Origin: a virus
Lineage: Duplodnaviria > Heunggongvirae > Uroviricota > Caudoviricetes
IMG/VR virus record: IMGVR_UViG_3300046804_001959
Length of the DNA: 64,000 nucleotides
Strand: one strand, 5' to 3'
Every line of letters begins with the position of its first letter. Positions within the stretch are counted from its first letter, which is position 1. Below the pieces are notes generated by a model. That model saw only the letters and a list, made by a program, of their open reading frames with translations, searched no databases and was not told the origin of the DNA. This document shows, piece by piece, positions 1 to 64,000 of this stretch. Made by a program: the position numbers and the translations under genes.

Positions 1-683
1 AAGTAGCCTGTACCGCCGTGTAGGAACGAGTCAGGATCCACCCATTCAGGATGACTCATCGCCACGTGACGTGCTGCGTTCTTGCAAGGATACATGGCAT
101 TACGGAAGCCGAATTCTTCGACAAAGATTTCGTTCAACTTCTTAGCGAACTCCATCATTGTATACGGCCGGTTGATTTTTGTAAATAGCCTATGCGCATG
201 CTTCTCGGCGAATAGTTTAGGAACTTCGCAGAGCCATTCTTTTGTATTCGTATCTTTCGGATAGTAGATCTGAAATAGATCGTTACGAGCATGTCGTTCT
301 GTCAAGAAACGACGACGCATCGATTCAGGACCTCCGTCTCTCCATGCTCTGAAGGTCTGCCAATGTTCGTTGGTAAACGAGAAGATAAGGCATGCTTCGA
401 GTACAGTCTGAAAGTCATCGACTTCTGCGATCTCATCGACGAACGGACACTCATGCCAGTGTAGGCGATGACTGAACTGCTGATAGTTGTCACGAAGAAG
501 CGAGTCTCGACGAAGATCGTACTCACGACAAAACTCGAAGAACTTCTCAGTTCGTTCTTCCTGTGTCCAGTCCTTCATCCATGACCGCTTCGGCTTTCCC
601 TTCTCGTCGTACTCGACTTCAGCGATGTTCGGGTACTGGATATCAAACTCATGCTCTCCAAGGAGCTCAGTTAACAAGTTCAT
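1..683 (-). CDS. Partial CDS (runs off window start; not in ORF track): paralog of the adjacent HhH-fold DNA base-modifying transferase-like protein
   Basis: Manual translation from ATG at 683 is open to base 1 (MNLLTELLGEHEFDIQYPNIAEV...). Segment HVAMSHPEWVDPDSFLHGGTG aligns with DIADWFPQYVNLESPFYYGTN of the 667-1815 protein. Start overlaps the end of that gene. Confidence 0.7.
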   Translation of the reverse strand, partial: MNLLTELLGEHEFDIQYPNIAEVEYDEKGKPKRSWMKDWTQEERTEKFFEFCREYDLRRDSLLRDNYQQFSHRLHWHECPFVDEIAEVDDFQTVLEACLIFSFTNEHWQTFRAWRDGGPESMRRRFLTERHARNDLFQIYYPKDTNTKEWLCEVPKLFAEKHAHRLFTKINRPYTMMEFAKKLNEIFVEEFGFRNAMYPCKNAARHVAMSHPEWVDPDSFLHGGTGY

Positions 684-1815
684 TTACTTTTGCCTTATAG
701 TCTTGTACGCTCATGCCGACTTGCTTGAGAATGGTATCGTCAGATGGATGGTTCGTCATGCCGTTGAAGGTTCTTACCAAGCCGAGGTCGAGCATTGCTT
801 TTTGCCGTCCGAAGGGATGATCTTTGATGCGACAGCTTGACCAGACTGAATCAAAACAGAGATGGTTGTAGTCTGCTCCAGGTTTGACATAGTTCTCGAC
901 CCATCGGATAAAGTCGCAGCATACATCTTCTGCGTTGTAAGGGTAGGCTCCTGTATCGGCATAGATCTTCTCCATAATCTGATCGAGGAACTTCTCTTTC
1001 TGAACACGCTGAGTGTTGATGCCGAGATAAGAGATGCATTCCACTGCATTGGTGCCGTAGTAGAACGGGCTTTCAAGGTTGACGTACTGTGGGAACCAGT
1101 CAGCGATGTCTGCTACGAACGCAGCGTACTGGAATCGATAGGCTCGTAGACCGTTACGAGCATTCCAATCGAACATCCATTCGCCGATCTCACGAAGATC
1201 CTTTTTCTGGTTGTTGCCTTCGAGCCATTCTGCCAGTTCTCTACAAAGACGGGGCGCGTACTCACAGAGATAGTAATCACCACCGCGTTTGTAACCAGGT
1301 GCTGGTTTCGGGAACGAAGGGAACTGATAGCCTACTGAAGTGTAGAACGGATACGGATAGACGTTGACGAATCGAGCCATATCCTCGATCGTGTTGAACT
1401 TGTAGAGGTGAGGCAACAGAGTGTTGTTGTAACCTGAAGGCTTGAACGCATAGTTGATACCAGAACCAGTCACACGGTGCAGAAGGAAAACGTAGAGCCA
1501 TTCAGGAAGACCGAAGTCTTTCTGCTTGCCAGTCCAGTCGTTGGCGATCGTCTTACGTTGGTAGGTAGCGAGACCTTTCTCCATCTTGTCCCAGTATGGG
1601 TGTTCAGGAGTCCAACCGTAGAACACATCATTGACGATCTGCGAGAAGCCCGCATACTTACGTTCGACCACGTCATAGAGCTCTACGTTCTCCATGAGGT
1701 CGTCGTTCATGTTGGATTCGAGGTAAGGTACGGATCCAAGGTTACACTTGGCTTGCTGGTCCTTGGCCAGATGGTAGTAGCGAATGTACTCGTCGTAGTA
1801 CTCAGTCAGTTCCAT
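667..1815 (-). CDS. Putative DNA base hypermodification transferase, aGPT-Pplase / amino acid:DNA transferase-like (HhH glycosylase fold)
   Basis: FQYAAFVADIADWFP..YGTNAVECI and EDVCCDFIRW resemble the aGPT-Pplase motifs (F.AY....DL..GPGA and E..LCEFDKY). Located next to the gp42-like gene. Confidence 0.6.
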   Translation of the reverse strand: MELTEYYDEYIRYYHLAKDQQAKCNLGSVPYLESNMNDDLMENVELYDVVERKYAGFSQIVNDVFYGWTPEHPYWDKMEKGLATYQRKTIANDWTGKQKDFGLPEWLYVFLLHRVTGSGINYAFKPSGYNNTLLPHLYKFNTIEDMARFVNVYPYPFYTSVGYQFPSFPKPAPGYKRGGDYYLCEYAPRLCRELAEWLEGNNQKKDLREIGEWMFDWNARNGLRAYRFQYAAFVADIADWFPQYVNLESPFYYGTNAVECISYLGINTQRVQKEKFLDQIMEKIYADTGAYPYNAEDVCCDFIRWVENYVKPGADYNHLCFDSVWSSCRIKDHPFGRQKAMLDLGLVRTFNGMTNHPSDDTILKQVGMSVQDYKAKVNELVN

Positions 1816-2218
1816 GAATATATGCTTTCAAACGTTCGATCAATGCCAACTCGTAACCTTTGTCGTTAAGGTTTCGATTACGCGGTGAAGGATGATCGAT
1901 TCTCAGGTGATCTATCTTATACTTATTACAGATCCTTGAGACGATTCCACCGAGAGCGATGACTTTCTTTCGATTTGAAGTTTTCTCGAGAAGTAGATCT
2001 ACATCCACGTCTGATGGCTTATGGCCGTTCTCGATATGAGGGATTACGTTATGGAAATCCCATTCCCATAACGATGCCGCATCACACCACTTTTGTAGGC
2101 GATTGAACGTGCCGTTCTTGAAAGGTTTAGTTCGGGAAGACGGCGAGAGTCCGAGGATTATGACGTCCTCGGACCCTACATGATCTTCGATGAAATCTGG
2201 TACAGACTTCAGCATCAC
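1802..2218 (-). CDS. Small uracil-DNA glycosylase superfamily protein
   Basis: IILGLSPS, VIALGG and HPSPRN motifs typical of the UDG fold. Confidence 0.6.
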   Translation of the reverse strand: MMLKSVPDFIEDHVGSEDVIILGLSPSSRTKPFKNGTFNRLQKWCDAASLWEWDFHNVIPHIENGHKPSDVDVDLLLEKTSNRKKVIALGGIVSRICNKYKIDHLRIDHPSPRNRNLNDKGYELALIERLKAYIHGTD

Positions 2219-2862
2219 TTCACCATATCAAAGTGCCGTTCATAGACATGAAGACTGCCGACATGCCAGATAATCTTTGTCTTCTTAATACCGAGAGCAG
2301 AACCAAGAAGCTTGACTACATGATCTTGCCATGCATAGTCGTTGCGATAGCCGAAGACAACATCATTACTACGCATCTGAACCACAGCCACCAAAGTATC
2401 TTCGCGGATCATGTACTGGACAGTGTTGGTGCACATGAAGTCAGACATACCGTTGAAGTTGTAGTCGAGCCACATCGTAGGACGAGTGTAGATCATGACT
2501 GCACGACGGCTGTTCGGATTATTAGATAGTTCTTTGTATACGTTGTAGTACTGGTTGAAGTTATCTTCATGCCAGATGGCCCAACCGTAGTTGGAGTTGA
2601 TGTAGCCGTTCTCGTCAGCTACCTGCTTCCAGATTTCAGGGACAGGAGCAGGGATGTCATAGACGCTGAGCGACTTCGACTTGTACCATGCGAGTTCACG
2701 ATCGACATAGTCTTGGTTGACCTTGCCGAAGATGGTAGGTTCATCTGCCTCGAAGGTAGCACCGATCATCTCGATGGTCTTGACGCCAGTCTTGTCAGTC
2801 ACGAAACGTTCGTACTTCAGTTCATCGATGAAGTACTGACGAATGTGTTCAACCTTCAACAT
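2215..2862 (-). CDS. gp42: dCMP hydroxymethylase-like (thymidylate synthase fold, T4 gp42 homolog)
   Basis: Near-continuous similarity to T4 gp42 from recall: DKTGVKTIE, RELAWYKSKSL, INSNYGWAIW, DFMCTNTVQY (catalytic Cys), MRSNDVVFGYRNDYAW (cytosine-specifying Asp), GSLHVYERHF. Confidence 0.92.
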   Translation of the reverse strand: MLKVEHIRQYFIDELKYERFVTDKTGVKTIEMIGATFEADEPTIFGKVNQDYVDRELAWYKSKSLSVYDIPAPVPEIWKQVADENGYINSNYGWAIWHEDNFNQYYNVYKELSNNPNSRRAVMIYTRPTMWLDYNFNGMSDFMCTNTVQYMIREDTLVAVVQMRSNDVVFGYRNDYAWQDHVVKLLGSALGIKKTKIIWHVGSLHVYERHFDMVK

Positions 2863-3241
2863 TCAGATTGCCTCCGATCTTGCTACCGTCGATCTTTGCG
2901 AGAGGACGATTGAGGAAGTCACGCTTTGGATCTTGACCGTCCATCTTACCACGACAGTAAGAGACTACGAACGAAGCGTAGTTGATCAGATCCATTGCCG
3001 AGTCTTCGATCGACTCGAAGTTAGGATTGTACGAAGGATCCTTTTCCATCGCTTCGATGACAGACTGCATACGCAGAGTCTTGGCATAGATGAGGTCGAG
3101 GATGGTGGCTACACCACGAGGATAGTAGTCAGCTTGACGAATGCGAGATGCTTCGTTCTGATAGTCTTTCGACTTCTTGAGCTGGATCTCAGCACATTCT
3201 TGGAGGACTCGAATCGATTCACGTTCTTTAGACATATTCAC
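2849..3241 (-). CDS. DUF1599 / nucleotide-modification-associated domain protein (all-helical NTP pyrophosphatase-like fold)
   Basis: KKSKDY...K..R...ESIEDSAMDLINYASF pattern. Confidence 0.7.
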   Translation of the reverse strand: MNMSKERESIRVLQECAEIQLKKSKDYQNEASRIRQADYYPRGVATILDLIYAKTLRMQSVIEAMEKDPSYNPNFESIEDSAMDLINYASFVVSYCRGKMDGQDPKRDFLNRPLAKIDGSKIGGNLNVEG

Positions 3242-3741
3242 ACCTTCTTAAATGGAAAACGATACGTTGGTCGACCCTTATGATCATAACCAACGATCTT
3301 TGCAGTTTTGATTACTTGTTGAGCGGGCACAGCTCCAAGTACAATATACGATACTTCATCATTTATGTACAATCTTTTGTGACGATTGCGATCGGCCCAT
3401 TCCCACACTATGATATGGTCGATGGTTTCATCTTTACAACGATCATAGATGAACGAACTGATATGTACACCAGCTTGAGCATACTGCTTATAGTCGCAAT
3501 TGCCAAGTTCTTCATCGATAGTATCGAAGCAGTGATGCGTATACTGATCGTTGCCTTCGAAGAGAGTCTGCAAAGGATCAATCAACGATTGATGCTGTTC
3601 CGGAAACTCGGAGTCCCAACGACGAATAGCATCATCTTCTTTAACACCTTCTTCGCGCATCACACGCTCAACGTGTGCATCACGTTTTTCAATAAATTCT
3701 TCTGACGCGATGCCAGTGCAAAGTCCATATCTCATAATCAA
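3238..3741 (-). CDS. Hypothetical protein
   Basis: 167 aa ORF with 4-nt overlaps to both neighbours. Confidence 0.7.
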   Translation of the reverse strand: MIMRYGLCTGIASEEFIEKRDAHVERVMREEGVKEDDAIRRWDSEFPEQHQSLIDPLQTLFEGNDQYTHHCFDTIDEELGNCDYKQYAQAGVHISSFIYDRCKDETIDHIIVWEWADRNRHKRLYINDEVSYIVLGAVPAQQVIKTAKIVGYDHKGRPTYRFPFKKV

Positions 3742-4010
3742 ACTTCCTTATATGCTCGTTGCCAAGCAGAATCAGACACTTTTAGACCGGCTCCAGCCAG
3801 ATCGAGATTCCACATCGTCTGACCTATAGATGCAGAAGATCTTTCGTTTTTGATATCTCGAATGAGCTTATTGATTCGGGCTCGCTTGTTAATAGCAGAC
3901 GCCCGATTATCAGACAAAGGAGGAACTGCGATTGACTCGAGCACTTCCAATGCTGCTGCACGTGCTTCTTCGAGAGGCATACGAGTGAAATTATGAAGGA
4001 TGTCAGACAT
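3738..4010 (-). CDS. Hypothetical protein
   Basis: 90 aa ORF coupled to neighbours. Confidence 0.65.
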   Translation of the reverse strand: MSDILHNFTRMPLEEARAAALEVLESIAVPPLSDNRASAINKRARINKLIRDIKNERSSASIGQTMWNLDLAGAGLKVSDSAWQRAYKEV

Positions 4011-4309
4011 TAGATGCGCTTTCCATCGAGAATGAAGTAACCACGGTCGAGTTCGTCCTTCGCGAAGACGAGGATGTTGTCGTTCATAAGGATCTGCAGC
4101 GGAGCTTCACCCTTCGGGTTGTAGGCTCCACCGAGGCGACTGAAGTACTCTTCGACCGAGTAGTGTTTGATCAGCATCGACTGGAACTTGGCCTTCGTGA
4201 CCGGGCCACGATGCTTGAAGCGAGCTACGAACTTACGTTCACCGGCTTCAGTGGTGTAGTGAAGGTAGCCACCGTGGTAGTCGAAGTTGGTCTTGGCGAA
4301 AGCAGTCAT
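4010..4309 (-). CDS. Hypothetical phage protein
   Basis: 99 aa, good RBS (AGAGG), directly downstream of a sigma70-like promoter. Confidence 0.7.
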   Translation of the reverse strand: MTAFAKTNFDYHGGYLHYTTEAGERKFVARFKHRGPVTKAKFQSMLIKHYSVEEYFSRLGGAYNPKGEAPLQILMNDNILVFAKDELDRGYFILDGKRI

Positions 4310-4337
4310 GTTTGTTTCCTCTTTGATTATAGGTTTA

Positions 4338-4366
4338 CCTTATCAAAGATTGCAAATATTGTACAT
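4338..4366 (-). promoter_or_regulatory. Putative host-sigma (early) promoter: TGTACA-N17-TAAGGT with TG extension
   Basis: Minus strand AAAAAAAGCATGTACAATATTTGCAATCTTTGATAAGGT in the intergenic gap. Shares the 13-mer GCATGTACAATAT with the site near 12128-12140. Confidence 0.5.
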
Positions 4367-4386
4367 GCTTTTTTTCGATAAAAACG

Positions 4387-4791
4387 CTATTCTACGATTT
4401 TATACAGCAGACCATGGTTGTGCTCATGACTCGGAGCAGTCCAACCTTCTGGCTTGATCAGGTCAGGTAGACCGAGCGGGTTCGGTCGAGATGCCTTGAT
4501 ACCGACTTCCTTGGCCATGTTTGCCTTATGAACCTCGTTCCATGCACGACCAGCGTTTACCTCAAAGGCATCCAACGTACCGATAGCCACAACGCAGAGG
4601 TCGATCAGAGCATCGACGATTTCCTCAGGATTATTCATATTATCCTTCAGCTCGTTCAGTTCTTCTTCGAGGAAGGCTACACGAAACTCAAGGAACTTAC
4701 GAAGCTTCTCAGCATCGAACTTATTGACCTTCTCGTTGACACCATACTTGGTGTGCATGTCTGCGATGTCTTGAAACCAAATAGCACTCAT
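4387..4791 (-). CDS. MazG-like / PRA-PH family nucleoside triphosphate pyrophosphohydrolase
   Basis: EEELNELKD...EIVDALIDLCVVAIG...EVHKANMAK...KPEGW pattern. Confidence 0.8.
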   Translation of the reverse strand: MSAIWFQDIADMHTKYGVNEKVNKFDAEKLRKFLEFRVAFLEEELNELKDNMNNPEEIVDALIDLCVVAIGTLDAFEVNAGRAWNEVHKANMAKEVGIKASRPNPLGLPDLIKPEGWTAPSHEHNHGLLYKIVE

Positions 4792-4801
4792 AATAATCTC
4801 C

Positions 4802-5362
4802 TTAGGCCTTGAGCCACTCTAACATTTCCTGCACTTCTGATGATAACTCAGATTTAGGTTTAAGTACACCGTTTTTTCGATTGATCTTGGCAGCAAGCTT
4901 CTTTGCCTGTTCCAAGTGATATCTATTCGCGCGCTTCGTATGCTGGATACCGTTGAGATGATCGAGCTCGTGCTGAAACACTCGAGCTGTGATGCCGTCA
5001 AACTTCTTTGTCTCGGTGTTCCCGTCTGGGTGAGTGAAGCGAACCTTGATAAACTTCGGTCGCTTGACCTTGACGAAGAGGTTAGGATAGCTTAAGCATC
5101 CTTCTTCGAGAGTTACCATCTCTGACGATACGTCGATGATACGAGGGTTGATAACACCGATCACGTTCTCTGCTCGCATGACGAACATACGAGTACGTAC
5201 ACCGATCTGATTAGCCGAGAGACCCATGCCATCTGCATCGATCATGGTCTCAGCAAGATCCTTGTACAACTCTACTGGATCCATGATAGGATTGGCAAAG
5301 TCAAACGCCGGCATCTCTTCGCGAAGGATTGGATCGAGGTGATTTACGATGTCTTTGATCAT
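4802..5362 (-). CDS. def: Peptide deformylase
   Basis: All three PDF motifs: GMGLSANQIG, EGCLSYP, HELDHLNG. Confidence 0.95.
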   Translation of the reverse strand: MIKDIVNHLDPILREEMPAFDFANPIMDPVELYKDLAETMIDADGMGLSANQIGVRTRMFVMRAENVIGVINPRIIDVSSEMVTLEEGCLSYPNLFVKVKRPKFIKVRFTHPDGNTETKKFDGITARVFQHELDHLNGIQHTKRANRYHLEQAKKLAAKINRKNGVLKPKSELSSEVQEMLEWLKA

Positions 5363-5583
5363 GATGTTGCGCCTGCCACCTTCTCGATGACTTCTTCAAA
5401 CGTATCGAACTGATCCTTCGAGAGGTCGATAGACTTCTGTTGAGAGTGCCCTTCGTTCAGTACAACATAACCGTACTGGCTATATGTGCTACTCCCAGGA
5501 ACTCTCGTCACTCGAACGATATGATCTACGTTAACGAAGTGTTCACGCTTGTCGCGATCTCGAATCCAAATAAACTTACTCAT
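5359..5583 (-). CDS. Hypothetical protein
   Basis: 74 aa, ATGA overlaps on both sides. Confidence 0.65.
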   Translation of the reverse strand: MSKFIWIRDRDKREHFVNVDHIVRVTRVPGSSTYSQYGYVVLNEGHSQQKSIDLSKDQFDTFEEVIEKVAGATS

Positions 5584-7295
5584 GCTGCCATCCTACTAAA
5601 GTTTTTGTGCTTTTCAAAACGAATTACGCTGTGGAACTTGTCATACAACTGATCACCCTTGTGGCTGATCACGAAAGTGTTTGTATCCTGTGTCAGACCT
5701 TCCAGGATCTTCATGAATTCTTCTGTTCCTCCGACGTCGAGCGACGAGTCGAAGACTTCATCCATGATGAGAAGGTTGGTCGAAGCAGAATTACGGAGCT
5801 TAGCAATAGCCCGCCAGGTAAACATAAGGCTAAGATCAATGCGCATTTTTTCTCCCTCGGAGAAAGAGGCATAGCTGAAATCGTCTCTGTAACGCGATCG
5901 TATAGTTTCATTGAAGTTCTCGTCGAGTTCGAACTGAACAAAGAAGTCCATCGCCGCGAGGTACTTGTTGATCAGTTTGTTCATGATGGGTACGTATTGC
6001 TTGATGATCTTGGTCTTGATACCAGTATCCTTGAGAAGAACGCCTGCTACTTCCAACACCTGTCGATGGTGTGTCAGTTCTTCTTTGCGATTCTTGGTAT
6101 TCTTCAGATCGAGTTTAAAGGCATCGATGTCATCGTTACCGCTGTCGATCGCTCGTGTGTTATTACGGATCGATTCGATCTCGGCGTTCAGAGTCTTGAT
6201 CGAGTTCTGCCATGAACGAATGTCTGCATTGTGACCAGTGATCTGTGTATTCAGAGATGTGATCTGAGAGTTGATCGCTGCGATCTCATTGAGACGACTT
6301 TCGAGACCTTCCATTTGCCGCTCGATCTGAGCCATGGCCTCGGTAATCTCGGTAGTCTTAGATACTCGATTATCGATCCATTCTTTCTTAAAGTCATGAT
6401 CGATACCTTGCCTACATGTCGGACAGTTATCGTGATCGTGGAAGAACGAGATCTCTTTGTTGAACTTACGAATCTTGGTTTCAAGTTCAGACTCCATCTG
6501 CAGAAGCTTGGCTTTACGTTTGCTTACCTTGTCATGATCCTCGATCTCTACAGACAGAGTAGAGATGTTAGTAGCCAACTCTTCGATCAATGCTTCAGTA
6601 GACTGAACACGATCGTTCAGCTCCGTGATCATCTCTTCCTTGGCTCGAATCAAATCGTCGTTGTTCGTACGAAGCGAGATGATATGCTTCTCAGCCAACT
6701 CGATCTTGTTCTCGATCAGGTTGATTTTATGGTCTGCATCGTTCAGTTCGTTACGGTTCTCAATGATCTTCTCCTTCAGCAACGTGTTCATGGTGCTGAA
6801 GATCTGAATGTCCAGGAGATCCTCGATCACTTCTCTCCGCCCATGAGCTGGGAGCTGCATAAAGGGCAAATAGTTTGCAGAGCCTAAAACCACGATCTGG
6901 CCGAAAGATTTGAAACTTAATTTCAAGATCTGCTTCTCAAAGTAATCTTGATAATCTTTGATAGAGCTATTCTGATTGATTAGTACACCATTTTGGTAGA
7001 TTTCAAACAGATTAGGTTTCATACCTCTCTTTACAAGAAACTCGTTTTTTCCTACTGAGAACTCACATTCTACCAGGAGGTTCTTGTTCGTCATCGAGTT
7101 GATGAGCTGCGGCTTGTTGATGTTACGGAACGCCTTACCGTACAGAACAAACGACAGAGCATCTAAGATCGTGGACTTACCTGCACCGTTCTCACCGACG
7201 ATAAGCGTGGACTTGCTACGATCCAAAAGGATCTCAGTCATTTGGTTACCAGTCGACAGGAGATTCTGCCAACGAAGTTTCTTGAAGTAAATCAT
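5580..7295 (-). CDS. gp46: Recombination endonuclease subunit gp46 (SbcC/Rad50-like ATPase)
   Basis: Walker A GENGAGKST, coiled coil with CPTC zinc hook, FSEGEKMRIDL signature, DEVFDSSLD. Confidence 0.95.
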   Translation of the reverse strand: MIYFKKLRWQNLLSTGNQMTEILLDRSKSTLIVGENGAGKSTILDALSFVLYGKAFRNINKPQLINSMTNKNLLVECEFSVGKNEFLVKRGMKPNLFEIYQNGVLINQNSSIKDYQDYFEKQILKLSFKSFGQIVVLGSANYLPFMQLPAHGRREVIEDLLDIQIFSTMNTLLKEKIIENRNELNDADHKINLIENKIELAEKHIISLRTNNDDLIRAKEEMITELNDRVQSTEALIEELATNISTLSVEIEDHDKVSKRKAKLLQMESELETKIRKFNKEISFFHDHDNCPTCRQGIDHDFKKEWIDNRVSKTTEITEAMAQIERQMEGLESRLNEIAAINSQITSLNTQITGHNADIRSWQNSIKTLNAEIESIRNNTRAIDSGNDDIDAFKLDLKNTKNRKEELTHHRQVLEVAGVLLKDTGIKTKIIKQYVPIMNKLINKYLAAMDFFVQFELDENFNETIRSRYRDDFSYASFSEGEKMRIDLSLMFTWRAIAKLRNSASTNLLIMDEVFDSSLDVGGTEEFMKILEGLTQDTNTFVISHKGDQLYDKFHSVIRFEKHKNFSRMAA

Positions 7296-7495
7296 TATTT
7301 TCCATCATCCCAATAGAGCTTCATAGTATCATAGCGAGATTGGTTATAACCTTCTTCGTATGCCGATTTTAACCATCCAACCATTATTATTGCACGATCA
7401 GTATTAGATGAGTATACACATTCGAGATCATCATAGAAACGTTCTGCTCTGAGAGCAAATCCTTCTTGTTCATAGAACCACTCGTCGAACGTCAT
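7295..7495 (-). CDS. Hypothetical protein between gp47 and gp46
   Basis: 66 aa, coupled to neighbours. Confidence 0.6.
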   Translation of the reverse strand: MTFDEWFYEQEGFALRAERFYDDLECVYSSNTDRAIIMVGWLKSAYEEGYNQSRYDTMKLYWDDGK

Positions 7496-7497
7496 AA

Positions 7498-8565
7498 CTA
7501 CTCCACACTTAAAGCTTCACCATACAACGTAGTCAAGAAATTGTACAATCTTTTTTTATCGACTGGCGTATCCCACTGATCCACGACCTTTGTCAGAATG
7601 GTCAGAGTGTCCTCAGCCTCGTTGACGATATCGCTGTCGTCTTCAAGTTGTAGGTTGAGGTTGTCCTCTACCACCTGAATGTCGAGAGCACCTGCTTTTT
7701 CGAGGCGATCGATGTATGTATCGAACCAGAAAGGGTTGTTCTTGTTCTTGACGATTACCTTGACGTAAGATCCTTGAGCGGCTGCAAAATCGAATCCATT
7801 AATGAAGTCGAAGCTTCCCCACTTGGTGTCGTCATAGAACCACTTTTGGAACATTGTATAAGGGTTTTGGATGAACTGCAGTTCTCGAGTTTCTGTGTCG
7901 AATATATGAAAGCCGCGTGGATCATCATAATCAGACCAAGACATTTCATAGGGTGCGCCGAGATAGTTGATATTGCCGCGCGCGGACTTATGATGGAAAT
8001 GGCCAGAGCACACGATATCAAACTTATCGAAGATACGAGTAGATAGACCGTGATCATTCACTGCACCCTTGTACATCTCGAATCCTGCGATCTCGAGATG
8101 CCCAAAAAGGACCTGCGCGTGAGTCTCTTCGACAAACTGCATCGACTCGTCGTAGTTACCTGAGCAGACCCACGGGAGGACTGCAATATCAGTACCACCA
8201 AGGTTAACAACAGAAGGTCCTTCATACCATTTCAATCCTTTATACTCTGTATGATCGTAGAGTTCTCTCATACAGTTCACTTCGTTGGTATTCTTGTAAG
8301 TCGTATCATGATTACCGATGATAACATGAATATCGATGTTCTCAGCGGAACACTTGTCCATGAAATTACGCAAGTGTCTTGCCGTCACGAAGTTGATGTA
8401 CTTGCGACGGTCACAGATATCTCCGAGATGGAAGATAGTCTTGATCCCGTTCTCTTCAAGATAGGGAAAGAAGTAATCATAATAAAACCGATTGAAGTAA
8501 TCTGCAAAAGCTACAGAGTCTCCGCGTGCACCCCAATGGGTGTCGGTAATCAAAGCAATCTTCAT
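7498..8565 (-). CDS. gp47: Recombination endonuclease subunit gp47 (Mre11/SbcD-like)
   Basis: DTHWG, HLGD, GNHD, GHFH metallophosphoesterase motifs. Confidence 0.95.
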   Translation of the reverse strand: MKIALITDTHWGARGDSVAFADYFNRFYYDYFFPYLEENGIKTIFHLGDICDRRKYINFVTARHLRNFMDKCSAENIDIHVIIGNHDTTYKNTNEVNCMRELYDHTEYKGLKWYEGPSVVNLGGTDIAVLPWVCSGNYDESMQFVEETHAQVLFGHLEIAGFEMYKGAVNDHGLSTRIFDKFDIVCSGHFHHKSARGNINYLGAPYEMSWSDYDDPRGFHIFDTETRELQFIQNPYTMFQKWFYDDTKWGSFDFINGFDFAAAQGSYVKVIVKNKNNPFWFDTYIDRLEKAGALDIQVVEDNLNLQLEDDSDIVNEAEDTLTILTKVVDQWDTPVDKKRLYNFLTTLYGEALSVE

Positions 8566-8726
8566 CGACGAACTTTCTTGTCATACTCACGTAGACACTT
8601 ATCGCAGAAGTCACGAATGTTCTGCAGGTTGATCATATAGTTGTATCGAACCGTCATAGAGTTGGTAGGATCTAACATGTTTTCTCTGTACTGCTCAAGC
8701 AGCGGAGGAATATTACTGTTCTTCAT
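8562..8726 (-). CDS. Small hypothetical protein (54 aa; not in ORF track)
   Basis: Manual translation MKNSNIPPLLEQYRENMLDPTNSMTVRYNYMINLQNIRDFCDKCLREYDKKVRR. Fills the gp55-gp47 gap with an ATGA overlap on gp47. Confidence 0.6.
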   Translation of the reverse strand: MKNSNIPPLLEQYRENMLDPTNSMTVRYNYMINLQNIRDFCDKCLREYDKKVRR

Positions 8727-9285
8727 CATCGTCCTCAATAAACTTTTCTACGCCCTTCTTTTCAACGGGCTTGGGTGGTTTCTTCGCTTCGAACTTCTCA
8801 ACGAGATCTCCGAGTTTCTCAGAGACGTTGATAAAAGCGGCGCTGAAGTGTGATGCATCTTCTGGAGCCATGTCCACAAGAGTATTCATGATCAGGCTAT
8901 TCTCGAAACTCTTATGCTTTATGTATAAGTGTTTCTTCTCTTTTTGGATCCTTCGAAGGAAGGCGTAGTAAATAATCTGAGTGAAGTAAGCGAACGGGTT
9001 CTTCGACTTTTCAGGGTTGAAGTTGTGAATGTATGCTAAGCAGTTCTCGATACCGTCTCCGATCATCTCTTCACGATAAGAGTAACCGATGAAGTTAGGA
9101 CGAGTAGCCAATCTCTGAGCGATCAGCATAATACACTTACCGACATAGTTCGGCACAGGAGGTCGTTCTTCGCCAAGGCGGTTCGCTTCCTGACAGGCGT
9201 TCCAAAACTTGACCATCTCTGTATAGAACAGCTTGTTGTCGATGTAGTGGTTTGACTGCTTCTTCTTCGGCATGGGTGTATTCAT
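8713..9285 (-). CDS. gp55: Sigma factor for late transcription gp55
   Basis: HYIDNK, RPNFIGYSYREEMIGDGIENC, NPFAYFTQIIYYAFLRRIQKEKK. Confidence 0.95.
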   Translation of the reverse strand: MNTPMPKKKQSNHYIDNKLFYTEMVKFWNACQEANRLGEERPPVPNYVGKCIMLIAQRLATRPNFIGYSYREEMIGDGIENCLAYIHNFNPEKSKNPFAYFTQIIYYAFLRRIQKEKKHLYIKHKSFENSLIMNTLVDMAPEDASHFSAAFINVSEKLGDLVEKFEAKKPPKPVEKKGVEKFIEDDDEEQ

Positions 9286-9298
9286 AGTTTAAGCTTTC

Positions 9299-9670
9299 TT
9301 AGTTTACCGAGCTCTTACCAACGAATCTGCTTGAGATCATCTTCTTCCATCGACGATCCATTTCTTCCATGCTCTCGATGGTTTCTTCGATGACTGCATC
9401 GTGGTTCTTTGTCACGGTGTATTCGACTAAACGATTGTAGTATTCAGACATCTTTTCAGACGGCTGATAATCATACACTACACTGCTTTTGTTAATTTGT
9501 ACACTCTTTTGTGACGAGAAAGCTAACAAATAACTCAGTCTTACTCCAGATCCTTGATCCGGATCATCGACGATATCCAACCAGAAAGGATGTGTGATCA
9601 AAAAGGTAGAGTCGCCTTCGCTGACGACTCCGATGATCTCTTCACCTGTACTTAAATGCAAAACTCTCAT
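9299..9670 (-). CDS. Conserved hypothetical protein (Sm-like beta fold suspected)
   Basis: LHLSTGEEIIG N-terminus. Usual position downstream of uvsW in T4-like phages. Confidence 0.6.
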   Translation of the reverse strand: MRVLHLSTGEEIIGVVSEGDSTFLITHPFWLDIVDDPDQGSGVRLSYLLAFSSQKSVQINKSSVVYDYQPSEKMSEYYNRLVEYTVTKNHDAVIEETIESMEEMDRRWKKMISSRFVGKSSVN

Positions 9671-9672
9671 AG

Positions 9673-11130
9673 CTATACTTTCACGTTGTAGATCTCATAG
9701 TCGAACTGTTCGGCATCGTAGATCTTGGTTCTTTCAAGGAAATGTCGAAGGGTAAAGTTTTGATGGGATTTATAAGAAAGGTCGTCGACGATGTCGTACA
9801 AGATTGCATGCTCTTTCGACTCGTGCTGACGAAGCATACGACCGATGGACTGTAGGACCTTGATCTTTGACTTGGATGGAGAGGCAGCGATCATGTGATG
9901 CAGTTTGTTGATGCTGACACCGGTAGATGTGGTGCCGAGAGATGCCAAGAGAATGGCGTTCTCTTCTTCCTCTAGCGCTTTTCGAATCGCTTCGCGAGTA
10001 TCACCGCTAACAGAACCATCGATGTAAAACACGTTATGATCAGTGCTTCTCGTGATGAGATCATAGAGTGTTTTGCCATGATCCACAATTCGAAAGAAAA
10101 CAAGTTTATTCCCCTTTAGCGAGAGACCGAGGTTCTTGATGAACTTGTTTCGAGGCTCGCAGCCAACGAGAAAATCGATCTCTTCTTGGTATGACTTACC
10201 CTTAACATCTCTGCAGGTAGGTTCGTCGTACTTAAGGACGATGCACTTAATCTTGAGCTTTGAGACGTATCCTTGGTCCATAAGTTCTTTGGTACTGACT
10301 GCCTTGTACTTTGGACCGAAGAGACCTTCGATTGTGGTCTCGTTAAGGGGCGTGCCATCAAGGGTGCCAGTAGTGCCAAAACGATATTTGCAACTAGTAA
10401 GGCTGCTAAGAATCTGTATAAGAGAGGTTGCTTTTGCACCATGTGCTTCGTCTCCGAATACTACACCGAACTGCTGATACCATGGCTTTGGCATCTTGTT
10501 CTTGCCGTTGTTGAGCGACTGCCATGTTGTAATGACCATGTCGCAGTCGATATCGTTCGACTTGTTCAGTCCTTGAGTGGACAGGTGTATGTTACCTGTA
10601 TACCCATAATCTCTGAAGTCGCTCTCCATCTGGTTGACAAGACCGATGGTAGGAACGATGATCAAACCTTTATGCTTCTGATACCATCTCATGAGGATGT
10701 AGATCATCAGAGATTTACCAGACGAGGTAGGCGATACCAGAGTCCTTCGACCAGAACGAATGCACTTCAAGACAGAATCGAACTGATAGTCACGTACTGC
10801 ATACTTTTCAGGGATTCCAAGAGTATCTATGAATTCCCTCAGCTCGTGCTCTGACACGTTGTCGTAGTACAACTCATCGTCGAACGAGAACGAGTAGCCA
10901 CGGGCATCACAAAACTTCTTGATGTGCTTTGCCAGACCAGCGTATACATATCCAGTCAGATTGTTGACGAGACGAATCTTGCCGTCCCATACACGAGCAC
11001 GATACTTTGGATTGAACTTGTAGTTCTCCGCATAGAAAGTAAACTGATCCGCCAGTTCCATGATGGTCGACGGTTCAGCTTCCACCTTGACGTGGACTCT
11101 GTCTATAAAACGAAGATGCACTGAGCTCAT
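9673..11130 (-). CDS. uvsW: UvsW DNA helicase
   Basis: SF2 motifs PTSSGKS, DEAH, GTTGT, QSIGR. Confidence 0.95.
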   Translation of the reverse strand: MSSVHLRFIDRVHVKVEAEPSTIMELADQFTFYAENYKFNPKYRARVWDGKIRLVNNLTGYVYAGLAKHIKKFCDARGYSFSFDDELYYDNVSEHELREFIDTLGIPEKYAVRDYQFDSVLKCIRSGRRTLVSPTSSGKSLMIYILMRWYQKHKGLIIVPTIGLVNQMESDFRDYGYTGNIHLSTQGLNKSNDIDCDMVITTWQSLNNGKNKMPKPWYQQFGVVFGDEAHGAKATSLIQILSSLTSCKYRFGTTGTLDGTPLNETTIEGLFGPKYKAVSTKELMDQGYVSKLKIKCIVLKYDEPTCRDVKGKSYQEEIDFLVGCEPRNKFIKNLGLSLKGNKLVFFRIVDHGKTLYDLITRSTDHNVFYIDGSVSGDTREAIRKALEEEENAILLASLGTTSTGVSINKLHHMIAASPSKSKIKVLQSIGRMLRQHESKEHAILYDIVDDLSYKSHQNFTLRHFLERTKIYDAEQFDYEIYNVKV

Positions 11131-11564
11131 TAGATACCTACTTTAAAACGCTCCCACTCGATCGCAGCCTTGATGTTGAAACCTCGGGCGGTGAGAGACT
11201 TGATGATTGACTCAAGCAGGTCGATCTTCTCGTGTTGAATGCCGATCTTGAGAGATAGGTTCACGATATCCTTGTCTGCTTCTATATAGTTATTCACATC
11301 AGAACGAAGGATCTTGCCCTGAGGTGGCAATCTCCAACCCTTCTCATGAGTCTCTTCTGTCGGTCCAAGAGTGAGGAACTCATGCTTCTCAAGCTTCAGT
11401 TGCTTGAGATCTGCCTCCAGCTTACGTAGCTGCAGTCGTTCGTGAGTAAAGATTTTGAAGTACTTGTGATGGAGCTTTGGAATCTTCAGTGCTTCTTCGC
11501 CCAGCTCAGAGCGATCGAGATGGGAGTCTTTCTCCCATTCAGCGTAAATGTCATCAATTTTCAT
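11130..11564 (-). CDS. uvsY: UvsY recombination mediator
   Basis: EWEKDS..D...L..E...IPKLHHKY; RGFNIKAAIEWERF. Confidence 0.9.
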   Translation of the reverse strand: MKIDDIYAEWEKDSHLDRSELGEEALKIPKLHHKYFKIFTHERLQLRKLEADLKQLKLEKHEFLTLGPTEETHEKGWRLPPQGKILRSDVNNYIEADKDIVNLSLKIGIQHEKIDLLESIIKSLTARGFNIKAAIEWERFKVGI

Positions 11565-11572
11565 AACGATCC

Positions 11573-12085
11573 TTATAAGACTTTAATATCATACCTCAGA
11601 TATTTAAACTCTACACTACATTCTATATAATTGACACTAGTATCTGTACTATTAAACTCAATATCTCCGAGTGATACTGGAAATGCATCATAGAAAGTAA
11701 TCAAGATATTTGAGTTCATGCTGCTGTTCATGATCTGCAAGCTTACATCTGAATACAACGACTCTACTGCACCTGGACCTGCTGTTTGCAATGCCTTATA
11801 AGCATCGAAACTTACAGGAGATGCCAACGCGACCATCCAGTTATAAAGCTCGAGATAGTCTGTCATGTCCTCGTTTAGACGAAACGATACATCGAGTGGA
11901 CTATAAGTAAGCTTACCAGTCGTAGGGATCGGCACAAACGGAGTAGGACTTTCTCCGTTACTCATCTGCACACCAGGAAAACGAATGTTCTGCACGTTAT
12001 AGACGACCGCAGGAGCTCGAGCCAATGTCAGTTTATAACCTAGCGGTGACAGAAAGTTTTTGTTGATATCGTTAACAGCAGCCAT
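11573..12085 (-). CDS. gp3: Tail completion / sheath stabilizer gp3
   Basis: NFLSPLGYKL, LTYSPLDVSF.LNEDM.DY.E.YNWM, AFPVSLG. Confidence 0.85.
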   Translation of the reverse strand: MAAVNDINKNFLSPLGYKLTLARAPAVVYNVQNIRFPGVQMSNGESPTPFVPIPTTGKLTYSPLDVSFRLNEDMTDYLELYNWMVALASPVSFDAYKALQTAGPGAVESLYSDVSLQIMNSSMNSNILITFYDAFPVSLGDIEFNSTDTSVNYIECSVEFKYLRYDIKVL

Positions 12086-12109
12086 ATCTTTTCCTTGGCC
12101 CTAATAGGC

Positions 12110-12140
12110 ATTATACACATTCTATTTATATTGTACATGC
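12110..12140 (-). promoter_or_regulatory. Composite promoter: TGTACA-N16-TATAAT with a T4 late promoter TATAAATA (12123-12130) inside the spacer
   Basis: Minus strand GCATGTACAATATAAATAGAATGTGTATAAT directly after the gp23 terminator and upstream of gp3-uvsY-uvsW-gp55. Confidence 0.6.
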
Positions 12141-12141
12141 C

Positions 12142-12171
12142 AAAAAGAAGGGGAGCCTTTCGACTCCCCTT
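12142..12171 (-). terminator. Rho-independent terminator after gp23
   Basis: Stem AAGGGGAGTC/GGCTCCCCTT, GAAA loop, followed by CTTTTTG on the minus strand. Confidence 0.9.
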
Positions 12172-12205
12172 CCAGTTTCCGGTTGGTTGTTCCCAACTCT
12201 TATGA

Positions 12206-13573
12206 TTACATAAGGTTGTTAACAAGAACGCGACGGTAGTACTTGTTCGAATCCTGCTCGAGAGTAGCTGTTGCGTTAGCAGCAGCTGTACCCTTAGCGA
12301 ATGGATTCGGTGCCATGCCGTAGCGAGTCTTGAAGCCGATCTTTGGCTGGAACGAACCTGGATCAACCGCACGAACCATCTGTAGTGGAACGTATGGGCA
12401 GTAGAACAGACCAGCGTCGAACGGATTCGAACCCTTGTAGCCAACTACCAGGAAGTTTGTACCAGCATAAGGATCGATATAGACCTTGATGCGACCGTTG
12501 ATAACACCAGCAAATGTGTTGCCTGTGTCATCGATGTTCAGCGAAGATGTGTTCATCGCAGGAGCGTAATCAAGAACGCCAGCCATCTGAAGTGCCGAAG
12601 CAACGTCTGACGAGCAGATGATTACGTTACCCTTACCGCGACGTGTTTCTTTCGCGATCTTGTTGCATTCACGTTCGATTTGGAACAGAAGGCCCTTGAA
12701 CTTTTCAACTGACCAACGACCGTTAGAATCGGTGTCGAGGTCGAAGATACCAGCAGTTGTGGTTCCTTCAGCTGCACCCTTTTCAGCGGTGATGATGATC
12801 GAGCGAACAACTTCACGGTTGATTTCAGCAAGGATTTCACCCGAAAGGATGTTGCTGAGTTCAGCTTCTGCGTCAAGACCGTGAATTGCCTTCAGATCCT
12901 GTGCAAGTTCTAGAGTGTATTCTGCCTTCAGAGCGCGTGTCTTAGCAGATACAGTTACCTTCTCGATTGAGAAGCCCATTTCCGGGAAGATGTATGTGCT
13001 GTTAGCGCCAAGAAGTTCGCCAGAACCAACTAGCAGACCCATTGTGTAGTTGTAGTATGAGTTGCCAGCGTTGTTCGACGAGTCAGGAGCTGTACCAACG
13101 GTGTTAGCACCAACTGCAGTTGCTGAACCAGCACCTGTGTTAGCAGCGTTGAGACCTGCACCAAGACGTGACGAGTGACCTGTGTTAGCTTCGTTGTAGA
13201 AAGCTTCCGAAACGGTCGAGTCTGTCGAGTTAGCGTACTGTGAACGCATCGCGAAGATAAGACCAGTTGGACCCGACATTGGCTGAACGCCGCAGACGTC
13301 GTAAGCGATAAGGTTTGGCATTGAACGGCGAACCAGCGAGATAAGTACTGGATCGAAGTTTGCAACTTGGCCGCTGCCTACCGAGTTGACGTGACCGTCA
13401 CCTTCGCCAAGCATTTGCTGACCACCACCTTGAGCAGCAGCTTCACGAAGTGCTCTCTCGGTGTTTTCAAGCACTGTCGCTGTGACAAGGCGCTTGTGTG
13501 AATCTGTAATCTCAGGAAGATCCGAGTGCTCAAGCACTGGCTTCCACTTGTTGTTTAGTTCCTCAGCTAACAT
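12206..13573 (-). CDS. gp23: Major capsid protein gp23
   Basis: FDPVLISLVRRSMPNLIAYDVCGVQPMSGPTGLIFAMR; KTRALKAEYTLELAQDLKAIHGLDAE; GFKTRYGM. Confidence 0.98.
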   Translation of the reverse strand: MLAEELNNKWKPVLEHSDLPEITDSHKRLVTATVLENTERALREAAAQGGGQQMLGEGDGHVNSVGSGQVANFDPVLISLVRRSMPNLIAYDVCGVQPMSGPTGLIFAMRSQYANSTDSTVSEAFYNEANTGHSSRLGAGLNAANTGAGSATAVGANTVGTAPDSSNNAGNSYYNYTMGLLVGSGELLGANSTYIFPEMGFSIEKVTVSAKTRALKAEYTLELAQDLKAIHGLDAEAELSNILSGEILAEINREVVRSIIITAEKGAAEGTTTAGIFDLDTDSNGRWSVEKFKGLLFQIERECNKIAKETRRGKGNVIICSSDVASALQMAGVLDYAPAMNTSSLNIDDTGNTFAGVINGRIKVYIDPYAGTNFLVVGYKGSNPFDAGLFYCPYVPLQMVRAVDPGSFQPKIGFKTRYGMAPNPFAKGTAAANATATLEQDSNKYYRRVLVNNLM

Positions 13574-13611
13574 TTTGTTCTCCCTTTACCTAAGGATTTA
13601 TTGTTATAATC

Positions 13612-13618
13612 TATTTAT
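13612..13618 (-). promoter_or_regulatory. Late promoter core ATAAATA upstream of gp23
   Basis: Intergenic, about 40 nt before the ATG. Confidence 0.55.
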
Positions 13619-13622
13619 CAAA

Positions 13623-14639
13623 TTAAAACTTTTTGGTTCTCGAAATCGCGCTGACATAGTTTGCCATGTCACCGACTGCTACTGGCTTGTCTGCATCTGC
13701 AAGACCTTCGCTTGCTTCTTCAGTGATAACGCCAGTGTTGACTTCCTTCTTCTCAGAGAAGTACTTGTCCTTGATGATGTTGAGCTTCTTTGTGTAAGTC
13801 TCAGCATCAGTGAACTCGATACCTTCTGCAAGTGTACGAAGCTTCTCTACTTGCGTAGCAGCAAGACCTTCTGATACTTCATCGAACGTTGCTTCCATTG
13901 TAGCTTCGTCGATAACGCTTTGAAGTTCGAGTTGCTTGTTGACAGATTCGTCGAGCTTTGATTCGAGCTCTTCGATCTGTGCCTTCATTTCGCCGATGAC
14001 ATCGATCTTTTCTTCTGGAACAGTGATGTATGATTCGGCGAACAGATTGTAGAGACCTTCCATGAAGTTCTCAGCAATATCTGCGCGGAGTGTGGATTCG
14101 ACAGCAAGCTTGTTGTCTTCCATCCATGATTCTACGACGTAGTCAAGATACTGATCGATCTTGGTCGTCATTTCTTCCTTAACTTCTTCGACTGCTTCAG
14201 AGAGTTGTGTTTCAAACTCTTCAGCTAGGCGAGCTTCTTCGATAGAAACGCGAGCTGATACAGCAGCTTCGAAGATAGTTGCGAACTTGTCTTTTGCTTC
14301 TTCGGTTAGATCTTCACCAGCGAATACTTCGTTGATGTCTTCCTTGACAGCATTCAGAGTTGGCATAGGCATCTTACCGATAGCTGGTCCACCACCAGGA
14401 GCGGTAGCTGACGGCACTGCATCTGCACTGTACTTCTTGATCGAATCATTGAAGAAGTGCGAAAGGTCCTCGCCCTTAAGCTGCGAAAGAAGCGAGCTAA
14501 AGGTTGCAAGCATTTCCGCACGAGTCGGGTTCGGCTTCAGTGTTTCCGATCCAGCAGACTCATCGAGACCTTCTTCGTCAAGGATTTCGTTCTCTAGAAC
14601 ATCGTCCTGAACGATTTCATTGGTTTCTTTATCTGACAT
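13623..14639 (-). CDS. gp22: Prohead core scaffold protein gp22
   Basis: Acidic helical protein; IFEAAV, YLDYVVESWM.DNKLAVE..LR..IAENFMEGL; position between gp21 and gp23. Confidence 0.92.
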   Translation of the reverse strand: MSDKETNEIVQDDVLENEILDEEGLDESAGSETLKPNPTRAEMLATFSSLLSQLKGEDLSHFFNDSIKKYSADAVPSATAPGGGPAIGKMPMPTLNAVKEDINEVFAGEDLTEEAKDKFATIFEAAVSARVSIEEARLAEEFETQLSEAVEEVKEEMTTKIDQYLDYVVESWMEDNKLAVESTLRADIAENFMEGLYNLFAESYITVPEEKIDVIGEMKAQIEELESKLDESVNKQLELQSVIDEATMEATFDEVSEGLAATQVEKLRTLAEGIEFTDAETYTKKLNIIKDKYFSEKKEVNTGVITEEASEGLADADKPVAVGDMANYVSAISRTKKF

Positions 14640-14659
14640 TTTTGGCTCCTTGTGAATTT

Positions 14660-14667
14660 TATTTATT
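14660..14667 (-). promoter_or_regulatory. Late promoter variant AATAAATA upstream of gp22
   Basis: Intergenic between gp21 and gp22. Confidence 0.55.
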
Positions 14668-14676
14668 TATTCTAAG

Positions 14677-15348
14677 TTAGATTTTAGAAATTTTGTTCAG
14701 GAAGTTCTCGAAAATCTGAAACTTCTTTGCTTCAAGTTCTCTTGATGAAACCGCCTTTTCGATGGTCTGTACTGTCTCTTCGACAACACGTTCTTTCTTT
14801 GCGACGAGTAGATCGTCTTGCCATACCCACTCTACACCTTCCATGATACCGTTTACGAATGCATCCGGAGCAGATGGATCCGCAACGATGTCTGCAGCTG
14901 TAGCGAGGTAGAAATCGTCTTGTACTTCGTTGATGCCCTCTCTATTTAGCTTCAACGAACCCATACCTCTTGAAGACACACCAAGCTTTACGCCTTCACC
15001 GATCAGACCCTTTGCGATATTACCGAAAGGAGTGTCCATCAACTTCGCTTTACCGATGAAGTTGTTGCCTTCTTTTCTCAGCGATGTGATCATGTGTGAA
15101 ACGCGATCAAGGTTGATCGAAGGACCGTCTGGGTGACCGAGTTCTCCGAGAGCTCTACCCTTCTGAATGTAAGTCTCGTCATAGCGCTTGACTTCTTTCT
15201 CGAGTGTCTCTACCGGATACATACGACCGTTACGGTTCTTGATACCACCTTGTAGGAAGATACCTTCGATGAATACGTTCTTCTTCCCGTCTTCACGGGC
15301 TTCAGTGATGCATCTCAGATCTTCGATGACTTCTGTAATTAGCTTCAT
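14677..15348 (-). CDS. gp21: Prohead protease gp21
   Basis: IEGIFLQ..IKNRNGRMYP, ALGELGHP, GVSSRGMGS, DIVADPSAPDAFV. Confidence 0.97.
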   Translation of the reverse strand: MKLITEVIEDLRCITEAREDGKKNVFIEGIFLQGGIKNRNGRMYPVETLEKEVKRYDETYIQKGRALGELGHPDGPSINLDRVSHMITSLRKEGNNFIGKAKLMDTPFGNIAKGLIGEGVKLGVSSRGMGSLKLNREGINEVQDDFYLATAADIVADPSAPDAFVNGIMEGVEWVWQDDLLVAKKERVVEETVQTIEKAVSSRELEAKKFQIFENFLNKISKI

Positions 15349-15357
15349 GTCTTTACC

Positions 15358-15750
15358 TTACGAGTAGTAATCTGAAGTAGTGCCGAGCTTCTGCAGTTCG
15401 AGAATGCAGTATGCATTCGATGAGCCTACGAAGTTGACTACAAGGTTAGCAGCTGGGTTAACGTTCAGCGGAATACCACAACCTGCATAGTCCTTCTGAC
15501 CCGTCGAATCATACACAGCAACGAGAGTTGAACCACGAAGCACTTGAATCGATCCGGTGCCATCTGATCCCCACACTGCCTGTGTGATGTAAGCTCCTGA
15601 CATAACTTCGTTGCCAGTAGCGATACATGTCGATGTACCGGCAACATTAGTTGTTGTGCTGTTACCAGAGACAACCACGTTGCCGCTGTTTGCAGCCGAA
15701 ACATGAATGACAAAAGAGGTGTTTTTTCTGTTAGAAATAGTTACAGCCAT
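15358..15750 (-). CDS. Putative virion/head-associated beta-rich protein
   Basis: 130 aa ORF in the head operon, coupled to its upstream gene. Confidence 0.6.
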   Translation of the reverse strand: MAVTISNRKNTSFVIHVSAANSGNVVVSGNSTTTNVAGTSTCIATGNEVMSGAYITQAVWGSDGTGSIQVLRGSTLVAVYDSTGQKDYAGCGIPLNVNPAANLVVNFVGSSNAYCILELQKLGTTSDYYS

Positions 15751-17024
15751 TATTCACCTCTGTTCTGAATAGCGAAGTCCAACATCTGCTCTACACCTTC
15801 AGGTGTTTCGCACGCTGTCATGAACTTTCTTTGGTTGTCTTCGTTCAGCTTTGAGAACACATCAAGAAGAGTGCGCTTATGTGTCTCAGCTAGGTCGCCG
15901 AGGTTTGCAAGAAGTCTTTCTTCCTTGTTGAGTGGCTTGCCACCGCGTTCTGCAGAAAGCTTAGCAGCGATCGCCATTACACGACGCTTTTCTTTCGACT
16001 TGCCTTTGAACTGAGGAGCGTCTGACTTTTGGAAATCCTTGATGTAGGTTCCCATCGATGCATTAGGTGCAATCTTTTCTTCCAGATCTACTTCTTCTCT
16101 AGCCAACTTATCGATAGCTAGACCAAGACCGGCATGACGCTTGTCAGCTCTACGGTTGTGCATACGTTCTCTTGCAGATGGCTTAGCACCAATAGCGCGA
16201 GCACCCATTTCTCTACCAGCAACTGTATCTGAACGGCTCATCTGATCCTTGGCATTTTGAGCATATGATCTTAGTGTTGCCTTCGACAACTCATCGATCT
16301 GTTCTGATTCTTCACGAACTGCTGCCTTTACCTTTGGTTCTGGTGTACCATACTTGGCATCGCCCCAACGCTTCTTAAGAGCTAGGTTACGACCAGCTTC
16401 ACGCTTTGGATCATCCTTGGTTTTGTTGATATAGCGTGAGAGCGTTCCACCGAGCTTATGATCTAGTTCGTCGATCTGCTCGGCTTCTTCAGTCTTCAGG
16501 CTTTCACCGCGCTTTACGAGTTGCTTACCAGAAGCTTGTGCACCAGCTGCTCTCTTACGAAGAGTCTTAGTGTCCTTCTGATCCTTCGACCAGTCTCCAC
16601 CACCCATCTTCATCTTGTCGACGATAGCATTACCTTGAGCGCGAGCCTTCTTACGATAACTCTGTAGAGTTGGAGTCGATAGCTCATCGATCTGCTCAGC
16701 TTCTTCAGCGACTTTCTTCTTCTTACGAAGAAGTTTGAAATCTTGAGCATCGACCTTGCCATTGTGATTGGCATCGATCTTGTGCTGATTGCCCTTTAGC
16801 TCTTCGTATACTTCTTCGTCTTCGCCTGGATTATAGCCGTGACGTTCTTTCTTACGATCTGCTAACTTGACCTTCGAGCCTTTGAAAAGCTCGTCGTCGT
16901 TGCCGTTGCGGTCAGCAACCTTTGCAATCGCGTGCTTGTCGATGAACTTCTGCTCGTCAGGGTTCTTGACGACCATCGGCCCAAGCTGTCTTTCGTTTAA
17001 GAAATCTTTAAGCGTCTTCGCCAT
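15750..17024 (-). CDS. Prohead core / internal head protein with repeated EE.EQIDE modules (gp68-like position)
   Basis: Highly charged. Three EE(A/S)EQIDEL repeats plus EEVDLEEK. Located between gp67 and gp21. Confidence 0.7.
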   Translation of the reverse strand: MAKTLKDFLNERQLGPMVVKNPDEQKFIDKHAIAKVADRNGNDDELFKGSKVKLADRKKERHGYNPGEDEEVYEELKGNQHKIDANHNGKVDAQDFKLLRKKKKVAEEAEQIDELSTPTLQSYRKKARAQGNAIVDKMKMGGGDWSKDQKDTKTLRKRAAGAQASGKQLVKRGESLKTEEAEQIDELDHKLGGTLSRYINKTKDDPKREAGRNLALKKRWGDAKYGTPEPKVKAAVREESEQIDELSKATLRSYAQNAKDQMSRSDTVAGREMGARAIGAKPSARERMHNRRADKRHAGLGLAIDKLAREEVDLEEKIAPNASMGTYIKDFQKSDAPQFKGKSKEKRRVMAIAAKLSAERGGKPLNKEERLLANLGDLAETHKRTLLDVFSKLNEDNQRKFMTACETPEGVEQMLDFAIQNRGE

Positions 17025-17319
17025 CGTCGTCTTCTTCCTCTGTGTCTAGGTCGTCCAGATCGTAATCGTCCAGATCGAAATCTTCGTCGTCGAACTCGTC
17101 GTCATCGATGTCAAAGTCTACGTCGTCTTCGAATCCATCTTCGTCGTCGTAGTCCTCGTCTTCATCTTCTTCTGGCTCTGCGAACATCTGCTGCGCGTAA
17201 GCGATCTTCTCGTCTTCGAGTCTTGCTGCAATCTTCTGACCCATCAGATCGTCGAAGACTGTAGCAAAACGAGTTGGCTGCTGCTCTACGGCTGCACCGA
17301 TCAGTTCGTCAATATCCAT
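17008..17319 (-). CDS. gp67: Prohead core protein gp67-like
   Basis: Small, very acidic C-terminus, directly downstream of the portal gene. Confidence 0.7.
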   Translation of the reverse strand: MDIDELIGAAVEQQPTRFATVFDDLMGQKIAARLEDEKIAYAQQMFAEPEEDEDEDYDDEDGFEDDVDFDIDDDEFDDEDFDLDDYDLDDLDTEEEDDDGEDA

Positions 17320-17344
17320 ATAGATTCTCCAAAAGTCTTTTTAT

Positions 17345-17352
17345 TATTTATA
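17345..17352 (-). promoter_or_regulatory. T4-type late promoter TATAAATA
   Basis: Exact consensus, intergenic, upstream of gp67. Confidence 0.75.
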
Positions 17353-17359
17353 ATGTGTC

Positions 17360-18994
17360 TTACTTTCCTACCAAGTCTGGCACGTTTGGCAGAGAAGTGG
17401 ATTTATGTTTAGCTGGAGGTGAAGGAGGTGTACCAGCATCGTCTACTGGCGGTGCTTCTGCTCCAGGAATCGGTTGTCCGTCCGGTCCAACCGCTGGTTC
17501 TGCATACTGCGGATTGTCTTGTTCTTCAGCGATCTGCTCGTCGATTTCCTTCATGTCCTCTTCTGTCTGATAGAGAACGTTACGACGAATCCATTCATGT
17601 GAGTAGTACTTGCCTGCATAGTCATCGATATCACGAAGCATCGAGATACGATCGCGAAGAATCTCAGTATTCTTCAACTCGGCAAAGTGGTTGTCTTCTG
17701 AGTACTCGTACTTGAAGTTCGACTTAAACTCTGCCCAATCTTCTGAGGTAATGATACCCTTGAGGATCAGTTGCTTTTCAAGGATCTTGCTGAAGAGCTC
17801 AGAGAAACGAGCACGTAGACGAGTGATGAACTTCGCGAACTTAACTTCGTCGCGAGTGATCTCGGTAGCACGACCAAAGTTGAAAGCCTGTTCAGGATCG
17901 AGTCTCGAGATAGGAACGTTCAGAGCTTTGTACAGCTTACGTTGGAAGTATACGACGTCGTCCATCTGACCAAGGTTCTGGCCACCTGGCAGAGTGGTGA
18001 TTTCTGTTCCCTTACCGCCTTCACGACGTGGTAGCCAGAAATCTTCAAGCATCGTCATGTGCTTGCGATCGTCTCTGATCTCGCCTGTACCGGCATCGTA
18101 GACTACCTTATTCTTGAAGCGAGTCATGATATCACGGAGATACTGCTCGGCTTTCATCTTCGGTAGGTTACCAACGTCGATGTAGAAGATACGACGCTCA
18201 GGTGCACGTGAGATACGATAGATGACCAACGAGTCTTCCATCGCTTTTAACTGGTTCAGAGGCTTGATAGCCTTCTGAAGGTAACCAAGAACCATATCAC
18301 CCTTAACGTTGACGATGCCTGAAGCAACGTTTACGATCGAGTCGACTGCGATCTTGATACCTTGTGTTGTGGGATCTTGATAGTTAGGCTGAGTCGGTAC
18401 TTTACCGAAGCCGTTCTCGTTGTAGATGTAGAACTCTTCTCCCTTGGCAGGAACGATGACGTTCGAGTCTTTCGAGACTTTTCTTTTCTTCTGAGTCTTG
18501 ATCTTACGAATCTTACGAGGATCGACGTAGCGAAGTTCTTTGATACCTTCTTGAGGCTTCTTCTCGTCGATCATGACATGGTAGAAAAGACGACCGTCTA
18601 CATACCACTTCTTAAAGATCTCGTATGCATGCTGATTGAACTCAAGGAGTTCGAGTACTGTATCGAACTCCTCGAGGATCAACTTTTTGATTCGTTCTGG
18701 TTGTTCAAGATCGTCGAGGTTAAGAGAGACTACCTCTTTCTTTGGATCAAGGACTACAGCTTCGTTGAGGATATCATCGAGAGCAAGCTCGATGTCTGGA
18801 TGCTGAGCCATCTCGCGGTACTTGCTGACGAGTTCTGACTCGGTGCGAATAGCACCTTCCATATCAACGTATTGGCCGTACGCTCCACCTTCGGCAAGAA
18901 CAAGTGATCCCTCATCGTCCGGTTTAGGAACAAACGAAGGGAGTTCTTTTTCCTCTTGCTTTCTCTTGATTTCAAAACCAAATAACTCGGCCAT
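17360..18994 (-). CDS. gp20: Portal protein gp20
   Basis: WYVDGRL, YRISRAPERRIFYIDVGNLPKMKAEQY, EDFWLPRREGGKGTEITTLPGG. Confidence 0.98.
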   Translation of the reverse strand: MAELFGFEIKRKQEEKELPSFVPKPDDEGSLVLAEGGAYGQYVDMEGAIRTESELVSKYREMAQHPDIELALDDILNEAVVLDPKKEVVSLNLDDLEQPERIKKLILEEFDTVLELLEFNQHAYEIFKKWYVDGRLFYHVMIDEKKPQEGIKELRYVDPRKIRKIKTQKKRKVSKDSNVIVPAKGEEFYIYNENGFGKVPTQPNYQDPTTQGIKIAVDSIVNVASGIVNVKGDMVLGYLQKAIKPLNQLKAMEDSLVIYRISRAPERRIFYIDVGNLPKMKAEQYLRDIMTRFKNKVVYDAGTGEIRDDRKHMTMLEDFWLPRREGGKGTEITTLPGGQNLGQMDDVVYFQRKLYKALNVPISRLDPEQAFNFGRATEITRDEVKFAKFITRLRARFSELFSKILEKQLILKGIITSEDWAEFKSNFKYEYSEDNHFAELKNTEILRDRISMLRDIDDYAGKYYSHEWIRRNVLYQTEEDMKEIDEQIAEEQDNPQYAEPAVGPDGQPIPGAEAPPVDDAGTPPSPPAKHKSTSLPNVPDLVGK

Positions 18995-19015
18995 GTGATC
19001 TCCAATTTAACTAAC

Positions 19016-19048
19016 AAAAAAAGTAAGGGGAATGGTTACCCCTTACTT
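19016..19048 (-). terminator. Rho-independent terminator after gp19
   Basis: 10-bp stem AAGTAAGGGG/CCCCTTACTT followed by a T-run on the minus strand. Confidence 0.85.
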
Positions 19049-19049
19049 A

Positions 19050-19586
19050 TTAATCACCGCCGGCGTCGCCTGTTACACTGTTACCAATTGTCCAGTAGTC
19101 GTACTGGAAGGTAACCTGGAACAGTTCGATCTGGTCAGTTGTGGACCAGTCAAGTTCAATCGGGCTGATGTTGCTTGGGAAGATACCGTTGAACTCGTAT
19201 GTACGCAGCTTCGAACCGTCTTTACCAAACTGAGTTACCTGAGCTTGTGACTTGTAACGGTTGATCTCTCTGACGTTACGTTGTAGACGGTTGATCGCGT
19301 TCGACCATTCTTCCATGGCGTTACGGATCAGGAAGTCTTCGTCGTTGATGATCGTGACTGTCCATTCGGCGAACGTTCTGTCACCAGCTAACTTCATCTG
19401 ACGGCCAAAGTAATAGACTGGAATGACTCCGAGGTCAGAGCCAGGCAGCTGAGCTGCCTGACACATGAACCGAGTCTTCGCGTCGCCAGCTCCGTTTGCA
19501 GGGTTGTTGATCTGCACTTGGAACAGGTTTTGTCTTGCACCGCCGTAAGTTAGTTGGCTTCTCATTTCATTGATATTAAAAGCCAT
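19050..19586 (-). CDS. gp19: Tail tube protein gp19
   Basis: GGARQNLFQV, AAQLPGS, GDRTFAEWTVTIINDEDF.IRNAME.W, FQVTFQYDYW. Confidence 0.96.
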   Translation of the reverse strand: MAFNINEMRSQLTYGGARQNLFQVQINNPANGAGDAKTRFMCQAAQLPGSDLGVIPVYYFGRQMKLAGDRTFAEWTVTIINDEDFLIRNAMEEWSNAINRLQRNVREINRYKSQAQVTQFGKDGSKLRTYEFNGIFPSNISPIELDWSTTDQIELFQVTFQYDYWTIGNSVTGDAGGD

Positions 19587-19610
19587 TTACTTTCCTCCTA
19601 GGTTTGTCTT

Positions 19611-19618
19611 TATTTATT
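19611..19618 (-). promoter_or_regulatory. Late promoter variant AATAAATA upstream of gp19
   Basis: At the gp18 stop / intergenic gap. Confidence 0.55.
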
Positions 19619-22238
19619 AGAACTGGCCAGCGATTTCATTGAATTCGACACCAGATCTTACGGCAACGAAGTTCAGCTGGATGAAGTTGATCGACTTAGC
19701 AGGCTTGATGTAGATGTCTCCAACAAAGCGGTTGCTATCGATTACTTCAGCAGTGTTGTTCGTTTCATCGCAAACCACGCGGAAGTCGTAGATACCGCGG
19801 CGACCTTGAACGTCGCGTAGGTAAGGTTCTACGAGGTTTCTGAACTGAGCTCTTGTGAACTCATCGTTGAACTCAAACAGTGCCGAGTTTGAAGCAGTGG
19901 CGATCGCCTTTTCAAGGACGATGAACAGGCGACGTACGTTGATACGATCGAATGCGCTTGAACGTCCAAGGAGTGTCTTGTCTCCGTAAAGCACTGTGCC
20001 TTGACCTGGGAACGTAACGACTGGGTTGACATCGTTCTTGTACAGAAGATCTCTTTCAGTCTTGTTCGGGCTGAAGGCAAGCTTTACAAGGTTCTTGATC
20101 TGACCACGTGTGAAGCCAGCTGGCGAGAACCAAGGATCTCTTACGCTATCGCTACGAGCTGTGATACCAGCGATATCGCCGTTTAGCGGGATATAACGGT
20201 ATACATCAGCGTACTTGTCGTACTGGTACTTGTAACCAGAATCGAGGAATGCATAAGAAGTGTTATGTAGAGCGTTTCTGAAGTCTACAATGTTCTGAGC
20301 TTGGACACCTTCAAGACCGATACCTACGACGTCTGACTTAGCAGGCGAGATGAACGCAACGCAATCCTTACGAACTTCGACAACGTTATCGATCAGGTAG
20401 TTGGCTAGTTGAACATCATTTGTTCCGATTGCCTTACCTTGTAGAACCAGAGAAAGGTCTACAGTGCTTGCATCAGCGAACAGATCGTAAGCTGCACCAA
20501 GAGCTGTCATCGAAACTGTTGTTTCTGATGCTCCGTCTGCACCACGTACGAACGACTTGCTGTAAGTAGTTGTGTTTGTAGAATCGCTGAGATCTCCAAG
20601 AACAGCTGATGCTGCACCTGAACGATCGTTTGTCGCCCAAACCCAACGTGAGAAGTCGTTGATGATCGTCTTGTAGTAGTTCGTTGTACCGTCGTCCTTC
20701 TTGGCGTCTGTGGCGCGTGAAAGGTTTTGGTAAATTTCAAGAACTTGACCTGGTGTACCCGAGATCAGACCGTCTTCGTCTACAACTACGACTGAAACTT
20801 CGTCTGTGACTGCACGACCAGCTGCAGACATTGCAGATGATGTACCAGGAGCAGACTCAACAACGTTGAAGTATTCCCACTTACGTGTCAGTGCAGTCGA
20901 GCTAGCATTGGCTGACTTGTTCCACGTTGTGTCGAAACCGATGTTGAAGTAGATGTTTGTACCGTCGTCGAGCTGTGAACCCTTTGAAGTTACCTTCATG
21001 TTCTGCTTGCCGATGGTAGTGTTACCAACTTCAACGTAGTCGCCTACTGAAAGCTTGTTACGAAGTTCGGTAACAGCCGCACGTGCTTGTGTCAGCGTCA
21101 GACCAAGGTCTGTAGCTGATTGCTTAGTGATATAGTTCACTGAGTTAGCTGCACCGTTCGAGATCGAAACCGCTGAACCGCCTGAAGTAAGCGACAGCGA
21201 AAGACCAGTCGTGTTAGCACTGATTACGTAGTAAGTAGTACCTTCTGAGAGACCTTGGATGCTGTTGGCTGAAGATGCTGCACCCTTTGCAAACCATACT
21301 GCATCACCGTTTGTGAACAGCGTGTTAGCAGTAGCAAGAGAGATGAAGTTTGCAGATACGTTGTTCGAACCAAGTGTACGAGCAGTAGCAGAAGCAGCCA
21401 CACGATCGGCGAAGTCGTCTCCTGACCATACGAACACTACGTTAGCTGTATTGCTTCCTACTGCGATCGACATGGTTGCCGATGTAAGGTCTGCCAGAGC
21501 ATAAGTGTTAGCGGTCGTTGCACCCCATGTGGTGTTTGTTTCAAAAGTAACTGTTTCGCTGTACTGTTCTGCGCTGTCGCACATCGAGACCTTCAGCGAG
21601 TTACCAAGTGCACCGGGATAACGAGCGATAAACTCTGTACCATTGAATGCAGTGTTGGTTGCAGTCATGTTTTCGAACTGCTCTGTGTTCTTCACGATCA
21701 GGGCGAGGCTGTTTGCAGTTGAAGTATCACCAGCATAAGCAGAAAGAGTTACGTTGTTTGAAACGAACGTAAGCGACGCGTCGGTGCTGGTTGTAGCTGC
21801 ACGTGATAGAATAACCGTGTTGGTAGAAGCGTTAGCTGATACAACAAAAGTTCCATCAGGAATGCCGTCACCGATAACGAGGTGACCAGCTGCGACTCCA
21901 GTTGCATTCGATGCCAGAACAACAGTAGTGTTGCTGTTCAGGTTAGCAGAAGCTGAAGTGTTTGAGAACGCAGCGGTCGTTGTACCGGCGCGCGAAACAT
22001 ACAGGGCGTTTCCATAAGAAAGGAAGTTAGCTGCTGTGAAGAAGGTTTCGTAGTTATCGGCTGTCGGCTTACCGAAGCGATTTACGAGTGTATTTTCTGA
22101 ATCGACAAGAACGAACTTACCGATCGGACCCCAACGAAACACACCACCGATCCCGCCAACTGTAGTAGCGAGAGCTGGTACGGAAGTTGTAAGATCAATT
22201 TCGGAAACGTTGATTCCCGGGCTGACTTGAAACGCCAT
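19617..22238 (-). CDS. gp18: Tail sheath protein gp18 (enlarged, 873 aa)
   Basis: SPGINVSEIDL, F.WGP, PWFSPAGFTRG, DRINVRRLFIVLEKAI, KPAKSINFIQLNFVA. Confidence 0.97.
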   Translation of the reverse strand: MAFQVSPGINVSEIDLTTSVPALATTVGGIGGVFRWGPIGKFVLVDSENTLVNRFGKPTADNYETFFTAANFLSYGNALYVSRAGTTTAAFSNTSASANLNSNTTVVLASNATGVAAGHLVIGDGIPDGTFVVSANASTNTVILSRAATTSTDASLTFVSNNVTLSAYAGDTSTANSLALIVKNTEQFENMTATNTAFNGTEFIARYPGALGNSLKVSMCDSAEQYSETVTFETNTTWGATTANTYALADLTSATMSIAVGSNTANVVFVWSGDDFADRVAASATARTLGSNNVSANFISLATANTLFTNGDAVWFAKGAASSANSIQGLSEGTTYYVISANTTGLSLSLTSGGSAVSISNGAANSVNYITKQSATDLGLTLTQARAAVTELRNKLSVGDYVEVGNTTIGKQNMKVTSKGSQLDDGTNIYFNIGFDTTWNKSANASSTALTRKWEYFNVVESAPGTSSAMSAAGRAVTDEVSVVVVDEDGLISGTPGQVLEIYQNLSRATDAKKDDGTTNYYKTIINDFSRWVWATNDRSGAASAVLGDLSDSTNTTTYSKSFVRGADGASETTVSMTALGAAYDLFADASTVDLSLVLQGKAIGTNDVQLANYLIDNVVEVRKDCVAFISPAKSDVVGIGLEGVQAQNIVDFRNALHNTSYAFLDSGYKYQYDKYADVYRYIPLNGDIAGITARSDSVRDPWFSPAGFTRGQIKNLVKLAFSPNKTERDLLYKNDVNPVVTFPGQGTVLYGDKTLLGRSSAFDRINVRRLFIVLEKAIATASNSALFEFNDEFTRAQFRNLVEPYLRDVQGRRGIYDFRVVCDETNNTAEVIDSNRFVGDIYIKPAKSINFIQLNFVAVRSGVEFNEIAGQF

Positions 22239-22284
22239 TGTTATCTCCCTTTTGAAGGTTATTCATATAAGATAGGTTTTTGTT

Positions 22285-22292
22285 TATTTATA
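22285..22292 (-). promoter_or_regulatory. T4-type late promoter TATAAATA upstream of gp18
   Basis: Exact consensus overlapping the Coq4-like stop codon. Confidence 0.75.
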
Positions 22293-22998
22293 ACTTCAGC
22301 AATTCAGGAGATCTATCGACGAAGAAGCTTGGCCTTCTTACGCCCAATCGTTCCCTAGCATCTTGTAAGTTCTCTGATAATAATTTATCATAGTCCTCGG
22401 CGAGTAGAAACTTTGCCTTCTTACCATTCTTGTAGGCTTCGTATGCCATTCTTAATCTTGTAAGAGTGAAGTCCCTTTCTCGAAATGGTCGGCCGAGGTC
22501 GAACAAAATAGTAAGAGCTATAATTAGCCAACTCAGCGATCTCGTTTGTGCGAACGAGAACATAGCAAGGCACATCTCTCCATCGATAGTCGTAGGGTAA
22601 CCAGTTAATACGTGCCAAAAATCATGAGTATCACGATATCTTCGAGCCATCCAACTATATGGATGCTCAGCATCTATCCATTTATCATTAGCTTGTCTTC
22701 GACTAATCTTTACTACTTTCAACTGTGCTTGTTTAAACTTTTCGTATGAAATATGACCGACCGAACCAACAGGTCGATCTTTGAGTGTGGGAATATAGTG
22801 TAAAATCTCCTCGCTCTTAAATGCCATTTGACCGCCAATACGAGTCTCAAGCATCTTCTTGTAAGTATACTTAAGAGAAGGTCCACTGCCATGTCTAACG
22901 ATCTGAGAAAGAAATATCAAAGCGTTAGTAGGGTGATACAGAGTATGTTTCAGAGCTTTGAATAGTCTCTTAAGATCTAATCTATATTCGTCTTTCAT
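22288..22998 (-). CDS. Coq4-family protein (ubiquinone biosynthesis protein Coq4-like)
   Basis: RYRDTHDFWHVLTGYPTTIDGE = HDxxH-x11-E metal motif; GEMCLAMFSFAQT; AY..GKKAKFLLA.DY. True start is probably ATG at 22998, just after the gp17 stop, rather than 23100. Confidence 0.8.
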   Translation of the reverse strand: MKDEYRLDLKRLFKALKHTLYHPTNALIFLSQIVRHGSGPSLKYTYKKMLETRIGGQMAFKSEEILHYIPTLKDRPVGSVGHISYEKFKQAQLKVVKISRRQANDKWIDAEHPYSWMARRYRDTHDFWHVLTGYPTTIDGEMCLAMFSFAQTRSLSWLIIALTILFDLGRPFRERDFTLTRLRMAYEAYKNGKKAKFLLAEDYDKLLSENLQDARERLGVRRPSFFVDRSPELLKL

Positions 22999-22999
22999 A

Positions 23000-24673
23000 T
23001 CAAAAGTTTCCTTCAAAGAATCCTCTCTTACGATCCGCCCAGAACTCGTCCTTCTGGCCTCCATCGAACAGCGGTTCGTTGACCTCATCATCGTATGCAT
23101 CGTCTCCAGTGCTCATCAGACCGAAAGGCAGCATAGCTTGCTCGAGCATCTTCTCGTTCTGCTCGTAGATCTGCATACGAATGTCAAGGTTCGTGATCTC
23201 TTTCAAGTATGGCTGAGTCGTCAGCCATGCAAATAGAACACAGCACATGGCCATGTCGTCGTTACCTTCTTCGGCTTCGTATGACTGGTTACCTTTGAGA
23301 CTGTTCTTCAGAGAGAATCGATACAGCTCATAGATGGTATCGTAGTCGACGATGATAAACTTATCAGATTCCACCAAAGTCTTGAGAGTAGCGCAACCGA
23401 TTCTCTTCACCTGCTTGGTAGTCTTGACACCGTAGTGAGTCGTGGTAGCAAAGCCACCTGACAGACTCTGTCCAGTACGACCGTTGTTAGCAGTCACCAG
23501 AACTCCGTCGTACTCAAGATCGTAGTGAAGGATATCTGCTACCTGTTGACCGATGTCGTTTGTTTCGACAAGAACCAAGGCGTTGTTGTACTTGATCGCT
23601 GCACCGTAGATGATGTTCGGGTACACCATCGGAGAGATCAAGTTGTTTCGATACGTGGCCACCTGTCGATACGGCATCGTAGATACGTTGACGACAATGA
23701 AGGCAGAGTAGTCGGCTCCTGCTCCTCGAGAAGTATCGACAACGATAGCATAAATGGTATCAGGTTCTGGTTCCTCGTACACCTTCAACCCACCCACATC
23801 CTGTGCGATAGGTTGCTTGTAGACCATGTTACGAAGCTTGCTCGGATGGATCAGTGTGTTCGATGAACCAAGGAACTCGCACTCGTATTCCTGTCTGAAC
23901 TGTTCTTCAGAGGTGTTCGAGATCGTTTCTTCTTTCCAAGCCTCGTCACGGCCAGGAATTTGTGACCAGTGAACGTCGACTCTAGCATAAGCGTTACGAC
24001 CTTCTTCTGACTCTGTCCAGATACGGTAGAACATGTTCATACCGTTCGGTGTAGAGGTGATCAGAACCTTCGAACTCTGACCAGATGAAATAGTAGGATA
24101 GACCGATGCGAAGAACTCGTCCTGAATGTTGGTAGGTACGAACGCGAACTCGTCTAGGTAGACCATGTTCTGAGAAGTACCACGGATGGCGGAAGAAGAC
24201 GTAGCAGACGCAAGGATTTCAGATCCGTTCTCGAGCTTAATATTACCTTTGTTCCATTCTGTAACTCCCATCTGAAGCCACTTTGGAAGGTGTTCGAACA
24301 TGAGCTGGATACGACCAAGAATTTCACGAGCTTGTCTGTCCTTGTTGGCAAGAATAGCGATCGAGTACTCTTCGTTGAAAAGGATCTTCCACAGCAGGTA
24401 GGCAGCAACAGTAGTCGTCTTACCAACCTGACGTGGCATCTTACAGATGACAAATCGATTCTCTTCGAAAGCGAGGATCATCTCCTTCTGGAAATCCCAG
24501 AGAGGGAACATGATCAGACCCTTATCGATGTTGACGATCTTACAGTACGTTAAGATAAAGTAAATCGGATCCTCAGAACACTTGATGTATTCTTGGACCT
24601 GCTCGGGAGTATACTCTACCTTTGTGTCTGCGCGTTTGAGTCTAGGATTACCTAGATAGTTTTCACTCGCCAT
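23000..24673 (-). CDS. gp17: Terminase large subunit gp17
   Basis: RQVGKTT, YLDEFAF, ITSTPNG, FRQEYECEFLGS, DTSRG.G.DYSAF. Confidence 0.98.
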   Translation of the reverse strand: MASENYLGNPRLKRADTKVEYTPEQVQEYIKCSEDPIYFILTYCKIVNIDKGLIMFPLWDFQKEMILAFEENRFVICKMPRQVGKTTTVAAYLLWKILFNEEYSIAILANKDRQAREILGRIQLMFEHLPKWLQMGVTEWNKGNIKLENGSEILASATSSSAIRGTSQNMVYLDEFAFVPTNIQDEFFASVYPTISSGQSSKVLITSTPNGMNMFYRIWTESEEGRNAYARVDVHWSQIPGRDEAWKEETISNTSEEQFRQEYECEFLGSSNTLIHPSKLRNMVYKQPIAQDVGGLKVYEEPEPDTIYAIVVDTSRGAGADYSAFIVVNVSTMPYRQVATYRNNLISPMVYPNIIYGAAIKYNNALVLVETNDIGQQVADILHYDLEYDGVLVTANNGRTGQSLSGGFATTTHYGVKTTKQVKRIGCATLKTLVESDKFIIVDYDTIYELYRFSLKNSLKGNQSYEAEEGNDDMAMCCVLFAWLTTQPYLKEITNLDIRMQIYEQNEKMLEQAMLPFGLMSTGDDAYDDEVNEPLFDGGQKDEFWADRKRGFFEGNF

Positions 24674-25052
24674 CTCTGTTTTGCTTTAAATACTTTTGAA
24701 GTTCGGCAGTCGAGCCTACGAACAGGTTGTTTGTGACTTGCTGAGGAGAAGCAGTAGGATCGTCTTCCATCATCTTCTTCTTTTTGGCCTGCAAGTCAAG
24801 CAAGTCTTTACTCGCTCCGACCATTGTGTTCATCATGGTAGCAAGAACTTCGTATGCTCGAGGATGTTGACTCTGACGAGCCACATCCATGAGATCGAAG
24901 AGCGCTTCTTGCCCTTTATTGATGACTTCCATCATGTTCTCACGAGCATACTCAAAGTCAGCATCTACTTGTGTAGTCATCTTCTTCTCCACCACCGCCG
25001 GCAAGTTTTCACCCGGAGCGATGTTCAAAAACTTATCAAGTTCGTTACTCAT
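24663..25052 (-). CDS. gp16: Terminase small subunit gp16
   Basis: DFEYARENM, QHPRAYEV, VTNNLFVGSTAELQK. Confidence 0.93.
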   Translation of the reverse strand: MSNELDKFLNIAPGENLPAVVEKKMTTQVDADFEYARENMMEVINKGQEALFDLMDVARQSQHPRAYEVLATMMNTMVGASKDLLDLQAKKKKMMEDDPTASPQQVTNNLFVGSTAELQKYLKQNRDGE

Positions 25053-25882
25053 TATAGATTCTCTGTAATTGTATTGATAATACCGTAGTTATCTGTACTT
25101 ATGATTTCATCGTAGTCCACGCTGGCAGCAACGTTGCTTGTCGGTGTACCGTTCGCTGTCAGACCAGGACGAGAAGATACCACGATCGTATCATCAGTGT
25201 TAGTAGTATTTCCGGTTGCCACATCTTCTGGAAGTCTGAACGTGGTCTCAGCATACTTGATCAGTTTCGACTTCTTTGTCGGTCCATACAGCCAACCTTT
25301 AAGAGTAAACGTCAGAGTCCAGATCACTGCTCTTCTCTGTTCGAAGCTGCCTTCGTAAGAGTCTTGGTGTGTGATGCTATTCAAGATAACTGGAATATCT
25401 CGTGGAGCATCGACTTCTGGCACAAGATTTACGCTGACGGTAAAGTCTGGTGTAAAGTATGGGACGATTTGCTCTACTATTCTTGTGCCGTCTTCGGAGT
25501 TCTTCACAAGAATGTTCATCTCGAACTGCATGTCATACGGAACGGGTTGATACTGATACTTGACTTCATCATCCGAACCGGCCGTAGTGGACTGCTTCGT
25601 CAGTTTGTTCAGCGTATTGAGTTTACGAGTCGGATCGTATTCCATTGAAATCATCTCGAATGAGATTCTTGGAAGAACGATACCTACTTGATTGTTGAGA
25701 GTCGGGTTCTGTTCAAGACGTGCTAAAACTTTGTCTTTCGGACCGTAAGTTAAAGGGATCTTCAGCGTCTGAATGACCTCTCCAGTCGTGTTAGTACGAT
25801 TGATGTAGATATCGTTGAACAACGTACCGAACACGATGATGTATTTACGAAGAGTATCATGGCTCCAGGTTCTACCAAACAT
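25052..25882 (-). CDS. gp15: Tail sheath stabilizer / completion protein gp15
   Basis: IIVFGTLFNDI, IPLTYGPKDK, LPRISFE, EQIVPYFTP. Confidence 0.95.
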   Translation of the reverse strand: MFGRTWSHDTLRKYIIVFGTLFNDIYINRTNTTGEVIQTLKIPLTYGPKDKVLARLEQNPTLNNQVGIVLPRISFEMISMEYDPTRKLNTLNKLTKQSTTAGSDDEVKYQYQPVPYDMQFEMNILVKNSEDGTRIVEQIVPYFTPDFTVSVNLVPEVDAPRDIPVILNSITHQDSYEGSFEQRRAVIWTLTFTLKGWLYGPTKKSKLIKYAETTFRLPEDVATGNTTNTDDTIVVSSRPGLTANGTPTSNVAASVDYDEIISTDNYGIINTITENL

Positions 25883-26610
25883 TAAACCACTCCCTCGCTA
25901 AACGGATCTCTTTGTGTCCAGTCGAGGATGCCGTCTCCTTCGATCTCGAACTCTGTGTTGTCTTCGAACGGATCGCCGGCTTGACTTTCGAAATTATAAC
26001 CACCCTGTACGATCGGCGCGCCGTCTTGTGTCAACAGAATGAGACCGTCTGTCGTAGTGATGCTGTATAGATCCAAGTTAAGGCTAAGATCACGTTCGAT
26101 GTCGTCGATGGCTTTGATACCAGTATTCAGCTTCTCGCTGCTGTACTCGAACATCTCGCAAACGAGATCGTACATCTGGATTGCACCCATCTGATAGAAG
26201 ACAGGAGTCTTGTTGACGTACTTGACATACATCAGACGATCAGCCATCGGCAAGTAGATGAGATCGCCTTCTTGAGGACGATCGATCATTTCTAACTGGC
26301 CAATTTCATCCATAAAGTTGCGAACTGAAACCGTAAACGTTACCTGATCTCTAATCTCAAGACCGAACTTCGAGAGGAACTGACCGTCTCCTTCATAGCT
26401 CTCATAGCTACGAATGTACATATCGATCTCATAAGAAGAGTTGTACTCTGAGATAGTATCTTCTTCGTAGATATCGTCTTTTGCCTTGAGAGTTCTTGGA
26501 CAATAGAACACATCATGACCATACATCTTGATAGACTCAAGAACAAGGTTCTCGATCAAGATTTGTTCTTGACTGTTACTAAAGTTGTTAAAATAAAAAT
26601 TAGTCGACAT
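25882..26610 (-). CDS. gp14: Neck protein gp14
   Basis: EQILIENLVLESIKMYGHDVFYCPR, SKFGLEIRD, RPQEGDLIY. Confidence 0.95.
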   Translation of the reverse strand: MSTNFYFNNFSNSQEQILIENLVLESIKMYGHDVFYCPRTLKAKDDIYEEDTISEYNSSYEIDMYIRSYESYEGDGQFLSKFGLEIRDQVTFTVSVRNFMDEIGQLEMIDRPQEGDLIYLPMADRLMYVKYVNKTPVFYQMGAIQMYDLVCEMFEYSSEKLNTGIKAIDDIERDLSLNLDLYSITTTDGLILLTQDGAPIVQGGYNFESQAGDPFEDNTEFEIEGDGILDWTQRDPFSEGVV

Positions 26611-26613
26611 CGA

Positions 26614-27357
26614 TTATCCAATCATATCGAGGACAGGAAGCGAGTAAGAAGAGATCATCTCGTCTTCTAGCTTTCTTCTCTCGGCAACGGCATCGTCGTA
26701 GATCTTCTCTCCGTTAAACTGTACACCGCCAGGTAGAGTCATACCCGTAAACTTTGTAAGGTTCGAACCCCACTGTTCTTTGATCAGAACTGTAGCATAG
26801 TTCTGAAGCCAACGATCGTTGTATGCATCTGTCCATGTATCTGGATCGACTACTTCGTAAGCTTCGACGAGAAGGAACTCACCGACTGCTACTGTGTTCC
26901 AGTCCATGTCAACGTACAAACGATCTTTATGACGCGAGTAACGAATCGGTTGTTTACCGACCAGAAGTTCTGTCATGAGACCAAGGTGTTCCATCACCAT
27001 ATAGTATGGAACAAGAGATACATTTGTGAGGGTGTAGAGGTCGTTCAACGCGATCTGATAACGTATGTTGAAGAGGTCGTCAGAACGAATCGAAGGATCA
27101 CCCATCGAGAATACGCTGACAGCGCCGAGGATATTTTCTGGGAGAGTGATGTACTTGTTAGCTACATCGGTCTCTGTGATAGCGTGCTTGTAGTAGACTT
27201 TCTCTGAACCGTCGAAGTGATAGTCATACCAATAGCGAATCGCTTCGTCTACACGATCATCGACCTGATCGTCGTCTACGTTGATCTCGATTACTGGCTT
27301 GCCTAGCTTACGAAGACAGTATTCTTTGAACTCGGCTTTTGTTGTAGGAGTTGCCAT
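26614..27357 (-). CDS. gp13: Neck protein gp13
   Basis: YCLRKLGKPVIEINVDDDQ, QWGSNLTKF.G..LPGGV.FNG. Confidence 0.96.
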   Translation of the reverse strand: MATPTTKAEFKEYCLRKLGKPVIEINVDDDQVDDRVDEAIRYWYDYHFDGSEKVYYKHAITETDVANKYITLPENILGAVSVFSMGDPSIRSDDLFNIRYQIALNDLYTLTNVSLVPYYMVMEHLGLMTELLVGKQPIRYSRHKDRLYVDMDWNTVAVGEFLLVEAYEVVDPDTWTDAYNDRWLQNYATVLIKEQWGSNLTKFTGMTLPGGVQFNGEKIYDDAVAERRKLEDEMISSYSLPVLDMIG

Positions 27358-27390
27358 GTAATCCCTCTTTTAGTATATTTATCCACTAGC

Positions 27391-27411
27391 TATTTATAAG
27401 GCGCATAAATA
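27391..27411. promoter_or_regulatory. Divergent late promoters: TATAAATA (minus, 27391-27398, to gp13) and CATAAATA (plus, 27404-27411, to the oxygenase/GT pair)
   Basis: Back-to-back motifs in the 86-nt divergent gap. Confidence 0.65.
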
Positions 27412-27443
27412 CAGTCAGTAACACTATGAACAGGTGACTTGAC

Positions 27444-27992
27444 ATGAATCTAGACTTGATGATCATCGATAACTTCTACATCAACCCTGATGCCGTCAGA
27501 GCGTATGCTCTGACCCAAGAATTCGATGTAACTGGCAACTATCCAGGTAAAAGAACAAAATCATTCCTCACAGACGACGTCAAACAATGCATTCAAAACT
27601 GGATGTGGTTTGCTGGTCCTGTGACCAATTGGCACGAAGACTCTGGTTACACTGGAGCGTTTCAGTATGCTACCGCATTGGATCGTACATGGATCCATAG
27701 CGATCATACAAGTATGTGGGCAGCAGTATGTTACTTGACTCCTGATGCACCTCCTACCGCGGGAACTGCCATCTATCGTCACAAAGAATCTGGTGAGTAT
27801 CGTTCGGCCGAGAACATCTATGAAGGATACGACTATACTAAATGGGATCGAATCGACGTCGTAGGCAACAAGTACAATCGACTCGTGATCTATCGTGGTG
27901 ACTTGTTCCATGCCAGTCTCGACTACTTCGGCAAGGATCTGTACGATGGTCGTCTTTTCCAGACGTTCTTCTTTGATACGGAGACTTACTGA
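27444..27992 (+). CDS. 2OG-Fe(II) oxygenase-like protein (DUF6445-like)
   Basis: IIDNFY.NPD.VR, NYPG.RT, HxD (IHSD), AAVCYLTP, NRLVIY...LFH, GRLFQTFF. Confidence 0.8.
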   Translation: MNLDLMIIDNFYINPDAVRAYALTQEFDVTGNYPGKRTKSFLTDDVKQCIQNWMWFAGPVTNWHEDSGYTGAFQYATALDRTWIHSDHTSMWAAVCYLTPDAPPTAGTAIYRHKESGEYRSAENIYEGYDYTKWDRIDVVGNKYNRLVIYRGDLFHASLDYFGKDLYDGRLFQTFFFDTETY

Positions 27993-28765
27993 TGAAAGTA
28001 TGTAAGATCATCTGGTCGACGAATCGGCTTGAGTACTTGATCCCAACTCTGAAGTCTCAGAGAGATATGCTAGACTTCAGCCACTGTGAAGTCGAAGGGA
28101 TCTTTATCGATGACATGCCAAAAGGTAGGCATGACGGAACGATGTACGAACTGGCTAAGAACTTCGGCTACACTGAAGTGATTCTGCATCAACAGAACAT
28201 GGGACTTCCGTATGTATGGAACAGCACGTTCGATCTTCTGAAAGAAAGAGACTATGACTATGTCTATCTGTCAGAGGACGACGTTACGTTCAACCATCCA
28301 GTGAAGGTTCTTGATCTCGCCCAGATCTTACACGACAACAAGACGTTTTCTCAGGTATGCTTGACTCGTCAGAAGTGGTATGACCATGAAGAAGAGACTC
28401 AAACCTTGGAAACTGATATCATCTTCGATTCAAGACACAACGTATCAACAGAGTATAGAGCAGAGCTTTCTGATGCATATTTCTGGAGTCTTGCTAGTTT
28501 CTTCTCAAGAGGAATAGCTGATATTCCACATTGTCAAATCGTAGGTGAAAAGAACCTCAGCGAATATGTTGTGGCCACGTCTTTGAAACAGATGAACTTG
28601 AAAACATGCAAGCTCAAGAGTTCAGAAGGAAAGAATCTTGTCACGCACATCGGAGAGTACAGCATAGGAAAGAGAGCTGAGCCTGGTGACCCGCGTTGGC
28701 AAGACTTTGCTGCTTTCGAACCAGAAAAAAAGTACAGCTCTCGACACGGAAATAAGTGGAACTAA
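27992..28765 (+). CDS. Glycosyltransferase, GT-A fold
   Basis: FIDD after the first strand; YDYVYLSEDD (DxD-like); coupled to the upstream oxygenase. Confidence 0.75.
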   Translation: MKVCKIIWSTNRLEYLIPTLKSQRDMLDFSHCEVEGIFIDDMPKGRHDGTMYELAKNFGYTEVILHQQNMGLPYVWNSTFDLLKERDYDYVYLSEDDVTFNHPVKVLDLAQILHDNKTFSQVCLTRQKWYDHEEETQTLETDIIFDSRHNVSTEYRAELSDAYFWSLASFFSRGIADIPHCQIVGEKNLSEYVVATSLKQMNLKTCKLKSSEGKNLVTHIGEYSIGKRAEPGDPRWQDFAAFEPEKKYSSRHGNKWN

Positions 28766-29340
28766 ATTTCATCCCAGAAATTAATAAGAATGCTCTTTCT
28801 GGTTCCGCGCGTGAGTTGATTGATCCAATGATACCATCTACTGCCTTCAAAGTAGATCACATCTCCGGCAATAGGCTTATAAGTTTCGTAGGTGTAGTTT
28901 AGCAGTTCTTTCATCAACGCTTCGGGTGGATGTATCTCGTACTCATAGTCTAACCAACTACGGTGTGAGATGCATAGCTCTCCGCCTTCCATATCTTCTG
29001 CTTCGAGATAGCACGAGATAGTGATAGGCGACATCAGTTTTTCTGGAGGTATCTTATGCCCTTCAGCTAACTTCAGTCTCAACTTATCGTTGAAGTCTAC
29101 ATGAGGCCAAAGACTGTCGTTAACTGATTGCTGCTGAAACCAAAACTCTACGTATCTCTTATCACAGCCAAAACCTTGCCTATCGAGAAACTCTACGATG
29201 GCTTTTTCTGTGTCTGTCTCGGGATTGTTGAGGTCGAAGTAGTTCGTGGTAGCAGTAACTCCGTTCAGAAGTATGGCTCGAAGATCGTCTTCTAATCGAT
29301 CAAACCTTATAATCTTCGAGGTTCCATGGTACATTATCAA
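28762..29340 (-). CDS. 2OG-Fe(II) oxygenase-like protein
   Basis: WPHVD (HxD), ISCYL...EGGEL, YHW.......RKSILIN (distal His and RxS). Confidence 0.7.
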   Translation of the reverse strand: MIMYHGTSKIIRFDRLEDDLRAILLNGVTATTNYFDLNNPETDTEKAIVEFLDRQGFGCDKRYVEFWFQQQSVNDSLWPHVDFNDKLRLKLAEGHKIPPEKLMSPITISCYLEAEDMEGGELCISHRSWLDYEYEIHPPEALMKELLNYTYETYKPIAGDVIYFEGSRWYHWINQLTRGTRKSILINFWDEI

Positions 29341-30010
29341 ATCTTTCTGCTATAAACTTCACGGCTTCTAAGTTCTTATTCGACATTCCGAACTGCTTGA
29401 TGAAAGAAGATGGGATACGTTTCTTATAGTATCCTTGATTGACAAACTTCGAACAGTCTGCTTCTTTACTAGTTATATCGAGTCTTTCGCATATAGAGTT
29501 TAAGTTTTCTTGTCGAAAAAAATCTTCATAAAAGAAGTACAACGGCTTGTCGAAAACGTTGTCGAGAGCCTGAACCGTCTTTTTGTACTTACATGCAAGA
29601 TGATTTTTTACGAGGAACATCGGTGCTTTTGATAGTTTAGATCTACCTCCGCCCAACATATTCCAAGCTGACCATGCTCGTCTTATCGGATCTCTCATGA
29701 TATAGACGGGGACGACTTCGATTCCCCTCTTCTCGAACTCATCTTTGTACAGACGAAAGATATTTTCTGTAGATCCTTCATAGTGTGTAAAGTCTCCAGT
29801 CACCACGTTTAGATTTGAAATGTAATCGAAGAAATCAAAGATGTTAGACCTGAATTCTTTATACCCTTCAAGATCAGGAACAAGATCATCACGCTGAATG
29901 AGGTTCAACTCTTTTCCGAGATCAATATATTCAGTATGAGCTCTAAAATATTCATAAAGCCAAGTAGTACCAGATTTTTCTGCACCTACACATAATAAAA
30001 ATTTTTTCAT
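29300..30010 (-). CDS. Sulfotransferase family protein
   Basis: 5'-PSB motif GAEKSGTTWL, KEL, GDFT..Y, 3'-PB motif MRDPIRRAWS. Confidence 0.8.
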   Translation of the reverse strand: MKKFLLCVGAEKSGTTWLYEYFRAHTEYIDLGKELNLIQRDDLVPDLEGYKEFRSNIFDFFDYISNLNVVTGDFTHYEGSTENIFRLYKDEFEKRGIEVVPVYIMRDPIRRAWSAWNMLGGGRSKLSKAPMFLVKNHLACKYKKTVQALDNVFDKPLYFFYEDFFRQENLNSICERLDITSKEADCSKFVNQGYYKKRIPSSFIKQFGMSNKNLEAVKFIAERFDNVPWNLEDYKV

Positions 30011-30549
30011 ATATTCAGTACGACTTTAATATTTACTACTGGGCCGTTGTCTATTTCTTCAATGATCTGATAGTGTCCTGCATACTGACGTGACCTGATA
30101 AATCTATGCATTACTGAGTTAGTCGGAATATTTCTATACAGAAGCTTCGTTATGCCGAGTTCAGCGTATAATCTGTTTCGATCTAAACGAGCTTGCTCGG
30201 TGTAGTAGAAGTTGCGAGATCCATTCTCATCTGCGGCAGAGAAAGAATGTCTACCATCATGAGTGTCTCCGTCAATAATAAACCCACATGCAAGGCTCAT
30301 ATCTTTCCCGGTATCAATATCAGTGGATTTAATAGCAAGATACTGATCTCCTGCATGATGAAAGTTCAATCCAGGCCATTCATTATTGAAACCGCTGTTC
30401 ATCAAGTCAATGAAGATTTGCTTTCTTTGTGCATCTGTAAACGGAGAGTCGCTAGGCCAGCTGGCATCAATAGCAGACTTTGATCTTTCGTAGAGATCAT
30501 CGAAGTCAATTTCCGACAGACTCGTGATTACACTGTGTACAAGATTCAT
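30007..30549 (-). CDS. Hypothetical protein in enzyme island
   Basis: 180 aa, 4-nt overlaps to both neighbours. Confidence 0.7.
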   Translation of the reverse strand: MNLVHSVITSLSEIDFDDLYERSKSAIDASWPSDSPFTDAQRKQIFIDLMNSGFNNEWPGLNFHHAGDQYLAIKSTDIDTGKDMSLACGFIIDGDTHDGRHSFSAADENGSRNFYYTEQARLDRNRLYAELGITKLLYRNIPTNSVMHRFIRSRQYAGHYQIIEEIDNGPVVNIKVVLNI

Positions 30550-31271
30550 TTCTTAACCCTTTTAGTTCCTACGGCATTTGCAACATAATCTAGCCATCCT
30601 TCTCCGCTAGTATCAGTTGCATGTTCATGGTGCCATTTGTGATGATGCTCTCCGCCTGTCAAGATTCCATACCACGATGGCATCTTTTTCGGACCATTCT
30701 CATCATGATTCAACGTTGATATCGAAAGCGTAAACAAAGAGATCCCAGTAGGGACTACAAAGAGAAATAAGAAAGCGTTCAACGATACGAATAGTAGTAA
30801 GAACGGTACAAGAAGCAGAGGCCAGTAGTAGTCATGATAGAACCTCGTGATCTTGTTCTTACTCAGTCTTACCATCGTTCGAAGATCTCCCGTTTGTCGA
30901 TCTACCCAAAACAAAGGGAACATGGCTTTCCAACCAAGGTACTTCGGTGAGTGTGGATCCTTCTCTGTATCCATGTATTTGTGATGGTTGACATGAGTAG
31001 CACAGAAGTCGATCGGCGATGATATACTACCATAAAAGCCAAGCCCTGTACATATAAATTCGACTACAGGATGCATAGTATGTGTGCGATGCCCATGAAT
31101 ACGATGATACGTTACTACTGCACCTACACAACGCATGAGGAAAAACATGACCAAGGATGCTAACACCCACGGCCATGAGAAATACGTTATAATTGCCCAA
31201 ACTGCAATGATAGGCATTATCAACTGAAGAACAAACAGATGATAAGTTCTATCAACGTTCTGTAAAAACAT
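30546..31271 (-). CDS. Membrane fatty acid desaturase (delta-9/DesC-like)
   Basis: Three His boxes YHRIHGH, HVNHH..D...DPHSP, GEHHHKWHH; two hydrophobic membrane segments. Confidence 0.85.
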   Translation of the reverse strand: MFLQNVDRTYHLFVLQLIMPIIAVWAIITYFSWPWVLASLVMFFLMRCVGAVVTYHRIHGHRTHTMHPVVEFICTGLGFYGSISSPIDFCATHVNHHKYMDTEKDPHSPKYLGWKAMFPLFWVDRQTGDLRTMVRLSKNKITRFYHDYYWPLLLVPFLLLFVSLNAFLFLFVVPTGISLFTLSISTLNHDENGPKKMPSWYGILTGGEHHHKWHHEHATDTSGEGWLDYVANAVGTKRVKK

Positions 31272-31782
31272 CGTGTATTGCTTTCTTTATTACCGATCCA
31301 TGTCTATGACTGTCTAATAAAGGAGTCTGTGTTCCACTCATTCCAAAATAGTCTTCATACCATACGATATTACATACATACTTATCAATGTAGGACTTTA
31401 AACCAAAGTAGTCGTATACAGTAAACTGTATCTCTTTCAACAACACTTTCGTGTCGATATCAGGATAAAGCTTCAACATAAAGTTGGCATAGCTCATAAA
31501 AGCATCGAGCATGTTCTTTCGTAAGATCACATAGTCTGCTTTATCTACTATCAGATATGATGATTTATTTATCATCATGATACTACTTTTCTTATCGTAG
31601 ATAAGATCGGCGAATGCATTCGGAGTAAAATCATGTTGATATTTTGTCTCGTGATACTCCGCCTTCTTGTTAGAGAACATATAAAGTGGGTTTAGTTCTC
31701 CTACGAATGGAATGCCGGTCTGATCTTGTAAGTCAAGACAAAACGCAGTAGCTCCGCACCGAGGAAGCGAGCATACGATCAT
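31252..31782 (-). CDS. Sulfotransferase-like P-loop protein
   Basis: N-terminal VCSLPRCGATAF...GELNP resembles the PRSGST PAPS-binding loop; ILRKNMLDAFMS. Confidence 0.5.
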   Translation of the reverse strand: MIVCSLPRCGATAFCLDLQDQTGIPFVGELNPLYMFSNKKAEYHETKYQHDFTPNAFADLIYDKKSSIMMINKSSYLIVDKADYVILRKNMLDAFMSYANFMLKLYPDIDTKVLLKEIQFTVYDYFGLKSYIDKYVCNIVWYEDYFGMSGTQTPLLDSHRHGSVIKKAIHDVFTER

Positions 31783-32798
31783 TCATCATCTTTCATGAAC
31801 AACGCCGGAGGAAGAGCGTCGTTTTGTGTTGGTTCTTTCTTCATTTCAGTAAAATGATTTGATTTACCAGGAACATCTAAACTATATGTTCGTGACTGTT
31901 CTTCGATCTCGAGATTAATAAAATCAATTCCAAACTCTTGTCGAAACGATTCTAGCATATCTTCACGACAAGTATCTAAGTACTTCTTCCATTGCAGTCG
32001 ACCTATTTCAGAAAGTCTCTGTCTACGTCTTGCTCCAGCTGGTTCTGGTACATTATTTTTTGTATGCCAAGTTTTAGTGTCTGCTAAGTGGTATGAAACC
32101 ATTTTACTATGATGGAACATCTTATAACCGGCTGCATACGACATCATGGCCATCATTACCTCTTCACCTTCGAAGAAGATCTTCGGATCTAATCCGACGT
32201 TATCTACCCAATCTTTATGAGTAAAGAAATTTCCAGCCATAATATGAAACGCAGGTTCAGGCATTTCAGTTGGAGAAATAGGATCTCCGTGTACTGTTGG
32301 AATCAAAGTATCTGGATCGATAGTATAGTATCGTACTTTACATGCCATATCTTCTTGCTCAAGCAAATACGTCTTAATCTCATCTCCATCTATCTGAATA
32401 TCGAACCCTTTACACGAACCAGTAATGACGATTTTATTTGTGCCTGAAATATCCATCGCCCTCTTATAGTCTTCGATCAGCGAACGATCCCAATGCTGAT
32501 CATGTAAAATATGCGAATCGATCTGATAGATGAAATCAAACTCATCTGTCACGTTCAACATGTTTACGTATCTTGCCCATACACATCCATCTGAATATTC
32601 AGGATCGATTCTTTTGTAGATCACGTCGTTGCGGCCTACTAATACGGGTTCTGTGCATGCAAGAGAATCTTCGTAACGAGTCTGTTCGAAGATCGAGTAC
32701 ACGACGTTGTTTCTATTAGATTTGGTTTGCATCATACTCTTGATAGTATGCGGCAGCAATGGATCTTGGTAAGAACAGATCGAAACGAAAATATTCAT
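31779..32798 (-). CDS. Glycosyltransferase resembling hydroxyproline N-acetylglucosaminyltransferase (Skp1 Gnt1 / GT60-like)
   Basis: IFVSICSYQDP..T, SIFEQ, GCVWAR, YQIDSH...WD..LI, AGNFF, FFEGEE motifs. Confidence 0.75.
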   Translation of the reverse strand: MNIFVSICSYQDPLLPHTIKSMMQTKSNRNNVVYSIFEQTRYEDSLACTEPVLVGRNDVIYKRIDPEYSDGCVWARYVNMLNVTDEFDFIYQIDSHILHDQHWDRSLIEDYKRAMDISGTNKIVITGSCKGFDIQIDGDEIKTYLLEQEDMACKVRYYTIDPDTLIPTVHGDPISPTEMPEPAFHIMAGNFFTHKDWVDNVGLDPKIFFEGEEVMMAMMSYAAGYKMFHHSKMVSYHLADTKTWHTKNNVPEPAGARRRQRLSEIGRLQWKKYLDTCREDMLESFRQEFGIDFINLEIEEQSRTYSLDVPGKSNHFTEMKKEPTQNDALPPALFMKDDE

Positions 32799-33535
32799 TA
32801 TTCACTCTCTTTGTCTATTTTAAAAATTTTCTTGGTTCTCATGAACTTTCGATAGTATTGTTTATCATCTCCAGGAATTAGGTTTTTGACTTTATCTACC
32901 TGTTCTTCTGTACCCGGACCGACTGATGCCGTAATAGTTTTATTCAAGAAAGGCATTACATGTAAGAGGGGTTCTCCTGCTTTAATATGCACTTCGCACT
33001 CTCTTCTCGGCATACAAATAAAATTTACCACATGAAATTTGTTATAGTCGACTATACCAGGAATTACATGTAAATCTTCAAAGTGAGATCCATGATACGT
33101 GGCAGGCATAACCATGGCGCTAATGTCTTTTCTGGCGAAGATTTTCCAAGGTGATGGGAATAGAATAGCAGTAGCAGGGACGTTTTCCACTTCGAACGAT
33201 CCATCTAACAAACGCGGATCCATATGAACCCCGGGTTCGAATCCTCGATCACCACGTGTTGCGTTATCTCCAATATACCATGAAACTCCAGCCTTATTTG
33301 CCAAAATATGAATATCTACCCATGCTGGAATAATATATCCATACTGTGAATAGTCCAAAATACCTGGACATCCTGGCATTAAGTGTTTTCCATATTTGTC
33401 TAGTTGAGTGCGATATGTATTCGTCTTAACATCACATGCCCGTTCTACTGTAAAGTTGTAATACGAAAGACGTTTAGAATCTACAAATTCCAAATCTTTT
33501 TTTGATTGAAACCACGATGAAAAGGGATTCTTCAT
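32798..33535 (-). CDS. Conserved phage protein (DUF6065-like, dUTPase-like beta fold suspected), paralog 1
   Basis: CPGILDY...GYIIPAW.D; F.SPW; PGIVDY; I.AGEPL. Confidence 0.6.
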   Translation of the reverse strand: MKNPFSSWFQSKKDLEFVDSKRLSYYNFTVERACDVKTNTYRTQLDKYGKHLMPGCPGILDYSQYGYIIPAWVDIHILANKAGVSWYIGDNATRGDRGFEPGVHMDPRLLDGSFEVENVPATAILFPSPWKIFARKDISAMVMPATYHGSHFEDLHVIPGIVDYNKFHVVNFICMPRRECEVHIKAGEPLLHVMPFLNKTITASVGPGTEEQVDKVKNLIPGDDKQYYRKFMRTKKIFKIDKESE

Positions 33536-34269
33536 TTTCTTGCGGCCCTCAGTTCGTCAGTATAAACTTTTCTACGAGTATTTTGCATCTTCATAATCAT
33601 ATCGATATGATAACGTTCTTTATCTGTAACGCTTCTTATCACGGGCTTCGAAGGTACTGCATCTCTCTTGATCGGAATAGCTAAGATCAGTGGAGTTCCC
33701 GCAGGTAGCAAATCATCGAAGTTAGGAGTATTCCATATAGCTGGAAAGTTAACTTCTTTTGGATAGACATCAGTATCCACGAGGCCCGAAAGACACGTGA
33801 AATGATTATTCATATTATTGATCAACGGAGTGAAGAGAGTCGACCAGCCCGGTGCTGTCTTTACGATCCACGGGTTAATGAACTTGAGAGGAGGAGCTGG
33901 AAATCCAGGAGCGGTTCTCTCTCCAAGTTGACGAATATCATGGAACTCACAGACGTTGATGTTTGGAGAAGATGTGACTTCGATTGTGCTGCAATCGTGA
34001 TTTGATTTTACAGAGAGATCTGCTATCAAGGGAATAACATATCCAAGAGACATCGCATCCAACATAGGCATGCACTTCTTGGCAGTAAACGTATGAGCTC
34101 CGTATTGATCTCGATCGTTATTACCATCGTTGATGACCGGAGGGATTTTCTTGTACCACTCTGGAATGTATTTGGCTGCAGGTCGAGGATGTGGAAGAGT
34201 AGCTACATCATCGCGATGACACATGAACTCAATGATAGATTTCTTCTTAAAAGGATTCCAATTCAACAT
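33532..34269 (-). CDS. Conserved phage protein (DUF6065-like), paralog 2
   Basis: KKCMPMLDAMSLGYVIP; KFINPW..KTAPGWSTLF; GLVDTD; AGTPL. Confidence 0.6.
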   Translation of the reverse strand: MLNWNPFKKKSIIEFMCHRDDVATLPHPRPAAKYIPEWYKKIPPVINDGNNDRDQYGAHTFTAKKCMPMLDAMSLGYVIPLIADLSVKSNHDCSTIEVTSSPNINVCEFHDIRQLGERTAPGFPAPPLKFINPWIVKTAPGWSTLFTPLINNMNNHFTCLSGLVDTDVYPKEVNFPAIWNTPNFDDLLPAGTPLILAIPIKRDAVPSKPVIRSVTDKERYHIDMIMKMQNTRRKVYTDELRAARK

Positions 34270-34856
34270 TCTCTTTCACCCATTACCCATGCTACAAGAC
34301 TTCTACGTAAACCTGATGTGACAGGTGCTACACGATGCGGCATCCATGAAGCAAAGAAGACCATATCACCTTTATTGGGTTTAAACGAAACCTTATTTTC
34401 GAGATTACCGTTATTGACTATTTCAAGCTCTCCGCCTTCGTATTCGCTTGGATCAGAGAGTATGAGAACCATCGAGATTTTACGAACCCATTTCTGCCAA
34501 CCAAACTCTACATCCCAGTGCCATGTATAGTGCTGATTCGGACCATACTTGGTATACTGAAACGCATCGACTCCATCGATGTTGTACATGAAGTTATCAT
34601 AGTTGACGGCAGAAGTGATGCTAGCTATTCGATTGAATAGCCAGTCGCTATGTTGATCGTGATGGATCCATGAGATATCTGAATCACGAGTTTCTGGAGG
34701 AGCATCTACATTTTCATCCAGACCTACTTTTCCCTTTTCAAACTGTTGAAGTTTTTCAAGATCGATGATCTTATCAACTTCTTCTGAAGTAAATCCTCCA
34801 GTCCATACTGCGAAACAGTTTAACTGCTTCCCATACTTAGGAATATTATATGGCAT
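34263..34856 (-). CDS. 2OG-Fe(II) oxygenase, prolyl 4-hydroxylase-like
   Basis: FQYTKY....HYTWHWD, RKISMVL.LSDP.EYEGGEL, PHRVAPVTSGLRRSLVAW. Confidence 0.9.
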   Translation of the reverse strand: MPYNIPKYGKQLNCFAVWTGGFTSEEVDKIIDLEKLQQFEKGKVGLDENVDAPPETRDSDISWIHHDQHSDWLFNRIASITSAVNYDNFMYNIDGVDAFQYTKYGPNQHYTWHWDVEFGWQKWVRKISMVLILSDPSEYEGGELEIVNNGNLENKVSFKPNKGDMVFFASWMPHRVAPVTSGLRRSLVAWVMGEREC

Positions 34857-34878
34857 ATTAAATCCTCTATCAATTCAC

Positions 34879-36918
34879 TTATTGAATGGTGATGTCGATG
34901 TATCCTCCGGGAGCCACGGTTACCGAGTGTGTTTGACCATCTGGGTATGAGTAGTAGCTTGCCTTCTGATTATTTATAACAGGTGCAGTGGTTCCTCCGG
35001 AATTTGATCCCGGGAATGTAATGCCAAGGGCAGACGATGGATTTCCTGGAACTGCAGGAGTAGGAGTATTATAGTTCTGTGGACCATTGGTTGCAGGGTT
35101 ATAGTTCTGCGGTCCTCCTGTAGCAGGGTTGTAGTTTTGAGGCCCATTGGTTGCAGGGTTATAGTTTTGAGGCCCATTGGTTGCAGGGTTATAGTTCTGA
35201 GGACCGTTCGTAGGCAAGTTGTAGTTGGCTGGTCCGTTAGTAGGAACATTGTAGTTAGCTGGTCCATTCGCTACATTGTAGTTGGCCGGTCCATTGGCTA
35301 CGTTGTAGTTTTGTGGGCCGTTCGCTACGTTGTAGTTCTGAGGACCATTGGTTGCAGGGTTGTAGTTCTGAGGACCATTGGTTGCAGGATTGTAGTTTTG
35401 CGGCCCGTTTGTTGCAGGATTGTAGTTAGCAGGTCCATTGGCTACGTTATAGTTTTGAGGTCCATTTGTAGCTGGGTTGTAGTTCTGAGGACCATTGGTT
35501 GCAGCATTGTAGTTAGTTGGACCACCTGTAGGAGCATTGTAGTTAGCTGGACCAGGGGCCACATTGTAATTCTGAGGACCATTGGTTGCAGCATTGTAGT
35601 TAGCTGGACCGTTCGTCGGTGCATTGTAGTTAGCTGGACCATTGGCCACATTGTAGTTTTGTGGGCCGGCAGTCGGAGCATTGTAGTTAGCTGGACCGTT
35701 CGTCGGAGCATTGTAATTAGCTGGACCGTTTGTAGCAGCATTAAAGTTTGCAGGACCGTTTGTAGCTGCATTATAGTTAGCTGGACCGTTCGTCGGTGAA
35801 TTATAGTTAGCTGGACCGTTAGTAGCAGCATTGTAGTTTGCGGGTCCAGGCTGCGGCGCGTTGAGATTTCCAGGTTGGTTCGATAAGCCGTATTTTACGA
35901 AGTAAATATACTGCGGGTTACCAGGAACGATGTTGTATCCAGCTACATTTCCTGGAATCTTGTTATAGCCTGATACGCTACCTCCGACGATATTGTATCC
36001 GGATATGTTACCAGGAACGATGTTGTATCCACTTACGTTACCAGGAATGATATTGTAACCGGCTACAGGACCGGGAGTGATGTTATAACCGGCTACAGGA
36101 CCGGGAATCCTGTTGTAAGTTCCAGTTCCTGGATAGATGATGTTATACGTAGAGATGTTACCAGGAACGATGTTGTATCCGGATATGTTACCGGCAATGA
36201 CATTGTAAGTTCCAGTTCCGGGATAGATGATGTTGTAGGTAGCTATAGGTCCTGGATTAATATTGTATATACCGGTAGCGTTTCCTGGAATTTTGTTGTA
36301 TATACCGGTAGCGTTTCCTGGAACGATATTGTATGTGCCGGTTCCAGGATAGATGATGTTGTACGTAGCGATATTACCAGGAATGATGTTATATGTACCG
36401 GTAGCATTTCCTGGAACGATGTTGTAGATTCCCGTGGCATTGCCAGGAACGATATTGTATGTGCCGGTTCCAGGATAGATGATGTTGTAAGTGCCGGTTC
36501 CTGGATAGATGATGTTGTATCCTGCCACCGGATAGATGATGTTATACGTATTTACAGGACCAGGAATGATATTGTAGTTGGCTATAGGGCCAGGAACGAT
36601 GTTGTAGATTCCCGTGGCATTGCCTGGAATGATGTTGTAAGTTCCTGTAGCATTGCCCGGAACAATGTTGTATGTCCCAGTAGCGTTACCTGGAATTACG
36701 TTGTATGTACCGGTTGCGTTTCCAGGAATGATATTGTAGCTACCAGTTCCTGGTCCAGGAATCAGAGCAGTGCCAGTTCCTCCTCGTCCAGATACAAGAA
36801 CGCTGTTACGACCATAAGGAATCGAGATATTACCAGGAGAATTGAACTTCGTAGTCGCTACGCCGGAAGCACGCCACGTTTTCTCAAGTGTAAACTTATC
36901 ACTACCACCAATACCCAT
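34879..36918 (-). CDS. Fibre-associated protein with two mirror-image YN-repeat arms
   Basis: Start probably at 36918 (TAATG overlap with the upstream fibre stop). 27 YNIxPG units, a 25-aa linker, 27 YNxxxNGP units, flanked by a split Gly-rich beta domain. Confidence 0.8.
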   Translation of the reverse strand: MGIGGSDKFTLEKTWRASGVATTKFNSPGNISIPYGRNSVLVSGRGGTGTALIPGPGTGSYNIIPGNATGTYNVIPGNATGTYNIVPGNATGTYNIIPGNATGIYNIVPGPIANYNIIPGPVNTYNIIYPVAGYNIIYPGTGTYNIIYPGTGTYNIVPGNATGIYNIVPGNATGTYNIIPGNIATYNIIYPGTGTYNIVPGNATGIYNKIPGNATGIYNINPGPIATYNIIYPGTGTYNVIAGNISGYNIVPGNISTYNIIYPGTGTYNRIPGPVAGYNITPGPVAGYNIIPGNVSGYNIVPGNISGYNIVGGSVSGYNKIPGNVAGYNIVPGNPQYIYFVKYGLSNQPGNLNAPQPGPANYNAATNGPANYNSPTNGPANYNAATNGPANFNAATNGPANYNAPTNGPANYNAPTAGPQNYNVANGPANYNAPTNGPANYNAATNGPQNYNVAPGPANYNAPTGGPTNYNAATNGPQNYNPATNGPQNYNVANGPANYNPATNGPQNYNPATNGPQNYNPATNGPQNYNVANGPQNYNVANGPANYNVANGPANYNVPTNGPANYNLPTNGPQNYNPATNGPQNYNPATNGPQNYNPATGGPQNYNPATNGPQNYNTPTPAVPGNPSSALGITFPGSNSGGTTAPVINNQKASYYSYPDGQTHSVTVAPGGYIDITIQ
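34971..34978 (-). promoter_or_regulatory. Candidate late promoter TATAAATA within the 3' end of the repeat gene, about 115 nt upstream of the P4H-like gene
   Basis: Exact consensus, but inside a CDS so chance occurrence is possible. Confidence 0.45.
35056..35835 (-). repeat. Coding tandem repeat arm 2: 27 units of 27/30 nt (YN[AP][AP]TNGP[AQ]N and YNVANGP[AQ]N)
   Basis: Counted from translation. Confidence 0.9.
35911..36738 (-). repeat. Coding tandem repeat arm 1: 27 units of 27-33 nt (YNIxPGNATGT, YNIIYPGTGT, YNIxPGxxxG)
   Basis: Counted from translation. Confidence 0.9.
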
Positions 36919-39900
36919 TACGCGGCGCCCTTCACCGTGAGTGATCCGATCCAACTTGTTCCACCGTCATAAGTCATGAGTGACCAGATGTCGATAGCGT
37001 TGGCTGTTGTCGTTGCAGGAGGAGCTGAACCTCCTGGCCATTTGATTCCTGTCGGCCAAGTGATCGTACGACCACCTGTGGCATCTTGCTTGGCAACGAT
37101 AGTTCCTGCCCACATTCTTGTGCTCGGTGGAACATTCGATGGCGAGATGGTAATGCTTCCTGTAAGAGTCAGCTCGAAGAAGTTGGCCGCAGTACAATCC
37201 ATCGTCCATGTACCAGTAGTAGCGGTGTTAGCTACTTCTGCTTCCGTGTAACCAGTTAGAACCGGGTTGGTGATGTTGTTGTTTGCCATGATCAGGTTGG
37301 CAGACAGCGTAGTAGTACCGGATACAGCAAAGTTGCTGTTCCATGTCAGAGGACCTGCACCAGCACGTCCGAGCTTGATAGCGTTGTTTTCGTTACCGAA
37401 TACGATGTAACCGTTGTTGGCGTTTTGCTGACCCATGACACGGACAGTATCTGCTTGGTTTACGTCACCGAACCAAGCGTCATCACCGATCTTGACGTTC
37501 GTTCCACCACCGTTGTTGCTTGTCAAGATCTGATCGACTTGGAGTGCGGTGTTGACGTGAATACCAGTGCTGTTAACAGTCAGCGTAGAACCAGTAGTAA
37601 CACCGATGGTTCCAGTAGAAGTGATCGTTCCGCCAGATAGACCGTTTGCTGTAGCTACAGATGTAACACCGGCATCGTCTACTCCCCAGTAGACCGATGT
37701 ACCGTTCGAGTGCAGAACATGACCGGATGTACCAAGCGAGTTGTTAGCGTAGATGCCAACACTTGCCATGTCGATGTCGGTGTTGAAACGGAACGCGCCG
37801 CCTTGTACACCCGCATTCGAGTTGGCATAGATGTTGAAGGCAGGACGAGCACCAGCCGTAGTATTGGCCATGTACAATACGAGGTTGTTATCGCTTTGAA
37901 GCTCGAAGTATGCACCTGTAGCGGCGCTGTTCGATAGGAAGTGTAGTCTCTTGCCGTTGCCAAGCGTTGCGTGTGTTGCGTTGGCTACGAAGTTCGAACC
38001 TACACTCAGTACTGCCGAGTTGACCGAAGATGTCGCGTTGACAAATCCAGTAATCGTAGTGTTACCAGCTGCAAGAGTAGTGATACCTGTTACTGCTTGA
38101 GCAGCGCTTGTCGACTGGATAGTGGTTGTGCCAAGATACAGAGCTGGAAGTCGAGCGGCTGCAAGTGTTCCAGTGCTGATATTCGTAGCGTTGGTGTAGT
38201 AAGCAGCTGCTTGTCCACCTAGATTTGTAGAGTTGTTAGCAGTCAGCGCGCTGTTAGCGTTGATTGCACCTTCGGATTTACCGAATGCATACGTAGCATT
38301 GTTCGCAGTGCCCGTAAACGCAGTGGTGTTGATCGTTCCATAAACAGAGGTGTTTCCGATATACAGAGTGTTTGCTTGGAATGCAGCGATACGGAAAGTT
38401 GCGTTTGCGGTGTCGATGTAAGCAGATGCATCTGGTTCTGGAGAATAGTTGTCAAAGACTTTCCAAACACCGTCTGTGGCATCACGGAAGAAACCTGCGT
38501 GATGGTAAGTTCCGTCGTTGTAATTACCAGCAAAACCAAGATCAGGGTTTGATACAGTATTGTTCGCGTTCAGATAGATCATGTTATCCTGAACGGAGAG
38601 AGTAGCAGTATTGACCGTAGTCGTCGTACCTTGGACGGTGATGTTACCTGTTACAGTGATGTTACCGAAGGTGACTGTATCAGTAGTACGAACGTCTTGG
38701 TTCATGCGATACGGTAGACGTGCTTCAGCGAGAGTACCGTTGTTTGCATTCGAAGCGTTCGCTGCAAAGATAGTAGCGTTCGTATATGCAGCTGCAGCGT
38801 TTGCTACCATTGCTGTATTCGCTGTGCCGATCTTTGTGTCTACATATGATACTGCATTGGTATAAGCAGTAGCAGCATTACCGGTAATGGCAGAGTTGGC
38901 AGTACCGATCTTGGTGTCTGTATAGGTTACAGCATTACTGTATGCCGCTCCGGCGTTCGCGGTAATATTGGCTTGAATAGATGCAAGACTACTACCACCT
39001 ACGTTTAGAGCATTATTCGCTGTACCTGAAAACGATGTGGCGTTCAGCGTAGAGTTAGCTAATGTTGTACCGATCGTCAGCGCTGTAGAGTTAGCAATAA
39101 GAGACGATGATGTTGAATTAATATTAGCGATCTGAATGACGTTAATAGAGTTACCGCTATTAAGTGTAACGTTAGCAGAAAATGATACGATACCGTTTAC
39201 AGAATATCCACCAGCAGTAACAAACGAGGTGGCATTTGTATAAGCTGCAGCTGCGTTCGCTACGATAGCTGAGTTAGCGGTTCCGATCTTGGTATCTGTA
39301 TAGCTGACAGCGTTAGTGTATGCAGTAGCTGCATTGCCAGTGATGGCGCCGTTAGCAGTCAGAATCTTGCCATCTGTATAGGACACTGCATTAGTGTATG
39401 CAGTAGCTGCGTTTCCAGTAATAGCACCATTGGCGGTCAGAATCTTGCCATCTGTATAGGACACTGCGTTGGTGTATGCAGCTGCAATTGCAGTGTTAGC
39501 AGTTCCGATCTTTGTGTCGGTATAGCTTACTGCATTTGTATAAGCTGCAGCTGCTGCGGTTGCTGCAGTCTGAGCGTTTGTGTTTGCAGTGATAGCTGCG
39601 TCGTAAGCTGTCTTGACAGAAGCTGCAGAACCAGCAGCAGTCGTAGAAGTGTTTGCTACCGAGTCGACAAGAACCACTGCACCCGCAGAAGTTGAGTTAC
39701 CGGCTGGAAGTCGAGCTGAGTTGACGGTTCCGGAAGTCAGGTTTGTAGCGTTAGCTGCGATAGCGATTGCATTGGTGTATGCAGCACCTGCAGCAGTTAA
39801 AGCGGTTTGAGCATTTGTATTAGCAGTAACAGCCGTATCATAAGCAGTTTTTACACTGTTTGCAGTAGCTACGTAAGAAACTGAAGTGTTGTTGACTGCA

Positions 39901-41225
39901 TCTAGCACTGGAATACGAGCAATCGCTACGGTTCCTGAAGAAAGGTTCGATGCATTCGCTGCAAAGGCAGTAGCGTTTGTGTATGCATCAGAAGCCGCAG
40001 TCTGAGCAGATGCAGCTCGCGTATTAGCAGCGATAGCAGCATCGTATGCAGTCTTGACAGAGTTAGCAGTAGCTACATACGAAACTGAAGTATTGTTAAC
40101 AGCATCGACTGTAGGAATACGAGCGATCGCCACTGTACCAGAAGAAAGGTTCGATGCGTTCGAAGAGTATGCTACTGCGTTCGAATATGCATCACCGGCT
40201 TTAGTGTTAGCATACGATATCGCATTCGAGTAAGCAGCCGCAGCAAGAGTTCCAGCAGCAGTGTTTGCAGTGATCGCAGCATCATATGCAGTCTTGACAG
40301 AAGCAGCAGAAGCTGCAGCCGTAGTAGATGTATTTGAGACTGAGTCGACTAGGATAACAGCACCGGCTGCAGTCGAGTTTCCTGATGGAAGACGAGCTGA
40401 GTTGACTGTACCGCTCGTGAGATACGTCGCGTTCGAAGCAAGGTTCTCAGTATATGTACGAAGATCAGATGCGCTATTTCCACCAACTGTTGCAGCGTTC
40501 ACCGAAGTAAGAGAAGCACCGTTACCTGAGAATGCCGTCGAGTTGATAGCAGAGTACACGCTTGAGTTACCAATCGAGATAACAGAAGTGTTTACTGTTA
40601 CGCCTCTAACGTAAATAGATGTGTTAGAGATGTTTAAACCCGTAACTGCAAACATGCCAGTACGAGATACTTGGCCATAATCTGCATATGTTACGTTTGC
40701 TACTACGTACGATTTTGATGTGATCAACTCATCGTGCGAAACAGCAGCATAGTATGTGTTACCAGTTTCTGTAGTCGAATCTGTAAACGAGATTACGGTG
40801 CCAGTAATAGTGCCGACGTCGTTACCTTGTGTAACTGTTACATTGCTTGCTTTAATGCTAACAGTATCGGCTACGTTCAGCGCGATCGATACGTTGACAG
40901 TAGATGGAAGACGGTTAACAGATAGAGTACCGGTTGTGAGGTTACTCGCGTTAGCAGCAAAAGAAATGGCATTTGAGTATGCGTTGGATGCTTTTGCATC
41001 TGCATAGAATGCCGCGTTCGAGTATGCATCTGCAGCTTTACCGTCTGCATAGTTTACACCGTTGGCATATGCGTTGTCTGCAGCTCCGCTGATCGATGTA
41101 GAGTTGATCGTTGTAGCGCCGATTACAAGGCTGCCATTCGAAATGGTTACATTACCTTGAGTTACTGCAACTCCGTTTGCAACGGTTAACCCGTTCTTAA
41201 CGCGAAAATTAACTGGTGTAGTCAT
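36918..41225 (-). CDS. Long tail fibre-like protein (1435 aa)
   Basis: Four copies of a phage tail fibre repeat (..SVKTAYDAA), 22-aa helical repeats AYTNAVSYTDxKIxTAN, C-terminal WPxxxKWPGG..P..T domain. Confidence 0.85.
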   Translation of the reverse strand: MTTPVNFRVKNGLTVANGVAVTQGNVTISNGSLVIGATTINSTSISGAADNAYANGVNYADGKAADAYSNAAFYADAKASNAYSNAISFAANASNLTTGTLSVNRLPSTVNVSIALNVADTVSIKASNVTVTQGNDVGTITGTVISFTDSTTETGNTYYAAVSHDELITSKSYVVANVTYADYGQVSRTGMFAVTGLNISNTSIYVRGVTVNTSVISIGNSSVYSAINSTAFSGNGASLTSVNAATVGGNSASDLRTYTENLASNATYLTSGTVNSARLPSGNSTAAGAVILVDSVSNTSTTAAASAASVKTAYDAAITANTAAGTLAAAAYSNAISYANTKAGDAYSNAVAYSSNASNLSSGTVAIARIPTVDAVNNTSVSYVATANSVKTAYDAAIAANTRAASAQTAASDAYTNATAFAANASNLSSGTVAIARIPVLDAVNNTSVSYVATANSVKTAYDTAVTANTNAQTALTAAGAAYTNAIAIAANATNLTSGTVNSARLPAGNSTSAGAVVLVDSVANTSTTAAGSAASVKTAYDAAITANTNAQTAATAAAAAYTNAVSYTDTKIGTANTAIAAAYTNAVSYTDGKILTANGAITGNAATAYTNAVSYTDGKILTANGAITGNAATAYTNAVSYTDTKIGTANSAIVANAAAAYTNATSFVTAGGYSVNGIVSFSANVTLNSGNSINVIQIANINSTSSSLIANSTALTIGTTLANSTLNATSFSGTANNALNVGGSSLASIQANITANAGAAYSNAVTYTDTKIGTANSAITGNAATAYTNAVSYVDTKIGTANTAMVANAAAAYTNATIFAANASNANNGTLAEARLPYRMNQDVRTTDTVTFGNITVTGNITVQGTTTTVNTATLSVQDNMIYLNANNTVSNPDLGFAGNYNDGTYHHAGFFRDATDGVWKVFDNYSPEPDASAYIDTANATFRIAAFQANTLYIGNTSVYGTINTTAFTGTANNATYAFGKSEGAINANSALTANNSTNLGGQAAAYYTNATNISTGTLAAARLPALYLGTTTIQSTSAAQAVTGITTLAAGNTTITGFVNATSSVNSAVLSVGSNFVANATHATLGNGKRLHFLSNSAATGAYFELQSDNNLVLYMANTTAGARPAFNIYANSNAGVQGGAFRFNTDIDMASVGIYANNSLGTSGHVLHSNGTSVYWGVDDAGVTSVATANGLSGGTITSTGTIGVTTGSTLTVNSTGIHVNTALQVDQILTSNNGGGTNVKIGDDAWFGDVNQADTVRVMGQQNANNGYIVFGNENNAIKLGRAGAGPLTWNSNFAVSGTTTLSANLIMANNNITNPVLTGYTEAEVANTATTGTWTMDCTAANFFELTLTGSITISPSNVPPSTRMWAGTIVAKQDATGGRTITWPTGIKWPGGSAPPATTTANAIDIWSLMTYDGGTSWIGSLTVKGAA

Positions 41226-41254
41226 CTGGTTCCCTATCCCTCAGATTTTGTTTT

Positions 41255-41262
41255 TATTTATA
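41255..41262 (-). promoter_or_regulatory. T4-type late promoter TATAAATA
   Basis: Exact consensus 30 nt upstream of the 1435-aa fibre gene. Confidence 0.7.
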
Positions 41263-42106
41263 CTTCGATCGTGATTCTTTTTGATTTTACTACGCTCGAA
41301 GAGTTCGTAGGCGCAACAAGTAGTTCGACGTTTGCCGAGTTGATAGCTGCAGTGACATTACCAAGTGATGCGTTTGTGTATACTGTACCATACTCTGTGA
41401 TGAACACATCAGATCCGTTGTGTAAAAGAAGAACTTCTGTTACATGATAGTCGCTACCTGAAGTGATTTGAATAGTATATTTTGCTGAACGAAAAGCTGT
41501 CTTCACGAACGAATCAACTACGTTGTTTGCTGTAGTAGTTGTCGTATATGAGTTAGAGCTTGCTTCAATGAAGTTAAGTGCTGGGATCGGAGCAACGATC
41601 TCGACGACATCCCCGGCGATTACATTCGAAGTAAACGAGATAGCTGAATCATTGGATGCAAGGTAGTCTGTTGTGAGTACTTGCTTCGAACCGTTTAGGT
41701 ATACAGTCTCGAGGCCAGGAGTGTATGAAAGCGTATTTGAATTATTGTCTAATCCGCTAATGATCGTGGTGTTCGATGAGATCGAATAGGTATACGTCGC
41801 GATGCTTGCGTATACGTTTGAAGATCCTCCTCCACCTTCTCCCCAGTAGAGGCCGCTTCCACTAGATGTGAGTACTTTACCAGCGGTTCCTGATGAACCG
41901 TTGGCAATGATAGTTCCGACTGAAAGAGATGAGAGGTTCGAACCGACTTCGAACAGAGTGTTGGATGCATCAGACGAGAAAACTTTGCGATCGGCCAAGT
42001 TGATCGCGAGCTCGCCTTTATCGATGAACGATGTGTTTGCATCGTTCGTGGTGTTAGCTGTACGACCTGAGACCGTCGTACGCTTTAATTGAAACTTATT
42101 TGCCAT
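41258..42106 (-). CDS. Fibre adaptor/structural protein (Mtd-N-like N-terminus)
   Basis: FQLKR...GELAINLADRKVF; C-terminal RSAKYTIQ..EVLLLHNG..TEYG domain. Confidence 0.75.
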   Translation of the reverse strand: MANKFQLKRTTVSGRTANTTNDANTSFIDKGELAINLADRKVFSSDASNTLFEVGSNLSSLSVGTIIANGSSGTAGKVLTSSGSGLYWGEGGGGSSNVYASIATYTYSISSNTTIISGLDNNSNTLSYTPGLETVYLNGSKQVLTTDYLASNDSAISFTSNVIAGDVVEIVAPIPALNFIEASSNSYTTTTTANNVVDSFVKTAFRSAKYTIQITSGSDYHVTEVLLLHNGSDVFITEYGTVYTNASLGNVTAAINSANVELLVAPTNSSSVVKSKRITIEV

Positions 42107-42156
42107 TCCAACCTCTATATAGAGCGATTAAGCGGTTATATAAACCTCTAATAGTC

Positions 42157-42164
42157 TATTTATA
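42157..42164 (-). promoter_or_regulatory. T4-type late promoter TATAAATA
   Basis: Exact consensus about 50 nt upstream of the 282-aa gene. Confidence 0.7.
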
Positions 42165-42345
42165 CCGTTGGATCTTCTGTCTTTTTAGGCTTTGAAACTT
42201 TAGCTTCTTGCTGTTCGACTTGAAGGCTGGCTACCAACTTCTCAGCGATAGCCAGCCTTGTTTCGAGTAGAATGTTCTTGCTTGTAAGATCATGAATGTT
42301 TGCAACCAGTCGATTGATGTATTCATTAACAAATTCAGCTTCCAT
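42160..42345 (-). CDS. Small coiled-coil protein
   Basis: 61 aa with heptad pattern, in the fibre operon. Confidence 0.7.
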   Translation of the reverse strand: MEAEFVNEYINRLVANIHDLTSKNILLETRLAIAEKLVASLQVEQQEAKVSKPKKTEDPTV

Positions 42346-42347
42346 GC

Positions 42348-43787
42348 TTAGAACGTGCCTCCGTCAAGTGTTCCGTAAACGACCGATGTGCCGTTTGATT
42401 GTAAGACATAACCGTCTGTAGCAGCTGCAAGTACAGTCGTTGCACCTGCACCGTTACCGACCAAGATAGCACCAGCAGTGATGCTCGCACGACCGATACC
42501 GCCTGATGTGACTGCCAACGGAGTCGTCAGAGTCAAGCTATTAGCAGTAAGATTAACATTAAGAGTAGAGTTAGCTGTGAGAGTAACAGCTGTGCTGTTC
42601 GATACCAGGCCACCAGAATTTAGATATGCCTGCAGTGTAGCAGTAGCGAACGTAGGATCCGCTGTGTTTACAGTCGTAGCAGCATCGAGTTCTTGTGTGA
42701 GGTTGTAGAACAGCTTATAGATGCCGTCTGATGCGTCACGGAAAAGACCAGTATGACGGTTTACGCCGTTGTTATAGTTACCAGCGAAACCGATGTCGAC
42801 GAGATCGGACGAGTAGTTGTTACCTGCAAGGTAGATCAACGGGTCGGAAACAACTACCGAGTTAACGTTGGTAGTGGTCAGGTTACCAGCAACCGTAAGG
42901 TCTCCTGTCAGAGACAGAGACGTAAGTGCTAGATTTGTATTAACATGAACACCCGCGGTGTTTACGGTGAGAGTCGAACCGGCATTGACAGCGATCGCAT
43001 CTGCAGAAGTAGAGATACCGTTTCCTGCTACAACGTGTACACCCGTGGCGTTAGCTACAAGACCATCGCCAGCGTTGACAAACACTCCAGATGTATTCGA
43101 AACTACACCAGAATTTGCAAGAACGTTAACACCTGCAGCAGTTACGCTGATACCGTTTGCACCGGTAACCGCGATCGCATCAGCCGAAACTGTAATACCG
43201 TTAGCAGCACCTACGTCAAGGGTGATGGCTCCAGAAGTACCACCGCCTGTAAGACCTGAACCCGCAGTGATGCCGGAGATATCACCGTCATCTGTGCTCC
43301 AATAAACCTTCGTACCATCTGTGCGAAGAACTTGGTTGGCAGTACCGAGCGATCCGTTAGCAAGGATACCGTTAGCAACGAGAGTCGCGTTGACTACTAC
43401 GTTTGCACTGTGAGTCTGAACGTTTGTCCAAGTATACTGTGCCGAAGTATTGATCGACAGCGTTCCAGGAGCAGCCCAATATGTATTACCTCCTGCATCG
43501 ACAGTAAGGTAGTACCCTGCACCAGGATTGAATGTACCGTTGGCCGTAAGAGTACGCAGCGTAACAGCGTCTGCCTTTACAGCATCAAGATAACCCGTAC
43601 CGTTGGCGACGAGAGCTTGGTTCGCAGTAAGCACACCGGGATTGAACTTACCAGCAATGGTGATGGAAGCACCATTGGAACCGATGAACAGGTGATCACC
43701 GTTTGCTGTAAAGGCCAATTCACCATTAGCTAATGACGGAGCGGTGGCTGTCGTTAACGATCTTTTGATCTGAATTAAGTTAGCCAT
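42348..43787 (-). CDS. Tail fibre-like structural protein (479 aa)
   Basis: IQIKRS...GELAF N-terminus; beta-repeat shaft; ends LDGGTF. Confidence 0.8.
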   Translation of the reverse strand: MANLIQIKRSLTTATAPSLANGELAFTANGDHLFIGSNGASITIAGKFNPGVLTANQALVANGTGYLDAVKADAVTLRTLTANGTFNPGAGYYLTVDAGGNTYWAAPGTLSINTSAQYTWTNVQTHSANVVVNATLVANGILANGSLGTANQVLRTDGTKVYWSTDDGDISGITAGSGLTGGGTSGAITLDVGAANGITVSADAIAVTGANGISVTAAGVNVLANSGVVSNTSGVFVNAGDGLVANATGVHVVAGNGISTSADAIAVNAGSTLTVNTAGVHVNTNLALTSLSLTGDLTVAGNLTTTNVNSVVVSDPLIYLAGNNYSSDLVDIGFAGNYNNGVNRHTGLFRDASDGIYKLFYNLTQELDAATTVNTADPTFATATLQAYLNSGGLVSNSTAVTLTANSTLNVNLTANSLTLTTPLAVTSGGIGRASITAGAILVGNGAGATTVLAAATDGYVLQSNGTSVVYGTLDGGTF

Positions 43788-43802
43788 CTTTGTTCCTTGT
43801 TA

Positions 43803-44045
43803 TTAAAATGTTCCGCCGTCTATAGCACCAAGGTCGGCGATATCGAGAGGTCTGACCTCATATTTATCATTTGCAGAATTATAAACCAATGTAGCTCCAT
43901 CCGTCACGTTGACTTCGTTGACGTCCGTGATATCTTCAATGCTTCGAATTTCTTGGATTTGATTCTTCAGAGTAATAGGTGCGGCAGAAGATAGTCTGCC
44001 GTTATTGTTCGTGATCTTGGCAACTAATCTTGAAGTGCCTGTCAT
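43803..44045 (-). CDS. Small structural protein ending IDGGTF
   Basis: DVNEVNVTDGATLVYN...IDGGTF. Confidence 0.7.
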   Translation of the reverse strand: MTGTSRLVAKITNNNGRLSSAAPITLKNQIQEIRSIEDITDVNEVNVTDGATLVYNSANDKYEVRPLDIADLGAIDGGTF

Positions 44046-44374
44046 TACCTTGTGACTCCTGGAGTAACCGTAACTATGCCTTCAACAAGACGTGAAACCG
44101 TACCGCTTCCATCTGTCAACTCACAGTCGTATACGTATCTTCCTGCTGCTACGTTATTCGTGGCATTTGCAGTCATCGAGAGAGTGACTTCTCCGGTACC
44201 AGCTGTGATCGATACAGTAAAAGCATAGTAAGTCGTAGAAGTATAGTGCTTACGCATCTGTGCAGCACCGGTAAAACCAGTGAGATCGACTACGTTGCCT
44301 TCTTCATCTGTCACGTCGATAGTAGTAGCGAATGATGTGCCTTGATCGATCGTGATGTTAGCCTTAAGTGCCAC
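44045..44374 (-). CDS. Virion structural protein (BppU-like Ig fold suspected)
   Basis: ITIDQGTSF..DLTGFTGAAQMRK..GRYVYD..RLVEG.VTVTPGVT; GTG start. Confidence 0.7.
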   Translation of the reverse strand: MALKANITIDQGTSFATTIDVTDEEGNVVDLTGFTGAAQMRKHYTSTTYYAFTVSITAGTGEVTLSMTANATNNVAAGRYVYDCELTDGSGTVSRLVEGIVTVTPGVTR

Positions 44375-44396
44375 TTTACTTCCTCTTGTTTATCAT

Positions 44397-44404
44397 TATT
44401 TATT
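44397..44404 (-). promoter_or_regulatory. Late promoter variant AATAAATA
   Basis: Intergenic, upstream of the 109-aa gene. Confidence 0.5.
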
Positions 44405-44921
44405 AAACCCAATAAACCGCTTTCGTAGCTCCATATGTAGTTCCGAATGGATTTGCACCAATAGCTACACTCCATGTCCACTGACCACCGCTGAATGATG
44501 CAGAAGATCTAGAGTAATTGGTTCCATTAATGTTCATTGTAGTCCAACCGCTGTTAGTGGCACCGGTTATACTTAAAACAATATATGCTCCTGCACCGGA
44601 TTCATCATAGTATATTCCGTTGATTGTAGCACCACCGTATATATTAGAAGTTCCATCAGAAATACTTCCGCCGGCATAGTTACCATATCCATATTCATAG
44701 TTGTAGTAACCAAATTCATAGTCTACTACCTCATAAGTACCGACAGTCACTGTCTGATAGTCGAGTAGACCGGCAGGAACGTTCCATGATCCTGAACCAG
44801 CACCACCAGCATACTTGACTTCGACCATTCTCCATTCAGAACCGTTCCACATGCGTACTTGGCCAAAATAACCAGGAGACTGCCAAGATGAACCGTTCCA
44901 GTACTTTACTACGTTAGGCAT
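44403..44921 (-). CDS. Putative fibre-tip / adhesin protein
   Basis: Aromatic/Gly-rich; twin YWNGSSW / MWNGSEW N-terminal motifs. Confidence 0.55.
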   Translation of the reverse strand: MPNVVKYWNGSSWQSPGYFGQVRMWNGSEWRMVEVKYAGGAGSGSWNVPAGLLDYQTVTVGTYEVVDYEFGYYNYEYGYGNYAGGSISDGTSNIYGGATINGIYYDESGAGAYIVLSITGATNSGWTTMNINGTNYSRSSASFSGGQWTWSVAIGANPFGTTYGATKAVYWV

Positions 44922-44924
44922 CTA

Positions 44925-45299
44925 TTATGCTCCAGGAGGTGTAGGCCAAACAACGCTTGCTGGATCAGAGAATGTAGTGGTGATGTCGCGAAGAGCCGAA
45001 CGATATGTTGCCCATGCTTCTTTGTCTCCGGGCCAGTCGGCGACTTGAGTATAGTCGCTCTGTGATAACAACTTATCTCTTTTTCCTCTGATATCATCCC
45101 AAGTAACTACTATGACTTTGGCTCGAAGCGTGAGTTGGTTCGATTCGTTCAGATACACTTCTTTACCAAGACGGTTGATGCCGTCAAGAAACGAGTTATA
45201 TTGCGCAGAAGTAATCTCGATGATGTCATCAGGATACGATCTGTAACCCAACTCAGAATCATAAAACCCGTTAGTTGTAAGACTGTAGTAAATCGTCAT
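44925..45299 (-). CDS. Tail fibre assembly chaperone
   Basis: YYS..TNGFYD; IRGKRDKLLSQSDYTQ..D....AWATYRSALRDI...WP..P. Confidence 0.85.
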   Translation of the reverse strand: MTIYYSLTTNGFYDSELGYRSYPDDIIEITSAQYNSFLDGINRLGKEVYLNESNQLTLRAKVIVVTWDDIRGKRDKLLSQSDYTQVADWPGDKEAWATYRSALRDITTTFSDPASVVWPTPPGA

Positions 45300-45300
45300 C

Positions 45301-47031
45301 TTAGTATCCTACTGCGATATAGTATGCGGTACATCCGTTATCATCACCGCTGTGATAGTAGAACGTGCTGGCATTGAAGCTGTAAATTGTCGGGTCGCCG
45401 CCTTGACCACCGAATGTGCCTGTTTCACCCACGCCGTTCATCACTGCCGAGAAGCAGGCAGTCGGGAACGAAACAGGGAATGATCCGGAACCGTTTTGGT
45501 TTGGTGATGTATAGATCGAGCCCCACTGAATGTATAGACCATTTGGAAGTCTTGTGTAACCGCTCGATGCAAGAGACTGTGTAAATCCTGATGATCCTGA
45601 AGTATCGATCCAGATATCACCTGCAGCAGAAGCAGTCGGAGTAGTTCCTGTTACGAAGACTTGGCCACCTGAAGTGTAACCGCTGGTGACGTGACGAAGA
45701 ATAGGAGCTGCAGCTGATGCTGAACTTCCCTGTGGACCCTGTGGTCCTTGAGCACCTGTAGCACCGCTGGTTCCCGCTGGTCCCTGTGCACCTGTAGCTC
45801 CTGTCGGTCCCTGTGCACCTGTAGCACCTGCTGCACCCTGTAATCCTTGTGCACCTTGAAGACCTTGCGCACCTTGTGCACCTGTAGCTCCCGTCGGTCC
45901 TTGTGGACCTTGTGCACCCGTAAGACCTGTCGATCCAGTCGCTCCAGTCGGTCCTTGTGGTCCTTGTGGACCTGCAACAGTCGAAGCAGCGCCCGTAGCA
46001 CCTTGTAAACCTTGAGCACCCTGTGCACCTGTAGCTCCCGTAGGTCCTTGTGGTCCCTGAGGTCCAGCTGCGCCAGTTGCCCCAGTCGGTCCTTGTGGTC
46101 CTTGAGGTCCTGTAAGTCCAGTCGCTCCGGTTGCCCCTGTAGCACCTTGTGGACCTGCAACTGTCGATGCAGCTCCTTGTGGTCCCTGTGGTCCCTGTGG
46201 TCCTTGCGCACCCGTAGAACCTGTTGATCCAGTTGCCCCTGTAGCACCTTGTGGTCCTTGTGGTCCAGCGAGTGCTGACCAATACAATCCACCGCCTGCA
46301 CCGTTCGTTGAGAGTACATAACCTGTAACACCTGCCGATTGAGTAGGCAGAAGGTTGTTTACGTTACCGCCTGTACCACCACGAGCTACTGCAAGTGTAC
46401 CAGTAGTTACCGCTGAAAGATCGACATGTACACCGGTCGAGTTGATTGATAGACCTGTACCGTTGGCGAACGTAAGAGTTGGGTTACCAGAAACACCGTC
46501 ACCGTTGGTAACTGTTACTGCGTTCGAACCTACGATCGATCTTGCAGCACCAGTTCCTGTACCAGTACGAACTACTATACCGTTTGCAGAGATATTGTAA
46601 ACAGTATTTGCGTTGCTCGCTGTACCTGTATAGAGAGATGAGTTGACACCTCCACCACCAGTCAGCTGTAGAGAATTGGTGAGAGTGATGTTGTTTGCGA
46701 ACAGATCGAAACGAGCGGTCGTAGTACCAAGAGCCCCACCGTTTGCGTTAGGTCTGAATGTGCCGTAAGAGATGGTATCGTAAAGAAAACCGTTGAATCG
46801 ATTCGAAGTGTTACCGAGCGGTTGCTGGTCGGCGATCAGAAGAACACCGCCTTGTCCAACAGTTACGTTAGCGTATACTAGCGATCCGTTAACTACAAGG
46901 TTACCAGATACAACGAACAGATCGTTCTTAAAGTGTGCGTTAGCCTCGACATCGACACGATCATAGAAGATGGCGTTGCCAGAAGCAACTAGACCGTTAT
47001 CAACTTTAAATCTACTGTTTGCGCCTGCCAT
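45301..47031 (-). CDS. Collagen-like tail fibre with C-terminal receptor-binding-type domain
   Basis: About 180 aa of Gly-X-Y; C-terminal [14 protein letters not shown]...FPVSFP; followed by a chaperone gene. Confidence 0.88.
45728..46266 (-). repeat. Collagen Gly-X-Y repeat ([12 protein letters not shown]) with two identical AASTVA interruptions
   Basis: Translation and 9-nt periodicity. Confidence 0.95.
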
Positions 47032-47039
47032 GTCTTACC

Positions 47040-49049
47040 TTACTTGATGAACTGCGCCACGACCTTTGCAGCCGAGCTCGCTCTTGTTTGATTTACGTAT
47101 ACTCTCACGTTCGTGGTATCTGCATTAGCAGAGAATGTTCCGAGCAAGCTAACACCTACGTTCGAAGATGCAGGAGAAGATACAGTACCGTACGTGGTGA
47201 GGTATGCATCTGTGGTATCGTGAGCGATGAGAGCTTCTGAGATCTGTGTATTGCCGGCGTTCTTCAGTTGAATAAGAAGCTTAGCGCTGCTATAGTCTGC
47301 CTTTGCGAACTGGAATATGAGAACATCTGAACCCGTAGTAGCACCTAGGTTACTGTTAGCATAGACATCCACTACGTGATCTGTCTCGATAGTCATAGCA
47401 CCACCGAACGAAGATGTTCCGGTTACAGCTAGCGTGTTCGAGAGAGTCGTTGCTCCGGTTACTCCGAGAGTATTCGAAAGCGTAGCAGCTCCTGTTACAC
47501 CAAGCGTGCTAGAGAGTGTAGTAGCTCCTGCTACCGAAAGTGTATTCGATAGCGCTACGTTCGAACTGACCGTTGCAGCACCGACGATATTAAGGTAACT
47601 CGTAGGAGTGATCGTCAGGTTTGCCGAAGCAGTGATAGATCCGTTACCGACCACAGTGTTGAACGTAGAGTTACCTACAAAGACTGAAGTTGCATTACCG
47701 TATACGTTTGCTCCTACTGAAACCATCGTCTGGTTTGCAGAGAAGATACCTGTTACGAATCCTGCGGTAGTTGCATTTACACTGACCGTCGAGTTAGCTA
47801 CTCTAAACAGAGCTTGTGTAATCTGAGTGTTGACTGTCGTGTTGCCAAGAGTTACGCTGTTGATACCGATCGTGGTATTCTGCGTAGAGTTGGCAATGAC
47901 TGTGCTCGTCTGAGTAGCGATCGTGTTGACTGAGCTGTTACCGATGTACAGAGCAGAGCTGTTAGCGATAACGTTGGAACCGACTGAAACAGCAGTGGTG
48001 TTACCGGTAAAGATACCTGTCTTGAAACTGATAGGATCTACGTTAGCAGAAGAAGTGCTGTTAGCGATCTTAATGATAGTGCTATTTGCTACAGTGTTGA
48101 TCGTACTGTTACCGACTTCAAGCTTAGTCAGCGTCAGTGTCGAAGAGTGCGTGCTGTTCTGTAGAACGGTGGCCGTTTGGTTATGAATAGCATTGATCGT
48201 GCTGTTGCCAAGATACAGCGCAGTCGAGTTGGCAATTACGTTTGCACCAACTTGTACTTCGATCGTGTTAGCCTGAAAGATACCGGTCTTGAAGCTAATC
48301 GGGTTGATGTTTGCAGAAGATGTGCTGTTTGCAATCGTAATAATGGTCGAGTTAGCAAGAGCATTGATCGTACTGTTGCCGATCAGGATCTTTTCTTGTG
48401 TGATAGTTGTCGAATGAATCGAGTTCTGCAGAAGACTCTGTGCTTGCGAGTGTACAGAGTTGATCGATGAGTTACCAACATACAGAGATGTTGAGTTGGC
48501 GATCAGGTTTGCACCTACGTTGATCTCTACGTTGCTGACCTTCGAGATACCGGTAGCAAAACTGTTCGACGTCATGTTAGCCGAGATCGTGCTGTTCTGA
48601 ACAGAGATCAACGTGGCGTTGGCAGTCGAGTTAGTTGTAGAGTTCGATTGAACTGTAAGCTTGGTAGTGTTGGCTACAAGGTTTGCACCTGTCAGACCAG
48701 CATGCAGACCATACTGCCACATGAATGTGTTCGAAGAACCGTTGGCAACTTCCAGACGAATTTCAGTAGAGTTAACGTTGCTGAGTACTGTGTTGGTGCT
48801 GATGTACAGGTTAGCGAACTGACCGTTGACGTTACCGCCCTTCATCCAATTCGATACGACTAGATTGTTAGCACCGAAAGTACCGTAAAGCTGTGCAGTT
48901 CTCGAGAACGTGCTGTTGCCAGTGTTGGCATAAGTGCTGTTAGCAGTGATGATCTCAGTCGAGAGCGCATGAAGAAGTTCATTGGTCTCTAAGAGCCAAA
49001 TCTCGAATGAGTCTGTAATAACATCAACGTTAGCTACTTGTCTTGCCAT
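47040..49049 (-). CDS. Asn/Ser/Thr-rich virion structural (fibre/adaptor) protein
   Basis: DSFEIWLLETNEL N-terminus; repeated ANST/GNST; C-terminal SAKLLIQ..EALIAHD..YG domain. Confidence 0.75.
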   Translation of the reverse strand: MARQVANVDVITDSFEIWLLETNELLHALSTEIITANSTYANTGNSTFSRTAQLYGTFGANNLVVSNWMKGGNVNGQFANLYISTNTVLSNVNSTEIRLEVANGSSNTFMWQYGLHAGLTGANLVANTTKLTVQSNSTTNSTANATLISVQNSTISANMTSNSFATGISKVSNVEINVGANLIANSTSLYVGNSSINSVHSQAQSLLQNSIHSTTITQEKILIGNSTINALANSTIITIANSTSSANINPISFKTGIFQANTIEVQVGANVIANSTALYLGNSTINAIHNQTATVLQNSTHSSTLTLTKLEVGNSTINTVANSTIIKIANSTSSANVDPISFKTGIFTGNTTAVSVGSNVIANSSALYIGNSSVNTIATQTSTVIANSTQNTTIGINSVTLGNTTVNTQITQALFRVANSTVSVNATTAGFVTGIFSANQTMVSVGANVYGNATSVFVGNSTFNTVVGNGSITASANLTITPTSYLNIVGAATVSSNVALSNTLSVAGATTLSSTLGVTGAATLSNTLGVTGATTLSNTLAVTGTSSFGGAMTIETDHVVDVYANSNLGATTGSDVLIFQFAKADYSSAKLLIQLKNAGNTQISEALIAHDTTDAYLTTYGTVSSPASSNVGVSLLGTFSANADTTNVRVYVNQTRASSAAKVVAQFIK

Positions 49050-49258
49050 TAATTTCTTCCGTTAACTACTTGTAAGAGTAGATTCTTGATCTCTCTCAAA
49101 TCATCCTCGACTGCTGTCATTCTATTACAAAGATCGTTGCTCTTTTTAATGGCTGCTCTTTGAGCCACGAATCGTGCATACGCGTCGTCATCTGTATTTA
49201 TGAAAGCCCCAGATGAAGTGTCCTTCATGTATCCGTCAGTTTCAGTTTTTACTAACAT
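49049..49258 (-). CDS. Small conserved structural-region protein
   Basis: YMKDTSSGAFINTD followed by a coiled coil. Confidence 0.7.
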   Translation of the reverse strand: MLVKTETDGYMKDTSSGAFINTDDDAYARFVAQRAAIKKSNDLCNRMTAVEDDLREIKNLLLQVVNGRN

Positions 49259-51369
49259 TATGCAGAAGCCCCGATAACTTGGATCTGCTCGACCTTTGGA
49301 ACGATGTGAGACTGAGATGCCAGTAGAACCACCTTGATTTGCATCGATGTATAGCGATCGAACTCAACGTACTCGCTGTTGACGTAACGCACTTGGTTAT
49401 CGTTCTCTACGTTGTTCCATGCAGTGTTTCTGTACTTCAGCTTGTCGACTACGATGTCTGAACGTGTAACACCGCTAGAAACAAGGCTCGAAGTCGTGAT
49501 CTTACGATACGTGCTGATAGCTGTAGTGTTGGCTGCTGAAACAACAAACACTTCTTGGTTGCCGAAGTCAGCATCACGAATGCGAATCAAGTCGCCGGCA
49601 GTCAAGACAGCCGACTGATCTGCAGTTGTCGTGATGGTGTTAGAGTTGTATGTAATCGTAGCCGTTCCCGAGAGTTCGGTCTGTACTTCTGGATTCACAT
49701 CGAATCCGTACGTATACTCGTACATGTCTCTTGGATCTGTCGAGCTGTAACGATCGATGTTGTCCTTGAGTACAAGAGGAGTCCAAGCTTTGCTACCGAA
49801 AGTCTCTCTGTCTGCAGCGTTGTGAATCTTTGCATAGACACGAATCTCAGTACCAGCTGGACGATATCCCGTCAGATAGACCACGATGTCTTCTGCATAC
49901 TTGTCTTGAGCGAAGTTGATAACCTTCGAGATGTACTTCGACTTAGCAAGACCGTTCGGTCCAGTCTCGGTGTCATAGTCTGCGATAGCTGTAAGACCAA
50001 CTGTACGTGTTTCTTTGTACGTGTTGTTAATATCGTTCTGATAGAAGTAGAAGTCAAGTTCACGGGTCGTAGCGTAAGGAACCGCAAAGCGATCGCGCTC
50101 AGCAGTCGATACTGAGATACTCAGGTTTGCTACTACTGACTTTCTTCTCGTTCCGAATAGATTCGAACTCTTTGACGTATCTACTTCAACTGATCTTGAC
50201 AAGATATAGCCAGTATTGGCAGAGTTATTCATCTGCAGAAGATTGATGTTAGTAGACGAAGAAGAAAGCTGGTTAGAAGAGTTAGCGATCTGATAGTTCA
50301 GAGAGAAAGTCGAGCCGGTAGGGTTGCCGATCAGGAACGATGGCTTGAAGTTATCGACTGGATAACGATCGATAGAAGCGATGTTTGCTGTACCTCCTGA
50401 ACGGTCGCCGATGATTCTTCCTCCACCCACAGAGAATTTCACTGAAGAGTTGGCTGTCGAATCGACGAGAATAACCGAGTTCTTTGGATAATCTACCTTA
50501 TAGACTAGTCCTAATGGAGGCAGTTTATAACCGATACCCGTTGCTGAGAACGAAGGAGAGCGATCAACTGTCATCAGAGTAGTATTAGTAATGCCTTCGA
50601 TCTTGAGTACTTGTGTAGAACCTCCGCTCGAGACTACGATCTTATCTCCGACTGCGTGTCCAGTAAACGTTGTTCCTACACCTACCACATTTTGGCTCGT
50701 AGAAGATACAGTAACAGTACCTGTCTGATTGGCAACGTTTTGATAAACATACTCGCCGCCGATGAACGCACCAGTGTTAGTGTTGTCGATGGTAAAGAAC
50801 TCATAGTCCTTGTTTACAAGACTGACTGTGATGTTGTTTGCTGTAAACCGTGCGACGTTGATTTTGATCTTGAGATCGCGATCTGGTCTCTCACGGTGAG
50901 TGTTAGTATTGTTGCACTCGTACAACTTGCCACCGTGTGTACCTCTGGTTCCTGTAGAAAGGTTGGTAGTGGTAACACCAGCAACTACAAGTCTTTCTCC
51001 AAGAACGTTGGTCCATACATCGTATGCAGGATCGTTGAACTTCAGCACAAGCCCGTAGTAACGACCAGTAGCGAGTCTAACAGGAGTGCTGAACCCGATT
51101 ACTGTGGCTGCAGAACCATCGTTAGAAGAAGGAACTCGATCGTACTCCACATAGCTAAGAGAGTTACGAATGACTTTGCTTTCGATGGGAGAATCGTTCT
51201 CTACTTCGCAAATCCAGGCATTGATACCAGGAGATGTTGCACCAGAAACTGCACGACCTCTTTCAGGCTTGGACTTAAAGTACACTTCGACGGAAGTCAG
51301 CATGACTTCAGGCGCATTCGCGACTCTTTCAGGGTTCACATAAAATGTTTGAATATAGTTGAAAGACAT
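49258..51369 (-). CDS. Baseplate-associated structural protein
   Basis: QTFYV..LTSVEVYFKSKP, DLKIKINVARF, SKYISKVINF, FDRYTSMQIKVVL. Confidence 0.75.
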   Translation of the reverse strand: MSFNYIQTFYVNPERVANAPEVMLTSVEVYFKSKPERGRAVSGATSPGINAWICEVENDSPIESKVIRNSLSYVEYDRVPSSNDGSAATVIGFSTPVRLATGRYYGLVLKFNDPAYDVWTNVLGERLVVAGVTTTNLSTGTRGTHGGKLYECNNTNTHRERPDRDLKIKINVARFTANNITVSLVNKDYEFFTIDNTNTGAFIGGEYVYQNVANQTGTVTVSSTSQNVVGVGTTFTGHAVGDKIVVSSGGSTQVLKIEGITNTTLMTVDRSPSFSATGIGYKLPPLGLVYKVDYPKNSVILVDSTANSSVKFSVGGGRIIGDRSGGTANIASIDRYPVDNFKPSFLIGNPTGSTFSLNYQIANSSNQLSSSSTNINLLQMNNSANTGYILSRSVEVDTSKSSNLFGTRRKSVVANLSISVSTAERDRFAVPYATTRELDFYFYQNDINNTYKETRTVGLTAIADYDTETGPNGLAKSKYISKVINFAQDKYAEDIVVYLTGYRPAGTEIRVYAKIHNAADRETFGSKAWTPLVLKDNIDRYSSTDPRDMYEYTYGFDVNPEVQTELSGTATITYNSNTITTTADQSAVLTAGDLIRIRDADFGNQEVFVVSAANTTAISTYRKITTSSLVSSGVTRSDIVVDKLKYRNTAWNNVENDNQVRYVNSEYVEFDRYTSMQIKVVLLASQSHIVPKVEQIQVIGASA

Positions 51370-51388
51370 GCAGTTCCTCGTTTATCTT

Positions 51389-51396
51389 TATTTATT
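51389..51396 (-). promoter_or_regulatory. Late promoter variant AATAAATA
   Basis: Intergenic, upstream of the 703-aa gene. Confidence 0.5.
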
Positions 51397-51400
51397 CTGC

Positions 51401-54400
51401 TTAGAAGTAGATGCCGCTCATCGCTCTAGCAATTTCGATCTCAAGTTGTTTGTTTAGATCGATCGTCAGAACGTTGTAAGATCCAGTAGCGGCTGTCGCA
51501 TCAGTATAGGCAGCTGCGCCAGATGTTGTAGCTGGCGGAGTATTGTTAGTGGCAGTCGACGAAGTAGAAGTTGCTGTCGTAGAAGGAGATATGTTCAGAT
51601 AGTCGTAACCAGTTGGGTTGTTGGTGTAGTACGACATCGTGATAACACCTGCGCCGCGCGATGTGCTGTCACCGTTCTGAACCGAGAATCTCTTCTGACC
51701 GGCGATGCTTGCGATAGCGCGGTTGCGAGCTTCAACGTCTGTGCCAGCTTCATCGAGGCCTGCATCGTAGTAGAAGTCGAACACAAGAACTCCGTTGGCA
51801 TCTGATCGAAGACCAGCGGTGTTCGTGGTCGATGTTCTGACTTGTGAACACTTGGAAGTCTTGTCTTCTCCGTCAAACGTAAATGTGTGGTTAGTATTTG
51901 GCTTAAGGCCTGATACAGAGATAGTAAATCTCTGCGAGTCTGCCATATAAGCCTCGGCATATCCACCAGCTCCACCTCCAAATAGATCCCAACCGTAGTT
52001 GAAGCTGAATCCTTCAGAGACGGTAAACGTATCAGGAGAGATCGAGTGAACGATACCTGTATACTCGAACGTATTCGGGTTAGGTACTGTTCTGATCTCG
52101 GTCGACACGCTGTCTGTCGGGTACTTCATCAGGTATCCGAACTTACCGCTGTTGCTTCCACCACCACCAAGGAATCCGCTGTGGTGATCACCCTTGTAGA
52201 TACGAATCTTTACGTATTGACCAGCCGCAGGATCATGTGTCCAAAGCATTTTGAACTGATCTTCCCAGAAGTGACCAGAATCGATACCAGATGGGTATGA
52301 CTTGTAATCTAGTGATCCCTTATGTTCGATAGGCTTACCATCGTTAAGACTGCTGATCTGATAGATTCGAGCAACGTCTGCATCAGTGATAGCTTGAGCT
52401 GTCAGCGAGTTCGTTGTCAATGACCATGGACCGTTCGGTGTGCTGCTCTGATAAACAGAAGCTGACATCACGTTGTCTTGAGAATTGATATAGAACTCTA
52501 CTGGTCCAGGGAAACTACTGAACGTGTAAGTAAACTCTTCGTACACCGAACCGCTATCGCTGTGGCTCGTGCTGCGCTGAGACTGAATGACCGTATCGAT
52601 ACGCTGAGTTACCGTAGTTACAGTCACATCGCCAGTCGTATTCGCGACCGTAGTCACAGTGTTGGCTACTGTGTTTGCTTCTACTACTGGAGCTGGACCG
52701 TTTGTGATGCCTGTCTGTTCTCCGATAGAAACTTCAACATAAGGCAGCGTGAGGATACCTTCGTACTGGCCACCGCCGTCTGGCATGAACTGAAGGTTCA
52801 GTTCTTTTAGGAACGGACCGAGTTGATCTTCTCTGATAGAAGAATAGAACTCAGCATGTCCAACTTCTGAATAATTGTAGTCAGTGAACGGATCAACAAA
52901 GAAACCGAACTTGAAACGATCGACAGCAGCATCAAGACCACTCGGAATAAATCTTGCTTTAGCCAATGCTTCTGCAAGAGTAAACGATACATAGTACTCA
53001 AGATCCTTGATTCTCTTATCAAGACTTCCGATGTCAGCCATCGTGTATCTACGTTGTTGAATACGTGTGCGTTCTGCTGCGCTGATCAAAGGCTTGACAG
53101 TGTAGTTTGCTTTTCTCTTACCTGTGGCGTCGCTCTGCACTTTCGTATCGATGATCGAGATCATGTCTGTAGAAAGAGACTCAGGCAGAGAAGGATATGG
53201 TGGAATGTTGTAGATCTGCAGAGTCAGCGAATTATCTTGATCAGGAGGAACGACCGGTGTCGTGCTTGGTTCACCTGCTCTGATTTCAAACCCACCAGTC
53301 GAGTTGATAACTACACGATCGAGTCTTCCAAGATACGAACTGATGTTTGCTGTCATGGTCGAATCAGGTACTGGGAAGTACGATGTTGCCGAAGCAAAGT
53401 AGTTCGTGTTCGATGGAAGAGTTGGGTTGATGATCGACGCTGCGTTAGCACCTGATGCAACCGCTGAGATGTTAGTGATATAGTTGATGGTATTTGCTGC
53501 TGCAGGTCGCATGTCTGCATAGTCACGGAGATCGTAGTAAGTACCGTTCTTTCCTACGAACTCTGGAATTTCCATGGTGTTAACACCAGTATCACTGACC
53601 AGAGTAGTGAGGTTCGCTGTATCGACGATGTTGTAAGACGAGATAGTCTTGACGCCGGATGCAGACGTGAAGGCATCGAACTTGACAAGAAGAACGTCTG
53701 TAGTTGCCAGAGTATCGTATCTTGGCTTACGTACGAGACGAGAGATGTCAAGGAAATCTTCGTTCTGACGGCTATCGATGTAGAACTGATTCGTAACGTC
53801 TGTTACGCCGTTTGTAGTTTCGGTAAAGTAGATGGCGTTACCAGTAAACTTGTGAGTCGAAGATGAGTTCGAGTAAAGCGTAAGGTTAGCACCGCCGCGC
53901 GTCGAGGCCAGAGAAAAACCGGATGTGTTAGCGTATACGACATAGTATGTCGTGGCATTTGTCAGACCACCGACACGACCTACACCTGCAGTGTTCGAGT
54001 ATACTACTGCGTCACCGTTTGCAAACGGGTTGCTTGCGATGGTGATGAAAGCGTTGGCAGTACCAGAACCCGTGATTCCTGTTGAAACATCGAATGTAAC
54101 GTCGCGTGATGAACCGTCTGCTTTCCATACTCCACGTAGACGGTAAACGTCTGATACACCGAGCGGCCATGGTCCACGAATACCTGCGCTGTTGTTGTTA
54201 GCGATCACGATACGAGCGTAGTTACCACGGTTAGATGTCTTGGCAGCAGAGCTGACATTGTTACGTTGAGCGTTATAAACTACCGAGACTGGCATCGAAG
54301 CAGCTGCGTTCGAAGTAGCATTGGCAACGTTGTTACCAAAGTAGATCGTCATGACCTGACTGTTAGAACTGTCGACGTTCGCCCATTTTGAAGCCTTGTT

Positions 54401-56830
54401 GGTCAGCGAGATAGGAACGTTTTGCGGGTAGTAAAGTGTGATGCTACCACCGGAGTATGTCTTGTTAAGATTAGAAACAAGAGTCATAGAAGTCGAGTTA
54501 GCGATCGTAGAGATCTGACCGTATGTAGTGTTACCACCAGTCGAGTTAGCTACAAGAACCCAGTCACCTGGAGCAAACTGTGCATTGAACAGTGTGCCTG
54601 TACCAGTAATAGTATTGGTGCTATTCACTGCTACAGAACCAGTAGCAGGAGCCTGTGACTTATAGTTACCGTTCGGGATTACGATCAGATCGCGCTTCTC
54701 TGAAGTGCTGAGATCGTCAGAGTATGGGAAGTACTGACCAGTCGGAAGGTTGAGTACGATGTAGCCGTTCGAGTTAGCAGTCTCGGCCGTATCAACTGTT
54801 CTATATTGATAAGTGATATTAGCTACGTTCGAAGTAGCGTTCTTTATCTTGAACAGAAGCGAAGAGTCGCGAGTATCTTGTAGAACTGCTTTGTTAAGCG
54901 TTGCATCGAGAACAACGTCTGCGATAGCTTTGTTGCCGCTTCCGTAATAGATGCTCTGTACGTTGCTGAACGTTTGACCTGCGTTCATGTTGATGTCGAA
55001 CAGATACATGCGATACTTACATGTGCTGCTACCAATATCTCCGTCTTGCCATGCAAAAGTACGGATACGTGCAGTACCGATCTTTGTGCCAGGATCAGTG
55101 ATAGTTGTGGCACCACTACTGATGTAGTTTGCAGCCGAACTGTGTAGTTCTACTTGAGAACCGAAGTCAAAGTTGAACGAACCAGCAAGCTCATCGACTA
55201 CTACGTAGTTACCATAACCGAGGCGCGTTTGAGCAGTCGGTTCGTTGAGCTTTGTCGTGCCCTTGTCCATGCTCTGCTTGTAGTTATCGATAGTTTCGAT
55301 ACGAATACCGTTGATGTATGCTTTACCTGGATCGATCGTTAGCTTGAAGAGGTCGCTGGTTTCTGAAAATGTTGCCGAGTCCTTCGACAGAGTAAGGAAC
55401 TGATCGATAACGTAGTTACCTGACTCTTCGAACGTTCTCTTTGCTAGCTGACGATTGATAACGTTGTAGACTGTGTCTTGGTTTACACGATACGCTCTGC
55501 CGTCAGTGAACTCGATGATCGGAAGGAACTCAGTGTTTGCATCTGCAACTGTCTTATCGAGAACCTTGATGACAGGAGTTAGCTTCAGACGATCTGCACC
55601 TGGAGCAGCATAGTTGAATGTTCCAGTTGCGTTGTCGAGTAGAGTCTGATCTTGGCTCGAGTTAATGATCGATTCGTTGGTGTAGAAACCTACTGACTTA
55701 TCGAAGCCAGTATTCGAGTACTTGCTAACGACCTCGAACTGAGAAGCAACGCGCGAGAAGAATCCCTTTTGATAGATGGTTCCTTCACCGATCGTTACAC
55801 CGTATCCTGTGCCGATAGGAAGCGCTGTAGCATTAGCTACCTGAATGTTTGTCAGGAAGGTCTCAGCAGCCAGTTCAAGTTCTTGTAGTTCGGTCGATGT
55901 AAATGTAGAAGTCGTTGAGTTGTTCGAGATAGTTACGTATGGTTCTACGTAGTAACCTGAACCTTCGCCTACAACTTGAATCGCTGTGACTTTACCGAGA
56001 GAGTCAGTTGTGATAGAACCTACTGCTCCAGAACCGACCACTGCAACTACGTTGGCAGATACGCCTGAAGTTACGTTGCGGATCGATTCACCAGCAGAGA
56101 ATCTCCACTTGATAGTGTTAGCAGATTGTAGGTCAACCCATTCAGGACGAACCTTCAGGATAAGAGCTTCTGTGTTGGCGGTCGAGTTTGCTTCAACGAT
56201 AACCGCGTTAGCGATACCGTTCTGAATGACTGAACCAGCAGTAAAGCTAGCTGCAGCAGCTGCTCCACCTGTCGAGTTCTGAACCGCAAGAGCAGACATC
56301 ACGACTACAGTGTCGCTGTTACCGAACTTCGAAGATCCGTCGTTGACGCGAATGTTAAAGATAGGGTATGACTTGTTGAATACGGTCAGAGTTTCGCCAG
56401 CAGCGAACGAATCTGTGTTGCTGTCTGAACCAGAACTGATGTAACGAACGTACAGAGTGTTGAGGTCGGGAGCCTGTGATTGCAGCCCGGCAACAGTCTT
56501 GACAACGTATGCTTCTACGTTGCTAGAATTTCTTACGTATAGGTTTTGATAAAGAGAAACATCTACTTGCAGACCGTCAGTAGACAAGTCGTTGATCTTA
56601 ATGTAAGGAACCATGTCATGTTTGGTGATCGTGCAGCCGTCGATGATCGTGCCACGCTTGAAAACGTTGTCACCAAACTTCTCGATCTGGTTCTGTAGGA
56701 TCGACTGGAGTTGATTAAGCTCGCGAGCCTGAACGGCGACGCCAGGCTGGAACAGAACTCGATAGAAGTCCTTCGAAACGCTGAAGTCGTCGTAATAAGG
56801 AGATACGTTTAGGTCTGTCTGCAGAGCCAT
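51401..56830 (-). CDS. Large baseplate/structural protein (VrlC / DUF4815-like, 1809 aa)
   Basis: DLNVSPYYDDF..KDFYRVLFQPG.AVQARELNQLQSILQNQI; APGADRLK; RTFEESGNY; RRYTMADIG; FKFGFFVDPF. Confidence 0.88.
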   Translation of the reverse strand: MALQTDLNVSPYYDDFSVSKDFYRVLFQPGVAVQARELNQLQSILQNQIEKFGDNVFKRGTIIDGCTITKHDMVPYIKINDLSTDGLQVDVSLYQNLYVRNSSNVEAYVVKTVAGLQSQAPDLNTLYVRYISSGSDSNTDSFAAGETLTVFNKSYPIFNIRVNDGSSKFGNSDTVVVMSALAVQNSTGGAAAAASFTAGSVIQNGIANAVIVEANSTANTEALILKVRPEWVDLQSANTIKWRFSAGESIRNVTSGVSANVVAVVGSGAVGSITTDSLGKVTAIQVVGEGSGYYVEPYVTISNNSTTSTFTSTELQELELAAETFLTNIQVANATALPIGTGYGVTIGEGTIYQKGFFSRVASQFEVVSKYSNTGFDKSVGFYTNESIINSSQDQTLLDNATGTFNYAAPGADRLKLTPVIKVLDKTVADANTEFLPIIEFTDGRAYRVNQDTVYNVINRQLAKRTFEESGNYVIDQFLTLSKDSATFSETSDLFKLTIDPGKAYINGIRIETIDNYKQSMDKGTTKLNEPTAQTRLGYGNYVVVDELAGSFNFDFGSQVELHSSAANYISSGATTITDPGTKIGTARIRTFAWQDGDIGSSTCKYRMYLFDINMNAGQTFSNVQSIYYGSGNKAIADVVLDATLNKAVLQDTRDSSLLFKIKNATSNVANITYQYRTVDTAETANSNGYIVLNLPTGQYFPYSDDLSTSEKRDLIVIPNGNYKSQAPATGSVAVNSTNTITGTGTLFNAQFAPGDWVLVANSTGGNTTYGQISTIANSTSMTLVSNLNKTYSGGSITLYYPQNVPISLTNKASKWANVDSSNSQVMTIYFGNNVANATSNAAASMPVSVVYNAQRNNVSSAAKTSNRGNYARIVIANNNSAGIRGPWPLGVSDVYRLRGVWKADGSSRDVTFDVSTGITGSGTANAFITIASNPFANGDAVVYSNTAGVGRVGGLTNATTYYVVYANTSGFSLASTRGGANLTLYSNSSSTHKFTGNAIYFTETTNGVTDVTNQFYIDSRQNEDFLDISRLVRKPRYDTLATTDVLLVKFDAFTSASGVKTISSYNIVDTANLTTLVSDTGVNTMEIPEFVGKNGTYYDLRDYADMRPAAANTINYITNISAVASGANAASIINPTLPSNTNYFASATSYFPVPDSTMTANISSYLGRLDRVVINSTGGFEIRAGEPSTTPVVPPDQDNSLTLQIYNIPPYPSLPESLSTDMISIIDTKVQSDATGKRKANYTVKPLISAAERTRIQQRRYTMADIGSLDKRIKDLEYYVSFTLAEALAKARFIPSGLDAAVDRFKFGFFVDPFTDYNYSEVGHAEFYSSIREDQLGPFLKELNLQFMPDGGGQYEGILTLPYVEVSIGEQTGITNGPAPVVEANTVANTVTTVANTTGDVTVTTVTQRIDTVIQSQRSTSHSDSGSVYEEFTYTFSSFPGPVEFYINSQDNVMSASVYQSSTPNGPWSLTTNSLTAQAITDADVARIYQISSLNDGKPIEHKGSLDYKSYPSGIDSGHFWEDQFKMLWTHDPAAGQYVKIRIYKGDHHSGFLGGGGSNSGKFGYLMKYPTDSVSTEIRTVPNPNTFEYTGIVHSISPDTFTVSEGFSFNYGWDLFGGGAGGYAEAYMADSQRFTISVSGLKPNTNHTFTFDGEDKTSKCSQVRTSTTNTAGLRSDANGVLVFDFYYDAGLDEAGTDVEARNRAIASIAGQKRFSVQNGDSTSRGAGVITMSYYTNNPTGYDYLNISPSTTATSTSSTATNNTPPATTSGAAAYTDATAATGSYNVLTIDLNKQLEIEIARAMSGIYF

Positions 56831-56834
56831 CTAA

Positions 56835-59258
56835 TTAAAACTCCAATACTATCTTTATAATTTCTGATTTGTTATCGTTACGCGTAATAGGATCGAGATT
56901 TTCCAGGTATAGAACCTCACCGCTTCCTACTACAAAGTCTCCAGGGTATTTATTCAACAATGGAGATAGCTCTGCGTTTGATACAGTCCCTGCGATATCT
57001 CTTACACCACGAGGATCGAGGTTAAAGATACCAAACTTATTACTGATCCAAAGGATATCGTCTCCGACTGTCGTTTCAAGGTGGTGAACTTTACCACGTG
57101 GCATAGCGTACGAGATGAGACTTTCTTGTTGGATCTCTTCGTCTTCGAGGAACGGAACGCTTCCTGAGCTGAAAGTACCGATCAGTCGTGTTAGCTGACG
57201 TGAGTAGTTGAAAGCGCTGGCGTTTCTATCGTTGATCTCGATAGTACCCGATATTTCAGCTGTGGTTCCTGATACAGTCACGACGGTATCGTTGTACATA
57301 CCGCCTACACCGATGATTCTGCTTCCGGTGGTGAACACACCTGCTACGTTAGATAGAGAGATCTGACTTGCACCAGAGTATGAAACGATGCCGCTCGCTT
57401 CGAGAACGATGGCTGAGACTTCGCAGTCGTCTGCGGTAAACGAACTGTCAGTGTTAGCTACAGTGATTCGATAGTCTGTAGGAACGTTGGATACTGTAGA
57501 GATGAAGTTGTTCGATCCATCTGTAACCAGTACGTAGTCACCTACAGAGAAAGCATCTTGGAAAGTAGGTGTATCAGGGTTTGCAAGAGCTACAGTGATA
57601 ACACCGTTCGATCCGCCTGCATCTCCGTTGATCGTTACGAGCGGAGCAGAAGTGTATCCGGATCCAGTATTCGAGAACGAGACGGATGTGATAACGCCCG
57701 AACCGTTGTTCGCGAAGGTAGCTGCTGCTCCTGTACCACCAGTTCCTGAGTTATTGAACACGAGTTGGTTGTTTGCAGTGCTGTTATAGCCTGTGCCGCC
57801 GCTTGCGATAGTAGCTGTAGAAGAAAGAACACCGAAGTTAGTCTTCTGAATCATCGTGCTGCTGACGTTAACGCTTACGTTACCGTGCAGCTTTAGCTTT
57901 CTGTACTGATAAACCTTTTCTCCTACGGAGAAACCTGGACCTACTTGACCGGTTAGGTTGATATCGACGTTGGTGAATTCTGGATTCTTGATCAGACCTA
58001 CTTGACGGAAATCGTTCTCTGTAGGAATGATTCCGCTTTCGCTGTTGATGAACTTGGCACTTAGACATACTCTCTTCGCGAATAGCTCGTTGTACGGATC
58101 AGATCCATGTCCATTTTTTGGAGAGATGATCGGACGTAGAGATGCAGGAGAGAAGTAAGCAGAGCTCGATACCACCTCAGGAAGTTGAATGTACGTCTCA
58201 TCGAAGATCGACGGTGGAATCGAGATTGGCTGTTCAGAGACGTAGCTTTCTGCCTTACGATAGTTTTCACCGACGTTGAGCAGTTCAATACGACTGATGC
58301 TGTTGGTAGAAGCAGCATCGATGTACACGATGCCTTCTGCAGGAGTGGACTCTTCGCCGTCACCCCAGATGAAAGCGTAAGGATATACTTCGTAAGTATC
58401 TCCAGCCGTAGGAGTATGAAGGAAAGCTGCGTCAAGGATAAACTTCTTCTGTACTGCAGTGCCTTCGTAGTTAACGATTCTTCTGTACTCGCCGGTAGCT
58501 ACTCCAGAGGTGATCTTAATAACACAACCTTGATAGTAGTCATCGATCGATACTGCTGTGGCTGGTGCACCGTAGAATGTAGGGATACCACCGACGGTGA
58601 TGTCTGCAGAGAGGAACGTTCCTGCTGCGATGTAGTTATCGTATCCTGCGCCGGCGTCTTCTACTTTGACAACTTCGATAGTTCCTCGAGTTGCACCTTC
58701 GATAACATCGTTGTTGGCGATGATAGGGATATACTGAGATGTAGCGAACTTCTCGTACTGTGTCTTGGTGATGGTGTACATGTACTTCCATACATACCCG
58801 TCGCCCGTCTCAACTGGGTTCAAGTCAGCTGCACTTCCTACACGAGAAGGAGCGACTGTCGATCTTCTTGTTACATTGTTGCTGCTGTTGTTGAACAGAC
58901 ACTTCCAGACGTTGTACTCTGTATCGTCATCGACTGTAATGAAGAAAGCTTTGCTTTCAAGAGAGCCATCGAGATGATCGTACATATCGTAGTATGTGTT
59001 AGATGTCCACAGATACTTGTGAGTCATATGAACTACATCATCAGAAGATACTCTCTTCGCGAAGATCATGTTATCATAGACTTCTGTGTCAGTAGCATAT
59101 ACGCTATTGTTCGGCACAGGAATATTAGTATCGCTTCCAGGGAAAGGAACGTGACGAGCAGCATACACAAAATAGTCGTTGTTAGCGAAGCTATTGATGA
59201 AGTTGGCTGCAGCCGATACGTTGAAGTTACTCGTTACGAGTTTCTGGGTTACTGACAT
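56835..59258 (-). CDS. gp8: Baseplate wedge subunit gp8-like
   Basis: YDMYDH, FFITV, NVWKCLFN, GDGYVWKYMYTI, NDFRQVGLIKNP, GEVLYLENLDPITR..KSEIIKIVLEF. Confidence 0.88.
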   Translation of the reverse strand: MSVTQKLVTSNFNVSAAANFINSFANNDYFVYAARHVPFPGSDTNIPVPNNSVYATDTEVYDNMIFAKRVSSDDVVHMTHKYLWTSNTYYDMYDHLDGSLESKAFFITVDDDTEYNVWKCLFNNSSNNVTRRSTVAPSRVGSAADLNPVETGDGYVWKYMYTITKTQYEKFATSQYIPIIANNDVIEGATRGTIEVVKVEDAGAGYDNYIAAGTFLSADITVGGIPTFYGAPATAVSIDDYYQGCVIKITSGVATGEYRRIVNYEGTAVQKKFILDAAFLHTPTAGDTYEVYPYAFIWGDGEESTPAEGIVYIDAASTNSISRIELLNVGENYRKAESYVSEQPISIPPSIFDETYIQLPEVVSSSAYFSPASLRPIISPKNGHGSDPYNELFAKRVCLSAKFINSESGIIPTENDFRQVGLIKNPEFTNVDINLTGQVGPGFSVGEKVYQYRKLKLHGNVSVNVSSTMIQKTNFGVLSSTATIASGGTGYNSTANNQLVFNNSGTGGTGAAATFANNGSGVITSVSFSNTGSGYTSAPLVTINGDAGGSNGVITVALANPDTPTFQDAFSVGDYVLVTDGSNNFISTVSNVPTDYRITVANTDSSFTADDCEVSAIVLEASGIVSYSGASQISLSNVAGVFTTGSRIIGVGGMYNDTVVTVSGTTAEISGTIEINDRNASAFNYSRQLTRLIGTFSSGSVPFLEDEEIQQESLISYAMPRGKVHHLETTVGDDILWISNKFGIFNLDPRGVRDIAGTVSNAELSPLLNKYPGDFVVGSGEVLYLENLDPITRNDNKSEIIKIVLEF

Positions 59259-62200
59259 TTATTCCTCTACCGTCTTTGTCAAGAAGTGTCCAGCAGTCGC
59301 GCTGCTGCTGGTGCTACCATTCGCTGTTATATTTATAGGACTTCCGTTGGCTGTCAGTGACAGTTTCACTGTGTTCGGAGTAGTATTGACTACGTAGTAA
59401 GAAGTAGCGTTCGTAAGTCCTTGAACTTCTGTGTTCGAAGTCGTGTAGAACACTGTATCGCCGTTTGCAAACGGGTTGATCAGTCTCGTCAGAGTATGCA
59501 GTTCTAGCGTATTGCTGATGGCTGCAGTGTTCAAGTTAAGAGCGTCACCACCTCTTGTTTCCGAGATCTTAATTCCAGTCGTATTCGCGAATACTACATA
59601 GTAGTAAGCATTATTCGACAAACTAGAAGTTCCGTCGCCAGTAGGAATAGTTTGCGCTTCTGTCGTGGTATACTGTAAATAATCATGTACATTAAATACC
59701 TGACTGTTATAATACGGATTAACCGTTAGTGATATAAAGTCCGTATCATTGTTCACATCCATAACTTTAAACGTGTACCAAGCGTCTTCGATGTCCAGTT
59801 GAATTCTATCGTTGACCGTCGAGACGTCGTCGACAGAGTTGAACTGTACTTGCTGACCCGTGGAGATGCTCGACACTGCCAGAGCAGCGTTCGCTTCTTC
59901 CACGATCATCGCAGAACCGAAGAACTTCGAACCAGAAAGGTGCATGACTTTCTTGAACATGTCTGCATATCTATCTACCGAGATCTTCGATAGGATTTCG
60001 TAAGAGTATTCTTGGTAGTAGTCACCGTCGTGAATGTAGATATCGTCAGACAAGAACCCCTTCGAGCTGCGATAGAATCCTTTACCGATACCGTGGCCGT
60101 CAAGGACCATCTTTGCTGTACCAGCACGAAGGTTGTCTTCTGATACGAAGTCTACGATCTCTCCGTTCGAGTATGCAAATCCTGAGTCGATGACCTGTAG
60201 AGCCGTAACTTCACCGTTCGAAGTCACAACGTTTGCTGTGATATCTGCATTCAACCCGATCGGATACAGAACTGTATCATCTTCTGTTACACCGATGACG
60301 TCTGCTTCTGCACCCGTCACTTCACCGATCATTGTTCCACCAGCTTGCCACGTGTTCTCGAACGTAATTCTCTTGGCAAGAACATGAGTTGCGTTGCTCG
60401 ACTTGACGATCGCCTTTGCAGTCGAAACGATCTCGAAGAGAGACACGCTCGAGATCAAGCCGTTTGCAGTCGGAACAGTGTAAGAATATAGGATAGCATT
60501 GTTGGTGATTGCTGCAGTGTTAGCAGTGATTCTAACGTAATCGCCTGTGGTGTTCGAGAAAATCGATGACACAGTGGCGTTGACGATGTTTCCACCTACG
60601 TTCTGGAAGAGTCTATCTTTTGGAAGGTAACCAGGAAGAGTAGCGATGGTGTGTGATTCACCTCCAGATGAGTTGGCAGTGATGTTGATCGAAGATCCTC
60701 CCATCGTAGAAGACAGTTTGAAACTGACTGTATTCGCTTCGACTACGTAGTAAGTAGCGTTTGCGGTTAGACCGCCGATAGCAGTGTTACCCGTAGGAAT
60801 CTTGTATTGAACGATTTGGCCGTTCGCGAACTCGTTGGTATAGCTACGCAGTTGGTGACCAGAAATATCTGGGTTGTAGTATCTCAGGAAGTGGCCATCA
60901 GAACCAGGAGCAAGAGCAGTGATATCGGCATTCGAACCGCTTGCTGTAGCCGAGAGCGCAAGACCTGTGCTGTTAGCATAACGTACGTAGTACAATGTCT
61001 CGGCTGTAAGTCCAGAAAGAGCAGTAGTTCCTGGAGTTACTACGTATCTTACTTGATCGCCGTTTGCAAACAGACTGTTAGCAGAAGCAATTAGGATGAA
61101 GTTATTGCTGTTCTGAATACTGGTGTTCGAGTTGAACTCAGCTATATTTGAGCTCTGTGTGATGTTCACCTTTGCCGCAGTGTTTCCTGCTTCGGTCGTA
61201 AGAGTTACACCAGTTGTGTTCGAAGATAGCACGTAGTAGTAAGTGTTGTTCGACAGACCAGTGACAGCAGTGTTACCTGTATCTGTAAAGTAGCGAACAA
61301 GATCGTTAGCAGCAAACTCGTTACCGGTGATGGTAATGAAGTCAGTGTTCGAGTTTACTTCGTCTGTCGGGTTGAAAGTCGACGTGATGTTACGATAGAA
61401 GATAGCGTTCGAAGTGCTGTTGACTTCGTACTGCGACTGAACGGTAAACGTCTTGGCATCGTAAGTGTTGCTGTATGCACCAGATGAAACCTTCAGGTCG
61501 TAGAACTTGAGGTTGGCTTGTGACTGGTTGACGATCTCGCCGACAGCAAAGTTTCTTGTGGCGTTCTCATAAGAGATCACCAAGTCTTTTCTATCGAAAG
61601 CAGAGATGTATGGCTGGTATGCAAGAACGAACGGATCGATGTTGTAGTCTGTACCAGGATTGACTTGGTTGAGAGATCCGATGATGCCGATCTCGAATCT
61701 ACCAAACGTCAAGCATGCGTAGAGGTTGTCGAGTAGATTACCTTCTGGATTCTTTTCGAAACCAAATGCATCGCTTGACAGAAGCTCTGAAGCGAATACC
61801 TGATTGGCCTGTGTAAGAGTAGCAAGTTCTCCTACTGCAGTGACAGAGGTGTTGACAAGATTGTTACCGTATACTCTGATCGTGCTGTTGGCAGGAGTAG
61901 AAGTCGTGTTGGTATAACCAAAGTCTCTGATAGGATCTTTGATCTTGAGTGCTGATGCACCAACTTCGTACACTGTACCATGCGCTACCTTGTACAGATA
62001 GTGACCGGTTTGATTCGCTCTCGTCGCTGCGAATGCAGGGATATTAAACGACGTATTAGCGAACGTTTCACCTGGATAACTTGTACTGTTGATGTGTACG
62101 TACTTGTTCGCTGTCTGTGACAGAATAAGACCACTAGTGTTCGAGAAGACTACATGATAGATCTGGTTGTTTACAAGACCAGTCACTGCAGTGTTACCAG

Positions 62201-64000
62201 TCGCTACTTCGTAAGTTACTTGATCGCCGGCGATGTAGTACGTATTGGCATTAGTGATCGTAATGAAGCCAGAAGTAGCGTTGACTGCAGTCGATGGATT
62301 GAACGATCTTCTACGAACCTGCTGATAGATCTTTTGACCTACTGCAAAACCTGTGTTCGAAGTAACAGAAAGCTGCACGCGACTATAGTCGAGAGTGTCT
62401 TTGCTGTTAGCTGAGATAAGATCTGTACCAACGAAGATGACTTCGGTCTCGCCGATAGTACCTACACCGAAACCTGCACCCGATCCATAACTGATCGATG
62501 CAATGTTTGCACCTGTGTTCGATAACGGAGCGATGATGCGAGCAGGATACGATCTTACGTAGTCTCCTCCTTCGATATCGAGAGAGTACGTAACGATCTT
62601 GAAGTTATCTGTATTCGAGTTGGTGTATACGGTATCAGTTTCGTTCCAGTAACCTTTACGTGAAACGAAAGTTACGTTACCAGTGTTCGTCGCTGCGCTG
62701 TAGTTGACCGTGATCACCTGACCTTCAGAAACCAGGTTACCAGAAGTGTTGTAAACGTAGATGTTGTTGGCAAACGTTACGTTGTTCGAAGAGCATGAGT
62801 TGAACTGAATGACGTGTACTTGCTTCTTGATATCGTACAGACCTGCGTTCAGGTTCACGTGGCTAACGTTAGCGTAGATCTCGGTGTTGCTCTGGTTTAC
62901 AAGACGATACGTAAGACCATAACTGTGTGTGTTGTTAGTTACGGTAGTAGAAGCGTTCGATGAGAGAGTCAGCGCTGTCGAGTTGACAATCGAAGAAACG
63001 TTACCGAGAGCAACGTTGCTGCTACTGTAAAGAGTAGCGTTTAGATAGTTGTTGCTGAATGCAGTAGAAGTACCGGTTACAACGTTACTAGTATTAGAAG
63101 TCGTGATGGTTCCTGTACAGGCTTTGTAATCCCAGTCAGCCATTCTCTTACTGTTCTTGAACACGCCGCGGGCATCAGTAACAGTAAGAACTGTACCATC
63201 CGTGAGAGAAACCACGTTAGCTACCGTTGCAGTACCGATGGCGGCACTTGAATTAACTTGCATGATCACATCGCCTACCATGAAAGGAGTAGACGGAGTA
63301 GTGATCGTAACGAAGTAATCTGTAGGAGTATTCATGAACTTGCCAGACATCGACTTATCTTCGACGCTATCGGCATGGAAAGAGATCACATTACTCGTTG
63401 TATAGTAAGTGGCGTTGGGAACGAATACGCCTGCGCTATGTGAAACAGAGATGTAACCGTTTGTGTTAGATGAAGCGGATACTTCTAGAACTCGTCCTTC
63501 AGCTGCGAGTTGACCGTTAGCAGCATAGCGATATACGGTGTTGCCTACGCTAACGTTCGAAGACGTTGCACTATAACCGATGTTGACTACTGGTTGAATA
63601 CCACGTTCGAACAGACGATAGTATTGCCCGCTCGTATAGTCCGGAGTAACGTAGTCGAGGTTGAGAACCTTTTCAGAGATGATCGACTCGGCGTTGAGAG
63701 TATAACCGTATCCACCGTCTACGAAGATAAAGTCTACGAGACCAGCTTCCGAGTTAACTGATTCGACTCGTGCCAAACCACCGATGCCACGGTCGCTATT
63801 CGTAAACCTTACGATATCCCCGACTTCAAAATTGCGGCCGCGAGTTTCTACTACCACTCTCTTGACAGAGCCGATAAGCTTGGCTCTTTTACTGATGTCG
63901 AACTCTGGATTGTTGTTTATGTTTACACCGATGACTTCGCCGTTCTGAAAATCACCTTCTCTTCCAGAGATGTACAGAAGATTAACGTATCCTTTACCAG
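59259..64000 (-). CDS. gp7: Baseplate wedge initiator gp7-like, 5'-truncated by the window edge
   Basis: Frame is open to base 64000 (the track's GTG start at 63857 is internal). DGDYYQEYSYEI, YADMFKKVMHLSG.KFFG, GGYGY motifs. Confidence 0.75.
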   Translation of the reverse strand, partial: GKGYVNLLYISGREGDFQNGEVIGVNINNNPEFDISKRAKLIGSVKRVVVETRGRNFEVGDIVRFTNSDRGIGGLARVESVNSEAGLVDFIFVDGGYGYTLNAESIISEKVLNLDYVTPDYTSGQYYRLFERGIQPVVNIGYSATSSNVSVGNTVYRYAANGQLAAEGRVLEVSASSNTNGYISVSHSAGVFVPNATYYTTSNVISFHADSVEDKSMSGKFMNTPTDYFVTITTPSTPFMVGDVIMQVNSSAAIGTATVANVVSLTDGTVLTVTDARGVFKNSKRMADWDYKACTGTITTSNTSNVVTGTSTAFSNNYLNATLYSSSNVALGNVSSIVNSTALTLSSNASTTVTNNTHSYGLTYRLVNQSNTEIYANVSHVNLNAGLYDIKKQVHVIQFNSCSSNNVTFANNIYVYNTSGNLVSEGQVITVNYSAATNTGNVTFVSRKGYWNETDTVYTNSNTDNFKIVTYSLDIEGGDYVRSYPARIIAPLSNTGANIASISYGSGAGFGVGTIGETEVIFVGTDLISANSKDTLDYSRVQLSVTSNTGFAVGQKIYQQVRRRSFNPSTAVNATSGFITITNANTYYIAGDQVTYEVATGNTAVTGLVNNQIYHVVFSNTSGLILSQTANKYVHINSTSYPGETFANTSFNIPAFAATRANQTGHYLYKVAHGTVYEVGASALKIKDPIRDFGYTNTTSTPANSTIRVYGNNLVNTSVTAVGELATLTQANQVFASELLSSDAFGFEKNPEGNLLDNLYACLTFGRFEIGIIGSLNQVNPGTDYNIDPFVLAYQPYISAFDRKDLVISYENATRNFAVGEIVNQSQANLKFYDLKVSSGAYSNTYDAKTFTVQSQYEVNSTSNAIFYRNITSTFNPTDEVNSNTDFITITGNEFAANDLVRYFTDTGNTAVTGLSNNTYYYVLSSNTTGVTLTTEAGNTAAKVNITQSSNIAEFNSNTSIQNSNNFILIASANSLFANGDQVRYVVTPGTTALSGLTAETLYYVRYANSTGLALSATASGSNADITALAPGSDGHFLRYYNPDISGHQLRSYTNEFANGQIVQYKIPTGNTAIGGLTANATYYVVEANTVSFKLSSTMGGSSINITANSSGGESHTIATLPGYLPKDRLFQNVGGNIVNATVSSIFSNTTGDYVRITANTAAITNNAILYSYTVPTANGLISSVSLFEIVSTAKAIVKSSNATHVLAKRITFENTWQAGGTMIGEVTGAEADVIGVTEDDTVLYPIGLNADITANVVTSNGEVTALQVIDSGFAYSNGEIVDFVSEDNLRAGTAKMVLDGHGIGKGFYRSSKGFLSDDIYIHDGDYYQEYSYEILSKISVDRYADMFKKVMHLSGSKFFGSAMIVEEANAALAVSSISTGQQVQFNSVDDVSTVNDRIQLDIEDAWYTFKVMDVNNDTDFISLTVNPYYNSQVFNVHDYLQYTTTEAQTIPTGDGTSSLSNNAYYYVVFANTTGIKISETRGGDALNLNTAAISNTLELHTLTRLINPFANGDTVFYTTSNTEVQGLTNATSYYVVNTTPNTVKLSLTANGSPINITANGSTSSSATAGHFLTKTVEE

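What the first reader, a model, noticed from the sequence alone, without database searches (positions are those of the whole stretch)
1..4791. Cytosine hypermodification cluster with two paralogous HhH-fold transferases instead of T4 glucosyltransferases
Seen: a gp42-like gene with the dCMP-specific Asp (RNDYAW) lies in one compact, mostly overlapping minus-strand block with a UDG-like gene, two paralogous aGPT-Pplase/AADT-like genes (667-1815 and the partial 1-683 ORF missed by the track), a DUF1599-like protein and a MazG-like pyrophosphatase. Known: characterised AADT enzymes decorate phosphorylated 5-hydroxymethyluracil, and T4 hmC is decorated by GT-B glucosyltransferases. Inference: here a cytosine derivative (hmC or 5-hydroxyC) may be decorated in one or two steps by the two HhH-fold paralogs, giving an unusual base. 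The MazG-like enzyme could stand in for the gp56 dCTPase.
Basis: partly seen in the sequence, partly recalled or inferred. Interest (0 to 1): 0.72.

Follow-up and report, generated by a model that had tools for sequence, protein, structure and literature searches.

The report
Hydroxymethylcytosine hypermodification cassette without glucosyltransferases
An uncultured T4-like phage makes T4's hydroxymethylcytosine but, where T4 keeps its sugar-adding enzymes, it carries relatives of the enzymes that attach amino acids to thymine in other phages, so its DNA probably bears a cytosine decoration nobody has described chemically.

Summary
Window 1-4791 is one overlapping minus-strand block. It encodes a MazG-like pyrophosphatase, a DUF1599-like protein, a true ortholog of T4 gp42 (all dCMP and hydroxymethyl specificity residues kept), a UDG-superfamily protein, and two proteins (A, 667-1815; B, 3-683, cut by the window edge).

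A and B match no Pfam or PHROG family. Family profiles show they are remote paralogs. A's model is closest to the PaMx11 amino acid:DNA transferase, and both keep that enzyme's Glu-x-x-x-Cys catalytic motif.

In 77 related contigs, A and usually B are followed by a fold-II PLP enzyme and an SGNH-esterase-fold protein. In other phages the SGNH protein is fused to the A domain.

I found no T-even glucosyltransferase in the window or in larger relatives. No 5-hmU DNA kinase homologue and no canonical ADDT or HMUDK_hel family turned up either.

The best reading is amino-acid-type hypermodification of 5-hmC (not 5-hydroxyC) after replication, without the usual kinase. The chemistry and the final base are unknown.

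I found no paper describing this module. Earlier notes of this scan report the same cassette in at least 19 other genomes.

I rate it a new variant of a known kind, interest about 0.7.

The parts
3..683 (-). Paralog B: N-terminal 227 aa of a ~335-aa aGPT-Pplase/AADT-fold protein. The gene continues past the window start.
   Evidence: ORF. Full-length relatives are 320-340 aa; the best, P0124, is 89% identical. It is a remote homolog of A by hhalign (93.7%). The family keeps E-D-K-x-C near its C-terminus. Its ESM Atlas neighbour clusters carry PF18723 or PF18724 on a minority of members.
667..1815 (-). Paralog A: 382-aa aGPT-Pplase/AADT-fold protein with an invariant Glu296...Cys300 motif.
1802..2218 (-). 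Short (138 aa) UDG-superfamily protein. Motif B is HPSP; motif A is GLSPS, which lacks an acidic catalytic residue.
   Evidence: PF03167 at E 2.5e-3, covering profile positions 9-133 of 141. 8 of 8 orthologs hit PF03167. Alignment. It is present in 33 of 77 related loci.
2215..2862 (-). gp42 ortholog: dCMP hydroxymethylase (5-hm-dCMP synthase).
   Evidence: PDB 1b49 at E 8e-85. 62-63% identical to gp42 of T4-type phages. It has Cys in MCTN, Asp at ThyA positions 143 and 177, and keeps Asp at 169.
2849..3241 (-). DUF1599-like protein (nucleotide modification associated domain 1).
   Evidence: PF07659 at E 8e-4, below cut-off; phrog_1485 at 2e-13. Conserved beside gp42 in 37 loci.
3238..3741 (-). 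167-aa ORF of unknown function. It is variable among relatives.
   Evidence: No family hit. Found in only 13 loci.
3738..4010 (-). 90-aa ORF of unknown function.
   Evidence: No family hit. Found in 18 loci.
4010..4309 (-). 99-aa ORF, phrog_22119 (unknown function). It is the first gene after the only intergenic gap.
   Evidence: E 2e-10; ORF coordinates.
4326..4355 (-). Sigma-70-like promoter match in the 77-nt gap. It may drive the block 4309 to 1 and beyond.
   Evidence: TTGCAA, 18-nt spacer, TATAAT, 10 of 12. The number of matches in the region is not above the shuffles, so this is only suggestive.
4387..4791 (-). MazG-like all-alpha NTP pyrophosphohydrolase. Candidate dCTPase.
   Evidence: PF01503 at 6e-9, above cut-off. 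phrog_671 at 5e-22. The closest cultured homologs are in Ochrobactrum, Pelagibacter and Rhizobium RL38J1-type phages, not T4 gp56.

Best explanation
The block is the window-resident half of a DNA hypermodification cassette of a T4-like phage. The cassette acts on 5-hydroxymethylcytosine.

Before replication:
- The MazG-like enzyme is inferred to hydrolyse dCTP.
- gp42 converts dCMP to 5-hm-dCMP. This is shown by close orthology and by all specificity residues.
- The nucleotide is then phosphorylated and built into DNA, as in T4.

After replication:
- The two glycosylase-fold paralogs A and B are inferred to flip hmC out of the duplex.
- Like amino acid:DNA transferases, they would use the conserved cysteine to attack C6, expel the substituent on the 5-methylene carbon and add an amine or amino-acid nucleophile.

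Partners just beyond the window start (seen in relatives):
- A fold-II PLP enzyme is inferred to tailor the attached group or to supply it.
- An SGNH-esterase-fold protein is fused to the A domain in other phages, so it works with A. The most likely guess is that it replaces the usual DNA kinase by acylating the hydroxymethyl group to make a leaving group.

The roles of the UDG-like, DUF1599-like and DUF3310 proteins, and of the GT-A-like protein, are unassigned. The end product would be a non-glucosylated, probably amino-acid-derived, 5-substituted cytosine that protects the DNA from host nucleases.
For: gp42:
- E 8e-85 to T4 dCMP hydroxymethylase structures, with the RNDYAW Asp aligned.
- Every TS homolog beside the module in related loci keeps RSND plus Asp at the ThyA-177 position. 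So does the distant one in a complete 256-kb genome.
- Published rule: D169N marks 5hoC synthases (bioRxiv 10.1101/2025.06.16.659550).

A:
- AF2 model at pLDDT 94.7.
- BFVD matches to ADDT- or HMUDK_hel-named phage proteins at probability 0.99-1.0.
- One family member each hits PF18724 (1e-3) and PF18723 (0.01).
- ESM Atlas neighbour clusters of A and B overlap and carry PF18723 or PF18724 on a minority of members.

Motif:
- PUGT uses Glu243 and Thr244 (metal) and Cys247 (nucleophile) (PMC11472151).
- A has invariant E296 and C300 and near-invariant D297.
- B has E-D-K-x-C, aligned to A's motif inside the significant hhalign match.
- The ends of the structural alignment (model 311 = chain 258) place C300 on C247.

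Cluster logic:
- Known thymidine clusters hold a paralogous aGPT-Pplase pair plus a PLP enzyme (PMC8989533).
- Here A, B, p292 and p346 are syntenic in most of 77 loci.
- p292 hits phrog_7093 at 3e-35 and weakly hits cysteine synthases.
- p346 is fused in front of the A domain in seven proteins.

Position and absences:
- In T-even phages the gene after 42 is a glucosyltransferase.
- Alpha-GT is absent from four related contigs while the RB14 control rings.
- No T-even GT similarity in the window.
- No PF18723, PF18724 or PaMx11 kinase homolog in relatives, while the PaMx11 controls ring.
Against: - No chemistry or DNA composition data exist for this phage or any relative.
- A and B are outside the Pfam ADDT and HMUDK_hel models.
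- hhalign of their profiles against a PUGT-family alignment or against PaMx11 gp50 is not significant.
- The residue register C300 = C247 is inferred from range ends and motif spacing, not read from a superposition.
- No activating kinase is found, and the acyl-activation role of the SGNH protein is a guess.
- B is missing from some otherwise complete modules.
- The PLP, SGNH and GT-A-like genes were not read in this genome itself. They are known only from relatives and from an unchecked scan note.
Confidence: 0.6

Rival explanations
1. The cassette modifies thymine, not cytosine. 5-hmU would arise in DNA or nucleotides, for example by deamination of hm-dCMP, and A/B would decorate it as classical AADTs do. 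The adjacency to gp42 would then be only a supply link.
For: All characterised AADTs act on 5-phosphomethyl-dU (PMC8989533). The closest solved structure is a thymine-directed enzyme.
Against: No dUMP-type hydroxymethylase is seen: every TS homolog next to the module has Asp at the ThyA-177 position. No 5-hmU DNA kinase homolog is found in the window, the 77 loci or four larger contigs. A and B are a separate family outside Pfam ADDT.
Confidence: 0.1
2. A and B are not group transferases. They could be glycosylase-fold proteins that bind or excise bases (for example to remove unmodified C or damaged bases, or to shield hmC DNA from host type IV nucleases). They could instead be nucleotide-level enzymes like the queuine-salvage DUF2419 hydrolases. 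The PLP and SGNH proteins would then serve another pathway.
Against: The only invariant Cys sits four residues after an invariant Glu in A. The matching, nearly invariant pair in B has the same spacing, as do AADT gp46 and PaMx11 gp50. The gene set (paralog pair plus PLP enzyme) mirrors known hypermodification clusters. The fusion with the SGNH protein points to joint catalysis on one substrate.
Confidence: 0.12
3. hmC is glycosylated after all, by the GT-A-like protein (phrog_1574) that follows the module in relatives. The A/B/PLP/SGNH set would then make or trim the sugar donor or a second substituent.
For: A 305-aa protein with a D-S-D motif and a weak glycosyltransferase hit follows the module in 37 loci. 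An NAD-dependent epimerase lies between gp45 and gp44 in L030.
Against: The GT-A-like gene is less constant than A, p292 and p346, and its match to glycosyltransferases is far below cut-off. DNA-binding glycosylase folds are not expected for sugar-donor synthesis.
Confidence: 0.1

Closest known systems
Thymidine hypermodification clusters of phages M6, ViI, PaMx11, PhiW-14 and SP10 (dUMP hydroxymethylase, 5-HMUDK P-loop kinase, aGPT-Pplase/AADT pair, PLP enzyme)
   Same: A thymidylate-synthase-family hydroxymethylase supplies a 5-hydroxymethylpyrimidine. There is a pair of HhH-fold aGPT-Pplase-like paralogs with a Glu-x-x-x-Cys motif, a PLP enzyme follows, and the genes are tightly linked.
   Different: The hydroxymethylase is cytosine-specific. 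No 5-HMUDK kinase homologue was detected. The paralogs fall outside Pfam ADDT and HMUDK_hel. An SGNH-fold protein, sometimes fused to the A domain, is the constant extra partner. The PLP enzyme resembles threonine dehydratase or cysteine synthase (fold II), whereas the characterised PLP partners are decarboxylases.
T4 / T-even hmC pathway (gp56 dCTPase, gp42, alpha- and beta-glucosyltransferases)
   Same: There is a gp42 ortholog at 62-65% identity with identical specificity residues. The genome backbone is T4-like. The decorating genes sit directly downstream of gene 42, as beta-gt and its T2/T6 counterpart do.
   Different: There is no GT-B glucosyltransferase. A MazG-like pyrophosphatase is present but is not a gp56 homolog.
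5-hydroxycytosine arabinosylation/glycosylation pathway of RB69, DLP3 and RL38J1
   Same: It is also a cytosine hypermodification that starts from a gp42-like TS homolog in T4-like or related myoviruses. The MazG-like protein has homologs in RL38J1-type phages.
   Different: Those synthases carry Asn at the ThyA-169 position, whereas this one keeps Asp. Decoration there is by glycosyltransferases, not HhH-fold proteins.
5-carbamoyloxymethylcytosine (MetaGPA study, eLife 2021)
   Same: It is a precedent for a non-sugar group placed on hmC in uncultured phages.
   Different: It uses a carbamoyltransferase. None of the families of this cassette is mentioned in that paper's main text.

Membership tests
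T4 gp42-type dCMP hydroxymethylase | Thymidylate-synthase fold with close similarity to solved gp42 | tested here: met
   E 8.3e-85 to 1b49, residues 3-214 aligned on 7-225. PF00303 at 1.9e-21.
T4 gp42-type dCMP hydroxymethylase | Catalytic Cys, Asp at the ThyA Asn177 position (dCMP specificity) and an acidic residue at the Leu143 position (water access) | tested here: met
   DFMCTN and RNDYAW are identical in register to T4. The 6l18 D179N mutant row confirms the position.
T4 gp42-type dCMP hydroxymethylase | Asp kept at the ThyA-169 position (Asn there marks 5-hydroxy-dCMP synthases) | tested here: met
   RSND is present in the window protein and in all neighbours of the module. The rule comes from bioRxiv 10.1101/2025.06.16.659550.
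Amino acid:DNA transferase (Pfam ADDT PF18724, aGPT-Pplase clade 2) | Match to the family HMM above its cut-off | tested here: not met
   P0001 and P0002 have no hit even at E 10. Only 1 of 46 family members hits, at 1e-3. No match in related contigs while PaMx11 rings at 3e-29.
Amino acid:DNA transferase (Pfam ADDT PF18724, aGPT-Pplase clade 2) | Two-helix-bundle HhH glycosylase-like fold closest to PUGT | tested here: met
Amino acid:DNA transferase (Pfam ADDT PF18724, aGPT-Pplase clade 2) | Metal-binding Glu and Thr plus nucleophilic Cys (E243, T244, C247 in PUGT) | tested here: inconclusive
   E296-D297-x-x-C300 is invariant or near-invariant in A. E-D-K-x-C is present in B. The spacing and the range ends of the structural alignment agree with PUGT. 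No residue-level superposition could be read, and hhalign does not align the motifs.
Amino acid:DNA transferase (Pfam ADDT PF18724, aGPT-Pplase clade 2) | [quoted passage not shown] | tested here: not met
   No PaMx11 gp49 homolog or PF18723 match in the window, the 77 loci or four larger contigs including a complete genome. The controls ring. Only one kinase query was used, so sensitivity is limited.
Amino acid:DNA transferase (Pfam ADDT PF18724, aGPT-Pplase clade 2) | Transfers an amino acid or amine to the 5-methylene carbon of a pyrimidine in DNA | not testable with these tools
   This needs enzymology or nucleoside mass spectrometry.
HMUDK_hel (Pfam PF18723, aGPT-Pplase clade 1) | Match to the family HMM | tested here: inconclusive
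   There is no hit for the window proteins. One family member hits at E 0.01. ESM Atlas neighbour clusters carry PF18723 on 11-36% of members. BFVD matches PhiW-14 and phiRSL1 HMUDK_hel proteins at probability 0.99.
Uracil-DNA glycosylase superfamily | Match to PF03167 and the conserved motifs A and B | tested here: inconclusive
   18.3 bits against a cut-off of 24.3, but 8 of 8 orthologs hit. Motif B HPSP is invariant. Motif A is G-L-S-P-S, without the acidic or amide catalytic residue. The profile finds no UDG in the PDB.
MazG / all-alpha NTP pyrophosphohydrolase | Match above the cut-off to a family model | tested here: met
   PF01503 at 36.6 bits against a cut-off of 21.3; phrog_671 at 5e-22. 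Substrate (dCTP) not tested.
T-even hmC glucosyltransferases (AGT PF11440, BGT PF09198, beta-glucosyl-HMC alpha-GT) | Presence of a homolog in the phage | tested here: not met
   tblastn of the RB14 enzymes against the 64-kb window gives E above 2. PF11440 is absent from four related contigs while RB14 rings at 6e-239. PF09198 gives no match but had no positive control. The rest of this genome could not be searched.
SGNH/GDSL hydrolase-acyltransferase fold (partner protein p346, outside the window) | Fold plus the block I Ser and block V His | tested here: met

The most novel reading that the evidence does not exclude
These phages activate the hydroxymethyl group of hmC in DNA without any kinase. 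The SGNH-fold protein, working in cis or in trans with the A domain, O-acylates hmC. The cysteine-dependent HhH-fold paralogs then replace the acyl group with an amino acid. The fold-II PLP enzyme remodels that amino acid. The result would be a new class of amino-acid-derived cytosine bases that is widespread in uncultured freshwater and marine T4-like phages.
Probability: 0.3. Interest if true: 0.85.

Novelty: new variant of a known kind. Interest (0 to 1): 0.7.

Why it matters
Every characterised amino-acid or polyamine hypermodification of phage DNA sits on thymine and depends on a DNA kinase. Known decorations of hydroxymethylcytosine are sugars or a carbamoyl group.

A conserved, abundant cassette that couples T4's hmC synthase to AADT-fold enzymes, a PLP enzyme and an esterase-fold partner would extend amino-acid-type chemistry to cytosine. 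It would also point to a second way of activating a hydroxymethylpyrimidine.

The family is large. There were 954 hits at E 0.001 or better, at up to 96% identity, in one protein search, and 77 IMG/VR loci. An unknown base may therefore be common in environmental phage DNA. That would matter for restriction and CRISPR evasion, for sequencing bias in viromes, and as a source of DNA-modifying enzymes.

Tried and rejected
- Nucleotide search and tblastn of A against 50,697 phage records: no match.
The genes beyond the window start were therefore studied only in IMG/VR relatives.
- Pfam, PHROG and NCBIfam scans of A and B: nothing.
- Profile searches of the PDB by sequence with the A and B families: nothing at E 10.
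- hhalign of the A and B profiles against PaMx11 gp46 alone, a 24-sequence PUGT alignment, or PaMx11 gp50: not significant.
- An HMM of the PUGT family against all A-family proteins: nothing.
- I tried to find which A-family member hits PF18724 so as to fix the motif register. The nine members I picked did not hit.
- 5-hydroxycytosine as the starting base: rejected on the Asp169 rule.
- The idea that Aeromonas phage 31 ORF233c carries an A-like C-terminal domain was not supported by HMM searches.
- The N-terminal ~140 residues of the SGNH partner were not resolved by the fold searches.
- Literature searches for this gene combination found no description.

Full report
**What is in the sequence.** Positions 1-4791 hold nine minus-strand ORFs. 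They overlap or abut by 1-17 nt, with a single 77-nt gap at 4310-4386. That gap holds the best sigma-70-like match of the region, although the number of such matches is not above the shuffles.

The rest of the window shows a T4-like phage. It has gp46/gp47, UvsW, and the gp23, gp22, gp21, gp20 and gp19 homologs. Related contigs continue with gp45, gp44, gp62 and RegA. No whole genome is held for the window.

**The hydroxymethylase.** ORF 2215-2862 matches the solved T4 dCMP hydroxymethylase at E 8e-85. The protein is 62-63% identical to gp42 of cultured T4-type phages.

A 2025 preprint reports that the gp42-like enzymes of RB69, DLP3 and RL38J1 make 5-hydroxy-dCMP, and that Asn at the ThyA-169 position marks them. 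The window enzyme and every TS homolog next to the module in related loci read RSND, so Asp is kept. They also keep Asp at the 177 and 143 positions. The starting base is therefore 5-hmC, not 5-hydroxyC.

**The two 'paralogs'.** A (667-1815, 382 aa) and B (3-683, the first 227 of about 335 aa) have no Pfam, PHROG or NCBIfam match, even at E 10. BLASTP shows nothing between them.

Both belong to large, strongly conserved families of unnamed metagenomic proteins. Profiles of the two families align at 93.7% probability (E 1.9e-7, 138 columns). The aligned stretch includes a shared VDP-x-S motif and an N-x-E-D-x-x-C motif. The paralogy is real but old.

**Fold of A.**
- An AlphaFold model of A built on 46 sequences is confident, with pLDDT 94.7.
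- Foldseek against the PDB is weak.
- Among predicted viral structures, the matches after A's own family are proteins named as ADDT or HMUDK_hel domain proteins of PhiW-14 and phiRSL1, at probability 0.99.
- Single members of the A family touch PF18724 (1e-3) and PF18723 (0.01).
- The ESM Atlas neighbours of A and B overlap and carry those families on a minority of members.

Taken together, A and B belong to the aGPT-Pplase superfamily but to neither Pfam family. Searches with both HMMs find nothing in four larger related contigs while the PaMx11 control rings.

**Catalytic motif.** The PUGT structure paper assigns Glu243 and Thr244 to the metal site and Cys247 as the nucleophile that attacks C6.
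- In 46 diverse A-family sequences the only invariant Cys is C300. It is preceded by invariant E296 and near-invariant D297.
- B's family has E-D-K-x-C at the aligned place.
- PaMx11 gp46 reads E-T-I-L-C and gp50 reads E-H-T-L-C near the end of their cores.
- The structural alignment ends at model residue 311 and chain residue 258. Both are 11 residues after the respective Cys.

I could not read a residue-level superposition, and hhalign does not align these motifs. The equivalence is therefore likely but not proven.

**The cassette is larger than the finding.** In 77 IMG/VR loci the order is MazG, DUF1599-like, gp42, UDG-like, A, B, then a 292-aa protein (p292) and a 346-aa protein (p346). 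Often DUF3310 and a 305-aa protein with a D-S-D motif follow.
- p292 and p346 accompany A in 68 and 66 of the 78 sources tallied (the 77 loci plus the window), and B in 63. Many of the gaps are loci that end before the gene.
- An unchecked scan note places a GT-A-like gene, two unknowns and a PLP-like gene in this same genome, ending 315 nt before the window start. That spacing fits the missing part of B.
- p292 is a fold-II PLP enzyme: phrog_7093 'threonine dehydratase' at 3e-35, weak cysteine synthase hits, and an invariant Lys.
- In seven proteins of 639-790 aa from other phages, a p346 homolog is fused in front of an A-family domain (phmmer E 1e-45 and 1e-59 for the two I read). This is the strongest sign that the two act together.

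**What is missing.**
- No T-even glucosyltransferase is found in the window.
- Alpha-GT is absent from four related contigs, one of them a complete 256-kb genome, while RB14 rings.
- The beta-GT search also found nothing but had no positive control.
- In RB14 the gene after 42 is a glucosyltransferase, so the module occupies that slot.
- No homolog of the PaMx11 5-hmU DNA kinase is found anywhere I could search.
- The only strict Walker A motifs in the window lie in gp46 and in two structural proteins.

**Accessory genes.** The UDG-like protein is sub-threshold on its own. However, 8 of 8 orthologs hit PF03167 and all keep HPSP, while motif A lacks a catalytic acid. The MazG-like enzyme is above cut-off. 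Its nearest cultured relatives include Rhizobium RL38J1-type phages that modify cytosine, not T4 gp56. Its role as a dCTPase is inference.

**Mechanism.** Shown by homology: 5-hm-dCMP synthesis. Inferred: everything after replication.

The gene logic copies the thymidine pathways, which use a hydroxymethylase, an aGPT-Pplase pair and a PLP enzyme. Here the base specificity is switched to cytosine and an SGNH-fold protein stands where the kinase would be. My best guess is as follows:
- the SGNH protein acylates the hydroxymethyl group to make a leaving group;
- A and/or B then use the Cys to substitute an amine or amino acid;
- the PLP enzyme tailors that group.

Alternatives are listed as rivals: a thymine target, non-transferase roles for A and B, or glycosylation by the GT-A-like protein.

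**Novelty.** Full-text searches found no paper on this gene combination. Earlier notes of this scan describe the same cassette in at least 19 other genomes with the same reading. These are not independent evidence, but they show the module is widespread.

It is a new variant of a known kind of system. The final base and the activation chemistry are unknown.

Noticed in passing
P0279, P0291, P0297, P0313, P0338, P0349, P0354 (metagenomic proteins): These are natural fusions of the SGNH-fold partner (N-terminal, about 350 aa) with an A-family domain (C-terminal), joined by a Lys/Pro-rich linker. They are gene-fusion evidence that the two proteins work together.
   Followed up: partly
L083:6007-8394 (Aeromonas phage 31, ORF233c) and L097:3433-4128 (gene 42): Cultured T4-like Aeromonas phages (31, 44RR2.8t and relatives) encode a 795-aa protein. 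Its first ~330 aa are homologous to the SGNH partner, and its C-terminal half is not detectably A-like. They also have a gp42 with hmC-type residues and no glucosyltransferase after gene 42. They could serve as a laboratory handle on this protein family.
   Followed up: partly
window 4802-5362 (-): A peptide deformylase gene (PF01327, 6e-39) lies directly upstream of the MazG-like gene. It is conserved at that place in 24 related loci.
   Followed up: no
L030:16568-17356: An NAD-dependent sugar epimerase/dehydratase gene is inserted between the gp45 sliding clamp and gp44 clamp-loader genes of a related contig.
   Followed up: no
L052 / G002 (256-kb complete IMG/VR genome with terminal repeats): This genome carries the A, B, PLP and SGNH genes in a different order, with the SGNH gene upstream of A. 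Its only TS homolog lies about 80 kb away and is 33% identical to gp42, but it still has Asp at the 169 and 177 positions. The module is therefore not confined to the gene-42 neighbourhood.
   Followed up: partly
L033-L040, L059, L062-L064, L075: These are variants of the module that lack paralog B: A is followed directly by the PLP gene. One paralog may therefore be enough in some phages.
   Followed up: no
window 36918-41225, 51401-56830, 59259-63998 (-): There are three very long ORFs (1435 aa, 1809 aa, and more than 1530 aa) in the structural region, presumably fibre or baseplate proteins. I did not examine them.
   Followed up: no

Follow-up and report, generated by a model that had tools for sequence, protein, structure and literature searches.

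A candidate late enzyme cassette linked to a proline-rich protein of the tail-fibre module in a tailed phage

Genes between the neck and fibre modules

The window analysed here is a 64,000-nucleotide stretch of an uncultured, T4-like tailed phage (Caudoviricetes; IMG/VR record IMGVR_UViG_3300046804_001959). Between its head-tail adaptor/neck genes and its fibre genes lies a tightly packed island (27444-34856), in which all 11 ORFs given in a preliminary description (A to K) are present. One flank encodes a gp13-type adaptor, gp14, gp15 and terminase, and the other encodes tail-fibre and fibre-assembly proteins of PHROG families. The G+C content of the island is 0.40-0.42, compared with 0.45-0.48 in the flanks. 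On the minus strand, the genes from K to C form an unbroken chain in which neighbouring ORFs overlap by 1-41 nt. K starts 22 nt past L (34879-36918, minus strand), whose translation is a Pro/Asn/Tyr/Gly-rich two-arm repeat protein.

Late-type promoter motifs precede both K and A. The motif TATAAATA occurs eight times in the window, where 1.2 copies are expected, and all eight are on the minus strand; ATAAATA occurs 20 times (6.8 expected), 19 of them on the minus strand. The sole plus-strand copy belongs to CATAAATA (27404-27411), 32 nt upstream of A. A minus-strand TATAAATA at 34971-34978 falls in the 3'-terminal part of L and precedes K by 115 nt, and close relatives keep NATAAATA at an equal distance upstream of K. 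These T4-type motifs are found where they had been reported, at 34971 and ahead of the plus-strand pair, and are consistent with the late expression that had been proposed.

K (34263-34856, minus strand) is a prolyl-4-hydroxylase (P4H)-type 2OG-Fe(II) oxygenase (2OG-FeII_Oxy_3, E 1.4e-19). The full HxD...H...R set is present: among 31 homologs, H113, D115 and R184 never vary, and at least 90% keep H174. Its PDB sequence matches are PKHD hydroxylases and the P4H of chlorovirus PBCV-1 (5c5t, E 3.8e-5). H (31779-32798, minus strand) is a GT60-type polypeptide HexNAc-transferase (PF11397, GlcNAc/GT60, E 8.9e-26). The top Swiss-Prot fold match of its AF2 model (pLDDT 86.5) is Dictyostelium Gnt1 (E 1.6e-19, TM 0.66), and all further top matches are GT27 polypeptide GalNAc-transferases. 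D94-S-H96 (DxH) and E212-E213 (EE) are invariant in H homologs. By its model, H groups with polypeptide-acting enzymes, and the catalytic motifs of both K and H are intact. The hydroxylase and GT60 pair of the preliminary description is real, and both families are those of the Skp1 pathway.

Between K and H lie J (33532-34269, minus strand; Pfam DUF6065) and its paralog I (32798-33535, minus strand; phrog_7084; hhalign to the J family, 100%), both with a dUTPase-like fold. The AF2 model of J (pLDDT 92) resembles dUTPase/dCTP-deaminase (VIA Z 9.0-9.7 against dUTPases) and retains a dUTPase motif III-like segment, GLVDTDVY. J has helical extensions at both termini; judged by eye, the Arg/Gln of motif IV appears to be missing, as does the P-loop-like motif V at the C-terminus. 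Elsewhere, in bacteria and without a fibre context, DUF6065 is fused to 2OG-FeII_Oxy_3 (P4H-type) and JmjC/Cupin_8 oxygenases. Tandem J-I-like fusions also occur. Two of the three proteins first listed as unknowns are therefore DUF6065 paralogs, and they are the obligatory partners of the hydroxylase.

Most of the remaining genes are assigned less firmly: for B, C, D, F and G the family matches are weak or marginal. Three 2OG oxygenases had been described: K is firm; C (28762-29340, minus strand) is marginal (2OG-FeII_Oxy_3, 27.6 bits against a cut-off of 27), with a conserved HVD...H...R and an 89.9% hhalign match to the K family; and A (27444-27992, plus strand) is a DUF6445 protein (E 1.2e-14; phrog_1644) with a 2OG-oxygenase-like HxD...H pattern, its WIHxDH and GDLFHAS segments conserved among relatives. 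Of the two glycosyltransferases, H is strong and B (27992-28765, plus strand) is a weak, probable GT-A enzyme, with a GT2 match below cut-off (E 0.002), a match to the glycosyltransferase family phrog_2456 (E 2e-4) and invariant FIDD and SEDD. The first of two reported sulfotransferase-like proteins, D (29300-30010, minus strand), matches Sulfotransfer_3 and Sulfotransfer_1 slightly over their cut-offs, and its PAPS-binding-like EKSGTTW and RDPxxRxWS (RDPIRRAWS in this phage) are invariant. The second, G (31252-31782, minus strand), is a lead only: its language-model (Atlas) feature similarity to viral sulfotransferase clusters is 0.93 and SLPRCGAT is invariant, while hhalign and PDB comparison gave no support and no profile similarity to D was seen. 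E (30007-30549, minus strand), the third of the former unknowns, has no match in a Pfam search and, as a lead only, a GNAT-like acetyltransferase fold (Atlas structural TM 0.6-0.66 against GNAT clusters, features 0.94). F (30546-31271, minus strand), described as a desaturase, is membrane di-iron desaturase/hydroxylase-like: its NCBIfam DesA-family match is weak (E 4e-8; 32.7 bits, far below the cut-off of 400), yet three His boxes are conserved and transmembrane segments are present. A search of cultured phages found no match to F. As a membrane protein F suits lipid chemistry better than virion modification, and a different, lipid target is probable.

A mobile core behind a proline-rich protein

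Which of these genes belong together? By tblastn and phmmer we mapped 83 IMG/VR loci and then about 45 more. The mapped IMG/VR loci always run from a fibre gene to an L-family Pro-rich protein, K, J and I, mostly followed by H, with K identities as low as 37-65%. This constant core, L-K-J-I and usually H, holds its order in about 50 distinct relatives, and about one-third of cassettes are without H. In nearly all relatives the gene immediately upstream of K encodes an L-family member. As for the co-occurrence with Pro-rich fibres suggested as a check, the same-strand upstream neighbour has at least 8% Pro for 34 of 38 distinct K genes, against 22.5% of ORFs (Fisher 1e-16, a value inflated by shared descent, as the loci are phylogenetically non-independent). 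In cultured aquatic phages of the T4-like type, K-like oxygenases are also dispersed and sit elsewhere, for example next to a helicase gene, so the K family is not intrinsically fibre-linked.

The core keeps its order in very different surroundings. In this phage it adjoins the neck genes; elsewhere it sits among fibre genes, and after it come a fibre-assembly protein and a giant collagen-like one. One type of contig (L006) carries it inverted relative to gp13; there, J-like and K-like genes also come after another L-like protein, which is rich in Gly/Asn/Pro (G-N-P-G). A further type (L148) carries it duplicated as Pro-rich-K-H-Pro-rich-K-J-I. Moreover, an SU10-like prophage of the cultured Undibacterium sp. 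Rencai35W encodes a fibre C-terminal domain, an L-family protein, K, J and I behind capsid and SU10-type adaptor genes. That domain is the C-terminal domain of M (36918-41225, minus strand), the long tail fibre whose residues 1298-1434 match tail-fibre PHROGs; it travels with L, K, J and I and precedes L in the prophage. By these gene orders, the cassette has moved between phage types. The coupling of K and H with a Pro-rich protein of the fibre module, pointed out earlier, persists through rearrangement and duplication and after a move into an unrelated type of phage.

C to G, by contrast with this constant core, are variable and are swapped for other enzymes in relatives. In two of them (L079 and L081) a PrmA/Methyltransf_16-like methyltransferase, PhyH and 2OG_Oxy_5 oxygenases, and Sulfotransfer_1 genes, the last alignable with D, stand in place of C-G. 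Relatives that lack H have Sulfotransfer_2 genes inserted either between K and J or immediately ahead of K. Sulfotransferases of three families therefore recur within or beside the core, and this context lends support to the sulfation step of the original proposal. The enzymes that neighbour the core in relatives (methyltransferase, oxygenases, sulfotransferases) look like protein-type modifiers. The proposal of a hydroxylation, glycosylation and sulfation pathway is partly supported, with L-K-J-I(-H) as its likely core. Nothing indicates that the 11 genes make up one uniform cascade; C-G are replaced in relatives and F is membrane-type.

The variability of C-G also suits a host-directed auxiliary-metabolic island that remodels envelope lipids, LPS or surface glycans, or consumes 2OG, and that lies in the fibre region only through tolerance of insertions there. 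F and the low G+C, which is common in acquired DNA, point the same way, and many members of sulfotransferase families 1, 2 and 3 act on carbohydrates or small molecules. 2OG-oxygenase arrays are known from cyanomyophage variable regions, with DNA repair or control of 2OG levels as proposed roles (PMC3037559). However, chance insertion fails as an explanation because the core order persists through inversion, duplication and transfer to the SU10-like prophage. In addition, every one of the closest relatives of H glycosylates polypeptides, and family searches found, F aside, none of the genes typical of envelope clusters, such as those for a transporter, a flippase, a lipid carrier or nucleotide-sugar synthesis. 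We consider a host-directed island unlikely.

Candidate substrates and targets

Only its place within the fibre module marks L as a putative virion protein. It contains 89 Pro, 33 of them in X-Pro-Gly, which is the commonest Pro context in L and in most of its homologs. A subset of homologs instead carries Tyr-Pro-Ile/Val repeats without X-Pro-Gly. This subset and the nucleotide-hydrolase-like fold of J and I are points against a reading centred on L. The other two products first named as targets fare poorly. In the collagen-like fibre (45301-47031) Pro occurs in the Xaa position only and X-Pro-Gly is absent, which predicts a poor P4H substrate under the canonical rule, and the 1435-aa product of 36918-41225 is Pro-poor.

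We propose that the island is a late enzyme set attached to the tail-fibre module, whose core modifies the phage's own L while this is still in the host cytoplasm, either ahead of fibre assembly or in its course. K would hydroxylate Pro in the L repeats, most plausibly at X-Pro-Gly sites, together with J and I, which could serve as subunit, substrate adaptor or second catalyst. H would then attach HexNAc, either at the hydroxyl so formed or at Thr/Ser. D (perhaps G), E, C, A and B would be variable accessory enzymes that may elaborate the modification or have other targets. We put at roughly 0.55 the probability that L is hydroxylated late and in the cytoplasm and then receives HexNAc, sulfate or both. 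Within this scheme we infer which protein and which residue are modified, which sugar is donated, where sulfate is attached and what effect this has on the fibre. That effect might be stabilisation of polyproline-type repeats, altered receptor binding or shielding.

Are J and I signs of a nucleotide or DNA module instead? Here the oxygenase would hydroxylate a pyrimidine, the dUTPase fold would handle the nucleotide and a sugar would be added, much as in base J or glucosyl-hmC. Besides the fold and motif III-like segment of J, this would account for the DUF6065 gene that adjoins thymidylate synthase and DNA polymerase in haloarchaeal viruses, and for the annotation of the S-CREM1 homolog of J as a "triphosphate nucleotidohydrolase". 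However, K is of the P4H/PKHD rather than the TET/JBP type, H resembles polypeptide transferases and not DNA glucosyltransferases, and J apparently lacks motifs IV and V. Moreover, the genes lie in a late fibre operon, and in about 50 phage loci the cassette accompanies fibre, not replication, genes. Such a module seems very improbable to us.

The same fibre context could be read without any chemistry, with K, J, I and H as fibre assembly factors or particle components that have enzyme-like folds, in the manner of T4 gp38/gp57. Genes right after the fibre genes of T4-like phages are often chaperones or adhesins, and members of fibre-assembly PHROG families are close by. Proteins with the dUTPase fold usually form trimers, as fibres do, and herpesviruses reuse the fold non-enzymatically (pp71 and ORF10 are among the fold matches of J). 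Yet the metal/2OG-binding residues of K and the DxH and EE of H are invariant down to 36-40% identity, and a lineage that had lost catalysis would not keep them. The bacterial DUF6065-oxygenase fusions also fall outside any fibre context. A non-catalytic role is accordingly disfavoured, and we rate it as quite improbable.

Finally, the enzymes might modify host proteins, such as translation factors or ribosomal proteins, for takeover of the cell. Such proteins are targets of PHD/OGFOD-type hydroxylases in both bacteria and eukaryotes, and the best matches of K among solved structures are bacterial PKHD-type hydroxylases. The PrmA-like methyltransferase of the variant islands is of the ribosomal-protein type. 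Furthermore, virion-associated proteins of a cyanomyovirus reportedly include a 2OG oxygenase, which could be delivered into the host cell (PMC12801897). Against this, the promoter motifs are late-type, not early-type, and host-protein modification leaves unexplained why the genes so strictly adjoin that of a hypervariable Pro-rich phage protein in unrelated phage types, which probably have different hosts. We give it a slim chance, and modification of L remains our preferred reading.

Relation to known systems

J shares the beta-barrel fold of trimeric dUTPases (Z up to 9.7) and has a motif III-like segment. It differs from them in its apparent lack of motifs IV and V, its helical terminal extensions and its fibre-gene context, and its family is also found fused to oxygenases. 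The tandem J-I-type duplications recall the duplicated, monomeric enzymes among herpesvirus dUTPase-related proteins. Related gene arrangements are clusters of T4-like cyanophages (Syn9 gp43-gp50, S-CREM1 gp70-gp80), in which a DUF6065 gene comes after fibre-assembly or collagen-like genes and is itself followed by 2OG and JmjC oxygenase arrays; A-like, DUF6445-type "minor coat protein" genes are among these. These clusters carry tryptophan halogenases, unlike the island described here, and no GT60 was detected in them.

In the mycobacteriophages of Freeman et al. 2023, phage-encoded glycosyltransferases reportedly decorate the phages' own structural proteins in the bacterial cytoplasm. Mycobacteriophage glycans of this kind are O-linked; other GT families attach them to proteins of the capsid and tail tube, and no hydroxylase or sulfotransferase is known to take part. 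In the phage described here the proposed target is instead a repeat protein of the fibre tip, and modification would begin with an oxidation. Chlorovirus PBCV-1, which infects a eukaryotic alga, resembles this phage in pairing a small, monomer-sized viral P4H (vCPH, PDB 5c5t) with proline-rich repeat proteins. In that virus no link by gene order to a fibre gene, no DUF6065 partners and neither a GT60 nor a sulfotransferase are known.

A close biochemical precedent is the Skp1 pathway of Dictyostelium and Toxoplasma (PhyA and Gnt1), which likewise couples a cytoplasmic 2OG/Fe(II) prolyl-hydroxylase-family enzyme to a GT60. K belongs to the enzyme family of PhyA, a likeness at the family level, and H has Gnt1 as its nearest Swiss-Prot fold relative and falls in the Gnt1 Pfam family. 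The phage island has neither Skp1 nor the later Skp1 glycosyltransferases. In their place are two obligatory DUF6065 neighbours, sulfotransferases that replace or join the glycosyltransferase and, as the proposed acceptor, a repetitive fibre-module protein with dozens of candidate sites rather than one Pro.

Linkage to a Pro-rich fibre-module protein

We propose that the core of the island (27444-34856) modifies L, a protein of the fibre module, late in infection and in the cytoplasm, a reading to which we assign a probability of roughly 0.55. A preliminary description had ascribed the island to hydroxylation, glycosylation and sulfation of the virion. Its observation is confirmed, and its interpretation is supported in part. 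Gene content, motifs, folds and linkage are observed; the remainder of the reading we infer.

The window is part of an uncultured T4-like myophage whose large terminase is at most ~57% identical to the terminases of cyanomyophages and of Methylophilales phage Melnitz. A megablast search of 50,697 phage records with the island as query found zero matches, and no record is near-identical. One flank of the island carries gp16, gp15, gp14 and a gp13-type head-tail adaptor (24663-27357). The other carries the 1435-aa long fibre M (36918-41225, minus strand), whose C-terminus matches tail-fibre PHROGs, together with fibre-assembly proteins and a collagen-like fibre, S (45301-47031). All eleven island ORFs are present as previously described. 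Nine of them, K to C (28762-34856, minus strand), overlap one another by 1-41 nt, and 22 nt separate the start of K from the gene for L, a Pro-rich two-arm repeat protein (34879-36918, minus strand).

The motif TATAAATA occurs eight times in the window against 1.2 expected, always on the coding strand, and the copy noticed earlier before K does lie there, 115 nt upstream and within the 3' end of L. The ATAAATA core is found 20 times in the window (6.8 expected); its sole plus-strand copy stands 32 nt before A, which with B makes up the only plus-strand genes (27444-28765). Close relatives retain NATAAATA at the same distance from K. Among the K genes that are more distant, roughly one in two has no such motif; these are therefore presumably read through from the fibre gene. 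Another late-type ATAAATA lies at 31566-31572 (minus strand), within gene G and ~295 nt before the start of the desaturase-like F, and may be an internal promoter that splits G-H from F-C. We disregarded a sigma-70-like site at 34873-34845 (score 11/12): its -10 box falls within the coding part of K, and shuffled sequence is expected to contain just as many such sites overall.

How constant is this arrangement? We compared 83 IMG/VR loci found via H and K and ~45 more found via a DUF6065 profile. Across both sets the order is fibre, L-family protein, K, J and I, mostly followed by H, and the order from fibre to I is kept at K identities from 90% to ~37%. A same-strand neighbour with at least 8% Pro lies upstream of 34 of 38 distinct K genes, a statistic inflated by the relatedness of the loci, against a background of 22.5% of all ORFs. 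In the L family, conserved N- and C-terminal segments flank a hypervariable two-arm repeat region that is 8-25% Pro and also rich in Asn, Tyr, Gly and Thr.

The surroundings of the block vary. It adjoins the neck genes in the window; elsewhere it sits amid fibre genes and is followed by a fibre-assembly protein and a collagen-like protein of 1,000-2,000 aa. In contigs of the L006 type (L with a number denotes a comparison locus, distinct from gene L), the entire block is inverted relative to gp13-A-B. A second module in the opposite orientation lies downstream of the island there (L006:11682-18616) and in L008, L009 and L144. In the L006 type it comprises a repeat protein, a 101-aa gene, a J-like DUF6065 gene, a K-like P4H-type gene, a 152-aa gene and two 2OG_Oxy_5 genes. 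Its repeat protein exceeds 1000 aa and is Gly/Asn/Pro-rich with G-N-P-G units; the middle part is rich in Cys and Gly, and the C-terminus resembles that of L.

Contigs of the L148 type have the order Pro-rich-K-H-Pro-rich-K-J-I, and L148, L149, L159 and L161 each carry two P4H-type genes. In these four, the first has a ~510-aa Pro-rich protein upstream and is paired with the GT60 gene only; the second has a ~850-aa repeat protein upstream and is paired with both DUF6065 genes. The hydroxylase-glycosyltransferase and hydroxylase-DUF6065 pairings are thus separable.

The cassette also occurs in a prophage of Undibacterium sp. Rencai35W (L166, NZ_JBMPPC010000001.1 813672-826379). This prophage is not T4-like, since its capsid belongs to Phage_capsid_3 and its adaptor is of the SU10 type. 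It encodes a fibre with the C-terminal domain of M, a 210-aa L-family protein, K, J and I, and lacks a GT60 gene. It hints at Betaproteobacteria as hosts and offers a cultured-host system for testing the idea. Because the linkage survives several independent changes of context, we conclude that the cassette moves as a unit with its Pro-rich protein. This fixed, mobile link to one fibre-module protein provides a concrete substrate hypothesis for phage oxygenases.

Core enzymes and variable companions

The assignment of K as a P4H-type 2OG-FeII_Oxy_3 oxygenase is solid at the level of sequence (71.3 bits, cut-off 27). Its predicted iron and 2OG residues are H113, D115 and R184, all of them invariant, and H174, with a conservation of at least 90%. 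Its family includes enzymes that act on other substrates or have no assigned one (PKHD/PiuC), and it is the context that points to peptidyl proline as its putative substrate. K-like oxygenases also occur scattered among cultured T4-like phages. P4H-type and other 2OG oxygenases are among the commonest "auxiliary" genes in aquatic phages, and their use has been called cryptic (PMC9301287; PMC3037559); in a Baltic Sea virome study, what viruses use prolyl 4-hydroxylase for is said to remain "cryptic" (PMC9301287). Among the other candidates, C is marginally predicted to be a 2OG oxygenase (a match at the cut-off; hhalign to the K family, 89.9%). A is, as a solid prediction, a DUF6445 protein.

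Membership of H in GT60 is equally solid as a profile-based prediction (PF11397, 91.6 bits, cut-off 21, E 8.9e-26). Its AlphaFold (AF2) model, built with 24 homologs as input, has a GT-A fold (pLDDT 86.5), and the motifs D94-S95-H96 (DxH) and E212-E213 are invariant in these homologs. The top Swiss-Prot model match is Dictyostelium Gnt1 (E 1.6e-19, TM 0.66, 20% identity), the GlcNAc-transferase of Skp1 hydroxyproline. The remaining Swiss-Prot matches listed are all polypeptide GalNAc-transferases, as are the top 50 PDB matches. To our knowledge, all characterised GT60 and GT27 members glycosylate polypeptide hydroxyl groups. This kinship is the strongest argument that the acceptor of H is a protein and not a lipid, a glycan or DNA. 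The second candidate glycosyltransferase, B, is marginally GT-A-like: it scores 18.5 bits against the GT2 profile (below the cut-off of 23.3), has a weak PHROG glycosyltransferase match and conserves DD/EDD motifs.

J and I, listed as unknowns in an inventory that otherwise holds, turn out to be the system's most constant members. Both are predicted DUF6065 paralogs, a solid assignment. The J model (pLDDT 92) shows a barrel like that of dUTPases and dCTP deaminases (VIA Z 9.0-9.7; Foldseek E ~1e-3) rather than a cupin/oxygenase fold. J retains a dUTPase motif-III-like segment, GLVDTDVY; motifs IV and V are not recognisable by eye. At an E-value limit of 1e-3, the DUF6065 family numbers 3,296 cluster representatives, and the clusters sampled in the Atlas are mostly viral. 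Going by Atlas cluster annotations alone, viruses have the domain fused to 2OG-FeII_Oxy_3, and Pseudomonadota have it fused to Cupin_8/JmjC. A word-indexed search for longer fusion proteins found none, and long matches from an exhaustive search turned out to be tandem DUF6065 duplications rather than oxygenase fusions; such duplications do exist. The K-J complex prediction scored 0.00, which weighs neither for nor against binding. Our literature search returned zero papers on DUF6065. We read DUF6065, with its ~3,300 cluster representatives, as a partner of protein-type oxygenases.

Many haloarchaeal myoviruses also encode homologs (~30% identity), for example Halorubrum tailed phage 7 (NC_021335.1 26718-27608); HF1, HF2 and the HRTV series are among them. 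There, DUF6065 lies between thymidylate synthase/DNA polymerase and convergent baseplate/fibre genes; this context is ambiguous and counts as a rival lead.

The genes C to G are more variable. D is a marginal sulfotransferase candidate (27.5 bits against Sulfotransfer_3, cut-off 27; 23.6 against Sulfotransfer_1, cut-off 22), with invariant PAPS-type motif residues G14 and R106-D107-P108...S114. G is a lead only for a second sulfotransferase: it has a language-model similarity of 0.93 to sulfotransferase clusters and lacks a Pfam, hhalign or PDB match, and hhalign detected zero relationship between G and D. E, a lead only for a GNAT fold, is probably an acetyltransferase, which further refines the inventory. 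F is a marginal candidate for a DesA-type desaturase. It scores 32.7 bits against the NCBIfam DesA model (far under the cut-off of 400) and has no Pfam match; membrane segments and the His boxes HRIHGH, HVNHH and HHHKWHH are present, the latter conserved, and its length of 241 aa is small for the family. No homolog of F was detectable in cultured phages, so a link to published cyanophage desaturases could not be made. An integral-membrane F does not fit a soluble protein-modification pathway. Sequence searches of solved structures with H, A, C, D, G, B and profiles A4-A6 gave nothing useful.

Most close relatives have C to G. In L079 and L081, these genes are swapped for a CxxCxxCC protein, 2OG_Oxy_5, PhyH, a PrmA/Methyltransf_16-type methyltransferase and a Sulfotransfer_1 gene that aligns with D. 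Where H is missing, a Sulfotransfer_2 gene separates K from J (L082, L124 and L140 types) or sits immediately in front of K (L143). Three sulfotransferase families thus turn up repeatedly in the module, which lends independent, purely contextual support to the earlier idea of sulfation, and the arrangements suggest that sulfate may be placed on something other than a sugar.

The G+C of 28001-34000 is 0.40-0.42, below the 0.45-0.48 of the flanking structural genes, which is consistent with acquired or fast-turnover DNA. This lower G+C, together with the gene variability, leaves room for host-directed functions for part of the island. For the core, the fixed order with L and the polypeptide acceptors of H's relatives argue for modification of a fibre-module protein.

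The candidate substrate and a proposed pathway

Which virion protein would be modified? X-Pro-Gly is the canonical recognition unit of collagen-type P4Hs. In L, 33 of 89 Pro lie in this unit, more than in any other context, and it likewise leads in most L homologs; Tyr-Pro-Ile/Val takes its place in some of them. In S and the giant collagen-like proteins of the relatives, Pro occurs almost solely at Xaa (G-P-Q), without Pro-Gly, and M is Pro-poor. Therefore, of the three proteins named earlier as targets, L stands as the candidate substrate, and S and M do not. S is unlikely to be the main P4H substrate.

Triplets of the form G-x-T (GAT, GPT, GST, GLT) are numerous in S. They recall Bacillus BclA, whose threonine-rich collagen region is O-glycosylated. 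By this analogy, S could possibly offer acceptor Thr residues to a GT60/GT27-type enzyme, with no need for hydroxyproline.

In the proposed pathway, K, working with J and I, would hydroxylate L. The hydroxylated protein would then receive HexNAc from H, sulfate from a sulfotransferase, or both. The other island genes would be variable accessories, at least one of which, F, probably serves another target.

More tentatively, and with doubt outweighing confidence, this may be a portable cassette by which many tailed phages turn a hypervariable Pro-rich fibre-tip protein into one that bears hydroxyproline and is HexNAc-glycosylated, sulfated or both. DUF6065 would then serve protein hydroxylases as a new partner, or as a second catalyst, with a dUTPase fold, and the purpose of the abundant, so far cryptic phage P4H genes would be explained. 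If the substrate hypothesis is true, receptor-binding fibres may bear hydroxyproline, sugars and sulfate that are invisible in their sequences, with consequences for host-range prediction, fibre stability and structural modelling.

Relation to known systems

The island had been likened to the Skp1 pathway. The likeness ends at the first two enzyme families: these are present, and neither the Skp1 families nor the later transferases (PgtA/AgtA or Glt1/Gat1) had a match among the 21 proteins scanned around the island. Our literature search returned zero papers on GT60 in phages and zero on hydroxyproline in phage fibres. Phage-encoded virion glycosylation has reportedly been described in mycobacteriophages (Freeman 2023). 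If our proposal is true, Hyp-linked glycosylation would reach bacteriophages, beyond eukaryotes and giant viruses; on the more tentative cassette reading, an extracellular-matrix chemistry of eukaryotic style would be made in the bacterial cytoplasm.

Cultured cyanomyophages offer a further comparison. In Syn9 (gp41-gp50, L163) and S-CREM1 (gp67-gp80, L164), DUF6065 follows fibre-assembly/collagen-like genes and tryptophan halogenases and heads an uninterrupted run of as many as nine genes for 2OG and JmjC oxygenases. Moreover, the products annotated there as "minor coat protein" are DUF6445-type proteins like A. The Syn9 and S-CREM1 arrays look like systems related to the island.

Follow-up and report, generated by a model that had tools for sequence, protein, structure and literature searches.

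Why should two unlike repeats within a single protein carry their unit variants in mirrored order? This question is raised by a gene in the 64,000-nt stretch of viral DNA analysed here (the window; IMG/VR record IMGVR_UViG_3300046804_001959). The source is an uncultured marine T4-like phage, and the gene lies beside tail-fibre genes. The open reading frame at 34879–36954 on the minus strand was translated and split at [YF]N, and the whole gene could be placed at 34879–36918 (minus strand, 679 aa plus stop), with the true start at the ATG at 36918, which overlaps the stop codon of the upstream fibre gene in the string TAATG; the N-termini of homologs begin MGIGGG.... A 22-nt spacer separates the stop from the next gene. 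Along the minus strand follow the N-terminal half of a split base domain with a short pre-arm linker (36739–36918; MGIGGSDKFTLEKTWR...VSGRGGTG), arm 1 with 27 units of 9–11 aa, which would lead outward from the base (35911–36738), a tip or linker of 25 aa (YIYFVKYGLSNQPGNLNAPQPGPAN; 35836–35910) with a K-(Y/F)-G apex motif common to orthologs, arm 2 with 27 units of 9–10 aa, which would return to the base (35056–35835), and the C-terminal half of the base domain (34882–35055; ..SSALGITFPGSN...YYSYPDGQTHSVTVAPGGYIDITIQ; pLDDT 92–96). Arm 1 is built from YNI(I/V)PGNATGT, YNIIYPGTGT, YNIxPGPxxx and YNIxPGN(I/V)Sx units, and arm 2 from YNPATNGPQN, YNAPTNGPAN, YNAATNGPAN and the 9-aa YNVANGPAN.

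When arm-1 unit i is set against arm-2 unit 27-i, the variants of the two arms correspond. All six YNIIYP units, at arm-1 positions 7, 8, 9, 13, 17 and 20, face the shortened 9-aa YNVA(N/P)GP units at arm-2 positions 7, 10, 14, 18, 19 and 20 (6/6), and the PGNATG 11-mers face YNPAT in 7/8 cases, the exception being the pair 15 and 12, where YNAAT is found. Further classes are mirrored as well, PGP with xPT in 5/5 and PGN(I/V)(S/A) with YNAAT in 4/7 cases, and altogether 22 of the 26 unit pairs obey the mirror code, with partner lengths limited to (11,10), (10,10), (10,9) and (9,9). The pre-arm linker, which follows the N-terminal base half, faces arm-2 unit 27. With four classes per arm, the mutual information amounts to 1.44 bits at the mirror register, whereas none of 41 other registers, mirror or direct, exceeds 0.70 bits, and 1.44 bits was reached by none of 20,000 shuffles of arm 2, in each of which all registers were scanned (shuffle maximum 1.32).

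Each arm also contains a higher-order DNA repeat, of 126 nt (4 units) at 36111–36520 in arm 1 and of 117 nt (4 units) at 35324–35641 in arm 2, the latter lying over the mirror partners of the arm-1 repeat block. We found no DNA inverted repeat between the arms, the longest complementary match being 15 nt. Mirror partners have a reverse-complement likeness of 0.406 versus 0.412 for non-partners and a direct likeness of 0.439 versus 0.446. Since partners are thus no more alike than non-partners and the longest match is only 15 nt, an origin of the symmetry in a DNA inverted repeat was rejected. A preliminary description, made from the sequence alone, had given 27 + 27 YN units around a 25-aa linker, the variant positions, the 6/6 and 7/8 mirroring and the gene coordinates 34879–36918, and had stated that the arms are not DNA inverted repeats; all of this was confirmed.

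The mirror order is not confined to the window protein. Ten orthologs from IMG/VR, 51–70% identical to it, represent six or more different unit patterns, and in 46/46 cases their arm-1 aromatic-Pro units stand opposite 9-aa VAN units of arm 2, with one constant register sum per protein. Conversely, 46 of the 48 VAN units are matched, the remaining two standing opposite degenerate N(P/T)GTG units; two orthologs have neither unit type. Pooling of 234 pairs gave PGP opposite xPx in 22/22 and aromatic-Pro opposite VAN in all 46 cases (chi-square 335), and 11-mers never stood opposite 9-mers. It should be noted that the pooled p-values overstate independence, since orthologs share ancestry. Arm length is conserved as an equality as well: across a range of 23–284 aa, 67 members with a single knob have equal arms (r = 0.88, slope 1.04), with a median asymmetry of 4.5%. 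Among 21 close relatives, the two inner arms share the same number of units, namely 3, 4, 5 or 6 (r = 0.996), and in three supported sister pairs the arms differ by +10/+10, +17/+18 and +11/+13 aa. A family-wide code in which GGN-type units pair with PGN-type units was not supported in a crude parse (10 S-S pairs versus 7.6 expected). One relative, P0036, counts against fold-back, its arms being direct, non-mirrored copies of each other.

The arms are mirrored here and in relatives, and we therefore consider it very likely that the chain folds back on itself as a paired stalk, an inference drawn from evolution and not from structure. Fold-back had already been inferred in the preliminary description, which had named unequal, uncorrelated arm lengths of homologs beforehand as a refutation and their variant orders as a further check; both came out in favour, with equal and correlated arm lengths, matched unit changes and mirror order of all 46 aromatic-Pro units in the orthologs.

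At the base of the stalk, the conserved N and C halves (~55 aa each) co-occur in 147 full-length members of 133–679 aa, and the shortest spacing between them is 26 aa. The N-terminal half is conserved in 141 representative clusters (pLDDT 84–97) and always accompanied by the C half, whose HMM, built from 42 members, matches 150 proteins; the window protein scores 89.6 bits with the N-half and 77.5 bits with the C-half profile. In two AlphaFold2 runs the base halves were the sole confidently folded parts (pLDDT 84–97), and in the model of P0055, a relative of 247 aa, both halves jointly align to single beta-sandwich domains. Co-occurrence, a spacing that can be as short as 26 aa and pLDDT >90 therefore support the view that the arms are an out-and-back insertion within a split beta-sandwich, the fold itself being predicted by the model. 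A split domain had been proposed beforehand and is supported by these 147 proteins, their minimum spacing and the two AlphaFold2 runs; that it is Gly-rich, as also proposed, remains only a weak lead. An hhalign comparison of the N half with 120 Gly_rich_2 proteins gave a probability of 53% (E 1.4e-4) over merely 24 columns and none for the C half, scores of the base fold against Gly_rich/ALK were weak (atlas feature score 0.85, atlas TM 0.27, ALK TNFL Z 4.2), and hmmscan of the window protein, P0055, P0115 and 50 members gave no Pfam Gly_rich match at E<=1.

The same Pfam search (E<=1) assigned no family to any of these proteins and returned only sub-threshold Extensin_1 and Pro-rich matches; Pentapeptide_2 matched just 1 of the 50 members. 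The sole PHROGs match was to a family of unknown function (9e-8), a sequence search of the PDB found nothing, and Foldseek of the base domain against the PDB gave no match at E<=0.001. Other fold searches with the base domain returned generic beta-sandwiches only (best VIA Z 6.0, best BFVD E 0.018, AFDB clusters E>=0.05, atlas TM<=0.27). In 50,697 GenBank phage genomes, megablast found no counterpart of a 12-kb query, the N and C halves remained without tblastn match at E<=1, and tblastn of the whole protein gave only low-identity repeats of Caulobacter phages ('pentapeptide repeat' proteins, 24% identity). By tblastn of the base halves no cultured phage with the family was found among GenBank phage genomes, and in the literature searched we found no description of the family or its architecture.

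The arms themselves could not be resolved by prediction. AlphaFold2 of the whole window protein with a 50-row family alignment yielded a mean pLDDT of 52, with values below 50 over most of both arms here and in P0055. As the arms remained unmodelled, no structure prediction shows contacts between i and 27-i, and the AlphaFold check suggested in the preliminary description thus did not yield them. The low-confidence model of arm 1 has one strand of 4–6 residues per unit, and a fold search with it returned solenoid and LRR look-alikes (Z 6–7.4), which we regard as a hint only. A trimer prediction of the 178-aa relative P0058 scored 0.00 without controls and counts neither way. The fold of the arms is therefore left unresolved by prediction, and covariation cannot separate an intrachain hairpin from a head-to-tail domain-swapped oligomer. 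Although current structure predictors cannot model the stalk, covariation supplies distance restraints for modelling, unit i with unit n-i.

Information on function comes from the genomic neighbourhood. The upstream gene (36918–41225, minus strand), translationally coupled through the TAATG overlap, encodes a tail-fibre protein of 1435 aa with matches to the PHROG tail-fibre C-terminal families phrog_9017 and phrog_7760 and a weak match to Phage_fiber_2; by inference, it is the likely attachment partner. Downstream, also on the minus strand, follow a prolyl-4-hydroxylase-type 2OG-Fe(II) oxygenase (34263–34856; PF13640, E 1.4e-19), two DUF6065-type genes (33532–34269 and 32798–33535) and a GlcNAc-type glycosyltransferase (31779–32798; PF11397, E 8.9e-26) as the final member of a conserved block. 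In six other contigs the family gene keeps its place in a baseplate/fibre module, and in 6/6 the oxygenase lies at or within two genes downstream of the family member. In other contigs the upstream gene encodes a shorter fibre-like protein with PF26209, for which the source paper provided no usable description of the upstream domain. In Pelagibacter phage Mosig, the gene of a Gly_rich_2 protein is likewise followed by a P4H-like oxygenase gene. Within the family, conservation drops from base to tip (base 0.84, outer arms 0.70–0.75, central part 0.47), and many members carry large globular Cys-containing knobs at the turning point. In the subfamily of the window protein the apex instead carries the conserved K-(Y/F)-G motif and not a hypervariable loop. 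From gene position, conserved base and variable distal part we infer a role as fibre-associated stalk or adhesin; context is likewise the only basis for inferences on its virion location, oligomeric state, binding partner and receptor binding.

We propose a model of a fibre-associated structural 'protein stem-loop', which, including its role, we consider likely. In this model the first ~55 and last ~55 residues would make one small beta-sandwich, from which arm 1 would run outward with 26 paired units, turn at the 25-aa aromatic apex and return as arm 2. Each rung would consist of one 9–11-aa unit per arm (19–21 aa in total), arm-1 unit i lying against arm-2 unit 27-i, with 11-mers opposite YNPA- or YNxP-type units, PGP opposite YNxP and aromatic-Pro opposite the shortened 9-aa VAN unit. 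With such rung-by-rung pairing, length would therefore change solely by matched gain or loss in both arms. By inference, the base attaches the protein to the virion, the end of the fibre encoded upstream being the likeliest site, for which the gp38 adhesin capping gp37 in S16/T2-type phages serves as a model; the paired arms would form a stiff spacer whose length can be tuned, with the distal end making contact with the host surface. It is possible that arm prolines are hydroxylated and GlcNAc-ylated by the conserved downstream enzymes, which again is inferred. Regarding geometry, we prefer a compact ladder, in which rungs would follow one another at ~4.8 A and the stalk would measure ~13 nm, over an extended two-stranded ribbon of ~85 nm, but both fit the covariation equally well. 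Consequently the very long filament foreseen in the preliminary description is not shown, and neither is its proposal of the tip as a receptor site; at the apex, this subfamily has the conserved K-(Y/F)-G motif where a hypervariable loop might have been expected.

Three other explanations have to be weighed against this model, each of which we regard as very unlikely. In an antiparallel domain-swapped oligomer, two extended chains would run head to tail, each pairing its arm 1 with the partner's arm 2, and every base domain would be assembled from an N half and a C half of different chains. Such an oligomer predicts the same mirror covariation and equal arm lengths, and no experiment or model fixes the oligomeric state. 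However, members with halves only 26 aa apart and the continuous grading from 23 to 284 aa fit a growing loop insertion in one domain, AlphaFold2 monomers fold both halves with pLDDT >90, those of P0055 aligning jointly to single beta-sandwiches, and globular Cys knobs at the turning point are more readily placed at a distal tip than halfway along a rod. A fold-back protein could also be absent from the mature particle and serve as fibre-assembly chaperone or scaffold. T4 encodes its gp38 chaperone after the long fibre gene, and the gene described here sits in the same place. Against this, it is not obvious why a chaperone should require a stalk of 3 to 27 rungs or hypervariable Cys/aromatic knobs, conservation declines from base to tip as in receptor-binding proteins, and the adjoining modification enzymes suit an exposed surface protein.

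The arms might instead be an unpaired, flexible glycoprotein loop, an extensin- or mucin-like disordered or PPII brush whose symmetry reflects duplication history. Low pLDDT in both arms, the sub-threshold Extensin_1 and Pro-rich Pfam matches and the conserved prolyl-hydroxylase-type and GlcNAc-transferase genes downstream speak for it. Yet it gives no reason for 46/46 mirror matches across orthologs of differing pattern, nor for equal arms in 67 proteins or matched unit gains, and at the DNA level neither arm is a copy of the other, whether direct or inverted.

Returning to the paired stalk as the preferred reading, its length varies nearly ten-fold over at least 147 sequence clusters with the arms staying matched. 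It offers a target for structural biologists and, for protein designers, a natural length-programmable, non-helical stalk. In terms of phage ecology, the protein probably serves in host recognition, and in these abundant uncultured marine myoviruses it comes with a hydroxylase and glycosyltransferase cassette of its own. A bolder reading, against which we see the balance tilting slightly, is that the arms are an undescribed fold, a self-complementary two-arm ladder that is neither beta-solenoid, PGII sandwich nor gp37-type needle, and that uncultured marine phages thereby have a receptor-binding stalk of tunable length, possibly glycosylated at hydroxyprolines. Two unlike short repeats would then pair by a small code, a change in one being compensated in the other much as in an RNA stem.

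Compared with known systems, the base as predicted shares with Gly_rich_2 (PF21722), ALK_LTK_GRD (PF12810) and the TNF-like domain of ALK, which has 14 PPII helices (bioRxiv 10.1101/2023.11.25.568672), a beta-sandwich split by a large Gly/Pro-rich insertion, and its N-terminal motif xFNSPGxxxIPxG...V.G.GG.G resembles the Gly_rich_2 start (sFTSsGTFsVPsG...VvaGGGG). In contrast to these families, the window protein lacks polyglycine runs, and membership is not established. With short-coil beta-solenoids, such as the Tenebrio molitor antifreeze protein with 12 residues per coil, and with pentapeptide repeats it shares very short units, Asn/aromatic ladders and, according to the low-confidence arm model, one short strand per unit. 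It differs in having no disulfides and in the coupling of unit length (9, 10 or 11 aa) between the arms, a coupling that one continuous solenoid would leave unexplained. A pentapeptide-repeat or classical beta-solenoid was rejected as a candidate, since the units have 9, 10 or 11 aa without a 5-residue sub-period (about 20 aa per coil being expected), and so was a collagen-like fibre, since YNIIPGNATGT and YNPATNGPQN show no G-X-Y periodicity.

Among phage proteins, the gp38 adhesin of S16/T2-type phages, a polyglycine-II 'sandwich' on loop extensions (PDB 6F45; PMC6851490, PMC3157838), is likewise encoded directly after the distal fibre gene and combines a conserved attachment part with long loop extensions, which go out and back parallel to the fibre axis, and distal loops. 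As a single chain it caps a trimeric fibre, and its non-alpha, non-beta repeats are hard for predictors. We found no sequence relation between the two. In gp38, 10 short motifs with >50% Gly are stacked as three layers and separated by hypervariable segments, whereas the window protein is Tyr-Asn-Pro-rich with 26 pairs in two arms; its glycine content is low (47/267 residues in arm 1, 28/254 in arm 2, about 10–18%) and without Gly runs, so that it lacks glycine-rich motifs of the PGII-forming type. The 'needle' at the tip of the T4 gp37 long tail fibre (Bartual et al. 2010, PDB 2XGF) is reported to have an out-and-back chain topology, and it holds seven His-bound irons along its length (PMC6957217). 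It belongs to the distal fibre module of T4-like phages, and a chain that runs to the distal end and back, with antiparallel N- and C-proximal segments, is also what covariation and equal arm lengths imply for the window protein. However, gp37 is an intertwined homotrimer with HxH-iron sites, whereas the 679-aa window protein has a single His, no HxH and no Cys, shows no sequence or Pfam relation to gp37, and consists of two repeat types with a rung code in arms up to five times longer. In view of the gp37 tip and the gp38 loops, the statement of the preliminary description that no fibre of this architecture is described was too strong; the paired stalk is of a kind without structural description so far, though fold-back fibre elements are known. 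In overall design it recalls SMC, Rad50 and MukB, in which the N- and C-terminal ends form a head, two antiparallel arms a long stalk and the apex is specialised, and in which arm lengths also stay matched in evolution. Their arms are alpha-helical coiled coils of DNA-acting ATPases, whereas here short Pro/Gly/Asn/Tyr repeats are found in a phage structural module, which makes this an analogy of design and not of kinship. What distinguishes the stalk from known fold-back fibre elements is that its pairing can be read from the sequence, as a rung code between two unlike repeats, that its length varies so widely with the arms still matched, and that it defeats present structure predictors.

The window comes from an uncultured T4-like myovirus and represents its structural region, with genes for portal, sheath, major capsid protein, large terminase and baseplate wedge and for a number of fibre proteins. 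Its capsid protein shares ~60% identity with the counterparts in Pelagibacter phage Mosig, the Methylophilales Melnitz phages and Synechococcus myoviruses, while megablast of 12 kb of the region against 50,697 phage genomes returned no DNA-level match. The repeat protein is encoded by an intact ORF at 34879-36918 (minus strand), whose ATG overlaps the stop of an upstream tail-fibre gene (TAATG) and whose own stop is followed after 22 nt by a prolyl-4-hydroxylase-type oxygenase gene. The upstream 1435-aa fibre protein (36918-41225, minus strand) matches PHROG tail-fibre families over its C-terminal ~135 aa and has repeats of its own, AAYTNAVSYTD(G/T)KI.TAN and SGTV..ARLP units. Long ORFs in other frames of the repeat region (34974-35831, both strands), namely 35137-35799 (plus), 35442-35831 (minus) and 34974-35267 (minus), were rejected as repeat frame artefacts and are not genes.

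Cut at each (Y/F)N, the translation resolves into arm 1 with 27 units (9-11 aa each) and arm 2 with another 27 (9-10 aa each), separated by an aromatic linker of 25 aa and flanked by an N-terminal part of 60 aa and a C-terminal part of ~55 aa, which confirms all counts made earlier by hand (27 + 27 YN units, linker length and variant positions). When the units of each arm are sorted into four classes, a one-to-one class mapping at i<->27-i holds for 22 of 26 pairs; PGNATG 11-mers face YNPAT units, PGP units face YNxPT, YNIIYP units face the 9-aa YNVANGP units and other PGNxx units face YNAAT. Mutual information amounted to 1.44 bits in this register, a value attained in 0 of 20,000 shuffles, and to at most 0.70 bits in all other mirror and direct registers; length combinations of partner units were limited to (11,10), (10,10), (10,9) and (9,9). 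The statement that the arms are not DNA inverted repeats also held, since no DNA palindrome behind the mirror symmetry was found (longest inverted match 15 nt), and mirror partners resembled each other no more than non-partners did, whether compared directly or as reverse complements. Higher-order DNA repeats spanning four units are present in both arms, measuring 126 nt in arm 1 and 117 nt in arm 2; they lie over partner regions, which looks as if blocks of rungs, i.e. of facing unit pairs, might have been duplicated on both sides. N-x-S/T sequons (GNATG, GNISG, GNVSG) are present in most arm-1 units (35911-36738, minus strand) and in almost none of arm 2, a bias that may matter if virion proteins are N-glycosylated.

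Scanning IMG/VR, we obtained 33 loci with 14 distinct proteins (389-686 aa), of which 12 carry both arm types. Two of these 12 have neither aromatic-Pro (YNIIYP) nor VAN (YNVANGP) units. In the other ten, the positions of both types differ, giving at least six patterns, and aromatic-Pro units nonetheless lie opposite VAN units in 46 of 46 cases, with a single constant i+j per protein; VAN units are matched in 46 of 48 cases, the two extras facing degenerate N(P/T)GTG units. The mirror register with shift 0 gave the highest mutual information in 10/10 proteins carrying both types, tied in one of them (L023) with one direct register. Over 234 pooled rungs, PGP units faced YNxP in all 22 cases and pairs of 11-mers with 9-mers were absent (chi-square 335). 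Owing to shared ancestry the p-values among orthologs are not independent; despite this ancestry, each pattern change is compensated.

Two more distant relatives, L039 and L040, show mirror matching at the level of blocks, between unit types other than those above. L039 has six PLVPGNLN 10-mers opposite six ATGQNSTGS 12-mers and six PIVPGNAN units opposite five TGGNLAA 11-mers; in L040 the block sizes differ, yet are matched too. At the tip (35836-35910, minus strand), a K-(Y/F)-G apex motif is conserved, also across L011-L040 (FVKYG, SPKYG, NPKFG, RQKFG; variant SIKYG), and the remaining tip varies among orthologs. The YIYFV motif of the window tip reappears as a small first knob, an aromatic/Cys-rich segment, in relatives resembling P0007.

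A profile of 52 N-terminal positions retrieved 141 representative clusters out of 1.84 billion proteins and, together with the first homolog search, yielded 147 full-length proteins (133-679 aa) with both conserved ends. The window protein is the longest of them, three orthologs fetched later from IMG/VR being slightly longer (681-685 aa), and the shortest has 26 residues between the N and C parts. The middle region is composed of YN-type units plus knobs. In 67 single-knob members, the arm preceding the knob and the arm following it match in length, with sizes spanning 23-284 aa (slope 1.04; Pearson r 0.88, or 0.84 when the window protein is left out; median asymmetry 4.5%; KS p = 3e-35 against a random split). 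In 21 close three-knob relatives, the inner arms comprise 3, 4, 5 or 6 units, the same on both sides (r = 0.996, two anchors being hand-corrected), and no unmatched combination was seen among them. A tree built from the flanking parts implies a minimum of 8 changes between these states, part of which could be accounted for by swapping of whole central cassettes; three supported sister pairs differ by +10/+10, +17/+18 and +11/+13 residues. Of the predictions of the preliminary description, covariation of arm lengths and variant orders among homologs was thus borne out in the single-knob members and the ten orthologs, and length change by paired gain or loss of units in the 21 close relatives. 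In P0036 (401 aa) the arms are direct copies, with six unusual units in the same order and no mirror image; equal arm length can therefore also arise from duplication, and unit-level mirroring is not universal. P0092 (780 aa, metagenomic) has the family N half, arms and knob, with its C half replaced by a Hint/intein-like segment (GGGGGCCFSGDTLI...DHPFFVV), which might be an intein or BIL domain; alternatively, the protein may be truncated or fused.

AlphaFold2 models of the window protein and of P0055, a 247-aa relative, were confident at both conserved ends (pLDDT 84-97) and stayed below 50 over most of the arms, so that neither model confirms the anticipated contacts between units i and 27-i. 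For the window protein, the low-confidence model gives the first ~14 units of arm 1 (to ~residue 210 of 679) a single short strand apiece, in a solenoid-like arrangement. When 48,161 PDB chains were scanned by structure, the two ends aligned jointly onto single beta-sandwich domains, among them the split CUB domain of CD109/alpha-2-macroglobulin/C3 (Z 5.2-6.0), nucleoplasmin, C1q/TNF (Z 4.3-4.4) and the ALK TNF-like domain (Z 4.2). None of these matches is strong enough to demonstrate kinship, and other structure libraries yielded nothing significant for the base domain. A weak recurrent lead pointed to viral 'glycine-rich domain' proteins and was checked against a set of 120 Gly_rich_2 proteins, relatives of one in Mosig. 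Since the N half matched the start of the Gly_rich_2 domain with 53% probability over 24 columns only, the C half aligned with none of the 120 proteins and family members matched no glycine-rich Pfam model, this kinship remains unproven. In Mosig, a cultured pelagiphage (MT647606.1; L008 278-1027 and 1498-3048), a 516-aa Gly_rich_2 protein is followed by a P4H-like 2OG oxygenase gene, and its domain start, STFNSPGTF...VLMVAGGGGAG, resembles the family N half.

Since the separation of the two halves ranges from 26 residues in some members to 570 in others, the ends of the insertion must meet. Taking the split base, the equal arms and the rung-by-rung match into account, the simplest and likely reading is an intrachain fold-back, in which a paired stalk projects from a split beta-sandwich. 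Covariation sets the register and leaves the geometry undetermined. We favour a compact ladder, in which rungs of 19-21 aa would rise by ~4.8 A each to a stalk of ~13 nm, each unit would contribute a brief strand-like stretch followed or preceded by no more than a PGN or NGP turn, and the invariant Tyr-Asn has the look of a stacking ladder. A ribbon of two extended strands, ~85 nm long, remains possible, as does a two-layer PPII sandwich, and the very long filament proposed earlier is consequently not settled.

The repeat-protein gene is coupled to the fibre gene before it and holds a fixed position in its module. The gene order DUF4815 protein, large protein, small protein, fibre-like protein, repeat family, P4H-type oxygenase, DUF6065, DUF6065-like and GlcNAc transferase is shared by the window and six other contigs, as far as these extend. 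The block of P4H-type 2OG oxygenase (PF13640), DUF6065, DUF6065-like and GlcNAc transferase (PF11397), seen at 31779-34856 (minus strand) in the window and, whole or in part, at loci L001, L003-L005, L009 and L010, follows the family gene in full in the three contig types reaching far enough; shorter contigs retain at least the oxygenase. The repeat protein would be the obvious candidate for a substrate of these enzymes, whose activity is inferred, and their conservation suggests that the arm prolines may be hydroxylated and glycosylated, a modification deduced from neighbouring genes. Mean identity among close relatives decreases from 84% in the base over 70-75% in the base-proximal arms to 47% in the central part, as expected for a base-anchored protein whose far end would meet the host, a role which is inferred.

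The same covariation would be expected of a head-to-tail domain-swapped oligomer; members with short linkers and the monomer models speak against it, and we regard it as unlikely and less parsimonious than intrachain fold-back. A disordered glycoprotein loop would account for none of the arm matching and appears very improbable. That the protein acts as a non-virion chaperone seems doubtful, but cannot be excluded without proteomics.

For the repeat family, no Pfam family, solved structure or cultured phage was found, nor any description in the literature searched. Fibre elements that run out and back are known, as are split domains bearing long paired arms (T4 gp37 tip, S16 gp38, SMC/Rad50), and the overall architecture is therefore not wholly new, while the arm fold itself has a real chance of being so. 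By analogy, the closest functional counterpart of the fold-back protein would be the gp38 adhesin, a single chain which caps trimeric gp37 and displays loop extensions (PMC6851490).
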